Part shown: piece by piece, positions 1-41,927 of the stretch
How the letters are laid out: the number at the start of each line of letters is the position of its first letter
Position numbering within the stretch: the first letter of the stretch is position 1
Assembly: GCA_044347425.1 (NCBI GenBank)
Contig: JBIKUS010000003.1
Span: 1 to 41,927, forward strand
Direction: 5' to 3'
DNA length: 41,927 nt
Source: Vampirovibrionales bacterium
GTDB taxonomy: Bacteria; Cyanobacteriota; Vampirovibrionia; Vampirovibrionales; JAJTHC01
Notes under the pieces: generated by a model
The model's database searches: none
What the model was told of the DNA's origin: nothing
The model's input: only the letters and a program-made list of their open reading frames with translations
Program-made: the position numbers and the translations under genes

Positions 1-328
1 GCTTGCCACCATGCTTTAGCGCAGGGGCCAGCAACATCGTTAGGGGGGCAGTGGTGGGCATAGTTCAGCTTGGCAAGCAAAACATCTTTAACATCGGTAT
101 AGCTACCATCTAAAGTGGCGGAATACAGGGCTTGGTGTACGGCACTTGTGGTGGCTTTAAGCTTGGCTTTATTGCTTGCCCACGTCATGTGGGTAATCAC
201 ACCAGGCAGGGTAAGCGCAGCAATTACCCCTAAAATGCTTAGGGAAATCAGCAATTCGCTTAGGGTAAAGCCCTTTTTTCTGCTAGGCTTTTTGAGGCTT
301 GAGGCTTGAGGCTTGAGGCTTGAGGCAT
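1..328 (-). pseudogene. Prepilin-type N-terminal cleavage/methylation (type IV pilin-like) gene, frameshifted in a 7-bp repeat; runs off the left edge
   Basis: Manual translation of the minus strand gives ...RKKGFTLSELLISLSILGVIAALTLPGV..., a class III signal peptide (G|FTLxE), open to position 1. The ATG at 328 follows an AAAGGA RBS (344-339) but is out of frame with this domain; the in-frame stretch up to the stop at 434-432 contains no ATG. Confidence 0.8.
292..326 (-). repeat. Heptanucleotide tandem repeat (GCCTCAA)x5
   Basis: TTGAGGC occurs 5 times without mismatch on the + strand, directly after the pilin ATG on the - strand. Confidence 0.97.
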
Positions 329-391
329 TGCTTGGCGATCCTTTCGTGGGGTTGGGTGTGTTGGTGTTATCGTACCATGGCCTCGCCAGCT

Positions 392-649
392 TTAGGGTAA
401 CTTGCTGAGTGTTACAACAAGTAACGTAGCCCTACCCTTAGGCGTTTTAGCCCCTGTAGACAAGCCCCCATGCAACCGACACCGCCCATTGCCCATGGCA
501 GGTTGCAAACACGCCCCACCCGCCCTTGTGAAGGCTCCACAACGCTTGGTGTGGCCTAGGTTGTAGGGTTGGTTGCCATTGCGTAGTACCCACACCTTGC
601 CGTTGTTTTTCTCACTGGGCATGGGGTCATTGTTAAAAAATGGTTTCAT
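392..649 (-). CDS. HGGxSTG domain protein, C-terminus possibly truncated
   Basis: RCGAFTRAGGACLQPAMGNGRCRLHGGLSTGAKTPKGR matches the HGGxSTG family motif. Confidence 0.85.
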   Translation of the reverse strand: MKPFFNNDPMPSEKNNGKVWVLRNGNQPYNLGHTKRCGAFTRAGGACLQPAMGNGRCRLHGGLSTGAKTPKGRATLLVVTLSKLP

Positions 650-661
650 ACCCCACCCCCC

Positions 662-1195
662 CTAGGCTTTTTGAGCTACCAGCACTTGGCTACCCGCTTC
701 GGCCTGTACGTGTTGGTGTACTACCTGCACGGTTTGCTTGCCTCCATTGCGTAGCTTGTGGAAGGCTTCGGCTTGCTTGGCAAAGGTACAAGCCAGTTGG
801 TTAAATTGCTTTAGGTAGGCGGTAGACTGGCTAAGGTACTCTGCCCTAGAGGCTTTGGCAGAGGCTTCTATGGTGTGGTGATGCACGGCAAGCATCTGTT
901 GGGCGAGCATGGCCTCAGTGGGGTTTTGTGGAGCGAGGGCTTGCACAAAGGCCGTAGCGTTGTTGATGGTTAGCCCGATGTTTTGAGCATCCTTACCACT
1001 GGTGAGTATACCCTGATAGCCAGCCAGTAACAGAGCTAGCCCTATATCTTGCGTGCCAAAGCTATCGCAAAGGGTGTGTAGAGGTTGGGTGTCGTTTTGG
1101 GCGTGCCTTAACTGGCACTCTTTGGTGTCTAGGTTGACGGTAAACAGGTTAAGCTCTTGCAGGGGTGGGGCTTCGGTAGGCAGGGCTTGGGGCAT
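662..1195 (-). CDS. Hypothetical island protein adjacent to HGGxSTG
   Basis: 177-aa ORF with PQNPTEAMLAQQMLAVH and GKQTVQVVHQHV segments that resemble island proteins found upstream of HGGxSTG genes. Confidence 0.7.
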   Translation of the reverse strand: MPQALPTEAPPLQELNLFTVNLDTKECQLRHAQNDTQPLHTLCDSFGTQDIGLALLLAGYQGILTSGKDAQNIGLTINNATAFVQALAPQNPTEAMLAQQMLAVHHHTIEASAKASRAEYLSQSTAYLKQFNQLACTFAKQAEAFHKLRNGGKQTVQVVHQHVQAEAGSQVLVAQKA

Positions 1196-1412
1196 GGTGT
1201 AGTGTCTCTCATGAAGGGGTGGGAGGCACTACCAGTTTAGCATAGGGTGGGCTTTGTCTCGTTAAAAGCGATAGCAAAGCGTTCTCTGTATTGAGTATTA
1301 AAGACATTTTGTAGGCTTTGACTTAGCAAACTTGATGATTTAACCCTATGGCGGGGTATTGTCATGGTGTATAGTTTTACTTTGTTCTCTCTAATGCTTA
1401 TGTAATGGAGCC

Positions 1413-4400
1413 ATGGTCATGCCTCAAGATAAACCCCTTGTACTTGCTTTTGATATGGGTAAAGCCTCGTTGGGGCTGTGTGTGCGAGATGATGACGAGC
1501 TACTTGCGCTTGAATCGGTGGATATCCCTGTTGAACACGCCATGACGACCGAGTTGCGAAGCCGAACCCACATGACCCGCACCCGAGACTGCCACACCCA
1601 GCGAGAAAACTGGTTTATGGAGGCACTTTGGCTGAAAGCTGGCCTCCCCGATTTTAGGGAGGATGCTGTGTGGGACGAGCTAGTAAAGCCCACCCTCGCC
1701 CCCAGCTATACGGGTGATGTTAAACTCCGTACACGTGAGTTCCCCAAGGGTGGGGACGAGACCAACTTTAATAGCCCGCTGTTGCGTATTGCCCTGCTTG
1801 AAGGCGAGGACTTAGCCCCTTGGCAGGTGTGGAAGGCACTGTGGTCGGCAATTCAAAAGCGAGGCTTCCACTATTATGATTGGAAGAGCGTCCCCGCTGA
1901 CTTTGAGAGTGTGGATGCTAACATTGGTGAACTGCTGGCTAAAAAACAAGAACTCACCGACAAGCTGGACGAGATAGAAACTGCTAAAAAGCTCACCAAA
2001 AACAAAGACGAAAAAGCCGAACTTACCGAAGAGATAAAAGCCCTCAAGGAGGAGGTGAAGGCTTGGAACGCTGAATACGGCGAAGTCATTGAGCAGATGA
2101 CTCATTACAAAAAAAACCTGCTTGAGCGTGTTTACCTTGATGAATACACCTACCCCTGCTACATGGAAGCAGCTCGGCTTGGACTTTGGGAGGTGAATCC
2201 CATTACCAACCGTGGGCAAATCTTCAGCTTTAAACAAGGCAACCAGCCTCAAGCCTTGGCTCAAAACGAGCGGTTGGTGCCACGAGCCTACCGCATAAAA
2301 GAACTCAAATCCCTGTGGAGCCAAGCGCAACGCCTGCTCACTCAGCTACAAGCCTTTGAAGTTGACTATCTGCTTTTTGGCGAGGCCAAGGCTCCCTATG
2401 CTACAGTGTGGCAACGCACGCTCAAGGCACACAGGGGTAAAGGTCCCAACTACCTCTTTCGTCGGCGGGGCGATGCCCGCCTACCCATTGCCGTAGACGA
2501 ACCCAACCGCTTTATCGACACGCAAGGCGTGCTGGGGCAAAAGGTGCCTCGGTTTGACAACCGTATTATTGCCAAGTGCCAACTGATGCCTACCCGTAAC
2601 GTGTGCAACGCTAAAGACCCGCTGGCCAGCAAAGTTGGCTTAATGCTACAGCTTAAAAACACACGTTTTATTGATAGCGACGGCGTTGTTAGGCAAGCTG
2701 GCCTTACCCCCGCCGAGTTTAACACCCTGATTGAGGCGGTGCATCCGCTACTCAACGACAAGGGCGAGGTGACGTATACCAAGTTTGTCAAAGCATTAGA
2801 AGATACACTTAAAGCCCACGGCACGGGACTAAGCCACCTGCAACACCCCGCTTTAAAAGAGAACATTAAAGTCAACATCAGCGGACGTTCTAGGTTTTGT
2901 CGGCCTGCGCTCAAGGTGATTCATTACACCCTCACCCACGGCGATGCCTTCCCCAACATTGACCCGTTGACGGTGACATACGAGGGCAAGGCAGTGGTCA
3001 ATGCCAGCCATCCGCAAGGGGTGACGGCTGAGGAAGTGGTAAAAACCCTCAAACGCCTAGGCACAAGCTGGGAGAGTTTTTCCGTAGGCGACGACCGAGA
3101 CGATACCTTTGCCTTGGGGCAAGCGTTACAAACCAACGAGGCTCGTCGCCATGCGGTGATGAAACTACTGGGGCGGAGTAACAACCCCATTGTGCGAAAC
3201 CGTATGCTCATTTTTTACAACAAACTCGTTAAGTTAGAGGCCAACCTCACCGCCAAGGGCTATAACGTGCGCCAAGATGCCAAGGTGATTATTGAGTTTA
3301 TCCGTGGGGCAGACAGCGGTTTTGACGGTAAGAAAAAAGGCGACGAGTGGACGAAACACATCAACGCCAACGAAAAAGAAAACGAAGAACTCCTCAAAGA
3401 ACTGAGAGAAAACGGCCTGCCTGATGCCTACAGGTTACGCCTAAAGTTGTTTAAGCAACAACGTGGCCAGTGCGCTTACACCCTTGACACAGAGAAGGCC
3501 AAGCTCTCTATTACAGACTTGGGTAGTTACGAGATTGACCATATTTATCCCTTCTCCTTGGCCTTTTCTTCTGATGCGGTATGGAACAAGGTACTGGTGC
3601 GCCGAGAAGCCAACCAAGACAAAGCCAAGCAAACCCCCTACCAATGGCTACACGGTCAAAAAGGCGAAGCCGTATGGCAACAATTTATAGCCAAGGTAGA
3701 AGCCATGTACGCCAAAGACGACAAATCAACGACTAAAAAGAAAGCCCTGCTCACTTCGCCCAACCCCGAAAAGCAGATGGAGAAATATACGGGCTTGGCC
3801 GAAACCGCTACCATGGCACGGCTAGCGCAACAGGTGCTGGGATTGCACTTTGCTTGGCCTCTGCAGGTAGAAGGGCAAGACCGCCGTATTTTTGTGAGCG
3901 ATGGGGCTTGGACGAGCCGTATACGTAGCCGTTATGACCTTGGCCGTTTACTGTTGGATAACGAGAAAGAATGTGCGTTAGATAACGCCATTGCCAAACA
4001 ACGAGAAAACTACCAACGCCGCCGAGAAGCCATCCGCTTTAACGACACGGCCACAGTACAAGCCATGGAGACGACGATAAAGGAACAGGCCGACATCCTT
4101 AAAAAGCTGCACAAAGACCGTACCAACAGTAAACACCATGCGCTAGATGCGTTTTGCATCAGCTTTAGCCAAGACGTTCGCCCCTCAAAAGATGAACGGG
4201 GTAGGCCAAAGTTAAAACCTAGTGGCGAACAAGAATGGACGTTGCTCAACGAGGACAGCTTCCTTACGTTTAAGCAGGCCTTACCCGCTTACATGGAGGC
4301 ATTGTTCCCCCAGCCGTATTGCCGTAATAAAAGTAAGCTAGCTTTAGAAGAAACGATTTATGGTTACAGAAAAGCCCTACGCTCTATGGTGGTACGTAAA

Positions 4401-5042
4401 CCTCTTTTTGACTTACTAAAGGATGCCGACGATAAAAAAATCAAGAACCTATCGCTTGTTGATAAAGCGATAGAGGAGGATTTAAAAGCCCATCACAAAA
4501 CAATAGCCACTAAAAAAGAATGGAATGAGTTTCTGGAAACTTACCCTCATCCGACAAGAGGTAATAGAGTTAAAGCGGTTAAAATTATCCCCATGGCTGA
4601 AGTTGACTTTATGGGCTACGGCACAGGTAACAGGTCACGCTTTGGCGAATTACAAGATATGGGTAATGGCCAAACCAAGGGGCAATATAAAAAAGCGGCT
4701 GCACACAATGGGCAGATTGTCTACCAAGACAAACAAGGCAAATGGAATGTATTTACAGTGCCTGCTTTTATGAGTGAGCTTGAGGCAAGAGCCACCTTAG
4801 CATCTAGGGGAATTAAAACCTTATTTTCAAATGGAGACCTTCTTTACCCATCCTTAACTGTAAGAGTTAAGCAGATGTTTTTAGGCCCCAAAGGTATTAT
4901 GATGAAAGCTGGTTTGTATACTTGGAAAACCATGAATCACTTAGGTTATTGTATCATTGAGGATGCTAATGGGTTTAGCCCTTCAGGTATTGCTATTGCA
5001 AAGCTCATAAGTGTAGGACTTGAAATTGTAAAAACACCATGA
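1413..5042 (+). CDS. cas9: Type II CRISPR RNA-guided endonuclease Cas9 (divergent, II-C-like)
   Basis: RuvC-I LAFDMGKASLG; Arg-rich bridge helix; RuvC-II VIIEFIR; HNH CAYT...YEIDHIYP...NKVLV...ANQDK; RuvC-III HHALDA; adjacent cas1, cas2 and array. Confidence 0.93.
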   Translation: MVMPQDKPLVLAFDMGKASLGLCVRDDDELLALESVDIPVEHAMTTELRSRTHMTRTRDCHTQRENWFMEALWLKAGLPDFREDAVWDELVKPTLAPSYTGDVKLRTREFPKGGDETNFNSPLLRIALLEGEDLAPWQVWKALWSAIQKRGFHYYDWKSVPADFESVDANIGELLAKKQELTDKLDEIETAKKLTKNKDEKAELTEEIKALKEEVKAWNAEYGEVIEQMTHYKKNLLERVYLDEYTYPCYMEAARLGLWEVNPITNRGQIFSFKQGNQPQALAQNERLVPRAYRIKELKSLWSQAQRLLTQLQAFEVDYLLFGEAKAPYATVWQRTLKAHRGKGPNYLFRRRGDARLPIAVDEPNRFIDTQGVLGQKVPRFDNRIIAKCQLMPTRNVCNAKDPLASKVGLMLQLKNTRFIDSDGVVRQAGLTPAEFNTLIEAVHPLLNDKGEVTYTKFVKALEDTLKAHGTGLSHLQHPALKENIKVNISGRSRFCRPALKVIHYTLTHGDAFPNIDPLTVTYEGKAVVNASHPQGVTAEEVVKTLKRLGTSWESFSVGDDRDDTFALGQALQTNEARRHAVMKLLGRSNNPIVRNRMLIFYNKLVKLEANLTAKGYNVRQDAKVIIEFIRGADSGFDGKKKGDEWTKHINANEKENEELLKELRENGLPDAYRLRLKLFKQQRGQCAYTLDTEKAKLSITDLGSYEIDHIYPFSLAFSSDAVWNKVLVRREANQDKAKQTPYQWLHGQKGEAVWQQFIAKVEAMYAKDDKSTTKKKALLTSPNPEKQMEKYTGLAETATMARLAQQVLGLHFAWPLQVEGQDRRIFVSDGAWTSRIRSRYDLGRLLLDNEKECALDNAIAKQRENYQRRREAIRFNDTATVQAMETTIKEQADILKKLHKDRTNSKHHALDAFCISFSQDVRPSKDERGRPKLKPSGEQEWTLLNEDSFLTFKQALPAYMEALFPQPYCRNKSKLALEETIYGYRKALRSMVVRKPLFDLLKDADDKKIKNLSLVDKAIEEDLKAHHKTIATKKEWNEFLETYPHPTRGNRVKAVKIIPMAEVDFMGYGTGNRSRFGELQDMGNGQTKGQYKKAAAHNGQIVYQDKQGKWNVFTVPAFMSELEARATLASRGIKTLFSNGDLLYPSLTVRVKQMFLGPKGIMMKAGLYTWKTMNHLGYCIIEDANGFSPSGIAIAKLISVGLEIVKTP

Positions 5043-6049
5043 CCTACCATGTTATCTCACTACTTAACGAAGGAGCGTATCTCTCGGCGGATGCGGGGTT
5101 TTTAGTGTGCCAGTACAAAAACGGCACCACGCACCATATGCCCCTCGGCGACGTGCGGGCGATTATCGCCGCTCACCCAGCCATTAGCTACAGCAACACC
5201 TGCCTTGCTCGCCTGCTAGCGCAAGACAGCGTGGTGCTACATTGCGACAGGCACTATAAACCCGTCGGCTGGACGGTGCCGCTGGACAGAGTGATACGAA
5301 GCACGGTGTTTGAAGGCCAACTGGCGGCCTCGCCTCACTTTAAAGCCCAGCTTTGGGATGCCCTTGTCATGGGTAAAATGCAGAACCAAGCCGATACCCT
5401 CACCCGCTTAGGCGTGGAGCATGGCCTGCATCAGCTCATCGCTCGGCCGTTAGCGTCTGAGGCGAATGTGGCTCGCTACTACTGGTCGCCGTATTTTAAG
5501 GCCATCGCCGCCGAATGGGGCAAGCGTGAGCGTAAGGGTGCCGCCAGTTTTGAGAACAAGGCACTCAATTATGGCTATGCCGTGGTGGCCACGTTGGTGC
5601 ATCGGGCGTTGTTGGTGCATGGGTTGTTACCCACGTTGGGCTTGCGCCACAAGCATCGTTACCGCAGTGCGCCCCTGGTGTACGACGCTATGGAGCCGTG
5701 CCGTGTGATTGTGGATTGGTTGTTGGCACAGTGGAAGGCGCAACCCAGCGTGGTCAAGCAACCGTGGGCAAGCTTGGGTGAGGAGGCCAGCGACGCTTTA
5801 TTTAGGGAGTGGGTGGCGTTTTTAATGCAGGGCTTGCGTGAGTGGCGGTTGGCTCCGCAGCGGGCGGGGCAGGCCGAAAAGCACACGCTGAAGTGGTTAG
5901 ATGCGCCCGACAAGCTGGCGAGAGGCTTGGCCAAGGCCTTTGAGCAAGGCGATGTGTCGACTGTTTGGCTCCCCTGTTTGACGGAAACGTATCACCACGC
6001 TGAGGGGCAGGGCTTAAGTGATGACGACGACGAGCCGATAGACGACTAA
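5039..6049 (+). CDS. cas1: CRISPR-associated integrase Cas1 (type II)
   Basis: EANVARYYW, NKALNYGYAVV, LGLRH and LVYDAMEP motifs; ATGA overlap with the cas9 stop. Confidence 0.95.
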   Translation: MTYHVISLLNEGAYLSADAGFLVCQYKNGTTHHMPLGDVRAIIAAHPAISYSNTCLARLLAQDSVVLHCDRHYKPVGWTVPLDRVIRSTVFEGQLAASPHFKAQLWDALVMGKMQNQADTLTRLGVEHGLHQLIARPLASEANVARYYWSPYFKAIAAEWGKRERKGAASFENKALNYGYAVVATLVHRALLVHGLLPTLGLRHKHRYRSAPLVYDAMEPCRVIVDWLLAQWKAQPSVVKQPWASLGEEASDALFREWVAFLMQGLREWRLAPQRAGQAEKHTLKWLDAPDKLARGLAKAFEQGDVSTVWLPCLTETYHHAEGQGLSDDDDEPIDD

Positions 6050-6104
6050 CCCTTGGCTACTTTGCCTCGGGTTATGTTGCGTAGGTTAAGGCCATTGTGG
6101 TTGT

Positions 6105-6455
6105 ATGAAAAGCAGGTTTAAAGTGGGTTGGTTGCTGTGCATGTTTGATTTGCCCACCGTTGAGCGTGAAGAGCAACGGGCAGCCAACACCTTTCGTAAG
6201 GGCTTACTAGAGATGGGCTTCTTTATGCTGCAAGAGAGCGTCTACGTGCGAAATTGTGTGAGTATGGAACGCCACAAGAAGTACATGGCGGACGTTGAGC
6301 GGATAGCTCCTGATAGAGGGCTGGTCAACTTGTTCTTTATCACCGAGAGGCAGTGGCTAGACAGTAAAACGCTGTTCCTTCAGGCCATCAAGCCCAAAAG
6401 CAAACGAAAAATAGATGCTGGCGAGGCAATTCAACAGCAGATTTCGTTTTGGTAA
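6105..6455 (+). CDS. cas2: CRISPR-associated protein Cas2
   Basis: WLLCMFDLPT...FRKGLLEMGFFMLQESVYVR is the type II Cas2 pattern. Confidence 0.95.
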   Translation: MKSRFKVGWLLCMFDLPTVEREEQRAANTFRKGLLEMGFFMLQESVYVRNCVSMERHKKYMADVERIAPDRGLVNLFFITERQWLDSKTLFLQAIKPKSKRKIDAGEAIQQQISFW

Positions 6456-6459
6456 TAAT

Positions 6460-6552
6460 ATAAAAGTGTCATTCGGGATGGTACGTGACAGGCAGAGGTA
6501 CTATCCGAGTGACAATCCGTTAAGATTAGTATCGCAGGATGATTTATGGTGA
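6460..6552 (-). ncRNA. Putative tracrRNA
   Basis: Anti-repeat at 6519-6550, with an 18-nt perfect reverse complement of the repeat at 6533-6550. On the minus strand it is followed by a long stem-loop (6467-6514) and a U-rich run, and a sigma70-like promoter lies just upstream. The strand is inferred. Confidence 0.7.
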
Positions 6553-6558
6553 GCCTTT

Positions 6559-6586
6559 ATTTTAGCAGTTTCTGTGGAAGAATCAA
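6559..6586 (-). promoter_or_regulatory. Putative tracrRNA promoter TTGATT-N16-TAAAAT with extended -10 TG
   Basis: The minus strand reads TTGATT CTTCCACAGAAACTGC TAAAAT, ending 8 nt before the anti-repeat. Confidence 0.6.
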
Positions 6587-6599
6587 GAGGGTATATCCT

Positions 6600-7386
6600 A
6601 GTCTACCATAAATCATCCTGCGGGAGTCTACCATAAATCATCCTGCGGTAGAATCAAAACCCGTATAACATCGCTTGGTTGGGTTATTCGAAGTCTACCA
6701 TAAATCATCCTGCGGTAGAATCAAAACGGGCATGAACACAACGCCGACGGCCACAGAAGTCTACCATAAATCATCCTGCGGTAGAATCAAAACGCCTTTT
6801 ACGGATGCCTTTGAGAAGACAGAGTCTACCATAAATCATCCTGCGGTAGAATCAAAACGACAAGCTTCAGCTCTAGGGCATTGTCGTAAGTCTACCATAA
6901 ATCATCCTGCGGTAGAATCAAAACAAAAGACCCAAATAACAAAGAGATGTTTAGAGTCTACCATAAATCATCCTGCGGTAGAATCAAAACTTGGGTGTAT
7001 CTTTTGTAAAGTCTAGCCTTAGTCTACCATAAATCATCCTGCGGTAGAATCAAAACGGGCTATTGGATATGGGCGGGATGCGCCAAAGTCTACCATAAAT
7101 CATCCTGCGGTAGAATCAAAACCAAAAGGAATAATACCAATAGTCATAAGGTAGTCTACCATAAATCATCCTGCGGTAGAATCAAAACGCCTATGCTGTG
7201 ACTCTGAAGGTCTTACGGAGTCTACCATAAATCATCCTGCGGTAGAATCAAAACCGCAGCTCCATCGTCCAGCTAAACACTTCAAGTCTACCATAAATCA
7301 TCCTGCGGTAGAATCAAAACAGATATTGAACGCCGTCTAGCGCAAACCCAAGTCTACCATAAATCATCCTGCGGTAGAATCAAAAC
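6600..7386 (-). CRISPR. CRISPR array: 12 identical 36-bp repeats (+ strand AGTCTACCATAAATCATCCTGCGGTAGAATCAAAAC), 11 spacers of 29-31 bp, plus a 24-bp partial repeat at 6600-6623
   Basis: Full repeats start at 6625, 6692, 6758, 6823, 6889, 6955, 7021, 7087, 7153, 7219, 7285 and 7351. Minus orientation is inferred from the GTTTT start and the terminal extended -10 (TGGTAGACT). Confidence 0.98.
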
Positions 7387-7522
7387 GGGAAAGGGTAGGG
7401 GGTGTTAATCTCACCATCCCCTTGGGCTGGAACCGATGTAGGGGCTTTCTTTTCACTGTCGCAGCTTGAAAAGTAATTTTGGTAAGCCGTGGTTAAAAGT
7501 TCTCTGGTGTTGGCGTATGACC

Positions 7523-9055
7523 CTAAGCACCCACCCTCTTAACGTCAGGGTGGAGCCTAAGGCAGTCTCGGCGTACCTTGCCGTCAATGGTAAAGGCTTC
7601 GGTGGTGGGTATCAGCCAACCATGCTCTATCAGGTTAGCCACGGTAGGCTCTGCAACGTGCTTTTTGCGTAGCGCATTCGGACCACGGTTTTCAATAACC
7701 GCCATAGACACCACCATGTGAGGCCATTTGTTGCGTAGCCAATCAAGCAGGGATAAAGCGTTTTTTTGCTCCTCGCTTAGCTCATCGGCAGTGTAAAGGC
7801 GTAAGGCTTCGGCAAGGTAATACCTAGCCAAGATGATGCCTGCCTTAATGGCTTTTTCTGCTAAAGCCTTCTCGTCGGGTGTGTTGATATAGGTCAATAC
7901 GCCCGCTATGCGTACCACTTGTTCGGCTAGCTTGTTGGCCATGCCTTTAACCACTGTAAGCCTACCTTCGGGTTTAAGTTGCACTTCAATCTCGTTATAA
8001 AAGGCTATCAGGCTTTTCTTGGCTTCGGGGGTTAGGGCAAGGTTGTGTGGTTCTAGTTCACGCTCGCCAAAGGGGCTTTGAGGCCACGGTCTGTTAAGCA
8101 AGTGAAGCAGGCGTTTGTTGTAGGCTTCAAGGTCAGTATTTGCCGAGGCGGGGGCTTGCTGATACAAACGGTAGCCCATGGTAGAGCTGGGGTAAGCCAT
8201 CAAAAAACGAGCCAAAATGCCCTGCCCCTTAAATAAGGAGTTGTGTACAAAGCCTTGGCTTAATTCGGGTTGTAGCATAAGGTGTACGGCCAGCCTTTTG
8301 TGCTTTAGCCTAAGCTCGCCCCCTTCAATGCGTTTATGCACCAGCTGCGAGCCGTTCCACAGGCTACTTAGCCCTGTAATGGTGCGGGTTTGGTTGTCTT
8401 TGTTCATGGCAAAGCCACCCAAAAACGTACCGCCTTCGTCTGAGAAGATACTCATAGCGGGTTGCCCTTTAGCCAAGGCTCTCACCAAGGCGGGGAAGGT
8501 AGGCTCAGGGCAGAGTATGGCGGGTTCTATGGGTTCCTCTGGTGGTGTCCCTACCGCCTCTATCGCTTTTTGAATACTCTCCTTTGTAGGGTTCTTGTCG
8601 CCTTTTTTAGGCTTTGTGGCCAACTTTCTAGCCGATTCATAGGCTTCTTTCTCGTTCTTGTAACGCAGTACCTCTTTTGTATAGGATAAGTAATTGTTGC
8701 TTTCTCTCTCTTTTATCGCCTGCAAAGCCAGTTTATCGCAAGCGGTTTTTCGCTCACCTGATGCGCCTATACTCAACATAAACAAGCTACAAGGGTAAAA
8801 CTGGCCACTTACCCCTTGGGCGTTGACATAGGCTTGTGCCACGCAAGACGACGCACCTAATACCGATTGACCCGCTAAGGCAAGGGGGGCTTGTGTCTTT
8901 TGTTGAATAGCAACAACGGCTTGTTTCAACACTTTGGGCAACGCATCTAGTGGGAAGGCAAAACCCTCTTGTAGTGGTGGTGCTATCGGCCTTGGGGGCT
9001 GGGGTTCGGTTGTAGGGGCTTGCTCAAGTAAGGCTTGTATTTCTTGCTCACTCAT
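7523..9055 (-). CDS. DUF3987/YfjI family protein (P-loop, replication/helicase-like)
   Basis: FPLDALP, SIGASGERKT P-loop-like motif, FSDEGGTF, LMLQP and GILARFL segments. Confidence 0.85.
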   Translation of the reverse strand: MSEQEIQALLEQAPTTEPQPPRPIAPPLQEGFAFPLDALPKVLKQAVVAIQQKTQAPLALAGQSVLGASSCVAQAYVNAQGVSGQFYPCSLFMLSIGASGERKTACDKLALQAIKERESNNYLSYTKEVLRYKNEKEAYESARKLATKPKKGDKNPTKESIQKAIEAVGTPPEEPIEPAILCPEPTFPALVRALAKGQPAMSIFSDEGGTFLGGFAMNKDNQTRTITGLSSLWNGSQLVHKRIEGGELRLKHKRLAVHLMLQPELSQGFVHNSLFKGQGILARFLMAYPSSTMGYRLYQQAPASANTDLEAYNKRLLHLLNRPWPQSPFGERELEPHNLALTPEAKKSLIAFYNEIEVQLKPEGRLTVVKGMANKLAEQVVRIAGVLTYINTPDEKALAEKAIKAGIILARYYLAEALRLYTADELSEEQKNALSLLDWLRNKWPHMVVSMAVIENRGPNALRKKHVAEPTVANLIEHGWLIPTTEAFTIDGKVRRDCLRLHPDVKRVGA

Positions 9056-9933
9056 AACTGGCCAGCCTCCCTAAGCATATCGTTAAAATCTTGGCCAGCT
9101 TTTGGCGGTAACAGGTAGGTGACGGCTCTACCCTCGTTAAGCCAGCGTTCCATAGCACCATCAGCCGCTTTTATGCCTGCTGGGTCATGGTCAACGGCCA
9201 ACACAATCTTGCTTATACTGGTGGGTAGCACAAGGCTTGTAAGCCCTGCTGTTGATAAGGCAGCCCAAGCAGGTACACCCAAGGCTTGCTGTACGCTCAA
9301 CGCTGTTTCTATACCTTCGGCAACGGCTAGTTGGGTTGTGGGGTGGCCTAACTGCACGCTTGCCCCTTCCAAGCCACCTAGGCTCTTTTTGTTGGGGTCT
9401 ATCGGTGCTTTGTGGCCATCAGGGGCTAAGTAAATGCGCTGTATGCCCTTGGGTGTACCTAACTGGTCTCTCACAAGGCCAACAAGTGCAGGGTAATACG
9501 CTTGCGTATCGCTATGTTTAAGGTTTGGGTGATACCTCAACACATCAGGGTAAGGAGGGTTAAGGTTACGCCCAAGCAAGTATTGCTCTGCAAGTGTACC
9601 CTCAATAGGTAACGATTGTTGCCATAGACTCAAGGCATAAGCTATTTTGTCGGGTGCTGTGTCCGCATTCGCAACTTTCGCAGGTTTCGCAATCGCAAAG
9701 GGCTTAGCCGAAAAACTTACTAGCCCTTGTGATGCCAAGGTTTGCATAATCTCGTTGAAACTTGCATTGCAAGCATGGCAGTAGAAAAGTAGCTTCTCTT
9801 GCTTCTCGGTAAGTGAAAAAGCCTGTTTGTACTGGCAGACTGGGCAAGTACCATAGTAGCCTTGGCCAGACTTTTTTAACTTCAATGCAGTGGCCAGCTC
9901 CCGAGAATCGGGAGCTTTGCTTGGTGTAGACAT
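9052..9933 (-). CDS. Zn-finger + Toprim primase-like protein (P4 alpha/DUF7146-like)
   Basis: CPVC...CHAC zinc finger, VAEGIETALS, AVDHDPAG and DFND toprim motifs. Confidence 0.88.
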   Translation of the reverse strand: MSTPSKAPDSRELATALKLKKSGQGYYGTCPVCQYKQAFSLTEKQEKLLFYCHACNASFNEIMQTLASQGLVSFSAKPFAIAKPAKVANADTAPDKIAYALSLWQQSLPIEGTLAEQYLLGRNLNPPYPDVLRYHPNLKHSDTQAYYPALVGLVRDQLGTPKGIQRIYLAPDGHKAPIDPNKKSLGGLEGASVQLGHPTTQLAVAEGIETALSVQQALGVPAWAALSTAGLTSLVLPTSISKIVLAVDHDPAGIKAADGAMERWLNEGRAVTYLLPPKAGQDFNDMLREAGQL

Positions 9934-9939
9934 GGCGAA

Positions 9940-10197
9940 CTATCCTTTAATGCTAGTGGTTTTGCGCTTAATACGAGCTTCGGCGGTAGAACTTACCTTG
10001 TCGCATCGTTTTAGCCAGTTGTTTAGGTCGTCAACATAGTAAAAAATACGGCCAGTATTGATAAACTTCGGACCCGTGCCGTTTGAACGCTTAATAGCCA
10101 GTGTTTTAACCGAAAGGCCAAGGTATTCGGCTGCATGTTTTGTATCCAGCCTACCGTCTGGGTATTGGGGAAAAGCCGAAGGTGGTAGCTCATTCAT
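9940..10197 (-). CDS. Excisionase/AlpA-like helix-turn-helix protein
   Basis: LDTKHAAEYLGLSVKTL...GPKF...IFYYVDDLNNWL. Confidence 0.85.
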   Translation of the reverse strand: MNELPPSAFPQYPDGRLDTKHAAEYLGLSVKTLAIKRSNGTGPKFINTGRIFYYVDDLNNWLKRCDKVSSTAEARIKRKTTSIKG

Positions 10198-10300
10198 TAA
10201 AGTGTGTAGCCTCCTTGCTAGGGGGGTAAAAATAATAACAATGTAACCCTATCAGGTCACACCATAAAACGCAAGGGGTACTCGTGAGAATGTAACGAGC

Positions 10301-11062
10301 TTACCAATAATTACCAAGGTAGCACTCGTTTTCATCTTGCAAACCAAGGTTTTTAAGCCTTATGTTAAGGGCTTGCATGGATACTCTACCCACCTTTGCA
10401 AGCTCCTCTTTAACATATCGCCATGCAGTAGCTTGTTTATGGGGTAGTGCATTCTTAGGCCAACGCTCTGAAATCTCTGCCAGCATAACCTGTTTAGGCA
10501 TGAGCAAAGCACCCGCAAAGTTATCTGCCTGCCACTCTGTCCAATAGGTATCATCCTTAGGGGTATCGGGGTTGTTTTCTCTCTTATCTCTACACAAAAT
10601 AGTATTTTTTTGGGGTGGCTTAAACAAGGTAAGCTGTTCGGGGTTTCGTACAGGTACAAGGTTACGGTGTAGCACATAATGGCCAAGCTCGTGCGCTAAG
10701 GTAAAATTATAACGCCCTTCGTTAATCTGCCGTTCGTTAAGCCCAAATATGGGTGCAGTTGGTAACTTGTCCCAATCACGTTTAGGGGGAGCGCACTGGG
10801 GCGGTATTGAGGGTGTCTCAACTAAGCTCTCATCTATCCACACAGCGTTATTTTCAAACTGCATCGCACCCAATAAACCTTGAATGCCAAAGTATTCTTC
10901 TAGGTTGTCTATGTTAAGGGTTAGCCCATAGTATTGCTCAATCATTCTTTCCACATCAATAGGTAGCCTAACCTTTGTAATTTCTTTTTGGGTAAAGCCT
11001 TCAACACAGTTAAGGGCTTCGTGGTCAATCTGCTGGCGATTAAGGGGCTTAGGTCTTTTCAT
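10301..11062 (-). CDS. ImmA/IrrE family metallopeptidase (anti-repressor)
   Basis: RYNFTLAHELGHY (HExxH) and EWQADNFAGALLMP. Confidence 0.92.
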   Translation of the reverse strand: MKRPKPLNRQQIDHEALNCVEGFTQKEITKVRLPIDVERMIEQYYGLTLNIDNLEEYFGIQGLLGAMQFENNAVWIDESLVETPSIPPQCAPPKRDWDKLPTAPIFGLNERQINEGRYNFTLAHELGHYVLHRNLVPVRNPEQLTLFKPPQKNTILCRDKRENNPDTPKDDTYWTEWQADNFAGALLMPKQVMLAEISERWPKNALPHKQATAWRYVKEELAKVGRVSMQALNIRLKNLGLQDENECYLGNYW

Positions 11063-11429
11063 CAGGGGGAGTTACCTCACTTTGTTTTAACAGGTTATAG
11101 GCGGCTCTAAAGTCTTTAGATGATGCGTGCTTAGCTGTCCTTAAAAAATCGGCCATTTCTTTAGGCTTGCTAAGAATAATCTCCTTTACATCCGTAGATA
11201 TTTTGCCTGATAGCGAGAGAAGCTGGTCAGGGTCAACCTTAAGTAGGCTTGCCATAGCTCGTGTGGTATCCTCAGAGGCGGTAACAGGTTCCCCACGCTC
11301 TAACTTTGAGACAAACGTAGGGCTTACACCTAACTGGCCAGCAAATTGCCGTAAACTCATGCCTGTAGCTTCTCGTAGACGCTTAAGGTTTTGCCCAAAA
11401 GACTCGTTAAGGTTAAGTGAAGGGTTCAT
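11049..11429 (-). CDS. XRE-family HTH repressor (ImmR-like); start uncertain (11429 or upstream)
   Basis: FGQNLKRLREATGMSLRQFAGQLGVSPTFVSKLERGE; overlaps the immA-like gene. Confidence 0.9.
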   Translation of the reverse strand: MNPSLNLNESFGQNLKRLREATGMSLRQFAGQLGVSPTFVSKLERGEPVTASEDTTRAMASLLKVDPDQLLSLSGKISTDVKEIILSKPKEMADFLRTAKHASSKDFRAAYNLLKQSEVTPPDEKT

Positions 11430-11521
11430 AGGGGGTAGCCTTTGTTTAGTGTGCATTGTATACTGTACAGACATTAAGAGAACTTTTCAACCCTTTATAT
11501 ACCAAAAGGAACAAACTCACC

Positions 11522-12817
11522 ATGCCACGCACCTACTCAAAACTCAACCGTAACGCCTTGCGTAAGTTGGATATAGGCGAAAAAATCTCTGAAAAAGGGA
11601 TTGAGTTTACAAGGCTACCTGATGGTGATGGTTGCTTTAGGGTCAACGTCATGGTTGACGGCCAGCGTATCCACCGCACGGTAGGCAAAGAATCCGAGGG
11701 GGTTACGCTTACCCAAGTTGAGCAATACGTTGAGAAGCTACGCACAGAGGCAAGGGAGGAACGGCTCAACCTGCCTAAAAGGCGCAAGCTACCCCTTAGC
11801 TTTACCAAGGCTGTTGGCGAATACCTTGTACGCTCTGAGCAAGAAGGGGGTAAAGACTTGGCCAAAAAAGCCGAACGCTTTAGGTTGCACCTTGTGCCGT
11901 TTTTTAGCACAAAGCCCCTTAGCCAACTTAACCCCTTTGAGATTGAACGCTACAAGAAAACACGCAAAGATGAGGGAGCATCCACGGCAACTATTAACAG
12001 AGAACTGGCTGTACTAAGTCACCTGCTAAGCAAAGCGGTTGAATGGGGTTGGCTTAACCAAAAGCCCTGCAAGGTAACACTCAACAAAGAGAACAACCGC
12101 AAGCTGGTGTACCTTACCACAGAGCAATGCCAAGCCTTGCTACAAGCCGCTAAGGCCGATAGCAACCCGCAAGTTTACCTGTTTTGCCTTATTGGCCTTG
12201 AAACTGGTATGCGCCTCTCTGAAATCCTGAGTATCACGCTTGAAAACATCCACGCCGAACAAGGCTTTCTCTATATCCCCAAGGCCAAGGCAGGGGCTAG
12301 GCCACAACCCTTAACGCATCGCTTGGCCAGTGTGCTTAGCCAATACGTTAAAGCCTCGCCTAGCAAGGTGGGCTGGCTCTTCCCTAGCATTGGCAACTTG
12401 CCCTCAACGGTGGGCTATACCACTTGCATGAGCCTACCCTTTAAGCGGGTGGTGCTAGCTGCTGGCCTTGACCCTAAGCAGGTAACGCCTCACACGTTGC
12501 GCCATACGGCTATATCGCACCTAGTGCAAAGCGGGGTTGACCTCCCTACCGTTAAAACCATATCAGGCCATAAAACCTTGGCTATGGTTGAGCGGTACAG
12601 TCATCAAAACGGTGGCCACATACAGCAAGCTATGGAACGCCTAGAGGCTCGTTATAACCAAGGGAGCAACACCATTACACAAGAATTACACAAACCGCAA
12701 AGCCAAAGTAAAACAAGCGGGCTAGAAGCCAGTAAACTCAAGGGTTTTTTAGGTAACAAAAACTACCCCCAAGGGAATTCGAATCCCTGCCGCCTCCGTG
12801 AAAGGGAGGTGTCCTAG
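11522..12817 (+). CDS. Tyrosine recombinase/integrase
   Basis: Catalytic motifs TGMRLSE (R), IPKAK (K), HTLRHT, SGHKT and ERYSH (Y). The ORF ends within the antisense of tRNA-Glu. Confidence 0.95.
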   Translation: MPRTYSKLNRNALRKLDIGEKISEKGIEFTRLPDGDGCFRVNVMVDGQRIHRTVGKESEGVTLTQVEQYVEKLRTEAREERLNLPKRRKLPLSFTKAVGEYLVRSEQEGGKDLAKKAERFRLHLVPFFSTKPLSQLNPFEIERYKKTRKDEGASTATINRELAVLSHLLSKAVEWGWLNQKPCKVTLNKENNRKLVYLTTEQCQALLQAAKADSNPQVYLFCLIGLETGMRLSEILSITLENIHAEQGFLYIPKAKAGARPQPLTHRLASVLSQYVKASPSKVGWLFPSIGNLPSTVGYTTCMSLPFKRVVLAAGLDPKQVTPHTLRHTAISHLVQSGVDLPTVKTISGHKTLAMVERYSHQNGGHIQQAMERLEARYNQGSNTITQELHKPQSQSKTSGLEASKLKGFLGNKNYPQGNSNPCRLREREVS

Positions 12818-12836
12818 GCCACTAGACGATGGGGGC
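12764..12836 (-). tRNA. tRNA-Glu(TTC)
   Basis: GCCCCCATCGTCTAGTGGCCTAGGACACCTCCCTTTCACGGAGGCGGCAGGGATTCGAATTCCCTTGGGGGTA folds as a cloverleaf with anticodon TTC. Confidence 0.97.
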
Positions 12837-12905
12837 ATGTGTTAGGTACCTTTTAAGAGTAACCCAAGCCACAAGCCAACGTCAACCCTTTGCCACGCAA
12901 ACAAC

Positions 12906-13445
12906 CTAGCCCGCCACTTGAGGCTGCTGCCCCTGCACCTTGGCGTAATAGCTGCCTAAAGCATTATCGTACAAGGGGCTGTTGTTGGCTAAGCCATCAT
13001 CACCAATATCCATGTGTAAAAAGTCGTTGCGGCCTACATAATTACCCAGTTTGCCACCCAATAACCCGCCTGCTGCAATACCTGCAATCGCTAAGGCTCC
13101 GCCAATTAAGGGGTTAACCTTAGTGATGTTTTTTATCGCCACTGTTGCACCCATTAACAATGGCTTAGACAATAACCCCAGCGCACCTAAACCTAAGCCG
13201 CCAGCCACCGCTCCTTTTAGCGAAAACTGGTTTTCTACCTCGCGGGCATAGGCGGTGGCACCTACCTCGCTCGTCATAGCTCCTAGGTTGGTGGGAGCTA
13301 ACTGCCCCGTTTCATGAAAGTACTGGCGTGCATTGGGGTCGGTGGGCATGCCTAGGCCAAAGGCACCTGGCATCATACCCATGCCACCCATACCGTAGGG
13401 CATACCGCCCATACCCATCATACCCATGCCTGGCATCATGCTCAT
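12906..13445 (-). CDS. Hypothetical Gly/Met-rich protein with glycine-zipper-like hydrophobic segments
   Basis: 179-aa ORF with an MGM-rich N-terminus, GAVAGGLGLGALG and GIAAGGLLGG segments; GGAGA RBS-like sequence upstream. Confidence 0.7.
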   Translation of the reverse strand: MSMMPGMGMMGMGGMPYGMGGMGMMPGAFGLGMPTDPNARQYFHETGQLAPTNLGAMTSEVGATAYAREVENQFSLKGAVAGGLGLGALGLLSKPLLMGATVAIKNITKVNPLIGGALAIAGIAAGGLLGGKLGNYVGRNDFLHMDIGDDGLANNSPLYDNALGSYYAKVQGQQPQVAG

Positions 13446-13578
13446 TCTGCCGTGTCTCCATCTCTCTGCGGATGTGTGTCAAACTCTCTGTGCGTGTGTT
13501 GCCCACAAGGGCTTAATGGTATTAACGTAACCATCACACTGTTTTGTGCTACAATCCCCCTTATTATTTTATAGTGTG

Positions 13579-14550
13579 ATGAGACACTTAACCACAATGC
13601 CCATGCCGCTGCCCCATTGCCTCCCCGCCCCAGCCCCCGAACATCCCTCATTGGTAGCGGTACAGCACCAGTGGGCAGACCTCACCCCGCTGCTGCCTAA
13701 GTCGCTACCCCTAGGTGCCATGCACGAGCCTTTGCTGGTGTCTCACCACACGGTGCGCTGGCCTCACTTACCCCCCGCCTGCCATGGCATGACACTCGCT
13801 CACCTGACGGATGTTCACCTAAGTTGGCCTACCTTACCTTGGCTCAACGCTGTTAGCCAATGGCTAGCCACACAACACTACGACGTTCTTGCTCTAACAG
13901 GCGATGTGATTACCAGTGGTGATGCCTACCTGCCCCAGTTACGTGAGTGGTTACAGTCTCTGCCCCAAGGCAAGCCCACCGTGGCCTGCATGGGCAACCA
14001 TGACTACGAGGACAACAACCACGGCCGTAGCCTTAAAGCACTGTACCGAGAGCTGGGCATCAGGTGTTTGGTCAATGAAACCGTGGGGCTAACCCCCCAA
14101 GGAATTGTTCACCAACCTGATTTGGCGACTTTAAACGATGCCCTTTGGGTGCTAGGTGTGGATGATGCCATGAAGGGCAAGCCCGATGTTGACTTACTGC
14201 ATAGCCACCTTGCCAGTAAACCCCTAGATGCTTCGCCTGCCTTACTGCTTTGCCATAACCCTTACTTGGTAGAGAATGTACCCCACTGGGCGGGGGTTGG
14301 CTTGATACTGGCTGGCCATACCCATGGTGGGCAGTGGACACGGTGGACCTTCCCCATGGCTTTGGTGACTGGTAGCCGATTTTTGCAAGGGTTGTGGCTA
14401 CTAGAAAACGCTGGTGATGATAAGCCAGGGCTGCTACACGTGAACCATGGCCTTGGTACGGCTTGTTTAGACATTGTTGGTAAAACCGTCCCCGTGGTGC
14501 GTTTGTTGGTTAGGCCACAGGTCAGCTTTTGGACGTTTTTACCCGGATAA
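13579..14550 (+). CDS. Metallophosphoesterase (YkuE-like); start uncertain
   Basis: DVH, GDVI, GNHDY, CHNP and GHTHGG calcineurin-like motifs. Confidence 0.9.
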   Translation: MRHLTTMPMPLPHCLPAPAPEHPSLVAVQHQWADLTPLLPKSLPLGAMHEPLLVSHHTVRWPHLPPACHGMTLAHLTDVHLSWPTLPWLNAVSQWLATQHYDVLALTGDVITSGDAYLPQLREWLQSLPQGKPTVACMGNHDYEDNNHGRSLKALYRELGIRCLVNETVGLTPQGIVHQPDLATLNDALWVLGVDDAMKGKPDVDLLHSHLASKPLDASPALLLCHNPYLVENVPHWAGVGLILAGHTHGGQWTRWTFPMALVTGSRFLQGLWLLENAGDDKPGLLHVNHGLGTACLDIVGKTVPVVRLLVRPQVSFWTFLPG

Positions 14551-14871
14551 GCCATTATGCAGAGGTTGCATCAGCCAACAACACCATCAACCCTAGGTAC
14601 TACAACCCGACAAAAAGCACTGAAACCATAGTGTTTAGTACTTTCGTTGTAAGCCAAAAAATAAAAGGGATAGTGGAACCATCCCTCTCTCTGCAATCAC
14701 ACGTTGTTGTCACTTGTATCAAGGTTTGATACAAGACAGATAATGGCCAGCACTGTTAACATGCTGGTTATTATTAGCTTAGGCTATGGCCACTTGTGCT
14801 GCCTAGCCTCAATTAGCCAAACTCCCACAAATGGCGTAACTGCCTCAAGTGCCGTAGCCCCTATAAAGCAA

Positions 14872-14899
14872 CAGAGCCGCTTGTAAACAAGCGACTCTG
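14872..14899 (-). terminator. Probable intrinsic terminator after hup
   Basis: CAGAGTCGCTTGT-TT-ACAAGCGGCTCTG hairpin followed by TTGCTTT. Confidence 0.55.
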
Positions 14900-14923
14900 C
14901 TGAGCTAACCGATGGGCAAGGCT

Positions 14924-15220
14924 TTACTTGGCAGCTACCAAGTCAGCCGAAGCCACGGTCTCTTTAAACTTTTTGCCAGCGGTAAAAGCAGGCACTTTTT
15001 TGGCTTCAATCTTCAAGGCTTCGCCCGTTTGGGGGTTACGGCCAATACGTTCGTTACGTTGACGGGCTTCAAAAATACCAAAGCCTACTAACGATACTTT
15101 TTCGCCTTTGGCCACATTGGTTTCAATGGTGGCTAGGGCAGTGGTCACAATATCGGCCACTTGCTTTTGCGATTGACCTGTGGCTTTTGCCACTTCTTGG
15201 ATGAGTTCTTCTTTGTTCAT
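14924..15220 (-). CDS. hup: DNA-binding protein HU
   Basis: MNKEELI...VSLVGFGIFE...RIGRNPQTGE...VPAFTAGKKFK. Confidence 0.97.
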   Translation of the reverse strand: MNKEELIQEVAKATGQSQKQVADIVTTALATIETNVAKGEKVSLVGFGIFEARQRNERIGRNPQTGEALKIEAKKVPAFTAGKKFKETVASADLVAAK

Positions 15221-15514
15221 GGTAAATGGAGCCTTTAGCTACAACTAACAACTGGGTAAACAACAGCGGGTAACCGAATCAAGGTTGATTATAGTGACAT
15301 CAGCCAAAAACACAAGCTTTTTTTGTTGTTTTGGGGCTAAAATCTCCATTTTTCCTCTTTTTGGCCTGATTATAGGGGTATTTGAGCCAAAAGTGTGGCA
15401 TAAACCCCATTATTAGGCCTAGGCAAAGCTTGCCGTTAGCCTAGCGTTTCTTAGGCAACTGGGCTACACTAAGGTTAATCTTGTTGCCTGCTGTTTACCC
15501 ACGGAGACTCCCCC

Positions 15515-15886
15515 ATGACCACGGCACCCTCGCCCGTAACGCCTGCCCCCGCCGAAACCAGCCCTACACCTTTAGTGGTAGACGTGCTACAAACTTGCAC
15601 CGCCCGCTTTGACCACGACGGCTGGGCGTTGTTTCAAGCATGGCAACACAACGACACCGCCCTACGCACCTATCGCATTAAGGTAGAGCTTTACGCCCGC
15701 ACCCAACAAGGTGCTACCGAGTTGGCCACACGTCTTGATGAGCTGCACGTACCCGCCATCAAGCAAAAAGGGCTGATGCTCAGCTTTATCACCACTTTTG
15801 AACGCCTGCAAGAGGTCATCCGTCACGAGGCTACCCACCGTGTGGTGGTGCGCTGTGTTGATCCTCAAGCCCAAAGCATGGTGTAA
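15515..15886 (+). CDS. Hypothetical protein
   Basis: 123-aa ORF with a GGAG RBS, directly upstream of hemB. Confidence 0.65.
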   Translation: MTTAPSPVTPAPAETSPTPLVVDVLQTCTARFDHDGWALFQAWQHNDTALRTYRIKVELYARTQQGATELATRLDELHVPAIKQKGLMLSFITTFERLQEVIRHEATHRVVVRCVDPQAQSMV

Positions 15887-15897
15887 GTAGCCCTGTT

Positions 15898-16905
15898 ATG
15901 CTCACTTACCCAAGCTACCCTGCTACCCGCCCTCGCCGTTGGCGACAAAGCCCTTGGGCTAGGCAGTTAGCCGCCGAAACTGATTTGCTGCCCCGCCACT
16001 TGGTGCTACCCATTATTGTGCAAGACAGTCCTGAGGCTCGCCAACCTGTCGTCTCCTTACCTGGGGTGGCTAGGCTTAACCTCGACGAACTCCTACGAGA
16101 AGCCGAACAAGCCGTGGCTCTGGGCATCCCTGCCGTGGCCTTGTTCCCCGCCATTGACCCCACCTTGAAGGATGCCACCGCCTCACAGGCCACAGACCCT
16201 AACAGTTTGGCTTGTAAGGCCATCCGTGCGTTACGGCATCACTCTCCCAACTTAGGGGTGATGTGCGATGTGGCGTTAGACTTGTATACCAGCCACGGCC
16301 ACGACGGCCTCCTTTCCCCCTGTGGCCAATATGTTGATAACGACGCGACCCTCGCCGTGTTAGTGCAACAAGCCCTTACCTATGCCGATGCGGGTGCTAC
16401 CCTGCTAGGCCCTAGTGATATGATGGACGGCCGCATCGCTGCCATACGCCATGGGCTGGAGGTGCACGGCCACACCAACGTCTTACTAATTAGCTACGCC
16501 GCTAAGTATCATTCGGGCTTGTATGGCCCTTATCGAGATGCGGTGGGGTCGGCCAGCCACTTGCAAGGTGCCAGTAAGGCCACCTACCAGCAAAACCCTG
16601 CCAACGCCCTTGAGGCTGAACTAGAGGCCATGCTCGACGTGGCCGAAGGTGCCGATGCCCTGATGGTGAAACCCGCCACGTTTTACCAAGACGTTATTTA
16701 TCGCTTAAGGCAAGCCACGCCCCTGCCTGTATGGGCATACCACGTTAGCGGCGAATACGCCATGATTGAGGCCGCCTCTGCCAACGGTTGGCTCGACGGT
16801 GAGCGGGTACTGCACGAAGCCCTCTTGGGTTTGCGGCGTGCTGGGGCTAGCGTGATACTCACCTACGGTGCCTTACGCATGGCTCGCTATTTAAAGACAC
16901 TTTAG
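15898..16905 (+). CDS. hemB: Porphobilinogen synthase (Asp-type metal site)
   Basis: RPRRWR, DVALDLYTSHGHDG, PSDMMDGR, SYAAKY, LMVKP and AYHVSGEYAM. Confidence 0.97.
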   Translation: MLTYPSYPATRPRRWRQSPWARQLAAETDLLPRHLVLPIIVQDSPEARQPVVSLPGVARLNLDELLREAEQAVALGIPAVALFPAIDPTLKDATASQATDPNSLACKAIRALRHHSPNLGVMCDVALDLYTSHGHDGLLSPCGQYVDNDATLAVLVQQALTYADAGATLLGPSDMMDGRIAAIRHGLEVHGHTNVLLISYAAKYHSGLYGPYRDAVGSASHLQGASKATYQQNPANALEAELEAMLDVAEGADALMVKPATFYQDVIYRLRQATPLPVWAYHVSGEYAMIEAASANGWLDGERVLHEALLGLRRAGASVILTYGALRMARYLKTL

Positions 16906-16983
16906 CTTACCCTAGCTCACTTTGTCTGCCTTTGCTACACTAGCACCATAGCCCTCCCCCCCTCGCAAGGATGCCCACACCCT

Positions 16984-17775
16984 ATGACCACGCTTGAAGT
17001 CACCGCTCCCGCCCTGCCCTACGCCCAACACTTGGCCGACAAGGTGGTGTTGCTCACGGGCGCAAGCCAAGGCATTGGCTTTGCCATAGCCCAAGCCCTT
17101 GCCCCTTACAGCCAACACCATGGCCTTAAATTGGCCATTTCTGGCCGAAACCCCCAACGTCTCGCCCAAGCCACACAACAGCTCCAGCACAGTTTTGCTG
17201 GGCTCGACCTCACCCCCCTACCCGCCGACGTGCAGGATGCTCACAACGGCGAATGGCTGGTAAGCCAAACCGTGCAACGCTACGGCAAGCTCAACATTCT
17301 TATCAATAACGCTGGTATTGGTGGCAAAGTGGGCTTACTCAACGAAGTGAGCGACGAGCAACTGGTCGCCATGGTGGCCACGAACCTTACGGCTCCGCTG
17401 TTGTTGGCCAAGCACGCCCTTAGGGTGATGGTACCCCAACAAGAAGGCACCATCATCAACATCAACAGCATTGCAGGCAAGCGTCCCTTCCCGTATTGGG
17501 TGGCGTATGATGCTACCAAGGCGGGCCTCAAAGCCGCTACTGATGCCCTAAGCGAAGAGCAACGCAGCAACGGCATACGGGTGATAGGCATTTACCCTGG
17601 GGCTGTGGCCACCCACATTTGGGACACCCTCGACCTTGACCAAGCCAACCAACCCGATGCAGGCTCTATTTTGCAGCCACACCAAGTGGCCGAAGCCGTA
17701 CTGTTTGCCTTGGGTCAACCCGCCAACACGTTGGTCAGCGACATTACCCTCGAACCCACTCGCCCTGCTCTGTAA
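16984..17775 (+). CDS. SDR family oxidoreductase
   Basis: TGASQGIG, NNAG and YDATK (YxxxK). Confidence 0.93.
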   Translation: MTTLEVTAPALPYAQHLADKVVLLTGASQGIGFAIAQALAPYSQHHGLKLAISGRNPQRLAQATQQLQHSFAGLDLTPLPADVQDAHNGEWLVSQTVQRYGKLNILINNAGIGGKVGLLNEVSDEQLVAMVATNLTAPLLLAKHALRVMVPQQEGTIININSIAGKRPFPYWVAYDATKAGLKAATDALSEEQRSNGIRVIGIYPGAVATHIWDTLDLDQANQPDAGSILQPHQVAEAVLFALGQPANTLVSDITLEPTRPAL

Positions 17776-17803
17776 CCCTCACACTATCAAGTAGGCCAGC
17801 CCT

Positions 17804-18943
17804 ATGGGTGATGAAGATAAGAATTTTGAAGCCTCGCAACAGAAGCTAAAACGGGCGCGTGAACAAGGGCAAGTGATTAAAAGCCAAGACATGTCTACCG
17901 CACTGTTTATTGTGGTGATGTTTAGCATGTTGTTGGCCATGTCGCCCGCCATTTGGCAAGTCATCAGCGAAACCTTCATCATTTTTTTTGAGCAGATACC
18001 TCACAAACACCTCGAAGATATTGACTGGCGGCTCATTGCCGTACTCAGCATCAGGGCAATGGCCTTACTCGCCCTCCCCTTTTTATTTGCCGCCGCCGCT
18101 ATTGCCATTATTGGCCAAGTAGCCCAAGTGGGGTTGATGATTACCACCAAAACCCTTGAACCTAAGTTTGATAAGCTTAACCCCGTCAACGGTTTTAAAA
18201 ACATCTTCTCAAAACGTAGTTTGATTGAGCTGATCAAAAACATTATCAAAATTGGCCTGTTGGGCTACTTGGCCTACATGGTGTTTATGGATCATATTGG
18301 CAAGCTCATTGCCGTCGCCTCGGCTGATAACGTGTTTGCCGTGCTGTATGTGGTGGGCGAGATCCTCACCCAGTTTATTATTGTGGCCAGCATCGCCTTT
18401 TTTGTGATTGGCGGTTTTGATTACCTCTACCAGCGCAACAAGTTTTTGGGCGACCAAAAAATGAGCATGAAGGAGATGAAAGACGAGTACAAACAAAGTG
18501 AAGGCGACCCCATGGTTAAACACATGATGCGCCAACGCCGAATGCAGATGATGCAACGCCGAATGCTGGAGGCTGTGCCAACGGCGGACGTAGTGGTGAC
18601 CAACCCCATGCACGTGGCGGTGGCCTTACAGTATGACACCGAGGTGATGGAAGCCCCCACCCTGATAGCCAAAGGCGTAGAGCTGTTTGCCGAAGAGATT
18701 AAAAAGCTGGCCAATCAGCACAACATACCCATTGTAGAAAACCCCTTGGTGGCTCGCACCCTGTATAAAACGTTAGATGTTAACCAGCCCATTGCCCCCG
18801 ATATGTACCAAGCCGTGGCCGAAATTTTACTCTTCGCTTGGAAGCTGCAAGGTAAAACCCCACCCCCTATGCCCGAAGCCCCTAGCCCACCATCTGCCAT
18901 CCCTCCCCCACAAACAGACGACTTTACCCCGCCACTGCCCTAA
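17804..18943 (+). CDS. flhB: Flagellar export protein FlhB
   Basis: KLKRAREQGQV, four TM segments, KDEYKQSEGDP and VVTNPMH (NPxH autocleavage region). Confidence 0.95.
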   Translation: MGDEDKNFEASQQKLKRAREQGQVIKSQDMSTALFIVVMFSMLLAMSPAIWQVISETFIIFFEQIPHKHLEDIDWRLIAVLSIRAMALLALPFLFAAAAIAIIGQVAQVGLMITTKTLEPKFDKLNPVNGFKNIFSKRSLIELIKNIIKIGLLGYLAYMVFMDHIGKLIAVASADNVFAVLYVVGEILTQFIIVASIAFFVIGGFDYLYQRNKFLGDQKMSMKEMKDEYKQSEGDPMVKHMMRQRRMQMMQRRMLEAVPTADVVVTNPMHVAVALQYDTEVMEAPTLIAKGVELFAEEIKKLANQHNIPIVENPLVARTLYKTLDVNQPIAPDMYQAVAEILLFAWKLQGKTPPPMPEAPSPPSAIPPPQTDDFTPPLP

Positions 18944-19126
18944 GGGGATTGCCAAGAGGCTATACTAACTACTGTATAAGCCTCTAGGCTTGGCAAGCTG
19001 TTTGCGCTATGCTAATACAATACAGTGTGTACTGGCTTATTGTGTTTGCAAACTTAGCAAATTACCTGCCATGCCACCCCTAGCCCCTTTTATTCCCCGC
19101 ACCCTCATGCCACGAGGTTTGGTTCT

Positions 19127-19789
19127 GTGAGCCAACAACCCCACTCCCTTTCCCTTAAATTGAGCGACTACATCCCCTTGGTTGAACGTGTGGCCAAGGT
19201 GGAATACCGCCGTATCCCCTCGCACATGGTGGACTACGAGGAGCTGGTCAGCATTGGTGCCTTGGCCATATCGGCCTTGCTCAAAAACAAATCTGCTGAT
19301 GATATGTCTAAGCTCAACACGTCGTACCTTGCTACAGCTACCCGCTGGGCCATACGCAACGAGCTACGTACCCGCTACAAGTGGTACACCCTTAAGCATA
19401 AGCAAGACGATAAAGAAGACGACCCCGACAACCCCTCCGAACCTGGCGACCAAGTGCGTGAAGCCGTCTACGAGACGATTCTCTCCATTGATGGTATTAG
19501 CGAAGGCCAAGATGGCGAGGGCAGCTACGATTTTATCGCCGACCAAACCGCCACCCCCGAAGAACAGCTTGAAATCACCGAGCTTGGCCGAGCCATTAAG
19601 CGTGCCATCGAATCGCTCCCCGCTAAAGAGCGTACCATTGTGGAATACCGCTTTTACCGCAACATGCAAGTCAAAGATATTGCCACGATGGTGGGGCTGT
19701 CCAGCTCTAGGATTACACGTATTGTGCAAGCGTCGCTTAACACCGTACGCATTTACTTGCGAGACAACGAAAAAATTATCGACGCTTAG
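19127..19789 (+). CDS. FliA/WhiG-like sigma-70 family factor
   Basis: Region 2 (IPSHMVDYEELVSIG...YLATATRWAIRNELR) and region 4 HTH (LPAKERTIV...VKDIATMVGLSSSRITRI); next to flhB. Confidence 0.85.
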   Translation: MSQQPHSLSLKLSDYIPLVERVAKVEYRRIPSHMVDYEELVSIGALAISALLKNKSADDMSKLNTSYLATATRWAIRNELRTRYKWYTLKHKQDDKEDDPDNPSEPGDQVREAVYETILSIDGISEGQDGEGSYDFIADQTATPEEQLEITELGRAIKRAIESLPAKERTIVEYRFYRNMQVKDIATMVGLSSSRITRIVQASLNTVRIYLRDNEKIIDA

Positions 19790-19962
19790 GCCTTTTTACC
19801 CTGTCCCCGCAGGAAGAGGGAACTTATAATCCCACCAATCTGTCAATATTGGTTTTATGCGGTAGCTCGGAACTAACCCTTGGTTGCCAAGCAAGAACGC
19901 TGTACCTGTGCTATACTTAACGTAGTAGTCTTGCTGTCTGTTTTAGAAACACCCCAACCGCC

Positions 19963-20754
19963 ATGTCAGCGTCCGACGACACCACCCACACCAACGCCGA
20001 GACCGAGACACCCGTCTTTGCCCAAACCCCTACCGACTTTGCCTTTGATGAAGCCTACGAAACTCATTTAATTGAGCTACTCACAGGCTTAGGGGTGAGT
20101 TCGCCGTGGCATTTACCCTTGTATGCCCAAGCTCTCACCCATAGCTCCTACACCTACGAATATCAAAGCCCACGAATGCTCAACTATGAACGCCTCGAGT
20201 TTTTAGGCGATGCCGTGCTGAAGCTGATGATTAGCGATTACCTCTACGAACGTTTCCCCCACTACCGTGAGGGCGAGTTGACCAAAATACGTGCCGTGGT
20301 GGTAAGCGATGCTGTGCTAGCCACACTGGCAAAAACGCTCAACCTTGGGCATTACATGATTTTTGGCCCCAACGAAGCCCGAAGCGGTGGAGCCAAAAAA
20401 ACCAGCAACCTTGCCTGCGCCTTTGAGGCCTTGCTGGGGGCGTTGTACTTGGATGGTAAACTTGAAGATGCCCGTCGCCTGTTGTACGACGTGATGCAAG
20501 ACCCCGTGACCGAGGTGGATTTAAGTAAAACCAAAGACAACTACAAAGCCGTACTGCAAGAGCTTACCCAAGCCGAAGGCATGGGCTTACCCATCTACAC
20601 CACCGTCAAAGAGTCGGGGCCTTCGCACCGTAAAAAATTTGTGATTGAAGTGGCCGTGGCCGACGAAGTGCTAGGCGTGGGCGAAGGCAAAACCAAAAAA
20701 GAGGCACAACAAGCAGCGGCCAAAATAGCCCTGCAGGCTCTTAACCAGCTTTAA
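19963..20754 (+). CDS. rnc: Ribonuclease III
   Basis: NYERLEFLGDAVL signature, FEALLGALYLD and a C-terminal dsRBD. Confidence 0.97.
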   Translation: MSASDDTTHTNAETETPVFAQTPTDFAFDEAYETHLIELLTGLGVSSPWHLPLYAQALTHSSYTYEYQSPRMLNYERLEFLGDAVLKLMISDYLYERFPHYREGELTKIRAVVVSDAVLATLAKTLNLGHYMIFGPNEARSGGAKKTSNLACAFEALLGALYLDGKLEDARRLLYDVMQDPVTEVDLSKTKDNYKAVLQELTQAEGMGLPIYTTVKESGPSHRKKFVIEVAVADEVLGVGEGKTKKEAQQAAAKIALQALNQL

Positions 20755-20759
20755 GTACT

Positions 20760-22319
20760 TTACAAGGTTGAGAGCCGTTGCAACAAGCTCATCAGCCATA
20801 ACACATCGTAGGGTTTGCTTACCAGCCAATGCGCCCCTAGCCCCAGTAAGTCATCGTGCTGGTGGGGTTGTGCCGTGGCCACTACCACCTGCGCACACGG
20901 AGCCAAGCGTTTAAGCTGCTTGCAACACGCTTCCACCGTCTCCAGCGGGCTGGTAACGGCATCTAACAAAACAACGTTCGGTAATAACGTTTCATCGGTA
21001 TGGCTTAGCCACGTGGTTAGCTCGGTATTGTCGGTGGCGGCATCTACTTTTAAGCCTTGGTAACCCAAGGTGGTGCTAAGCAAATAGGCTAAGGCGGCAT
21101 CAGGTTCGGCAATCCACACCAAGCGGGGGGCAGGGTCGGCGGGGGATTGGGGCGGACATTCATGCTCTACTTGCATTGGTAGGCCAAGGGTGTGCTTAAG
21201 CCAGCGGCTACGGGTGCTAGGTTGCTGGTTGAGCTGTACCACCAAGGCTTGCGCTTGATGCAACACCTGTTGCGCTTGTGTCGCCGTCGTCTCAACAGCG
21301 TTAATAACGCCAATATTTACATGCAAAAGGGGTTGCCGATGCAAGCCTCCCCCCAAACGGCAGAGCATAAAACCCCGCTCCAAATCGTCAGCGTCGTGCA
21401 GTATGGCTCGGGCTTGGTCAAACTGTTTGCAAATCAGCCGTGCTAATTTATCGGCATGGTGCCGTGGGCTGACAATCGCCAGCGTAGCATCATCCACTTG
21501 ATGCAGCCATTCGCCTGTGCGAAGCAAGGGCTGGCAGGCTTGTTTTAACACCTTAAGGGCTTGGTAGCAGGCTGCTTGGCTGCTGTTGTGGCTGTAGGTA
21601 GCCCAAGGGCTAAGGCGTAACCACAGTAAGCTCCAGGGGGCGGGGGTAATTTGCGCCAACGGCGGCGCCAACGCCCGAGACATGACCCTAGCCAACACGG
21701 TAGCGTTGGGTAATAGCGACACAGGGTGACGCTGAGGCTCAAATTGCCGCCGCACGTGCGCCAACAGACGGGTGCGTAATTCGGCCGTGGCACCAGCGGG
21801 TAGAGCCACCACATCATCAGCACCTTGCACCAGCCACACCATCGCCTCGGTTGCTATGGGCTGAGGGGGCAGGGTTGACGAAGCGGGAGGATAGGCCTGT
21901 GCTTGCGCCAACGTGGTGCAGGGCGGGTTAGCTTGGGGCGAGCGATGCGCTACGGGTGTGGCTTCGTTAGGTTCCATCATCCGTGGCGTGGGGGGGGTAG
22001 CATCGGTATGTACCACAATAGCAGGGCGTAGGGTTGCCAAGGCGGGGTGTTGCCGTAGCCACTGGCATAAGGGGGCGCATTCAATGCCCACCGCTTGCAA
22101 CGTGGGGGCATGTAGCAGCAACACGTCGGGCTGGTGGTGGGTGAGCCAAGCGTCAAAAGCGTCGTGGGGCTGGGTAATATCCCACGCCGTCAGGTGAACA
22201 AGGGCATCTTTGGCCATGTGTTGTTGCAGCGGAGCGTAGACGTTAGCAAAGCCAGCCACCGCCAGCAAGTGATGCAACGGCAAGGGCAATAAGGCTGGTA
22301 ACGACGAAGCAGATGGCAT
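20760..22319 (-). CDS. Degenerate REC-GGDEF-REC signalling protein
   Basis: Pseudo-receiver (PDVLLLH, QGADDVV), GGDEF-like fold (HPVSLLPN...HQVDDATLAIV) and a C-terminal receiver (VVLLD, SKPY). Confidence 0.65.
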   Translation of the reverse strand: MPSASSLPALLPLPLHHLLAVAGFANVYAPLQQHMAKDALVHLTAWDITQPHDAFDAWLTHHQPDVLLLHAPTLQAVGIECAPLCQWLRQHPALATLRPAIVVHTDATPPTPRMMEPNEATPVAHRSPQANPPCTTLAQAQAYPPASSTLPPQPIATEAMVWLVQGADDVVALPAGATAELRTRLLAHVRRQFEPQRHPVSLLPNATVLARVMSRALAPPLAQITPAPWSLLWLRLSPWATYSHNSSQAACYQALKVLKQACQPLLRTGEWLHQVDDATLAIVSPRHHADKLARLICKQFDQARAILHDADDLERGFMLCRLGGGLHRQPLLHVNIGVINAVETTATQAQQVLHQAQALVVQLNQQPSTRSRWLKHTLGLPMQVEHECPPQSPADPAPRLVWIAEPDAALAYLLSTTLGYQGLKVDAATDNTELTTWLSHTDETLLPNVVLLDAVTSPLETVEACCKQLKRLAPCAQVVVATAQPHQHDDLLGLGAHWLVSKPYDVLWLMSLLQRLSTL

Positions 22320-22430
22320 ACAGGCTCAAAACAAGGGTTTTAAAGGCAGCTAACTTAACAGGACTACTGATAGTGTAGCGTACAAGCAAGTGTCGTACAC
22401 TAAATGCTTAGCTTATTATAAGATTATGGC

Positions 22431-23516
22431 CTACAGATTCGGTGGTAAATGCCTGCCCTGTCGCCACAGGCCTAGTAGCCCTGCCGCCTCAAGGTAGCTG
22501 GCCACGGGTACCAGTAGCCCTTTACGTTGATACGCTTGGGCCTGCTCTGCCCCCAGTACCGCCTCGGCGGTATCGTTTAACACACTGGTATTGCTGGCCA
22601 CCGTGATGACGGGGATGCCCCTAGCCCATGCGCCCAGTACGGGTGGGCTGGCCAAAGTGTCGCAAGGCATTACCCACGCCGCCACACGGCTTGGGGGTAA
22701 GGCCAAAACAGGGTCGGCCAAATGCGGAGCCACCAACAACGGAGCCTGCCGAAGCCCCGCCAGTACACAAGGCAAATACGTCGGGGCTACCACTTCGGCC
22801 GCCACTTTGGGGTTGACGATGGTGTGACATTCAAGCTCGGCCAAGGGGTCGGCAAATACGGGGGCGTGGGCGCAGGGTACACCAAGGGCAAGGGTCACGG
22901 CGTGAGACACAGCAGCCTCGTACCCGCCAATAGGGTCGATGCCTTGGGCTTGGCTGTAGGCGGCATCTAGTGTCTCGTCAGCCACAGGTGGGCAAAGGGT
23001 GACAATGGCCAAGGCGGTGGCACCGTCGGCCAAGGCTTGCTGGCAAGCCTCCAGCAACACGGGCAGGTTAGTGCAGCCCCCGCCCGAAGCACCCGTGGCG
23101 TGTTGGCTTAGCTCCAGCTGTAGGGGTTGCGGGGTAAGGTAAGGGCCTAGTACACGTAACCCATGCACCTGAGCCATGGCCAAGGCCGTGTTGTGTTGTA
23201 AGGTGCGAGTAGTCTCGGCGATGCCACTATCAAACACCAATGCAATGCGGTGGGGGTGAAGGGTGGGTTGCAACAACCACTGCCCCGCCCACCAGGCATC
23301 CATGGCGGCACCTTCTACGTACCACAGGTTGGGCGGTAAGCAGTGGGTAAAGGCGGCGTTGGCTACGTTGGGGTGGCTAATCAACAGGTCGCACTGGGCG
23401 GCTAGGGCTTGCATCCATACGCCAGCATCGCCAGCGTAGCCGCCTTGGCTACAGCCCACACCCGTGGGTATGCTCATACCCACCACAAACGGCGGTGTTG
23501 CGTAGCCTAAGCCCAT
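22431..23516 (-). CDS. DUF3326 domain protein
   Basis: IPTGVGCSQGGYAGDA, HPNVANA, YVEG, DPIGGYEAAVSH, PCAHAP and YLPCVLAGL. Confidence 0.88.
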   Translation of the reverse strand: MGLGYATPPFVVGMSIPTGVGCSQGGYAGDAGVWMQALAAQCDLLISHPNVANAAFTHCLPPNLWYVEGAAMDAWWAGQWLLQPTLHPHRIALVFDSGIAETTRTLQHNTALAMAQVHGLRVLGPYLTPQPLQLELSQHATGASGGGCTNLPVLLEACQQALADGATALAIVTLCPPVADETLDAAYSQAQGIDPIGGYEAAVSHAVTLALGVPCAHAPVFADPLAELECHTIVNPKVAAEVVAPTYLPCVLAGLRQAPLLVAPHLADPVLALPPSRVAAWVMPCDTLASPPVLGAWARGIPVITVASNTSVLNDTAEAVLGAEQAQAYQRKGLLVPVASYLEAAGLLGLWRQGRHLPPNL

Positions 23517-23519
23517 ACC

Positions 23520-24173
23520 CTACGCCCGTGGCAACGGAGGCTGAACGACTCTTGGCTCACCCACTTTGGTAGGTTCTGCCGTGGGGCTTAGGCTGCCAAT
23601 ATAGGGTAAGTTTCTAAAGAGGCCGTTATAATCAAGCCCATAACCCACCACAAATTCGGGGCCAATGGCAAAACCTATAAAATCGGGTTTTAAGGCAGCT
23701 TCAACACTGGGTTGTCGTGCCGAAGGCTTGTCTAACAACACCGCCACCCGTAACGAGGCTGTATGGTGCAACGCCCGTAAATAATCGGTTAAAAAGCTCA
23801 GGGTGAGTCCTGTATCCATAATATCTTCAACTACCAGCACGTGTTGCCCTTCAAGCGAGGGTAGGCTTAAATCCACGCCTTTTACCTGCCCTGTGCTGTG
23901 GGTACCGTCGTAACTGGCTAGGCGAATAAACTCTACTTGGGTGGGGCAATTCAGGCGTTTTACCAAATCGCTTACAAACATAAACGCGCCTGTGAGTACG
24001 CCAATAATCACCAGTTTGTCGCATTGGGCGTAGGTGGCGTTAATGGCTTCGGCCAGTGCGTCTAGCCGTTGGTTAAGGGTGGCTTCGTCAATCAGCACGT
24101 GTAAGGTATGTTGGGCGGGTAAGTGTTCGCTCACCCAAGTGGGGTAAGGCTGGGTTGGGCTAGCGTGTGGCAT
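23520..24173 (-). CDS. hpt: Hypoxanthine phosphoribosyltransferase
   Basis: VLVVEDIMDTGLTL PRPP motif, LLDKP and FVVGYGLDY; likely start is the ATG at 24173. Confidence 0.95.
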   Translation of the reverse strand: MPHASPTQPYPTWVSEHLPAQHTLHVLIDEATLNQRLDALAEAINATYAQCDKLVIIGVLTGAFMFVSDLVKRLNCPTQVEFIRLASYDGTHSTGQVKGVDLSLPSLEGQHVLVVEDIMDTGLTLSFLTDYLRALHHTASLRVAVLLDKPSARQPSVEAALKPDFIGFAIGPEFVVGYGLDYNGLFRNLPYIGSLSPTAEPTKVGEPRVVQPPLPRA

Positions 24174-24491
24174 GGCGGGGGAGCAAACTCCGAACAAGGG
24201 GCGAAGGGATGGCAATAAAAGTATTAAAGCAAAAAGGTGGCTAAAGCTAAAGGCGATACAACTTAACAAAGTTGTAACATTTAAACGAGAAAGTCAATTT
24301 ATTACGTATTTTGTTTTTATATATTACATGAGAGCTAACTAACGAATCGCACCAGCAAGCAGCATAAGTCAGCACTTGCTCGGCGTACTGCTTTACCTGC
24401 CATCCCCCCACAGAGAGAAACCGACTGCCACACACCCACGCTCACCCAGCAGGGGCTGTTTGCAACGGGCTAATGCCAAGGAACCAAGAGA

Positions 24492-25394
24492 ATGTCGCAA
24501 CCTACACTCCAATCCACCGAAACCATTGAATTTGATGAAGCGTATTACCTAAAACTTTACCCTGATGTTAAAGAATGGGTAGACGCTGGCAACGGCACCG
24601 CCTTTGAGCATTTTACCAAATTTGGTATGCCCGAAAACCGCAAGCCCAACCCTTACTTTGACCCCACTTTTTACTTAGGCGAAAACCCCACCGTTAAAGC
24701 CGAGGTAGAAGCAGGTAAGTACACCGCTTGGGACCATTACGTTAATGTGGGCTACCACCAAGGTTTGGCACCTTCGGCCACGTTGCCACCTGTAACGCCC
24801 CCGCCAGCCAACCCCACTACGGCACCTACCACGCCCACCGCACCCAACAACAGTGTGATGATGAACGAGGCTCAAGCTGCGTTAACCTATCACACCACTC
24901 AACTTAATTCGTTGGTGCAATTGGTAAAAGAGTTATTATCAGGGGCGCAAACCATGTCCCCTACTACCCCTACCGCACCCGCTATGCCTACCACGGGTAT
25001 GCCCAACACTATGCAACAACCCATGCCTATGCCCATGGGTAATGGCACACCCATGTTTGTGCCAGTTATTATCCCTTTTTCGAGTTTGTTTGGGCAGCAA
25101 CCCCAACAGCAGTTCGGCCAACCTTCCTCACCATGGGGAATGCCACAACAGCAATTTAGCCAACCCTCCTCACCATGGGGAATGCCACAACAGCAATGGA
25201 CACCTCAGCCTATCACGCAAAACTTCTACATGAGCCAGCCTCAACCCAAACAGCAGTTTAGCCAACAGCCAATGACGCAAAACTTCTTTATGGGACAACA
25301 ACCCCAGCAACAACAATTTGCACCACAGCCAATGCAGCAAAACTTCGCCATGGCGCAATGCCAACCCTCAACCGTGGTGCGTACCTTTTGCTAA
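24492..25394 (+). CDS. Hypothetical protein: N-terminal FDEAYYL..YPDV-type repeat domain plus P/T- and Q/P/M-rich low-complexity tail
   Basis: Two related repeats (FDEAYYLKLYPDV...HF and FDPTFYLGENPTV...HY); AAGGA RBS. Confidence 0.75.
   Translation: MSQPTLQSTETIEFDEAYYLKLYPDVKEWVDAGNGTAFEHFTKFGMPENRKPNPYFDPTFYLGENPTVKAEVEAGKYTAWDHYVNVGYHQGLAPSATLPPVTPPPANPTTAPTTPTAPNNSVMMNEAQAALTYHTTQLNSLVQLVKELLSGAQTMSPTTPTAPAMPTTGMPNTMQQPMPMPMGNGTPMFVPVIIPFSSLFGQQPQQQFGQPSSPWGMPQQQFSQPSSPWGMPQQQWTPQPITQNFYMSQPQPKQQFSQQPMTQNFFMGQQPQQQQFAPQPMQQNFAMAQCQPSTVVRTFC
25104..25196 (+). repeat. 42-bp coding tandem repeat x2.2 (QQQFxQPSSPWGMP)
   Basis: Units at 25104-25145 and 25146-25187 are nearly identical. Confidence 0.9.
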
Positions 25395-25402
25395 ACCTTA
25401 AG

Positions 25403-26341
25403 TTAGCAAGGCGGTAGGCTGACCCAATGGGTAGGGTTAACGGGTGTGCCGTGTACGTACAGCCCCCAATGCAAATGGGGGCCACTGGCAAAGCCCGTAT
25501 CGCCCACAAGACCAATGGGGTCGCCAGCTTTAAGCGGTTGTCCAGGTTTCACGTCAATACGGCTCATGTGGATGTAAATCGAGGTCAACCCTTGGCCATG
25601 GTCAATCCCCACCGTGCCGCCGTGCAAGCGGTACTGCCGAGCCAAACTCACTACACCGCCCGTCGTCGTCCGTATCAGCCTACCTTGCGGCGAGCGATGA
25701 TCGACTCCTTTGTGGTAATTACCCGAAAATGTGCCGTTATAATACCGTTTTGAGCCAAACACCGAGTTCATGCAATCAGGCACGGGCGGGCGCAAAGCAG
25801 CGTCCCAGTAGCGGGTGGGGCTGGCCACCGCTTTAAACTTGGTAATGGCTTCCAACTCGCCAGGCTCTGCCGTAAGCGATGCGGTTGACGAGGAGACGGC
25901 CACGTTTTGCTTGCTAAAGTTAGCATCCACAATGGCAATGGCCTTCTCAAACACCACATCACCCTCGGCGTTTTTAACCAACAGAGGGAAGGATCCCACT
26001 TTCTGTAAAGGGTCAGCGGCGATAATACCCAACCACTGCCCACTGGCCTGTTTAAACATGGGGACGGTTTTACCCGCTAGGCTCAAACTCAGTTGTGTCG
26101 TAGCTTCGGGTACGTGGCTGCCCACAATCTCAAGCCAATCGCCTTGTTTTAGCGTGGCTTTTGAGAGGGTGTAGGTAGTATCGGGGGCTTTGGGCTTGTC
26201 GGTTGTAGGTACGGGGGCCTGTGCCATCATGGGCCAATAGGTAGCCCACACGTGTTGGGCGGGTAGTAAGGCGACAATGGCTAACACCACCCATAAGGCG
26301 GGGCGTATGGCAAACGACGATAGGGGGGAACGAACTTTCAT
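25403..26341 (-). CDS. M23 family metallopeptidase (secreted)
   Basis: HKGVD, YIHMS and GPHLHWG motifs; signal peptide. Confidence 0.93.
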   Translation of the reverse strand: MKVRSPLSSFAIRPALWVVLAIVALLPAQHVWATYWPMMAQAPVPTTDKPKAPDTTYTLSKATLKQGDWLEIVGSHVPEATTQLSLSLAGKTVPMFKQASGQWLGIIAADPLQKVGSFPLLVKNAEGDVVFEKAIAIVDANFSKQNVAVSSSTASLTAEPGELEAITKFKAVASPTRYWDAALRPPVPDCMNSVFGSKRYYNGTFSGNYHKGVDHRSPQGRLIRTTTGGVVSLARQYRLHGGTVGIDHGQGLTSIYIHMSRIDVKPGQPLKAGDPIGLVGDTGFASGPHLHWGLYVHGTPVNPTHWVSLPPC

Positions 26342-26474
26342 CAGGGATGGCTCTCTCAATAACAAACACAGCGGGGTGAACATCATTTATGGTTGATAGT
26401 TTACCACACTCTCAGCAGTTAAGGTGCTGAACAAAAACTTAAGTTCCGTTAGTCGTCAAGGGGGGTAGCAGACC

Positions 26475-27032
26475 CTAAGCTAAGGGCTTGGCTAGCCACA
26501 CCGTCAGCTGGCTATGCCCCGTGCTGCCCCACCGCTCATTTAGCACGCTATAGCCATGCTTTTGCAACATCGGTACAGACTTCATGGCAGGGATGGTTTC
26601 GGCATACGCCCACGTAAAGCCCGCCTGCTTCGCCTCGGCTTCGGCAAGGGCTAACAAGCGTTGCCCCCACCCCTGCCGACGGTAAGGGGGAAGTAGGTAA
26701 AACTTAATCATCTCGGCTTTGCCTTCGGCAAGGGGCGTGCCTTTTAAGTGCATCCACCCACCACCGCCAACGACGACGGGCTGGCCTTGCTCATCTGCTG
26801 TAGCTAGTACCCAATAGTTAGCGTGGGGGTGCTGCGCCACAAAGCCAGCCATATCGGCCAGTTCGGGGTCGGCGGCGGCGGTACCTTCACCACCAAGGCC
26901 ATATTCTGCAAGGCAGGCAAGCACCACTTGCTTTAGGGCAGCGTTATCGGCAGAGGTAATGGGGCGAAGCTCCACGGGAGGGAGTTCGGGGGGCGTGGGC
27001 AACGGAGCAGGAGGTGTAGGGTTGGTGAGCAT
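26475..27032 (-). CDS. GNAT family N-acetyltransferase
   Basis: FYLLPPYRRQGWGQRLL acetyl-CoA motif A. Confidence 0.9.
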   Translation of the reverse strand: MLTNPTPPAPLPTPPELPPVELRPITSADNAALKQVVLACLAEYGLGGEGTAAADPELADMAGFVAQHPHANYWVLATADEQGQPVVVGGGGWMHLKGTPLAEGKAEMIKFYLLPPYRRQGWGQRLLALAEAEAKQAGFTWAYAETIPAMKSVPMLQKHGYSVLNERWGSTGHSQLTVWLAKPLA

Positions 27033-27123
27033 GGATGTCTCGCCTTTTTAACAAGTGGCAGCCAATAACAGTGAGCTATTGTGGCTTAGTTTGTGCGGTT
27101 TGTCTACACGTAGGCACGGTGGG

Positions 27124-27897
27124 TTAACCACGCAACAACACACGCCCCACAAAGCGCAACAACGGCGGTAGCGAGCGTTGTAATCGCCAGGGTTGTAATG
27201 CCAAACGCCACGCCCATTCAAGGTTAAGGCGTTGCATCAGCTTGGGCGCACGCTTCACCACGCCAGCCCATACGTCAAAACTACCGCCCACACCCATGAG
27301 CAAAGTACCGTCTGCAAACAAATGCTGGTGCGCCGCTATCCACGCCTCTTGCCGAGGCACGCCCAAGGCTACCAGAACTAACCTGGGTCGGGCTTTCGCC
27401 GCTTGTAACGCCAGCCCCATAGCCTCATCGCCTGCTTTAAAAAAGCCATGGTGCGTAAACACCAACGGTACAGCCTGCCCCAAGCGATCGGCCAACTTGG
27501 TAGGCAAAGCCTCCATTACTTGGGGGCTAGCCCCCAGTAGCGCAACCCCTTGCCCGTGCTGTGCGCACCGTGCCAATAACGCTTCGGCCAACTCCACCCC
27601 AGGCACACGGGTAGGTAGGGTTTTGGCTTGCGTGCGCTTGGCCACTCGGCGCAAGGCCCACACCACGCCAGCCCCATCGGGTACGAGGCAGGTAGCCTTA
27701 TGTAAAAAGCCCACCCCATCAGGCGAAGCAAGGGCTTGCTCCACCACCTCGGGGTTGGCCGTTACTACCCAGTGCGAGATGTGTTCGTGGGTGGCCTGTT
27801 CCCATAACCACTCAGCCACGGTTGCCAACGGAGCCACACTAAAGTGAAACTTGCCCAACAAGGGCAGTGTCGGCAGTTTGTCTAAAATAACTACCAT
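27124..27897 (-). CDS. WecB/TagA/CpsF family glycosyltransferase
   Basis: VTANPE, PDGAGV, RVPGVEL, VALGVPRQE, GVGGSFD and LEWAWRL. Confidence 0.93.
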   Translation of the reverse strand: MVVILDKLPTLPLLGKFHFSVAPLATVAEWLWEQATHEHISHWVVTANPEVVEQALASPDGVGFLHKATCLVPDGAGVVWALRRVAKRTQAKTLPTRVPGVELAEALLARCAQHGQGVALLGASPQVMEALPTKLADRLGQAVPLVFTHHGFFKAGDEAMGLALQAAKARPRLVLVALGVPRQEAWIAAHQHLFADGTLLMGVGGSFDVWAGVVKRAPKLMQRLNLEWAWRLALQPWRLQRSLPPLLRFVGRVLLRG

Positions 27898-27899
27898 CA

Positions 27900-28739
27900 C
27901 TAAACACCCACCGTTGCCGTCCACGTCAATTTATGGGGTGCGTGCAGCATGGCATGGGCTTCGTGCAGCAAGGTCTCCTTCAGGTACACGTCATGCACCC
28001 AAGGTAAGGCATTAGGGGTGAGTAGCAGTGTCACCAACAATAGCCCGCCCACTTGCAAGCCGTGCCGCAAAGCCTCGTATCCTGAGCTGACTAAGCCCTC
28101 TTGGCTGGCCATGGCGGCCAAATAGCTTTTAGCAAAAGGGTAGGCCAAGTTCTGTCCGCTGTAGTTGGCGTAGCCTAACAAGGGGAGCCATGCCAACCAC
28201 TGCCCCATCTCCCAAGCGGTATTGCCGTTGGGTAGCGGGGTGAGGCCAGCCGCCAATTGCCACCCTTGCCCTTGGGGTAACAGGCTAAGTTGGTGGGGCG
28301 TAATACACGGCAAAATACTGGGTAATGCTTGGGGTTGTGAGGTGTCACCCCCTACAAAGCTATTGGCTAATAAGGCCGAGGCTAGGGTGTGCATGGGTTG
28401 GGGCTGTTGGCTGTGCCAGCGATGCCACACCTTGGCTAAGGCAGGTGTTGCGGGGTTCAGGGCGGGGGGTAAGCCCGTGTCGGCATCGGCGGGGTGTTGC
28501 CATACGCCTAGTCGGCTGGCGTTAAGGCTGCTGTGCCATGCTTCGCTGGCTTCTGCAAGCGAGCTTGTTAACGGCGAGGTCTGTGTGTGGAGATGAGCCA
28601 AGCGTTGCCCCCACGCCTCTAGCAAAGCAGAGCCTAAACTGTGGCCTTGTAGGCAATGGTCAACCAAGTTGACCCCCAGGGGCGGGGCAGGCACAGCAGC
28701 GGGCGAGGTGAGGGCAGGCGAGGGCGAAGGTGTGGGCAT
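27900..28739 (-). CDS. Hypothetical protein, possibly a degenerate APH/choline-kinase-like fold
   Basis: WGQRLAHLH, AWEMGQWLAW and FAKSY resemble the phosphotransferase scaffold; catalytic motifs are absent. Confidence 0.5.
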   Translation of the reverse strand: MPTPSPSPALTSPAAVPAPPLGVNLVDHCLQGHSLGSALLEAWGQRLAHLHTQTSPLTSSLAEASEAWHSSLNASRLGVWQHPADADTGLPPALNPATPALAKVWHRWHSQQPQPMHTLASALLANSFVGGDTSQPQALPSILPCITPHQLSLLPQGQGWQLAAGLTPLPNGNTAWEMGQWLAWLPLLGYANYSGQNLAYPFAKSYLAAMASQEGLVSSGYEALRHGLQVGGLLLVTLLLTPNALPWVHDVYLKETLLHEAHAMLHAPHKLTWTATVGV

Positions 28740-28906
28740 GAGGGTGTTTCTAACATCAACAACAAAGTGCCTACAGTATACCACAAGCTCTTGCCAAGCA
28801 AAAAATCAGCAGACACTACCTTTTGTACTTGCCAAGCTGGTTTTTAGATGGGATTGGGGGTGGTGGTCTGTTTTTACTGATGCGAGGGGGTGGTTTGGGT
28901 GTTAGC

Positions 28907-29271
28907 TGGCTGGTTGTCGGGTCTCGGCCCGACAGCCGAGTTAGGGGGCTTGTGGAAGCCCCCTAACAACCCCACCACACAAGGGGTTGCACCCCTTATG
29001 AATCCCGCCACACAGTCTCCGCTATTTTGGCATGACATTGGGCTACGTTATCGGGTTACTTAACACCCAGCCCTGACAGAGTTGGTGTAAAAGGAAACAA
29101 ACGATCACCCCAAACTACTCCAAAAGCCAGCTCGGCAAATACGAATCGAGCCGCAGGCGAGTCTGAGTGCCGAGCGGCAGGAGCGAGCTTCGCTATTGGG
29201 GGTAAGCAGTAGGGGGCGAAAGCCCCCTCTGTGGGGGAGCGCGAGGGGAGACCACCCCTCGCATCAGCCAA
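28907..29271. repeat. ~360-bp palindrome-rich dispersed repeat, copy A (MITE/structured-RNA-like)
   Basis: Near-identical to the reverse complement of 32143-32501; contains many GC hairpins. Confidence 0.92.
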
Positions 29272-29438
29272 AACAAACTAAAAGCTTGTTTCTGTGTTTG
29301 GGTGGAGTTCGCCCAGCCATTTTGGCCTATAAGCCGTATAGCCCAAAAAACGGGTAACCCCCTCCCTTAACACCACCCGCCTAAGCTATACTTAAAGCAA
29401 ATAACCCGTAGCCCAAGCCACTCCCCGAAAGGTGTCCT

Positions 29439-30365
29439 ATGTCACCCATCACCATGAGCCTTGAGCAGTTGGTGACCAACGTCGACCACCTGCCTGCCCT
29501 GCCCCAAGTGCTGATGCAGGTTAGCCAATTGATAGATAAAGACGACATTCGAGCCGAAGACTTGGCCGCCGTCATTAGGTTAGATGCTGACCTTACCGTC
29601 CAGCTGCTCAAACTGTGTAATTCGGCGTATATCGGCTTCCCTCGGCAGGTCAGCTCGATTAAAGAGGCGGTGGCGATACTCGGGCTTAAAACCATCCGCA
29701 GCATGGTGTATACGTTGATGTCTCACCAAGTGTTTAACAAGCGCATGGCGGGCTACCAGCTAGAGGCGGGCGACTTGTGGCGCAACGCCCTGCTAGGGGC
29801 AGAGTTTGCCCGTTACCTAGCCACCAAATACCAACTGACTGACCCTGATACCGCTTTTACCGCCGCCGTACTACGTGACTTGGGCAAAATTGTGCTTGAA
29901 AGCTACGTGGCCAACTGTTTTGCCAAAATTGAAGCCCATGCCAAAGCCAACCGTGTAGGCTTTGACGATGCCGAACGAGCCGTCCTCGGCTTTTCTCACA
30001 TGGATGTTGGCTTTAGACTGGCTGAAAAATGGGGCTTTGCGCCTGCGCTTAAGGCGGCCATTGCCTACCACCACCAACCAGCCAAAGCCCCGCCAGACAC
30101 CGACCCTAAAATTGTTAAACTGCTGGCCGTGGTGCATTTAGCAGACGCTTACAGCATGATGCTTGGCACAGGCACAGGCGGCGACGGCCTTATGTACGCT
30201 GTAGACTTTACCTTTTTAAAAGCCCATGGCTTTGACCTTGAAGACGGCCTGGGCGAAACCCTCATGATTGAACTGTTACCCCTGCAAGCTAAGGTGGCCA
30301 GCCTAACCGACACCTTGGTCAGCCCCAAACAAAAAGCCAAGGCCTCGGCCCGAGGGGGACGTTGA
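29439..30365 (+). CDS. HDOD domain protein
   Basis: LPALPQV, DADLTVQLLKLCNSA, AVAILG, AVLRDLGK, GFSHMDVG and AIAYHH. Confidence 0.93.
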   Translation: MSPITMSLEQLVTNVDHLPALPQVLMQVSQLIDKDDIRAEDLAAVIRLDADLTVQLLKLCNSAYIGFPRQVSSIKEAVAILGLKTIRSMVYTLMSHQVFNKRMAGYQLEAGDLWRNALLGAEFARYLATKYQLTDPDTAFTAAVLRDLGKIVLESYVANCFAKIEAHAKANRVGFDDAERAVLGFSHMDVGFRLAEKWGFAPALKAAIAYHHQPAKAPPDTDPKIVKLLAVVHLADAYSMMLGTGTGGDGLMYAVDFTFLKAHGFDLEDGLGETLMIELLPLQAKVASLTDTLVSPKQKAKASARGGR

Positions 30366-30937
30366 GTATGTCGCCTTCCCTCCCTACGGCCAGCCCGTCC
30401 TCAGCCGTTGAAGCCTCCTTTGCTACGGGCGATGCTGTGGCAACCCTCCCCTTGCCTATGGGGCAGTGGGTGCTTAACCCTAAACAAGTGGTGCTAGCCG
30501 AACCCGTCAGTACCAGCTTGGTGTTGGTGTTGTTTGATAAAACGTTCACCGCTTCTGCCTTGGCACACATTTTATTGCCAGATAGTAAACTAACCCCCAA
30601 GGACCTTGTGGTAGACGAGCAAACCATGCCCGCCCAATTTGCCGACAAAGCCCTGCCCCTCATGCTTCAAGCCCTTGAGGCGGCAGGGGTAGCCCCCACC
30701 AGCTTAACTGCGCGCATGGTGGGCGGAGCGCAACTGTTTAACTTTGGCGGCGGCGGTGGCAATCCTCTAAACGTAGGGTCTCGTAATGCCATTGTGTGTA
30801 GGGCTTTACTAGCCAAAAACGGTGTTAAGGTTGATAAAACCAACATCGGCGGTAATAAAACCCGTCGTGTGCTGTATTTCCCCCAGATGGGGCAACTGCG
30901 TATAGTAATGCTGGGTGGCGAAACCCTCACGTTGTAA
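30362..30937 (+). CDS. cheD: CheD-family chemotaxis protein
   Basis: LAHILLP, FAD, ARMVGGAQLF, NVGSRN and IGGNKTR. Confidence 0.88.
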   Translation: MSMSPSLPTASPSSAVEASFATGDAVATLPLPMGQWVLNPKQVVLAEPVSTSLVLVLFDKTFTASALAHILLPDSKLTPKDLVVDEQTMPAQFADKALPLMLQALEAAGVAPTSLTARMVGGAQLFNFGGGGGNPLNVGSRNAIVCRALLAKNGVKVDKTNIGGNKTRRVLYFPQMGQLRIVMLGGETLTL

Positions 30938-31001
30938 GGCTTTAGGCTACAAGTGATGCAACCCTTCGCCACACAGTATCCCTACGGGCAGGAGCATCAC
31001 C

Positions 31002-32069
31002 ATGACAAACGACACCTCACATCACCCTTGGGCAGAAGCCCTGGTTATTACACTATGCTTAGTTGGGGTGATGAGCCTTAGCCCCGTGGCCTTAAGCTAC
31101 GCCAAACGCTTGGTGCTGCCCCCTGTGCCACAAACCTCTGTGGCCGATGCCTTACCTGCCAGCACCCCCTTGCCCCTCATCAGCCTTGAACACCACGACG
31201 ATCCAGCCCCACAGGCCACCCATACCCCCGCCCCACAAGTGCATACCTCTCACCCCACTGAAGGGACAGGCCACAAGGTAACCGTCACGAAGGCTACTCC
31301 TGCCGTCACGGCCTCGTCTCATGGTAGTGGTGCGGCTCACGCTGCCCCTGTGGCTCACACCGCCACGCCAGCACCCACGCAAAGCCCCGCTCACACGCCT
31401 GTCACCCATGCGGTAAAAACCACGCCCTACAAAACTACCCAGCTCACCCACAAGTCTAGTCACACTGAGGCAAAATCGTCGTCATCGCATCACGCAACGC
31501 CAACCACCCATCACGAAGCAGCCCCCAGCCAGCAAGCTCACGCCGAGACACCCCCCCCCGATCACGAGCCAGCCCCTGCTACCGTCACCCCTCCTCACAC
31601 CCAAGCCACAGCTCACCCACCTGCACCCGAAGTCACTAAGCCCACACCTCAACCTATAACCTACAAACAAGCCCCCTTAGGGGGAGCGCAAGACGGTGCT
31701 GCTACCAAGGGGCTTACCCAAGTGCTGTTGGGCTTGTTGGGCGTATTAGGTTTGGTGTTTTTAGTGGCCAAGCTAGCCAAAACCTACCTTCCCCTCGCCA
31801 CAGGCGAGGTTGCCGTAGGGGGTAACCAGCACAAGTTGCAAGTGCTTGATACGTTGACCTTAGGGGCGCATCACCAGCTAAAGTTGGTAGCAGGCCCTCA
31901 AGGCGAACAGTTGCTACTAGCGCAAACCGCACAGGGGTTAAGCCTTATTAAAAGTTGGCCTGCCAACAGTGGCGCAACCTCTGCCCAACCCCCTGCGGCA
32001 GATACCCTCACTACCTTAGACGACTACCTCGACGAAGCCGTCATCCCTCTAAAAAGTAAACGGGGCTAA
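31002..32069 (+). CDS. FliO/FliZ-like flagellar biosynthesis protein with a long His/Pro/Thr-rich linker
   Basis: Signal peptide, low-complexity linker, TM helix, then LQVLDTLTLGAHHQLKLV...EQLLL (FliO-like beta domain). Confidence 0.7.
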   Translation: MTNDTSHHPWAEALVITLCLVGVMSLSPVALSYAKRLVLPPVPQTSVADALPASTPLPLISLEHHDDPAPQATHTPAPQVHTSHPTEGTGHKVTVTKATPAVTASSHGSGAAHAAPVAHTATPAPTQSPAHTPVTHAVKTTPYKTTQLTHKSSHTEAKSSSSHHATPTTHHEAAPSQQAHAETPPPDHEPAPATVTPPHTQATAHPPAPEVTKPTPQPITYKQAPLGGAQDGAATKGLTQVLLGLLGVLGLVFLVAKLAKTYLPLATGEVAVGGNQHKLQVLDTLTLGAHHQLKLVAGPQGEQLLLAQTAQGLSLIKSWPANSGATSAQPPAADTLTTLDDYLDEAVIPLKSKRG

Positions 32070-32142
32070 GCAGGCTCGCTTTCTTTGGCGGTTTTGTGTT
32101 TGGGCGGAGCAAAGGCTAGCCAAAACCAAGCCTTGGGGTTTG

Positions 32143-32501
32143 TTGGCTGATGCGAGGGGTGGTCTCCCCTCGCGCTCCCCCACAGAGGGGGCTATTGCCC
32201 CCTACTGCTTACCCCCAATAGCGAAGCCCGACCCTGTCGCTCGGCACTCAGACTCGCCTACGGCGAGCTTCGTTTTTGCCGAGCTGGTTTGTTTGGGGGT
32301 GTTGGTTTGTTCTCTTTTAAAACAACTCTGTCAGGGCGTGGAATTTGTGTAACCCGATAACGTAACCCAAGGTTACGTCAAAATAACGGAGACTGTGTGG
32401 CGGGATTCACAAGGGGTGCAACCCCTTGTGTGGTGGGGTTGTTAGGGGGCTTCCACAAGCCCCCTAACTCGGCTGTCGGGCCGAGACCCGACAACCAGCC
32501 A
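32143..32501. repeat. ~360-bp palindrome-rich dispersed repeat, copy B (inverted relative to A)
   Basis: Reverse complement of 28907-29271 with scattered substitutions. Confidence 0.92.
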
Positions 32502-32589
32502 TGTAAAACAAGTACAGACCAAACTACCCAAGAGCAAGCCAAAGTAGCGAAACCAACTTCTACCACTATCAAGGCACATACAGAGCCGT

Positions 32590-34410
32590 CTATAGGTTAA
32601 GGCCTAGTACACGGGTGACCTCTTCAAGGGTGGTGAGGCCAGCCAGCACTTTGCGCTTGCCGTCCATGGCTAGGGTGAGCATCCCTTGCTCTACGGCTGT
32701 CTCTTCTATGGCAAAGGCCGAACCACCCTCGTCAATTTGCACCGCAATTTCTCGGCTAATGGGCATAATCTCATACAGCCCCACTCGGCCACGGTAGCCC
32801 GTGTCTTCGCAATGCTCGCACCCACTGCCTTTGTACAGCACAATACCATCAGTGCTTTTAAAGCCAAGGGTTTCTAACTCTTCATTGCTGGGGGTATAGT
32901 GCGTTTTGCAATGTGGGCAAATGGAGCGCACCAAGCGTTGCGCCACCACCCCAATCACCGAGGTACTCAGCAGGTAGGCGGGTGCGCCCATCTCAAGCAA
33001 ACGAGCCACGGTTTTGGCCGTGCTGTTGGTGTGTACGGTGCTAAATACCAAGTGGCCTGTCAACGAGGCGTGAATGGCCGCCTCCAGCGTTTCGTGGTCG
33101 CGTATTTCACCCACCATAATCACGTCAGGGTCTTGCCGTAACAGCGCCCGTAACGAGGTGACAAACGTCAACCCAGACTTAGGGGCGACCTGTGTCTGGT
33201 TAATGCCCGCCAGCGGATATTCAATGGGGTCTTCAATGGTAGAGATGTTACGCTCGGGGCTGTTAATTTCGCGTAAGGCCGAATACAGCGTGGTGGTTTT
33301 ACCCGACCCTGTGGGACCAGTCACCAAAATAATACCGTGGGGCGCATAAATCATTTTACGTAACTTACGCACTTCGTCGTGGGTGAGGCCTAACTTTTCA
33401 AGCCCGCCTGTTGTGGCGTTGGGCTTCAGCAGCCTGATAACAATCTTTTCGCCAAATTGTATGGGCAGCGCATTGACACGCATGTCAATTTGCTGGCTAC
33501 CGTAAGCTATTTTCATACGGCCATCTTGTGGGCGACGCTTTTCGGCAATATCCATGCCGCTCGCCACTTTAATACGAGAGGTGACGGGGGCTATCATCTG
33601 CTTGGGGATGCTTTTCATTTCTCGCAAAATACCGTCTATCCTAAAGCGTACCAATAACCGCTCTTTTTGTGGCTCTATGTGGATGTCGCTGGCATTGATT
33701 TGAATGGCTTCAATCAGTAGAGCGTTGACTAATTGCACCACAGGGGCATCGTTGCTGCTTACTTCGTCTTCAAGCTGTTGGTTGGTTGACGTTCCGCCGT
33801 ACATGGCGTGCATTTCACTGTTATTAGCCAAGGCCTCTAAGGCTTCGTCACTGCTAGAGGAGCGACTGGTCAATTCCTCAAGCTTTTTCATTAGCTCTGT
33901 ATGGGTGGAGACTTTAGGCGTAATGCGGCAGCCTGTAATCAAGGTTAAATCATCCAACACCTTAATATTATCTGGGTGAGCCATCACTACCAACATACGC
34001 TTGTTGATAGCGTCGTAGCTGATGGGCAGTACTTGGTGGCGTTGGCAAAACTCGGCAGGAATAAGTTTAAGCAGAGCTGGGTCAAGGTCAAGTTTGGCAA
34101 CGGTAAGGTAGTCGTACCCATGCAGGTGGGCTAGCGCACGGCCTAACTGCTCTTCGGTAACAATGCCTAACCTTATCAACGTAGCCCCTATGGGGCTGGC
34201 CGTGGCTCGTGATTCTGACAAGGCTCGGCGGAGCTGTTCGTCGTTGACGAAGCCTAATTCAAGTAACACATCGCCAATACGTTTTTTAGGCTTGGTGGCT
34301 AAGGCAATGGGGTGAGACATGGCCGAAGCGGCTGAAGGTGGGGTGTGTCCCATGAGGTTGGGTTTCCTGTAAACGATGTTGAGATAGGGCTTGTTTAAGG
34401 TATCGGCCAT
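32590..34410 (-). CDS. GspE/PilB family secretion/pilus assembly ATPase
   Basis: MshEN-like RIGDVLLELG N-terminus, ASDIHIEP, GPTGSGKTT, LRQDPDVIMVGEIRD and a Cys4 zinc motif. Confidence 0.95.
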   Translation of the reverse strand: MADTLNKPYLNIVYRKPNLMGHTPPSAASAMSHPIALATKPKKRIGDVLLELGFVNDEQLRRALSESRATASPIGATLIRLGIVTEEQLGRALAHLHGYDYLTVAKLDLDPALLKLIPAEFCQRHQVLPISYDAINKRMLVVMAHPDNIKVLDDLTLITGCRITPKVSTHTELMKKLEELTSRSSSSDEALEALANNSEMHAMYGGTSTNQQLEDEVSSNDAPVVQLVNALLIEAIQINASDIHIEPQKERLLVRFRIDGILREMKSIPKQMIAPVTSRIKVASGMDIAEKRRPQDGRMKIAYGSQQIDMRVNALPIQFGEKIVIRLLKPNATTGGLEKLGLTHDEVRKLRKMIYAPHGIILVTGPTGSGKTTTLYSALREINSPERNISTIEDPIEYPLAGINQTQVAPKSGLTFVTSLRALLRQDPDVIMVGEIRDHETLEAAIHASLTGHLVFSTVHTNSTAKTVARLLEMGAPAYLLSTSVIGVVAQRLVRSICPHCKTHYTPSNEELETLGFKSTDGIVLYKGSGCEHCEDTGYRGRVGLYEIMPISREIAVQIDEGGSAFAIEETAVEQGMLTLAMDGKRKVLAGLTTLEEVTRVLGLNL

Positions 34411-34531
34411 AGCTAAGTGTAGCTAAACATCTTAGTAACAAGGTGTTACATGTAGGATAAGGCAGTTTTTGGCTTGGCAGGGTGTTAATGCTATACTCAC
34501 CTTTTAAACGCATTGATAGGTTTTTTCTCAC

Positions 34532-35659
34532 ATGGCCATTGCACCCCCCGTTTCGCTAGCCGCTCCCGCCACATCGCCCCACGCTGAGCTACCCTCTACC
34601 ACTCTTATTGGGCAAACTCACCAACAACTCCGAGAATTGGCCGTGGCCATGGGGTCGCCAGCTTTTAGAGGCGACCAGTTACACCACTGGCTGTACGTTA
34701 AATGCGTGCGCTCGTTTGACGAGATGACCGATTTAAGTAAGCCTTTTCGGCAAGCCTTGGCAGAGAATTACGCTATTGGCCAGCTCACCCTAGCCGATTG
34801 TCAACTGAGCAGCGACGGAACCCGCAAGTACCTCTTTACCCTGCCCGATGGTAACGTGGTTGAAAGCGTGCTAATGGCCTTTCAAGAGCGTAACACTTAC
34901 GCCCTGTGCGTGAGTACGCAAGTGGGCTGCGCCATGAATTGCTCGTTTTGCGCCACGGGTAAGCTAGGGTTTACTCGCCACCTTAACGTGGGAGAAATTG
35001 TAGAGCAGTACCTATTTGTACAGCACCACAGCGGGGTTGAGATTCGTAACGTGGTGTTTATGGGGCAAGGCGAACCTCTGCACAACTACCAACCTACTGT
35101 AGATGCCTTGCACCTGCTCAACCAATCCGCCGAAGTGGGGATGCGCCGCATGACGGTGTCGACCTCGGGCGTGGTGAACCACATTGACAGCCTTGCCGCC
35201 GAAAATCTGCCCATCACCTTGGCCGTATCGCTGCACGCTGCCGACGATGCGACCCGTGACCAAATTATGCCCCTCAACAAAAAATGGCCACTAGCCAAGC
35301 TGATGCCTGCCCTACACCGCTACGTAGAGGCCACCCATAGGCGCATGACCATTGAATACATCTTGCTGGCGGGCGTGAATGATTCGCTTGACCAAGCCGA
35401 CAAGCTGGTGACGTTGCTCAAGGGCTTAAAGTGCAACATCAACTTGATACCCTACAACCCTATTAGCACCACGTTACCCCAAGCCGTCACTTACCAACGC
35501 CCCAGCCGAGACAGGCTGCACGCCTTTATGCACCGCTTGTTGGATAGTGGCAAAAAAGTCACCATTCGCCTAGAGCGTGGGGTGGATATTGATGCCGCTT
35601 GTGGCCAGTTAGCCAACCAACACCAGCCTCAGCCAGCCGTCACTCTCGTCACCCCCTAG
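34532..35659 (+). CDS. rlmN: 23S rRNA m2A2503/tRNA methyltransferase RlmN
   Basis: CVSTQVGCAMNCSFC, VFMGQGEP and DIDAACGQL. Confidence 0.96.
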   Translation: MAIAPPVSLAAPATSPHAELPSTTLIGQTHQQLRELAVAMGSPAFRGDQLHHWLYVKCVRSFDEMTDLSKPFRQALAENYAIGQLTLADCQLSSDGTRKYLFTLPDGNVVESVLMAFQERNTYALCVSTQVGCAMNCSFCATGKLGFTRHLNVGEIVEQYLFVQHHSGVEIRNVVFMGQGEPLHNYQPTVDALHLLNQSAEVGMRRMTVSTSGVVNHIDSLAAENLPITLAVSLHAADDATRDQIMPLNKKWPLAKLMPALHRYVEATHRRMTIEYILLAGVNDSLDQADKLVTLLKGLKCNINLIPYNPISTTLPQAVTYQRPSRDRLHAFMHRLLDSGKKVTIRLERGVDIDAACGQLANQHQPQPAVTLVTP

Positions 35660-35692
35660 CTTATTCTTCACATCGCCAAGGCCCTATTTACC

Positions 35693-35848
35693 ATGAAACA
35701 TCCTGCCAAACTGACCCTAGCCTGCACCGTGTGCCAACAGCGCAACTACACCACGCCCAAGCCCAAAGTGGCACTAACCCAACGGCTCACCCTAAACAAG
35801 TTTTGCAAACATTGCAATGCACACACGCCCCATGTTGAAACCAAATAA
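35693..35848 (+). CDS. rpmG: 50S ribosomal protein L33 (Cys4 zinc type); not in the ORF track
   Basis: MKHPAKLTLACTVCQQRNYTT...RLTLNKFCKHCNAHTPHVETK. Confidence 0.93.
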   Translation: MKHPAKLTLACTVCQQRNYTTPKPKVALTQRLTLNKFCKHCNAHTPHVETK

Positions 35849-35878
35849 TGTTTGCGATTAACTAAGAGTATCTGCTAA

Positions 35879-35951
35879 GCGTCCTTAGTTCAGTTGGTAG
35901 AACGTCGGTCTCCAAAACCGAATGTCGTGGGTTCAAGTCCTACAGGGCGCG
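35879..35951 (+). tRNA. tRNA-Trp(CCA)
   Basis: GCGTCCT/AGGGCGC acceptor stem, TCGGT-CTCCAAA-ACCGA anticodon arm and GGTTCAAGTCC T-arm. Confidence 0.96.
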
Positions 35952-36092
35952 TATGAGTTAAACCCATCACCCAGCCAAAAGCTTGCAAGCTAAAACTTAA
36001 CAGTTTTATAAAATAATAACCTTTGGGTGGATTCTCCAAAGGTGTCACTCTCGCTACATTAGTAGGGTTACTCTTGGTGAAAGGTTAAACCC

Positions 36093-36347
36093 ATGTCGTT
36101 TATTAAAACTATTCAAAACACTGTTACCTTTAACTCTGTTAAAGGGTTAATTGGGGGGCTTGAGACGGTTGCCGTGCTAACCCCTACCCCTTTTGACAAC
36201 ATTGCTGTGGCCACTTTTAAAGCCATACTTGAGGCTTTGGAAAAGTCTAACTCGAGAGAAGAAGTGCTGGCTCATTTGGCCAACACCCTGCCTTCAGATA
36301 CTGCAGCCAGCAACCTGTCAAAATTAGAGGCTGTTGGGGCTGCTTAA
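36093..36347 (+). CDS. Small hypothetical protein (TPTPFDN motif)
   Basis: 84-aa ORF with an AAAGG RBS and a downstream terminator. Confidence 0.65.
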   Translation: MSFIKTIQNTVTFNSVKGLIGGLETVAVLTPTPFDNIAVATFKAILEALEKSNSREEVLAHLANTLPSDTAASNLSKLEAVGAA

Positions 36348-36364
36348 GCCTCAGTCTTACACTT

Positions 36365-36405
36365 TGCCAGCTTTGTTTAACTTATTGAACAAGGCTGGCA
36401 TTTTT
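36365..36405 (+). terminator. Intrinsic terminator
   Basis: TGCCAGCTTTGTTTAA...TTGAACAAGGCTGGCA followed by TTTTT, between convergent genes. Confidence 0.7.
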
Positions 36406-36412
36406 GTTTAAT

Positions 36413-36994
36413 TTATTGCCACAACCCTAATTTCTTGTGTTGAGCCTCGTTTTGTAGGCGTACCATAGTAGCCTCGTGGGCGTGGTTGGGGGGGAGTACC
36501 CATACCCTAGCCAGCCCTTTCACCACCAGTTGCTCGTTGAGGCTGGTGTTACTGGCCTGCCCTTGGGGCGATACTGGGTAAGCAAACACCAAATGTCTAC
36601 CGTATTTATCCAACGGTTTGGTGTCGTAGCGTAACTCAAGCTCATGATTCATGTAAGCTTCAAGGGCTTGCTTGGCCTCAACGGCCATCAACTCGTTTTG
36701 GCCTGAGGTATTTTTGCGAGAATAGCTCATCTCGGTGGCGTCAATGCTCAACAAACGCACCCGCTCGCTCGAGGCTTCGAGCTTACCGTTGTGGTTAAGG
36801 TCGCAGGCCAAGGTATCGCCATCGTACACGTTAAGCACCTTGCACCACTTAGGTTGGGGCGATACCACTACATGAGCAACCTGCCTTACCTGGCTGGGGC
36901 GAAACAGCCCATCACCTTGGCTTAGGGCTATGCCCATTGCTAGGGCAAAGGCCACACCAGTCACGCTTAACAACACCACCTTAGGCGTGAGCAT
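36413..36994 (-). CDS. Thermonuclease (SNase-like) family protein
   Basis: VYDGDT, RVRLLSIDATE, DKYGRHL and LNEQLVVKGLA. Confidence 0.92.
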   Translation of the reverse strand: MLTPKVVLLSVTGVAFALAMGIALSQGDGLFRPSQVRQVAHVVVSPQPKWCKVLNVYDGDTLACDLNHNGKLEASSERVRLLSIDATEMSYSRKNTSGQNELMAVEAKQALEAYMNHELELRYDTKPLDKYGRHLVFAYPVSPQGQASNTSLNEQLVVKGLARVWVLPPNHAHEATMVRLQNEAQHKKLGLWQ

Positions 36995-36998
36995 ACCG

Positions 36999-38084
36999 TT
37001 ATAGCCCCTGCTTTTTGAGCCATGCCACCAGTTGTTCAGCGAGTGGGGGGTACAGCTCTAACATTGCCGACCCAGAGCCTATGGCTTTGTATACCTGCAA
37101 CTGCTTTTTACCTTGCGCCAAAGCGTACAGCTTTTCGGTGGATTCCAGCACGTGCGGTTCGGATTGTGAGGCGACAAAGAGGGTAGGCACACCCACGTTA
37201 AGCAAGGCCAAGGCGGGTTGCAAGCCCTTGGCGTTAAGCGTAGGGCTAAGGGCAACCACGCCAGCAATACTGTTGGCTTTTACCTTGCCTCGGTTGCCAG
37301 CCGCTATTAGGGCGACATTAGCCCCTAGCCCCGCCCCCATAAGGATGGGGCTACGCCCTTGTGCCACTTCGGGGTGTTGGGTTTTAAGCAATTCTGGCCA
37401 TTGGCGTACCCACAGCAACACGTCAGCGGGGAGTTTTTGCCAAGCCGTGTCTTCCATCCATCGCCAAGAGGTAGGTGCGCCTTGCAACTGGCTCAAGCTC
37501 TGCCCGTGGCCACGCAAATCAAGGGCTAGCACGGCGTAACCATTTTTGAGGAGTACGGGGCCTAGGTAAGCCCAGGTATCGGCATCTTCGCCTAAACCAT
37601 GTAATAAAATAACCAAGGGGTACGTTTTACCGTGGTAGGCAGGGGGGTGGGGCGTGGCTTCTTCGCCCTCTTCACCTTCGGCGGGAGCTTCTTCTTCTTC
37701 GGCTTCGGGGTCGGGCGGTTGTGGGGGATGGGCTAAAAGATGGGGCGTATAGAGTTTGCCTGCCAATTTAGCACCATCAGCCGTAGTGAGTGACAGAGCG
37801 GTGTGGGGCAAGCTTGCCCAAGCTGGCCGTGCAGGGGCAGGGGGCAGGGGTTGAGGCTTAACTTCCGTGGCTTCGCCTTCGCCCTCTTCGCCTTCGGCTT
37901 CTTCTTCGGCAGGGGGGGCGGGTGTTTCTTCGGCAGGGGGGGCAGGAAAGAAGCCTCCCACCACGGGCAGTTCATGCAAGGCACAAGCCGATTGCGACAG
38001 CACAGCCAGCATCAACAGCACTACCAACCCTACAGGTCTCACACACAGCCAAAAGGGCTTTAACACTCGAAGCTCCACACACAT
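36999..38084 (-). CDS. Alpha/beta hydrolase fold protein (secreted, acidic Pro-rich linkers)
   Basis: ILLHGLG, LDLRGHGQS and GAGLGAN elbow. Confidence 0.85.
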   Translation of the reverse strand: MCVELRVLKPFWLCVRPVGLVVLLMLAVLSQSACALHELPVVGGFFPAPPAEETPAPPAEEEAEGEEGEGEATEVKPQPLPPAPARPAWASLPHTALSLTTADGAKLAGKLYTPHLLAHPPQPPDPEAEEEEAPAEGEEGEEATPHPPAYHGKTYPLVILLHGLGEDADTWAYLGPVLLKNGYAVLALDLRGHGQSLSQLQGAPTSWRWMEDTAWQKLPADVLLWVRQWPELLKTQHPEVAQGRSPILMGAGLGANVALIAAGNRGKVKANSIAGVVALSPTLNAKGLQPALALLNVGVPTLFVASQSEPHVLESTEKLYALAQGKKQLQVYKAIGSGSAMLELYPPLAEQLVAWLKKQGL

Positions 38085-38143
38085 TACCTAGTCAACAGAA
38101 GGTTTACCCTTTAAGTGTAGCATAGGTTGTGACAGCAACAACG

Positions 38144-38180
38144 AAAAGCTCCCCCTTTGACACGAGGCCAAAGGGGGAGC
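38144..38180 (-). terminator. Intrinsic terminator of the SLH protein gene
   Basis: GCTCCCCCTTTG...CAAAGGGGGAGC followed by TTTT on the minus strand. Confidence 0.8.
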
Positions 38181-38205
38181 AAGACGTTATTTAGAGCGTA
38201 AGCGG

Positions 38206-39474
38206 TTACTGACCAGCGTCTACGCGTACAGGTTCGTTAAGGGTCAACACCAAGGGGGTACCCGCTGGTAGTTGAATCTCTTTACCGTTTTGGATGAGAG
38301 CCGTAGCGGCACCCACGCCTGTACCGATAGCGGCACCGTAGACGGCACCTTTGCCAATACTACCTTTGGATAAAGGAGCGATGGCGGTACCTAAAGCAGC
38401 ACCAGCACCTGCACCAATGGCGGTTTTACCTAACAGTTTACCCGAGCGCATTAAGTTGCTGTCGCCAGCTAAGGCATCAGCGTCTTTAGCAAGGCTAGCG
38501 TCAATGGTGTAGGCTTTATCGTTAGGCAATACCAAGCGGTTGAAGTCGAGTTCAATCATGCCTGTTTTGCCAGCGTTGCCAGCCATGGAGACCTTAGTAA
38601 CCGTGGCCATAATTTTTGAACCAGCGGGGATGAGTACCTTGTTGGCAGCATCCATCACGTTTTCGCTAAGGGTCAGGGTGACACGGTCATCTACTTTAGC
38701 TTGGTTACTGGCTAAAGGTGTATCTAGTTTTGCCGTCATCATGGTATTTGAAGGCACTAACTGTCCCATTTGCGGGGCAGGAGCCATGACCATCATGGGG
38801 TTGTTACCAGCGGCCGAAGGGTTGACGGCCAATTTAACGGCATTGTCGCTAGGGTTGGTGACCAGCTGGTTAAGCATGTAGGCCACTTCGCCACGGCTGG
38901 TGGGGCTGTTAAGCGAGCTAATGGCAGGAGCCGCTTGGCCAATAACACCTTGGTTAAGGGCCACGGCTACGGCAGGCACAGCCCAGTTAGGTGTGTTGGA
39001 GATGCTACCGTTAGCGTCCACAATGGTTTGGGCCTGCATTTGCGATACAGGTGCAAACTTGGCGGCTTTAACGAGCACCGCCACAGCTTCGGCGCGGCTA
39101 ATGTTGGCGTTGGGTGCAAAGCTACCGTTGGGGTAACCCGTCATTAAACCAGCATTCACGGTAGCATCAATGGCAGGGCTGGCCCAGTGTTGGCTAGGCA
39201 CATCGGCAAAGCGAGACATACCCATACTGGAAGGCGATACGTTGAGGGCTTTACTGATAATGGCAGCAAATTCGGCACGGGTAATGGTAGCGTTGGGTTT
39301 AAAGGTGGCGTCTTGGTAGCCCGAAATCAGGTTGTAGCTGGCCAAGTTATCAATGGCTGGCTTAGCCCAAAAAGTTGCGGTATCCGTAAAGTTGGAGGCC
39401 AAGGCAACGCCGCATAGCGATACAGACAAGGCAGCCATCATAGCGAAGGCGACGGGGCGGTTTAAGTTCATCAT
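38206..39474 (-). CDS. S-layer homology (SLH) domain protein with C-terminal TrbI-like beta domain and glycine zipper
   Basis: Three SLH repeats (FKPNATITRAEF, FAPNANISRAEA, TSRGEVA) and a signal peptide. Confidence 0.9.
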   Translation of the reverse strand: MMNLNRPVAFAMMAALSVSLCGVALASNFTDTATFWAKPAIDNLASYNLISGYQDATFKPNATITRAEFAAIISKALNVSPSSMGMSRFADVPSQHWASPAIDATVNAGLMTGYPNGSFAPNANISRAEAVAVLVKAAKFAPVSQMQAQTIVDANGSISNTPNWAVPAVAVALNQGVIGQAAPAISSLNSPTSRGEVAYMLNQLVTNPSDNAVKLAVNPSAAGNNPMMVMAPAPQMGQLVPSNTMMTAKLDTPLASNQAKVDDRVTLTLSENVMDAANKVLIPAGSKIMATVTKVSMAGNAGKTGMIELDFNRLVLPNDKAYTIDASLAKDADALAGDSNLMRSGKLLGKTAIGAGAGAALGTAIAPLSKGSIGKGAVYGAAIGTGVGAATALIQNGKEIQLPAGTPLVLTLNEPVRVDAGQ

Positions 39475-39538
39475 AACAAGGTGTCCTCACAGAGTAGAAA
39501 AGAAAAAAGAAAAGAGAAAAGCAAACAACTAATAACAA

Positions 39539-39572
39539 ACCGACGCTACGTTGCTAACAAGTAACGTCGGTA
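39539..39572 (-). terminator. Probable terminator after trxA
   Basis: ACCGACG...CGTCGGT stem followed by TTGTT on the minus strand. Confidence 0.5.
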
Positions 39573-39587
39573 AAAAACTAGGAGAAC

Positions 39588-39914
39588 TTAGCCGTTTAGG
39601 TGCTTATCTAGCATGGTGGCCAAGTTACTTTTTTGGTGAACGCCTACCATTTGGTCGACAGGTTCGCCGTTTTTAAATAAAATAAGGCAGGGGATGCTAC
39701 TAATGCGGTATTGTTGAGCCAGCTCTTGGTTATCGTCTGTGTTGAGTTTAACGACAGCAACACGGCCTTGGTAGTCGGCAGCGAGGTCTTCAACAATAGG
39801 GGCAAGGCTACGGCAAGGGCCACACCAAGGAGCCCAAAAATCGACTAAAACAAGATCGTTGTCTTGCAAGGTTTGTTGAAATGAGGATTGGGTTAATTCT
39901 GCAACTGCGCCCAT
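39588..39914 (-). CDS. trxA: Thioredoxin
   Basis: VDFWAPWCGPC. Confidence 0.96.
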   Translation of the reverse strand: MGAVAELTQSSFQQTLQDNDLVLVDFWAPWCGPCRSLAPIVEDLAADYQGRVAVVKLNTDDNQELAQQYRISSIPCLILFKNGEPVDQMVGVHQKSNLATMLDKHLNG

Positions 39915-40038
39915 GGGGGGAGTCTCCATTCACTGGTAAACAGCGGATACTTAAAGATAACGTCTCGTTAGCGTACCATGGCAATACGTGTTTGAGGGAT
40001 AAGGCACCAAAAGCCTTAATGTTTACAACTGCACACTC

Positions 40039-41232
40039 TTAAAACGCAAACCTGCGCTTTAGCACAATGAGCAAAGCACCTATCACAAGCACCAAGCCTA
40101 AAGGTAAACAGGCTGCCACCCAAGCAGGCAATAACCCCATGGAGCCAAAGTTGGTAGCAAAAGGTACGCTCACCAAATACACAAACAGCAAGGCCGCTGT
40201 GGCAGTTAGCCCACCTGCCTTGTTGCTACGGGCAGGCTGCAAGCCTAGGGCTGCCCCTAAGGGTAGCAATAACAAACAGGCCAAGGGTAAAGTGAGCTTT
40301 TGAAATAATCGTACCTTATAATAAGGCGCATCTTGTGTTTGGCCGCTGGCGTTAAGTAACCCCACATAGGTCGCCAAGGCTGTGAAGCCTCGGGTGGCGG
40401 GGTCGCCTTTGGCTTGGTAGCGCAACAACTCGATGGGATAGGTAGCCGTACTCACCCGCTGTTGCTTAAAGGCCGATACCTGACGATACACCCCGTCTTT
40501 GTCCAGCTCGTAGTCGGTACCGTTGCGGAGCAGCCAATTGTTCTGCTCGTCATCCCACGTGGCAACTTCTGCCCTAAACAAGCGATGAATTTGCTGCAAG
40601 GGGGGTGTTTGCCCTGTTGCACTGGTGGCGGCAGGTGCAAGCGGTTGGTAGTAAAACAGGGTGATGTCTCGTAAGTTGTCAAGACGGGTGGCATCGCCTA
40701 CCAGCAAAAACTTACTTAAGCCCACGGCGGGGGCGGGCAAGCGTTCTAGGTAGACAAAATCCTGATGGGTAGGGGCTACCAAGCCTGCTGCAATGCGTTG
40801 TTGTTTAAGCAGAGGCGCCGACCACGGCAGAACGGCCTCTTGCACCACCACGTAGCCCAAGGTGAGCAAGCCTCCCACCAGCACCATCGGCAGGGCTATG
40901 CGCCACCGAGCAATCCCCGCTGTTTGAAAGGCAATCCATTCAAAACTTTGGCTTAACTGCCGAGTAAGAAACACGCCCGCCACCGCCGCTGCAATGGGGA
41001 GCGATTGTTGCAACACGTTGGGCAGATTAAGCAGTAACAGTTGCTCCATCTGCCACAGGGTCACATCGCCACGCAGCAGAGCCTGCACCAGCTCAAACAA
41101 AATATCGGGGGCCAGCCACAGCAGGGTAAACAAGGCCAAAGCAAACGCCACGGTACTTAATAGCCGCCGCATCAGTGTCGCATCTAACCGAGTTAGCCCC
41201 AGACGCAAGGGGAGGCGAAGGCGTGACATCAT
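40039..41232 (-). CDS. LptF/LptG family LPS export permease
   Basis: 3+3 TM layout with a periplasmic beta domain, LSQSFEWIAFQTAGI segment; next to lptB. Confidence 0.9.
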   Translation of the reverse strand: MMSRLRLPLRLGLTRLDATLMRRLLSTVAFALALFTLLWLAPDILFELVQALLRGDVTLWQMEQLLLLNLPNVLQQSLPIAAAVAGVFLTRQLSQSFEWIAFQTAGIARWRIALPMVLVGGLLTLGYVVVQEAVLPWSAPLLKQQRIAAGLVAPTHQDFVYLERLPAPAVGLSKFLLVGDATRLDNLRDITLFYYQPLAPAATSATGQTPPLQQIHRLFRAEVATWDDEQNNWLLRNGTDYELDKDGVYRQVSAFKQQRVSTATYPIELLRYQAKGDPATRGFTALATYVGLLNASGQTQDAPYYKVRLFQKLTLPLACLLLLPLGAALGLQPARSNKAGGLTATAALLFVYLVSVPFATNFGSMGLLPAWVAACLPLGLVLVIGALLIVLKRRFAF

Positions 41233-41927
41233 ACCCGAGCAAAGCCCTGCCCAAGGTAGTGCTGGCGTACCACGTCGCTGTTGGCTACCTCATCGTGCGA
41301 GCCTTCAAACATCACTTGGCCATCAAACATAATATAAGCACGCTCAACAATAGCAAGGGTGGCTTGTGGGTTGTGGTCGGTCATTAAAATGCCTAGCCCC
41401 TTGTCTCGCAACTGGCGAATGAGGGCTTGCAATTCTTCAATGGTGATAGGGTCGATGCCCGTAAAGGGTTCATCAAGCAGTAAAAACTTGGGGTTACTGC
41501 ACAAGGCACGGGCAATCTCCACCCGTCGGCGTTCGCCGCCTGAGAGGTGTAAGGCCAGCTTGTGCTTAAGGTGGCCGATGCTAAACTCGGCCAGTAGCTC
41601 GTCAATGCGTTGCTCAAGGGCTTGGGAGGAAAGGTTGGGTTGAAACTCCAGCACCAAACGCAAATTGTCGGCCACAGAGAGCTGCCTAAACACCGAGGCC
41701 TCTTGGGGGAGGTAGCCTAAGCCCGCCTTCGCCCTAGCGTGTATGGGGAGGTTGTTGATGCGCTGGCCTTCAAGCTCAATGGTGCCACCGTCAGGTTGTA
41801 CCACGCCTGCCACGGCGTAAAACGAGGTGGTTTTACCCGCACCGTTAGGCCCCAGCAAACCCACAATCTCGCCCGCCTCCACAAAAAACGAGACATCTCG
41901 GACGACGGGCTTACCGCCGTACTGCTT
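41229..41927 (-). CDS. lptB: LPS export ABC ATPase LptB (5' end outside the window)
   Basis: GLLGPNGAGKTT, GYLPQEAS, LSGGERRRVEIAR, LDEPFTGIDP and TDHN. Confidence 0.95.
   Translation of the reverse strand, partial: KQYGGKPVVRDVSFFVEAGEIVGLLGPNGAGKTTSFYAVAGVVQPDGGTIELEGQRINNLPIHARAKAGLGYLPQEASVFRQLSVADNLRLVLEFQPNLSSQALEQRIDELLAEFSIGHLKHKLALHLSGGERRRVEIARALCSNPKFLLLDEPFTGIDPITIEELQALIRQLRDKGLGILMTDHNPQATLAIVERAYIMFDGQVMFEGSHDEVANSDVVRQHYLGQGFARV

What the first reader, a model, noticed from the sequence alone, without database searches (positions are those of the whole stretch)
392..12836. Complete Cas9 system carried as cargo by a small tRNA-integrated, ImmA/ImmR-controlled satellite-like element
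Seen: cas9-cas1-cas2, tracr and array (+ strand genes) interrupt an otherwise uniformly minus-strand backbone (XRE, ImmA, xis-like, primase, DUF3987 ... 177-aa ORF, HGGxSTG) next to an intact integrase at tRNA-Glu, with no virion or conjugation genes. Known: satellites and IMEs carry defence cargo, and ImmA cleavage of ImmR induces ICEBs1-type elements. Inference: a ~12-kb inducible, self-replicating, helper-dependent element that spreads an adaptive type II system, possibly aimed at helper or competitor phages, in a probable Melainabacteria host.
Basis: partly seen in the sequence, partly recalled or inferred. Interest (0 to 1): 0.85.

Follow-up and report, generated by a model that had tools for sequence, protein, structure and literature searches.

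The report
Cas9 system inside small integrated element
A complete Cas9 immune system sits in the swappable defence-gene slot of a small self-replicating element integrated next to a tRNA gene in a lake bacterium related to Vampirovibrio, showing how a whole adaptive immune system may travel as cargo, although movement of the element itself was not shown.

Summary
Window 392-12837 carries, on the minus strand, an HGGxSTG protein, a 177-aa protein (p177), DUF3987 helicase, primase, an excisionase-like HTH protein, an M78/ImmA-like protease and an XRE repressor. A divergent tyrosine integrase runs into tRNA-Glu(TTC). cas9-cas1-cas2, a tracrRNA anti-repeat and a 12-repeat/11-spacer array interrupt this backbone on the plus strand.

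The key test passed. A relative (G012) has the same backbone in the same order at tRNA-Glu. Its DUF3987-to-p177 interval holds a type III restriction-modification system plus an SNF2 helicase. G011 holds a type I R-M system there, and G007 a restriction endonuclease directly after DUF3987. In G020, a related serine-recombinase backbone, the interval is empty. So 392-1195 belongs to the backbone and the cas cassette fills a variable defence slot.

Not shown:
- No second att copy was found.
- No empty site or circular junction was found.
- No spacer target was found.
- No packaging or conjugation gene was recognised.

"Satellite-like, helper-dependent, inducible" therefore remains inference. The closest analogue is a cargo-carrying tycheposon or defence island. 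crRNA and tracrRNA are probably minus-strand, not plus. The host family is Vampirovibrionaceae. Cas9 systems in tRNA-linked islands are already published, so this is a new variant of a known kind.

The parts
392..649 (-). HGGxSTG-domain protein (85 aa); terminal gene of the conserved backbone
   Evidence: NCBIfam NF041373 at 57.7 bits. It follows p177 in 8 related loci besides the window: L051-L058. L059 ends before that point.
662..1195 (-). p177, conserved backbone protein of unknown function
   Evidence: No family hit. Homologues pair with HGG at the end of related elements. The family has 8,530 representative clusters at E<=0.001. The predicted fold is helical with pLDDT 61, and 0 BFVD matches at E<=0.001.
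1196..1412 (.). Divergent intergenic region between p177 and cas9; left edge of the cargo slot
   Evidence: Sequence. The same divergent layout between cargo and p177 is seen in G012.
1413..5042 (+). cas9 (1209 aa)
   Evidence: NCBIfam Cas9d NF049971 at 613 bits against a cut-off of 375, and TIGR01865 at 197 bits. HNH_4 hit. D13, E628, H710 and H908/H909/D912 are present.
5039..6049 (+). cas1
   Evidence: PF01867. TIGR03639, type II Cas1, at 128.6 bits against a cut-off of 120. It is the only cas1 found in the genome.
6105..6455 (+). cas2
   Evidence: PF09827 and TIGR01573.
6450..6552 (-). Putative tracrRNA (anti-repeat 6519-6550, then a hairpin and a U-rich tail); strand inferred
   Evidence: The anti-repeat scores 21 over a 32-column local alignment with one gap. 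A promoter-like site lies at 6586->6559(-). The fold gives -17.3 kcal/mol with z -1.16, which is not significant. No RNA data.
6601..7387 (-). CRISPR array: truncated repeat at 6601-6625, then 12 repeats and 11 spacers; the transcribed strand is inferred
   Evidence: The repeat reads GTTTTG... on the minus strand, and the degenerate repeat is at the left, trailer, end.
7388..7522 (-). Putative leader, directly downstream of the DUF3987 stop; right edge of the cargo slot
   Evidence: Position only. Inference.
7523..9055 (-). DUF3987 helicase-like replication protein
   Evidence: PF13148 at 294 bits. PHROG 2373 'DNA helicase'. 45% identical to the G012 protein and 43% to the G007 protein.
9052..9933 (-). 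DNA primase (CHC2 Zn ribbon, DUF7146, Toprim)
   Evidence: PHROG 510, E 7.7e-39.
9940..10197 (-). Excisionase/AlpA-like HTH_17 protein
   Evidence: PF12728. PHROG 66 'excisionase and transcriptional regulator'.
10301..11062 (-). ImmA/IrrE-like M78 metalloprotease
   Evidence: PF06114. HELGH motif. PADLOC capP and RmrA hits.
11049..11474 (-). XRE-family repressor candidate, overlapping the protease gene by 14 nt
   Evidence: HTH_31 and HTH_3. PHROG transcriptional regulators and repressors.
11456..12817 (+). Tyrosine integrase (likely start 11522); its 3' end is encoded antisense to the tRNA
   Evidence: PF00589. PHROG 1. Catalytic R, HxxR, H and Y are conserved.
12763..12837 (-). tRNA-Glu(TTC), the integration target
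   Evidence: ARAGORN and Rfam at 58.6 bits. Related elements or their remnants lie at tRNA-Glu in 7 other fetched loci.

Best explanation
Window 392-12837 is one integrated copy of a modular, self-replicating integrative element. The family is common in Vampirovibrionales and targets tRNA-Glu(TTC).

The conserved modules are:
- integration: a tyrosine integrase reading into the tRNA, plus an AlpA/Xis-like protein;
- regulation: XRE plus an M78 protease;
- replication: a primase plus a DUF3987 helicase;
- a terminal p177-HGGxSTG pair of unknown role.

Between DUF3987 and p177 lies a cargo slot. It is filled in the opposite orientation by different defence systems in different genomes. Here it holds a complete type II system (cas9-cas1-cas2, tracrRNA, 11 spacers), which is the only cas1-bearing system found in this genome.

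Shown: the gene content, the conserved backbone, the variable slot, the lower G+C of both backbone and cassette, and intact catalytic motifs.

Inferred: the element excises through Int and Xis when the protease removes the XRE repressor. It then replicates as a circle and reaches new cells by a route it does not encode, such as a borrowed capsid, vesicles or transformation, carrying both the immune machinery and its memory. crRNA and tracrRNA are probably transcribed on the backbone strand, so read-through from the replication operon could raise guide RNA levels on induction.
For: Backbone conservation:
- G012/L051 has int(-) | XRE, ImmA, xis, primase, DUF3987 (+) ... p177, HGG (+), with tRNA-Glu overlapping the int 3' end as in the window.
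- G007/L059 has XRE through DUF3987 in the same order.

Slot contents, opposite strand to the backbone in G012, G011 and G007:
- G012: type III Res (PDLC03647, E 5.7e-162), Mod, and a DrmD-like SNF2 helicase.
- G011: HsdM-RhuM-HsdS-AAA_13-HsdR.
- G007: an 841-aa RE_endonuc protein directly after DUF3987.
- G003: an N6_Mtase/Eco57I methylase.
- G020, a related serine-recombinase/primpol-DUF3987 backbone: empty, with a 126-aa ORF then p177 on one strand.

Cassette and backbone are separable:
- 0 of 80 Cas9-relative loci in species-representative genomes have DUF3987, primase, p177 or HGG within 10 kb.
- In Vampirovibrionales, related cassettes sit beside other recombinases and tRNAs. G029 has tRNA-Phe, int, array, cas2, cas1, cas9. 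L071 has tRNA-Phe, int fragments, cas9 and onward, then int. G001 has cas9-cas1-cas2-array-AbiE-primase-AAA_25-p177-HGG-tRNA-Phe. G002 has the cas locus next to a serine recombinase.

Other support:
- G+C is 49.2% for the element (cas part 49.6%, backbone 48.4%) against 54.0% for the rest of the contig, where 6-kb windows range from 51.9 to 56.6%.
- Catalytic motifs are intact in Int, M78 and Cas9.
- This is the only cas1 in the 97%-complete assembly.
- In another lake sample, variant contigs still bridge p177|cas9 and array|DUF3987 (X12 records 9 and 13).
Against: - No second copy of the tRNA 3' part or any other att-like repeat was found in the window, in the whole assembly, or downstream of HGG in six related loci.
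- The contig ends 391 nt beyond HGG.
- No empty tRNA-Glu site could be found. There is no same-genus genome, and the metagenome scan found only relatives at 27% identity.
- The backbone is single-copy in this genome.
- Truncated remnants of the same family at tRNA-Glu are common in relatives (G003, G011, G018), so such elements do decay in place.
- The comparators are only about 28-65% identical, and only one of them (G012) is complete.
- The read-through idea and the RNA strands rest on sequence features alone. The tracrRNA fold is not better than shuffles.
Confidence: 0.6

Rival explanations
1. It is an immobilised defence island. An element of this family integrated at tRNA-Glu long ago and lost its distal att site. 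The locus now serves as a chromosomal hotspot where defence cassettes, here CRISPR-Cas, are swapped in by recombination. The Cas9 system is then effectively a resident host system and no longer travels with the backbone.
For: - No att repeat was found.
- Decayed remnants of the family sit at tRNA-Glu in G003, G011, G018 and others. In G011, Gabija-like genes replace the integration and regulation module.
- This is the only cas1 in the genome, as expected for a host's own system.
- The locus is found in 24 lake-water runs.
Against: - All eight backbone genes are full length, with catalytic motifs intact. The remnants in relatives have truncated DUF3987 and lack int.
- The G+C of the backbone is still well below the host flank.
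Confidence: 0.22
2. It is a true phage satellite of the PICI or P4 kind. The element is induced by a helper phage, replicates, and is packaged in the helper's capsids. p177 and/or the HGGxSTG protein redirect packaging or interfere with the helper.
For: - Three of the 5 PICI core components are present: int, a regulator and AlpA-like protein, and primase-replicase (definition read in passages of PMC10085698).
- The size, 12.4 kb, fits.
- The primase and DUF3987 pair occurs in phage-sized (about 40 kb) IMG/VR contigs at about 35% identity.
- The HGG domain weakly hits PHROG 6177.
Against: - No terS, capsid-morphogenesis, psu, sid or delta-like protein was recognised.
- p177 has no structural match to viral proteins: 0 of at least 500 BFVD matches at E<=0.001, from a low-confidence model.
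- None of the 26 IMG/VR loci holding a DUF3987 relative carries p177 or HGG.
- Rousset et al. 2022 report that P4 and P2 hotspots lack large systems such as CRISPR-Cas because of capsid size (passage in PMC9122126).
Confidence: 0.15
3. It is a chance juxtaposition. A chromosomal CRISPR-Cas locus and two unrelated gene groups (int through DUF3987, and p177-HGG) merely lie side by side.
For: Most relatives of this Cas9 are not next to such genes: 0 of 80 loci.
Against: - p177-HGG follows the DUF3987-type replicase in G012, G009, G015, G020, G003 and G011.
- The interval between them varies from 0 to about 8.7 kb and holds defence genes.
Confidence: 0.03

Closest known systems
Cargo-carrying tycheposons of Prochlorococcus (Hackl et al., bioRxiv 10.1101/2020.12.28.424599; I read section 4 and passages)
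   Same: - A site-specific tyrosine (or large serine) recombinase at a tRNA gene.
- Small integration and replication modules (primase, helicase, xis, regulator).
- Several kb of dedicated cargo.
- No capsid or conjugation genes.
- Degenerate remnants accumulating next to the tRNA.
   Different: - The cargo here is defence (CRISPR-Cas and R-M), not nutrient uptake. The words 'CRISPR' and 'restriction' do not occur in that text.
- No flanking partial-tRNA repeat was found here.
- Integrase clade membership and shared hallmark profiles were not tested; the supplementary tables were not available.
- The host is a non-photosynthetic sister lineage of Cyanobacteria.
P4-like and P2-like hotspots of antiviral systems (Rousset et al. 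2022, PMC9122126; passages read)
   Same: A conserved mobile-element backbone with one defined interval where different defence systems replace each other.
   Different: - Those hotspots hold short systems. [quoted passage not shown] Here the slot holds about 6 kb of CRISPR-Cas or 8-9 kb of R-M.
- No P4 capsid-hijack genes were found here.
Type II-B CRISPR-Cas in tRNA-linked, integrase-bearing genomic islands of Vibrio natriegens and Salinivibrio (McDonald et al. 2019, PMC6360697; passages read). Also a Campylobacter ICE carrying CRISPR-Cas9 (10.1101/2021.06.01.446523; listing and start of abstract only).
   Same: A complete Cas9 system inside an integrase-bearing island at a tRNA gene, sometimes alongside R-M.
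   Different: - Those are 30-kb islands or a 70-kb conjugative element without a defined replicative backbone and slot.
- The subtype differs: II-B with cas4, or the Campylobacter type.
- Here the unit is 12.4 kb with its own primase and helicase.
ICEBs1 ImmR/ImmA switch
   Same: An XRE-type repressor gene immediately followed by an M78 (HEXXH) protease gene next to int and xis.
   Different: As I recall, the ICEBs1 genes immR-immA-int form one operon divergent from xis. Here XRE-M78 head the xis-replication operon and int is divergent. Cleavage is untested.
Subtype II-D / former II-C2 CRISPR-Cas (Makarova et al. 2025, PMC12669027; Aliaga Goltsman et al. 2022, PMC9755519; passages read)
   Same: - Cas9 passes NCBIfam's Cas9d model.
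- Relatives include a Micrarchaeaceae archaeon locus.
- An anti-repeat for a tracrRNA is present.
   Different: - There is no cas4 in the locus or the genome.
- Cas9 is 1209 aa, above the roughly 600-1050 aa reported.
- By phmmer the nearest solved structures carry only the generic Cas9 label. I recall the top entries as II-C-type Nme Cas9, matching only over residues 622-1075. I could not tell whether any compact Cas9d structure is among the 31 matches.

Membership tests
Type II CRISPR-Cas | Cas9 with RuvC and HNH nuclease motifs | tested here: met
   TIGR01865 and HNH_4 hits. D13, E628, H710 and H908/H909/D912 are present.
Type II CRISPR-Cas | cas1-cas2 adaptation genes, a CRISPR array and a tracrRNA anti-repeat | tested here: met
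   tracrRNA expression was not tested.
Subtype II-D (2025 classification) | Cas9 groups with Cas9d | tested here: met
   NF049971 at 613 bits against a cut-off of 375. This is an HMM assignment only; no tree was built.
Subtype II-D (2025 classification) | Adaptation module of cas1, cas2 and cas4 | tested here: not met
   There is no cas4 ORF in 1413-7522. PF01930 found nothing in the whole assembly. The definition is from a passage of PMC12669027.
PICI (five core components, de Sousa et al. 2023) | Integrase | tested here: met
PICI (five core components, de Sousa et al. 2023) | Regulation module (alpA, merR or stl homologue) | tested here: met
   XRE, M78 and an HTH_17/AlpA-like protein.
PICI (five core components, de Sousa et al. 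2023) | Primase-replicase module | tested here: met
   Primase and DUF3987.
PICI (five core components, de Sousa et al. 2023) | Capsid-morphogenesis gene | tested here: not met
   No such hit in Pfam, NCBIfam or PHROGs. p177 and HGG are of unknown function and could be analogues.
PICI (five core components, de Sousa et al. 2023) | Small terminase subunit | tested here: not met
   No terS hit. The p177 fold search gave no significant viral match.
Tycheposon | Site-specific recombinase integrating at a tRNA, plus a replication module and cargo, without capsid or conjugation genes | tested here: met
Tycheposon | Flanking full and partial tRNA attachment repeats | tested here: not met
   No partial tRNA-Glu copy was found in the window or the assembly. 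The contig ends 391 nt past HGG.
Tycheposon | Integrase within the tycheposon clade and shared hallmark profiles | not tested
   The reference sequences and profiles are in supplements not available here.
ICEBs1-type ImmR/ImmA control | Adjacent XRE repressor and HEXXH M78 protease | tested here: met
ICEBs1-type ImmR/ImmA control | Protease cleaves the repressor to induce excision | not testable with these tools
   Needs biochemistry or genetics.
ICE / conjugatively mobilised IME | Relaxase, oriT or type IV secretion genes | tested here: not met
   None found. The primase's TraI_TIGR hit is 57.9 bits against a cut-off of 929.85 and covers only its DUF7146 part.

The most novel reading that the evidence does not exclude
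This may be the first recognised member of an undescribed family of small replicative integrative elements in Vampirovibrionia. The family is marked by a p177-HGGxSTG end module and has a plug-in defence slot. In this reading the element moves an entire adaptive Cas9 system between cells, spacer memory included, and wires guide-RNA transcription to its own induction: the array leader abuts the end of the replication operon on the same strand. Immunity would then be boosted exactly when the element is activated, for instance by an infecting phage.
Probability: 0.15. Interest if true: 0.75.

Novelty: new variant of a known kind. Interest (0 to 1): 0.48.

Why it matters
Defence systems are known to ride on mobile elements, and Cas9 loci in tRNA-linked islands have been reported. 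The well-studied small elements with defined hotspots (P4 and P2) are said to exclude CRISPR-Cas for reasons of size.

Here half of a 12.4-kb replicative element is a complete adaptive system, in a slot that holds restriction-modification systems in sister elements. That gives a concrete, comparable backbone for asking how whole CRISPR-Cas cassettes are exchanged.

It also documents a mobile-element family in a little-studied, partly predatory lineage (Vampirovibrionia) from lake water. The locus additionally provides a cas4-less, 1209-aa Cas9 that NCBIfam assigns to Cas9d, with its probable tracrRNA.

Tried and rejected
Attachment sites. I searched the window for the tRNA 3' part with up to 3 mismatches and searched the whole assembly with 101 nt. 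I also ran k-mer and local-alignment comparisons of the tRNA region with the far end in the window and in six related loci. The best scores were within the range of shuffles. No att repeat was found.

Empty site. A DNA search of 40 relatives with the right flank found only conserved gene pieces, because no genome of the same genus is held. Flank-protein searches in 5 g4 genomes were uninformative: the '441-aa flank' is a UmuC-like gene that is 97% identical in G013 and probably itself mobile. The single metagenome scan, with the phosphoesterase flank protein, returned only 2 loci at 27% identity.

Reads. Twenty-four lake-water runs hold window 1-10000. I laid four of them (X1, X5, X12, X18; all assembled contigs) on 1-14500. 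They gave no joint linking the two element ends. The array bin 6777-7260 had no cover. Higher summed depth over p177/HGG and DUF3987 than over cas9 in three runs cannot be interpreted, by the tool's own caveats.

Spacers. The whole array gave no match against 50,697 phage records and 72,556 plasmids at E<=1. The own genome gave only the array itself, the truncated repeat and the anti-repeat. In 49 genomes of the order there were only 18-28-nt matches at E>=0.016, which I take as chance. One leader-proximal spacer core gave 0 exact matches in IMG/VR. I tried only 1 of the 11 spacers there.

p177 function. No Pfam, NCBIfam, PHROG or PADLOC hit. The ESM Atlas returned unnamed clusters only. The AlphaFold model has pLDDT 61.2. 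The BFVD Foldseek search gave 0 hits at E<=0.001. The search for homologous proteins returned 7 'hypothetical protein' entries.

Viral contigs. The DUF3987 single-protein scan found nothing. The alignment scan found 26 loci, with primase next to DUF3987 in 10, and none with p177 or HGG.

tracrRNA fold. The z-score of -1.16 is not significant. Rfam found nothing in 1-14000 except the tRNA.

Literature. 'HGGxSTG' is in 0 papers of the searched library. I found no paper describing CRISPR-Cas in a phage satellite among the listings or the passages read.

Full report
WHAT IS THERE

The window is a whole 41,927-bp contig of a 2.19-Mb, 97%-complete assembly. Reading from the right, the region holds the following.

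- tRNA-Glu(TTC) lies at 12763-12837(-).
- A tyrosine integrase lies at 11456-12817(+), with the likely ATG at 11522. Its last 55 nt are encoded antisense to the tRNA. Its R, HxxR, H and Y residues are conserved.
- A minus-strand run follows: XRE (11049-11474), an overlapping M78 protease with HELGH (10301-11062), an HTH_17/excisionase-like protein (9940-10197), a Zn-ribbon/Toprim primase (9052-9933) and a DUF3987 helicase-like protein (7523-9055).
- After that come a CRISPR array (12 identical repeats, 11 spacers of 30-32 nt, and a truncated repeat at 6601-6625), an anti-repeat at 6519-6550, and cas2, cas1 and cas9 on the plus strand (1413-6455).
- Two further minus-strand genes close the region: a 177-aa ORF (p177, 662-1195) with no family hit, and an 85-aa HGGxSTG-domain protein (392-649).
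- A pilin-like gene then runs off the contig end.

Nothing in 392-12837 matches a capsid, terminase, tail, relaxase or secretion family.

IS THE CAS LOCUS INSIDE ONE ELEMENT?

It does.

In G012 (same family, another genus) tblastn finds int(-), then XRE, ImmA, xis, primase and DUF3987 (+), then p177 and HGG (+) about 8 kb further on. tRNA-Glu overlaps the int 3' end exactly as here. G007 has XRE through DUF3987 in the same order on a short contig.

The p177-HGG pair ends related elements in G003, G009, G011, G015 and G020 (all beside tRNA-Glu) and in G001 and G002.

A second backbone type uses a large serine recombinase and a primase-polymerase/DUF3987 fusion but keeps p177-HGG.

THE CARGO SLOT

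The interval between the DUF3987 gene and p177 differs from genome to genome.

| Genome | Content of the interval |
|---|---|
| G020 | Empty: one 126-aa ORF, all on one strand |
| G009, G015 | One opposite-strand gene |
| G012 | Type III R-M (Res, Mod) plus a DrmD-like SNF2 helicase |
| G011 | Type I R-M with RhuM and an AAA_13 ATPase |
| G003 | An N6-methylase |
| G007 | A restriction endonuclease directly after DUF3987, where the contig ends |

In G012, G011 and G007 the cargo is on the strand opposite to the backbone. It is convergent with DUF3987 and, where seen, divergent from p177. The cas operon in the window has the same geometry.

Both the cas part (49.6% G+C) and the backbone (48.4%) lie below every 6-kb window of the rest of the contig (51.9-56.6%).

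THE CASSETTE IS SEPARABLE FROM THE BACKBONE

With a 9-sequence Cas9 alignment I fetched 80 loci from species-representative genomes. Of these, 71 have cas1 and 66 have cas2. None has DUF3987, primase, p177 or HGG within 10 kb.

Twenty of the 80 have a tRNA within 5 kb. Seven have a recombinase detectable with my five queries, and three have both.

Within Vampirovibrionales the link between cassette and recombinase recurs in different forms:
- G029: tRNA-Phe, int, array, cas2, cas1, cas9, IS.
- L071: tRNA-Phe, integrase fragments, cas9-cas1-cas2, then another int.
- G001: cas9-cas1-cas2-array, an AbiE pair, primase, AAA_25 helicase, p177, HGG, tRNA-Phe.
- G002: the cas locus abuts a serine recombinase that heads an island holding a Type ISP R-M enzyme, primpol-DUF3987 and p177-HGG.

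The window's Cas9 is closer to G029's (another family) than to the Cas9s of its own family: best-segment identities are 43% against 33-35%. This fits horizontal exchange of the cassette.

This cas1 is the only one in the assembly, and no cas4 was found.

WHAT KIND OF CRISPR SYSTEM

NCBIfam's Cas9d model scores 613 bits against a cut-off of 375. Catalytic residues are intact.

The 2025 classification describes II-D loci as sharing cas1, cas2 and cas4 (passage). cas4 is missing here. The protein, at 1209 aa, is larger than the roughly 600-1050 aa reported for Cas9d and Cas9c2 (passage).

By phmmer, the solved structures that match are all labelled simply as Cas9. I recall the top entries as the II-C Nme type, and they match only over residues 622-1075.

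I therefore call it a type II system that an HMM assigns to Cas9d, and do not file it as a full II-D member.

The repeat reads GTTTTG... on the minus strand, and the truncated repeat is at the left end. A TG-extended promoter-like site (6586->6559, minus) ends about 7 nt before the anti-repeat, which is followed by a hairpin and a U-rich stretch next to the cas2 stop.

So crRNA and tracrRNA are most likely minus-strand, the same direction as the backbone operon, with the leader directly after the DUF3987 stop. This is inference. The fold is not significant and I have no RNA data.

WHAT WAS NOT SHOWN

- I found no second att copy anywhere.
- I could not test for an empty site: no same-genus genome is held, and the one metagenome scan gave only distant relatives.
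- Contigs from four of the 24 lake-water runs that hold the locus showed no excision joint. They did show that a variant strain keeps the p177|cas9 and array|DUF3987 junctions.
- No spacer target was found.
- p177 belongs to a very large unnamed family: 8,530 representative clusters at E<=0.001. Within this class it was found in 23 of 251 genomes, all of them in two Vampirovibrionales families. Its function is unknown.

MECHANISM AND RIVALS

The best-supported reading is a cargo-carrying, self-replicating integrative element at tRNA-Glu whose defence slot here holds a complete Cas9 system. I give about 0.7 to the narrower statement that the cassette is cargo of one element unit, and 0.6 to the full explanation including the inferred steps.

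That it is currently mobile, is induced through the XRE/M78 pair, and depends on an outside vehicle is plausible but unproven.

The main rival (0.22) is an immobilised island. Remnants of the family at tRNA-Glu are common in relatives, and no att site is visible. Against it, every backbone gene here is intact.

A strict phage-satellite reading (0.15) has 3 of the 5 PICI core components, and a replication module that is phage-like. It has no packaging or hijack gene.

COMPARISON AND NOVELTY

The closest functional analogue is the cargo-carrying tycheposon. The closest analogue for the hotspot idea is the P4/P2 hotspot. That paper notes such hotspots lack CRISPR-Cas.

Cas9 systems in tRNA-linked integrase islands are already described in Vibrio and Salinivibrio, and on a Campylobacter ICE.

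What is new is the combination: a defined 12.4-kb replicative backbone family in Vampirovibrionia with a p177-HGGxSTG end module, a single exchangeable defence slot, and a whole adaptive type II system in that slot. I rate it a new variant of a known kind, with moderate interest.

Noticed in passing
window 3-350 (-): A type IV pilin-like gene (KKGFTLSELLISL... N-terminus) runs off the contig end. Its reading frame has no ATG, GTG or TTG upstream of the pilin motif. The nearest ATG (328) is out of frame, across a tract of four exact GCTTGAG heptads (297-324). This could be phase variation by repeat slippage, a non-canonical start or an assembly error. It is not found next to HGG in any related element, so it is probably host flank.
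   Followed up: partly
window 14568-14650: A stretch of about 80 nt has copies at 83-90% identity on four other contigs of the same genome (C134, C72, C21, C184). It may be a small dispersed repeat.
   Followed up: no
window 14924-15220 (-): An HU-type DNA-binding protein gene (PF00216). Two paralogous copies elsewhere in the genome are 75-76% identical at DNA level, and copies occur in most of the genomes searched, 39 of 41.
   Followed up: partly
L053 (G011:C28) 12688-16632: At tRNA-Glu the integration and regulation module is replaced by a Gabija-like pair: an OLD-family ATPase-TOPRIM protein of 569 aa and a UvrD-like helicase of 422 aa. They lie next to a truncated DUF3987 gene and a type I R-M system. 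The result is a defence island built on an element remnant.
   Followed up: partly
L056 (G002:C1) 5349-19347: An island headed by a large serine recombinase carries a Bro-N protein, a 1615-aa Type ISP restriction-modification enzyme, a primpol-DUF3987 fusion and an inverted p177-HGG pair. It lies directly beside a cas9-cas1-cas2 locus.
   Followed up: partly
L051 (G012:C6) 17556-19270: A UmuC-like Y-family polymerase gene and a small upstream ORF directly follow HGG. The polymerase is 97% identical in G013 in a different arrangement, which suggests it is mobile too.
   Followed up: no
L055 (G001:C129) 3753-4921: An AbiEii-type nucleotidyltransferase toxin gene, with a small upstream ORF, sits between the CRISPR array and the replication genes of a p177-HGG element ending at tRNA-Phe.
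   Followed up: no
L071 7439-16397; L060 (G029:C3) 3863-12205: Related cas9-cas1-cas2 cassettes lie immediately downstream of tRNA-Phe with integrase genes or integrase fragments. This is a second tRNA-linked home for this cassette family in Vampirovibrionales.
   Followed up: partly
window 1-10000: The stretch is held by 24 listed public lake-water metagenome runs released 2020-2024, 15 of them with at least half of the sampled words. Contigs from three laid runs show single-base variants in HGG, p177 and DUF3987.
   Followed up: partly
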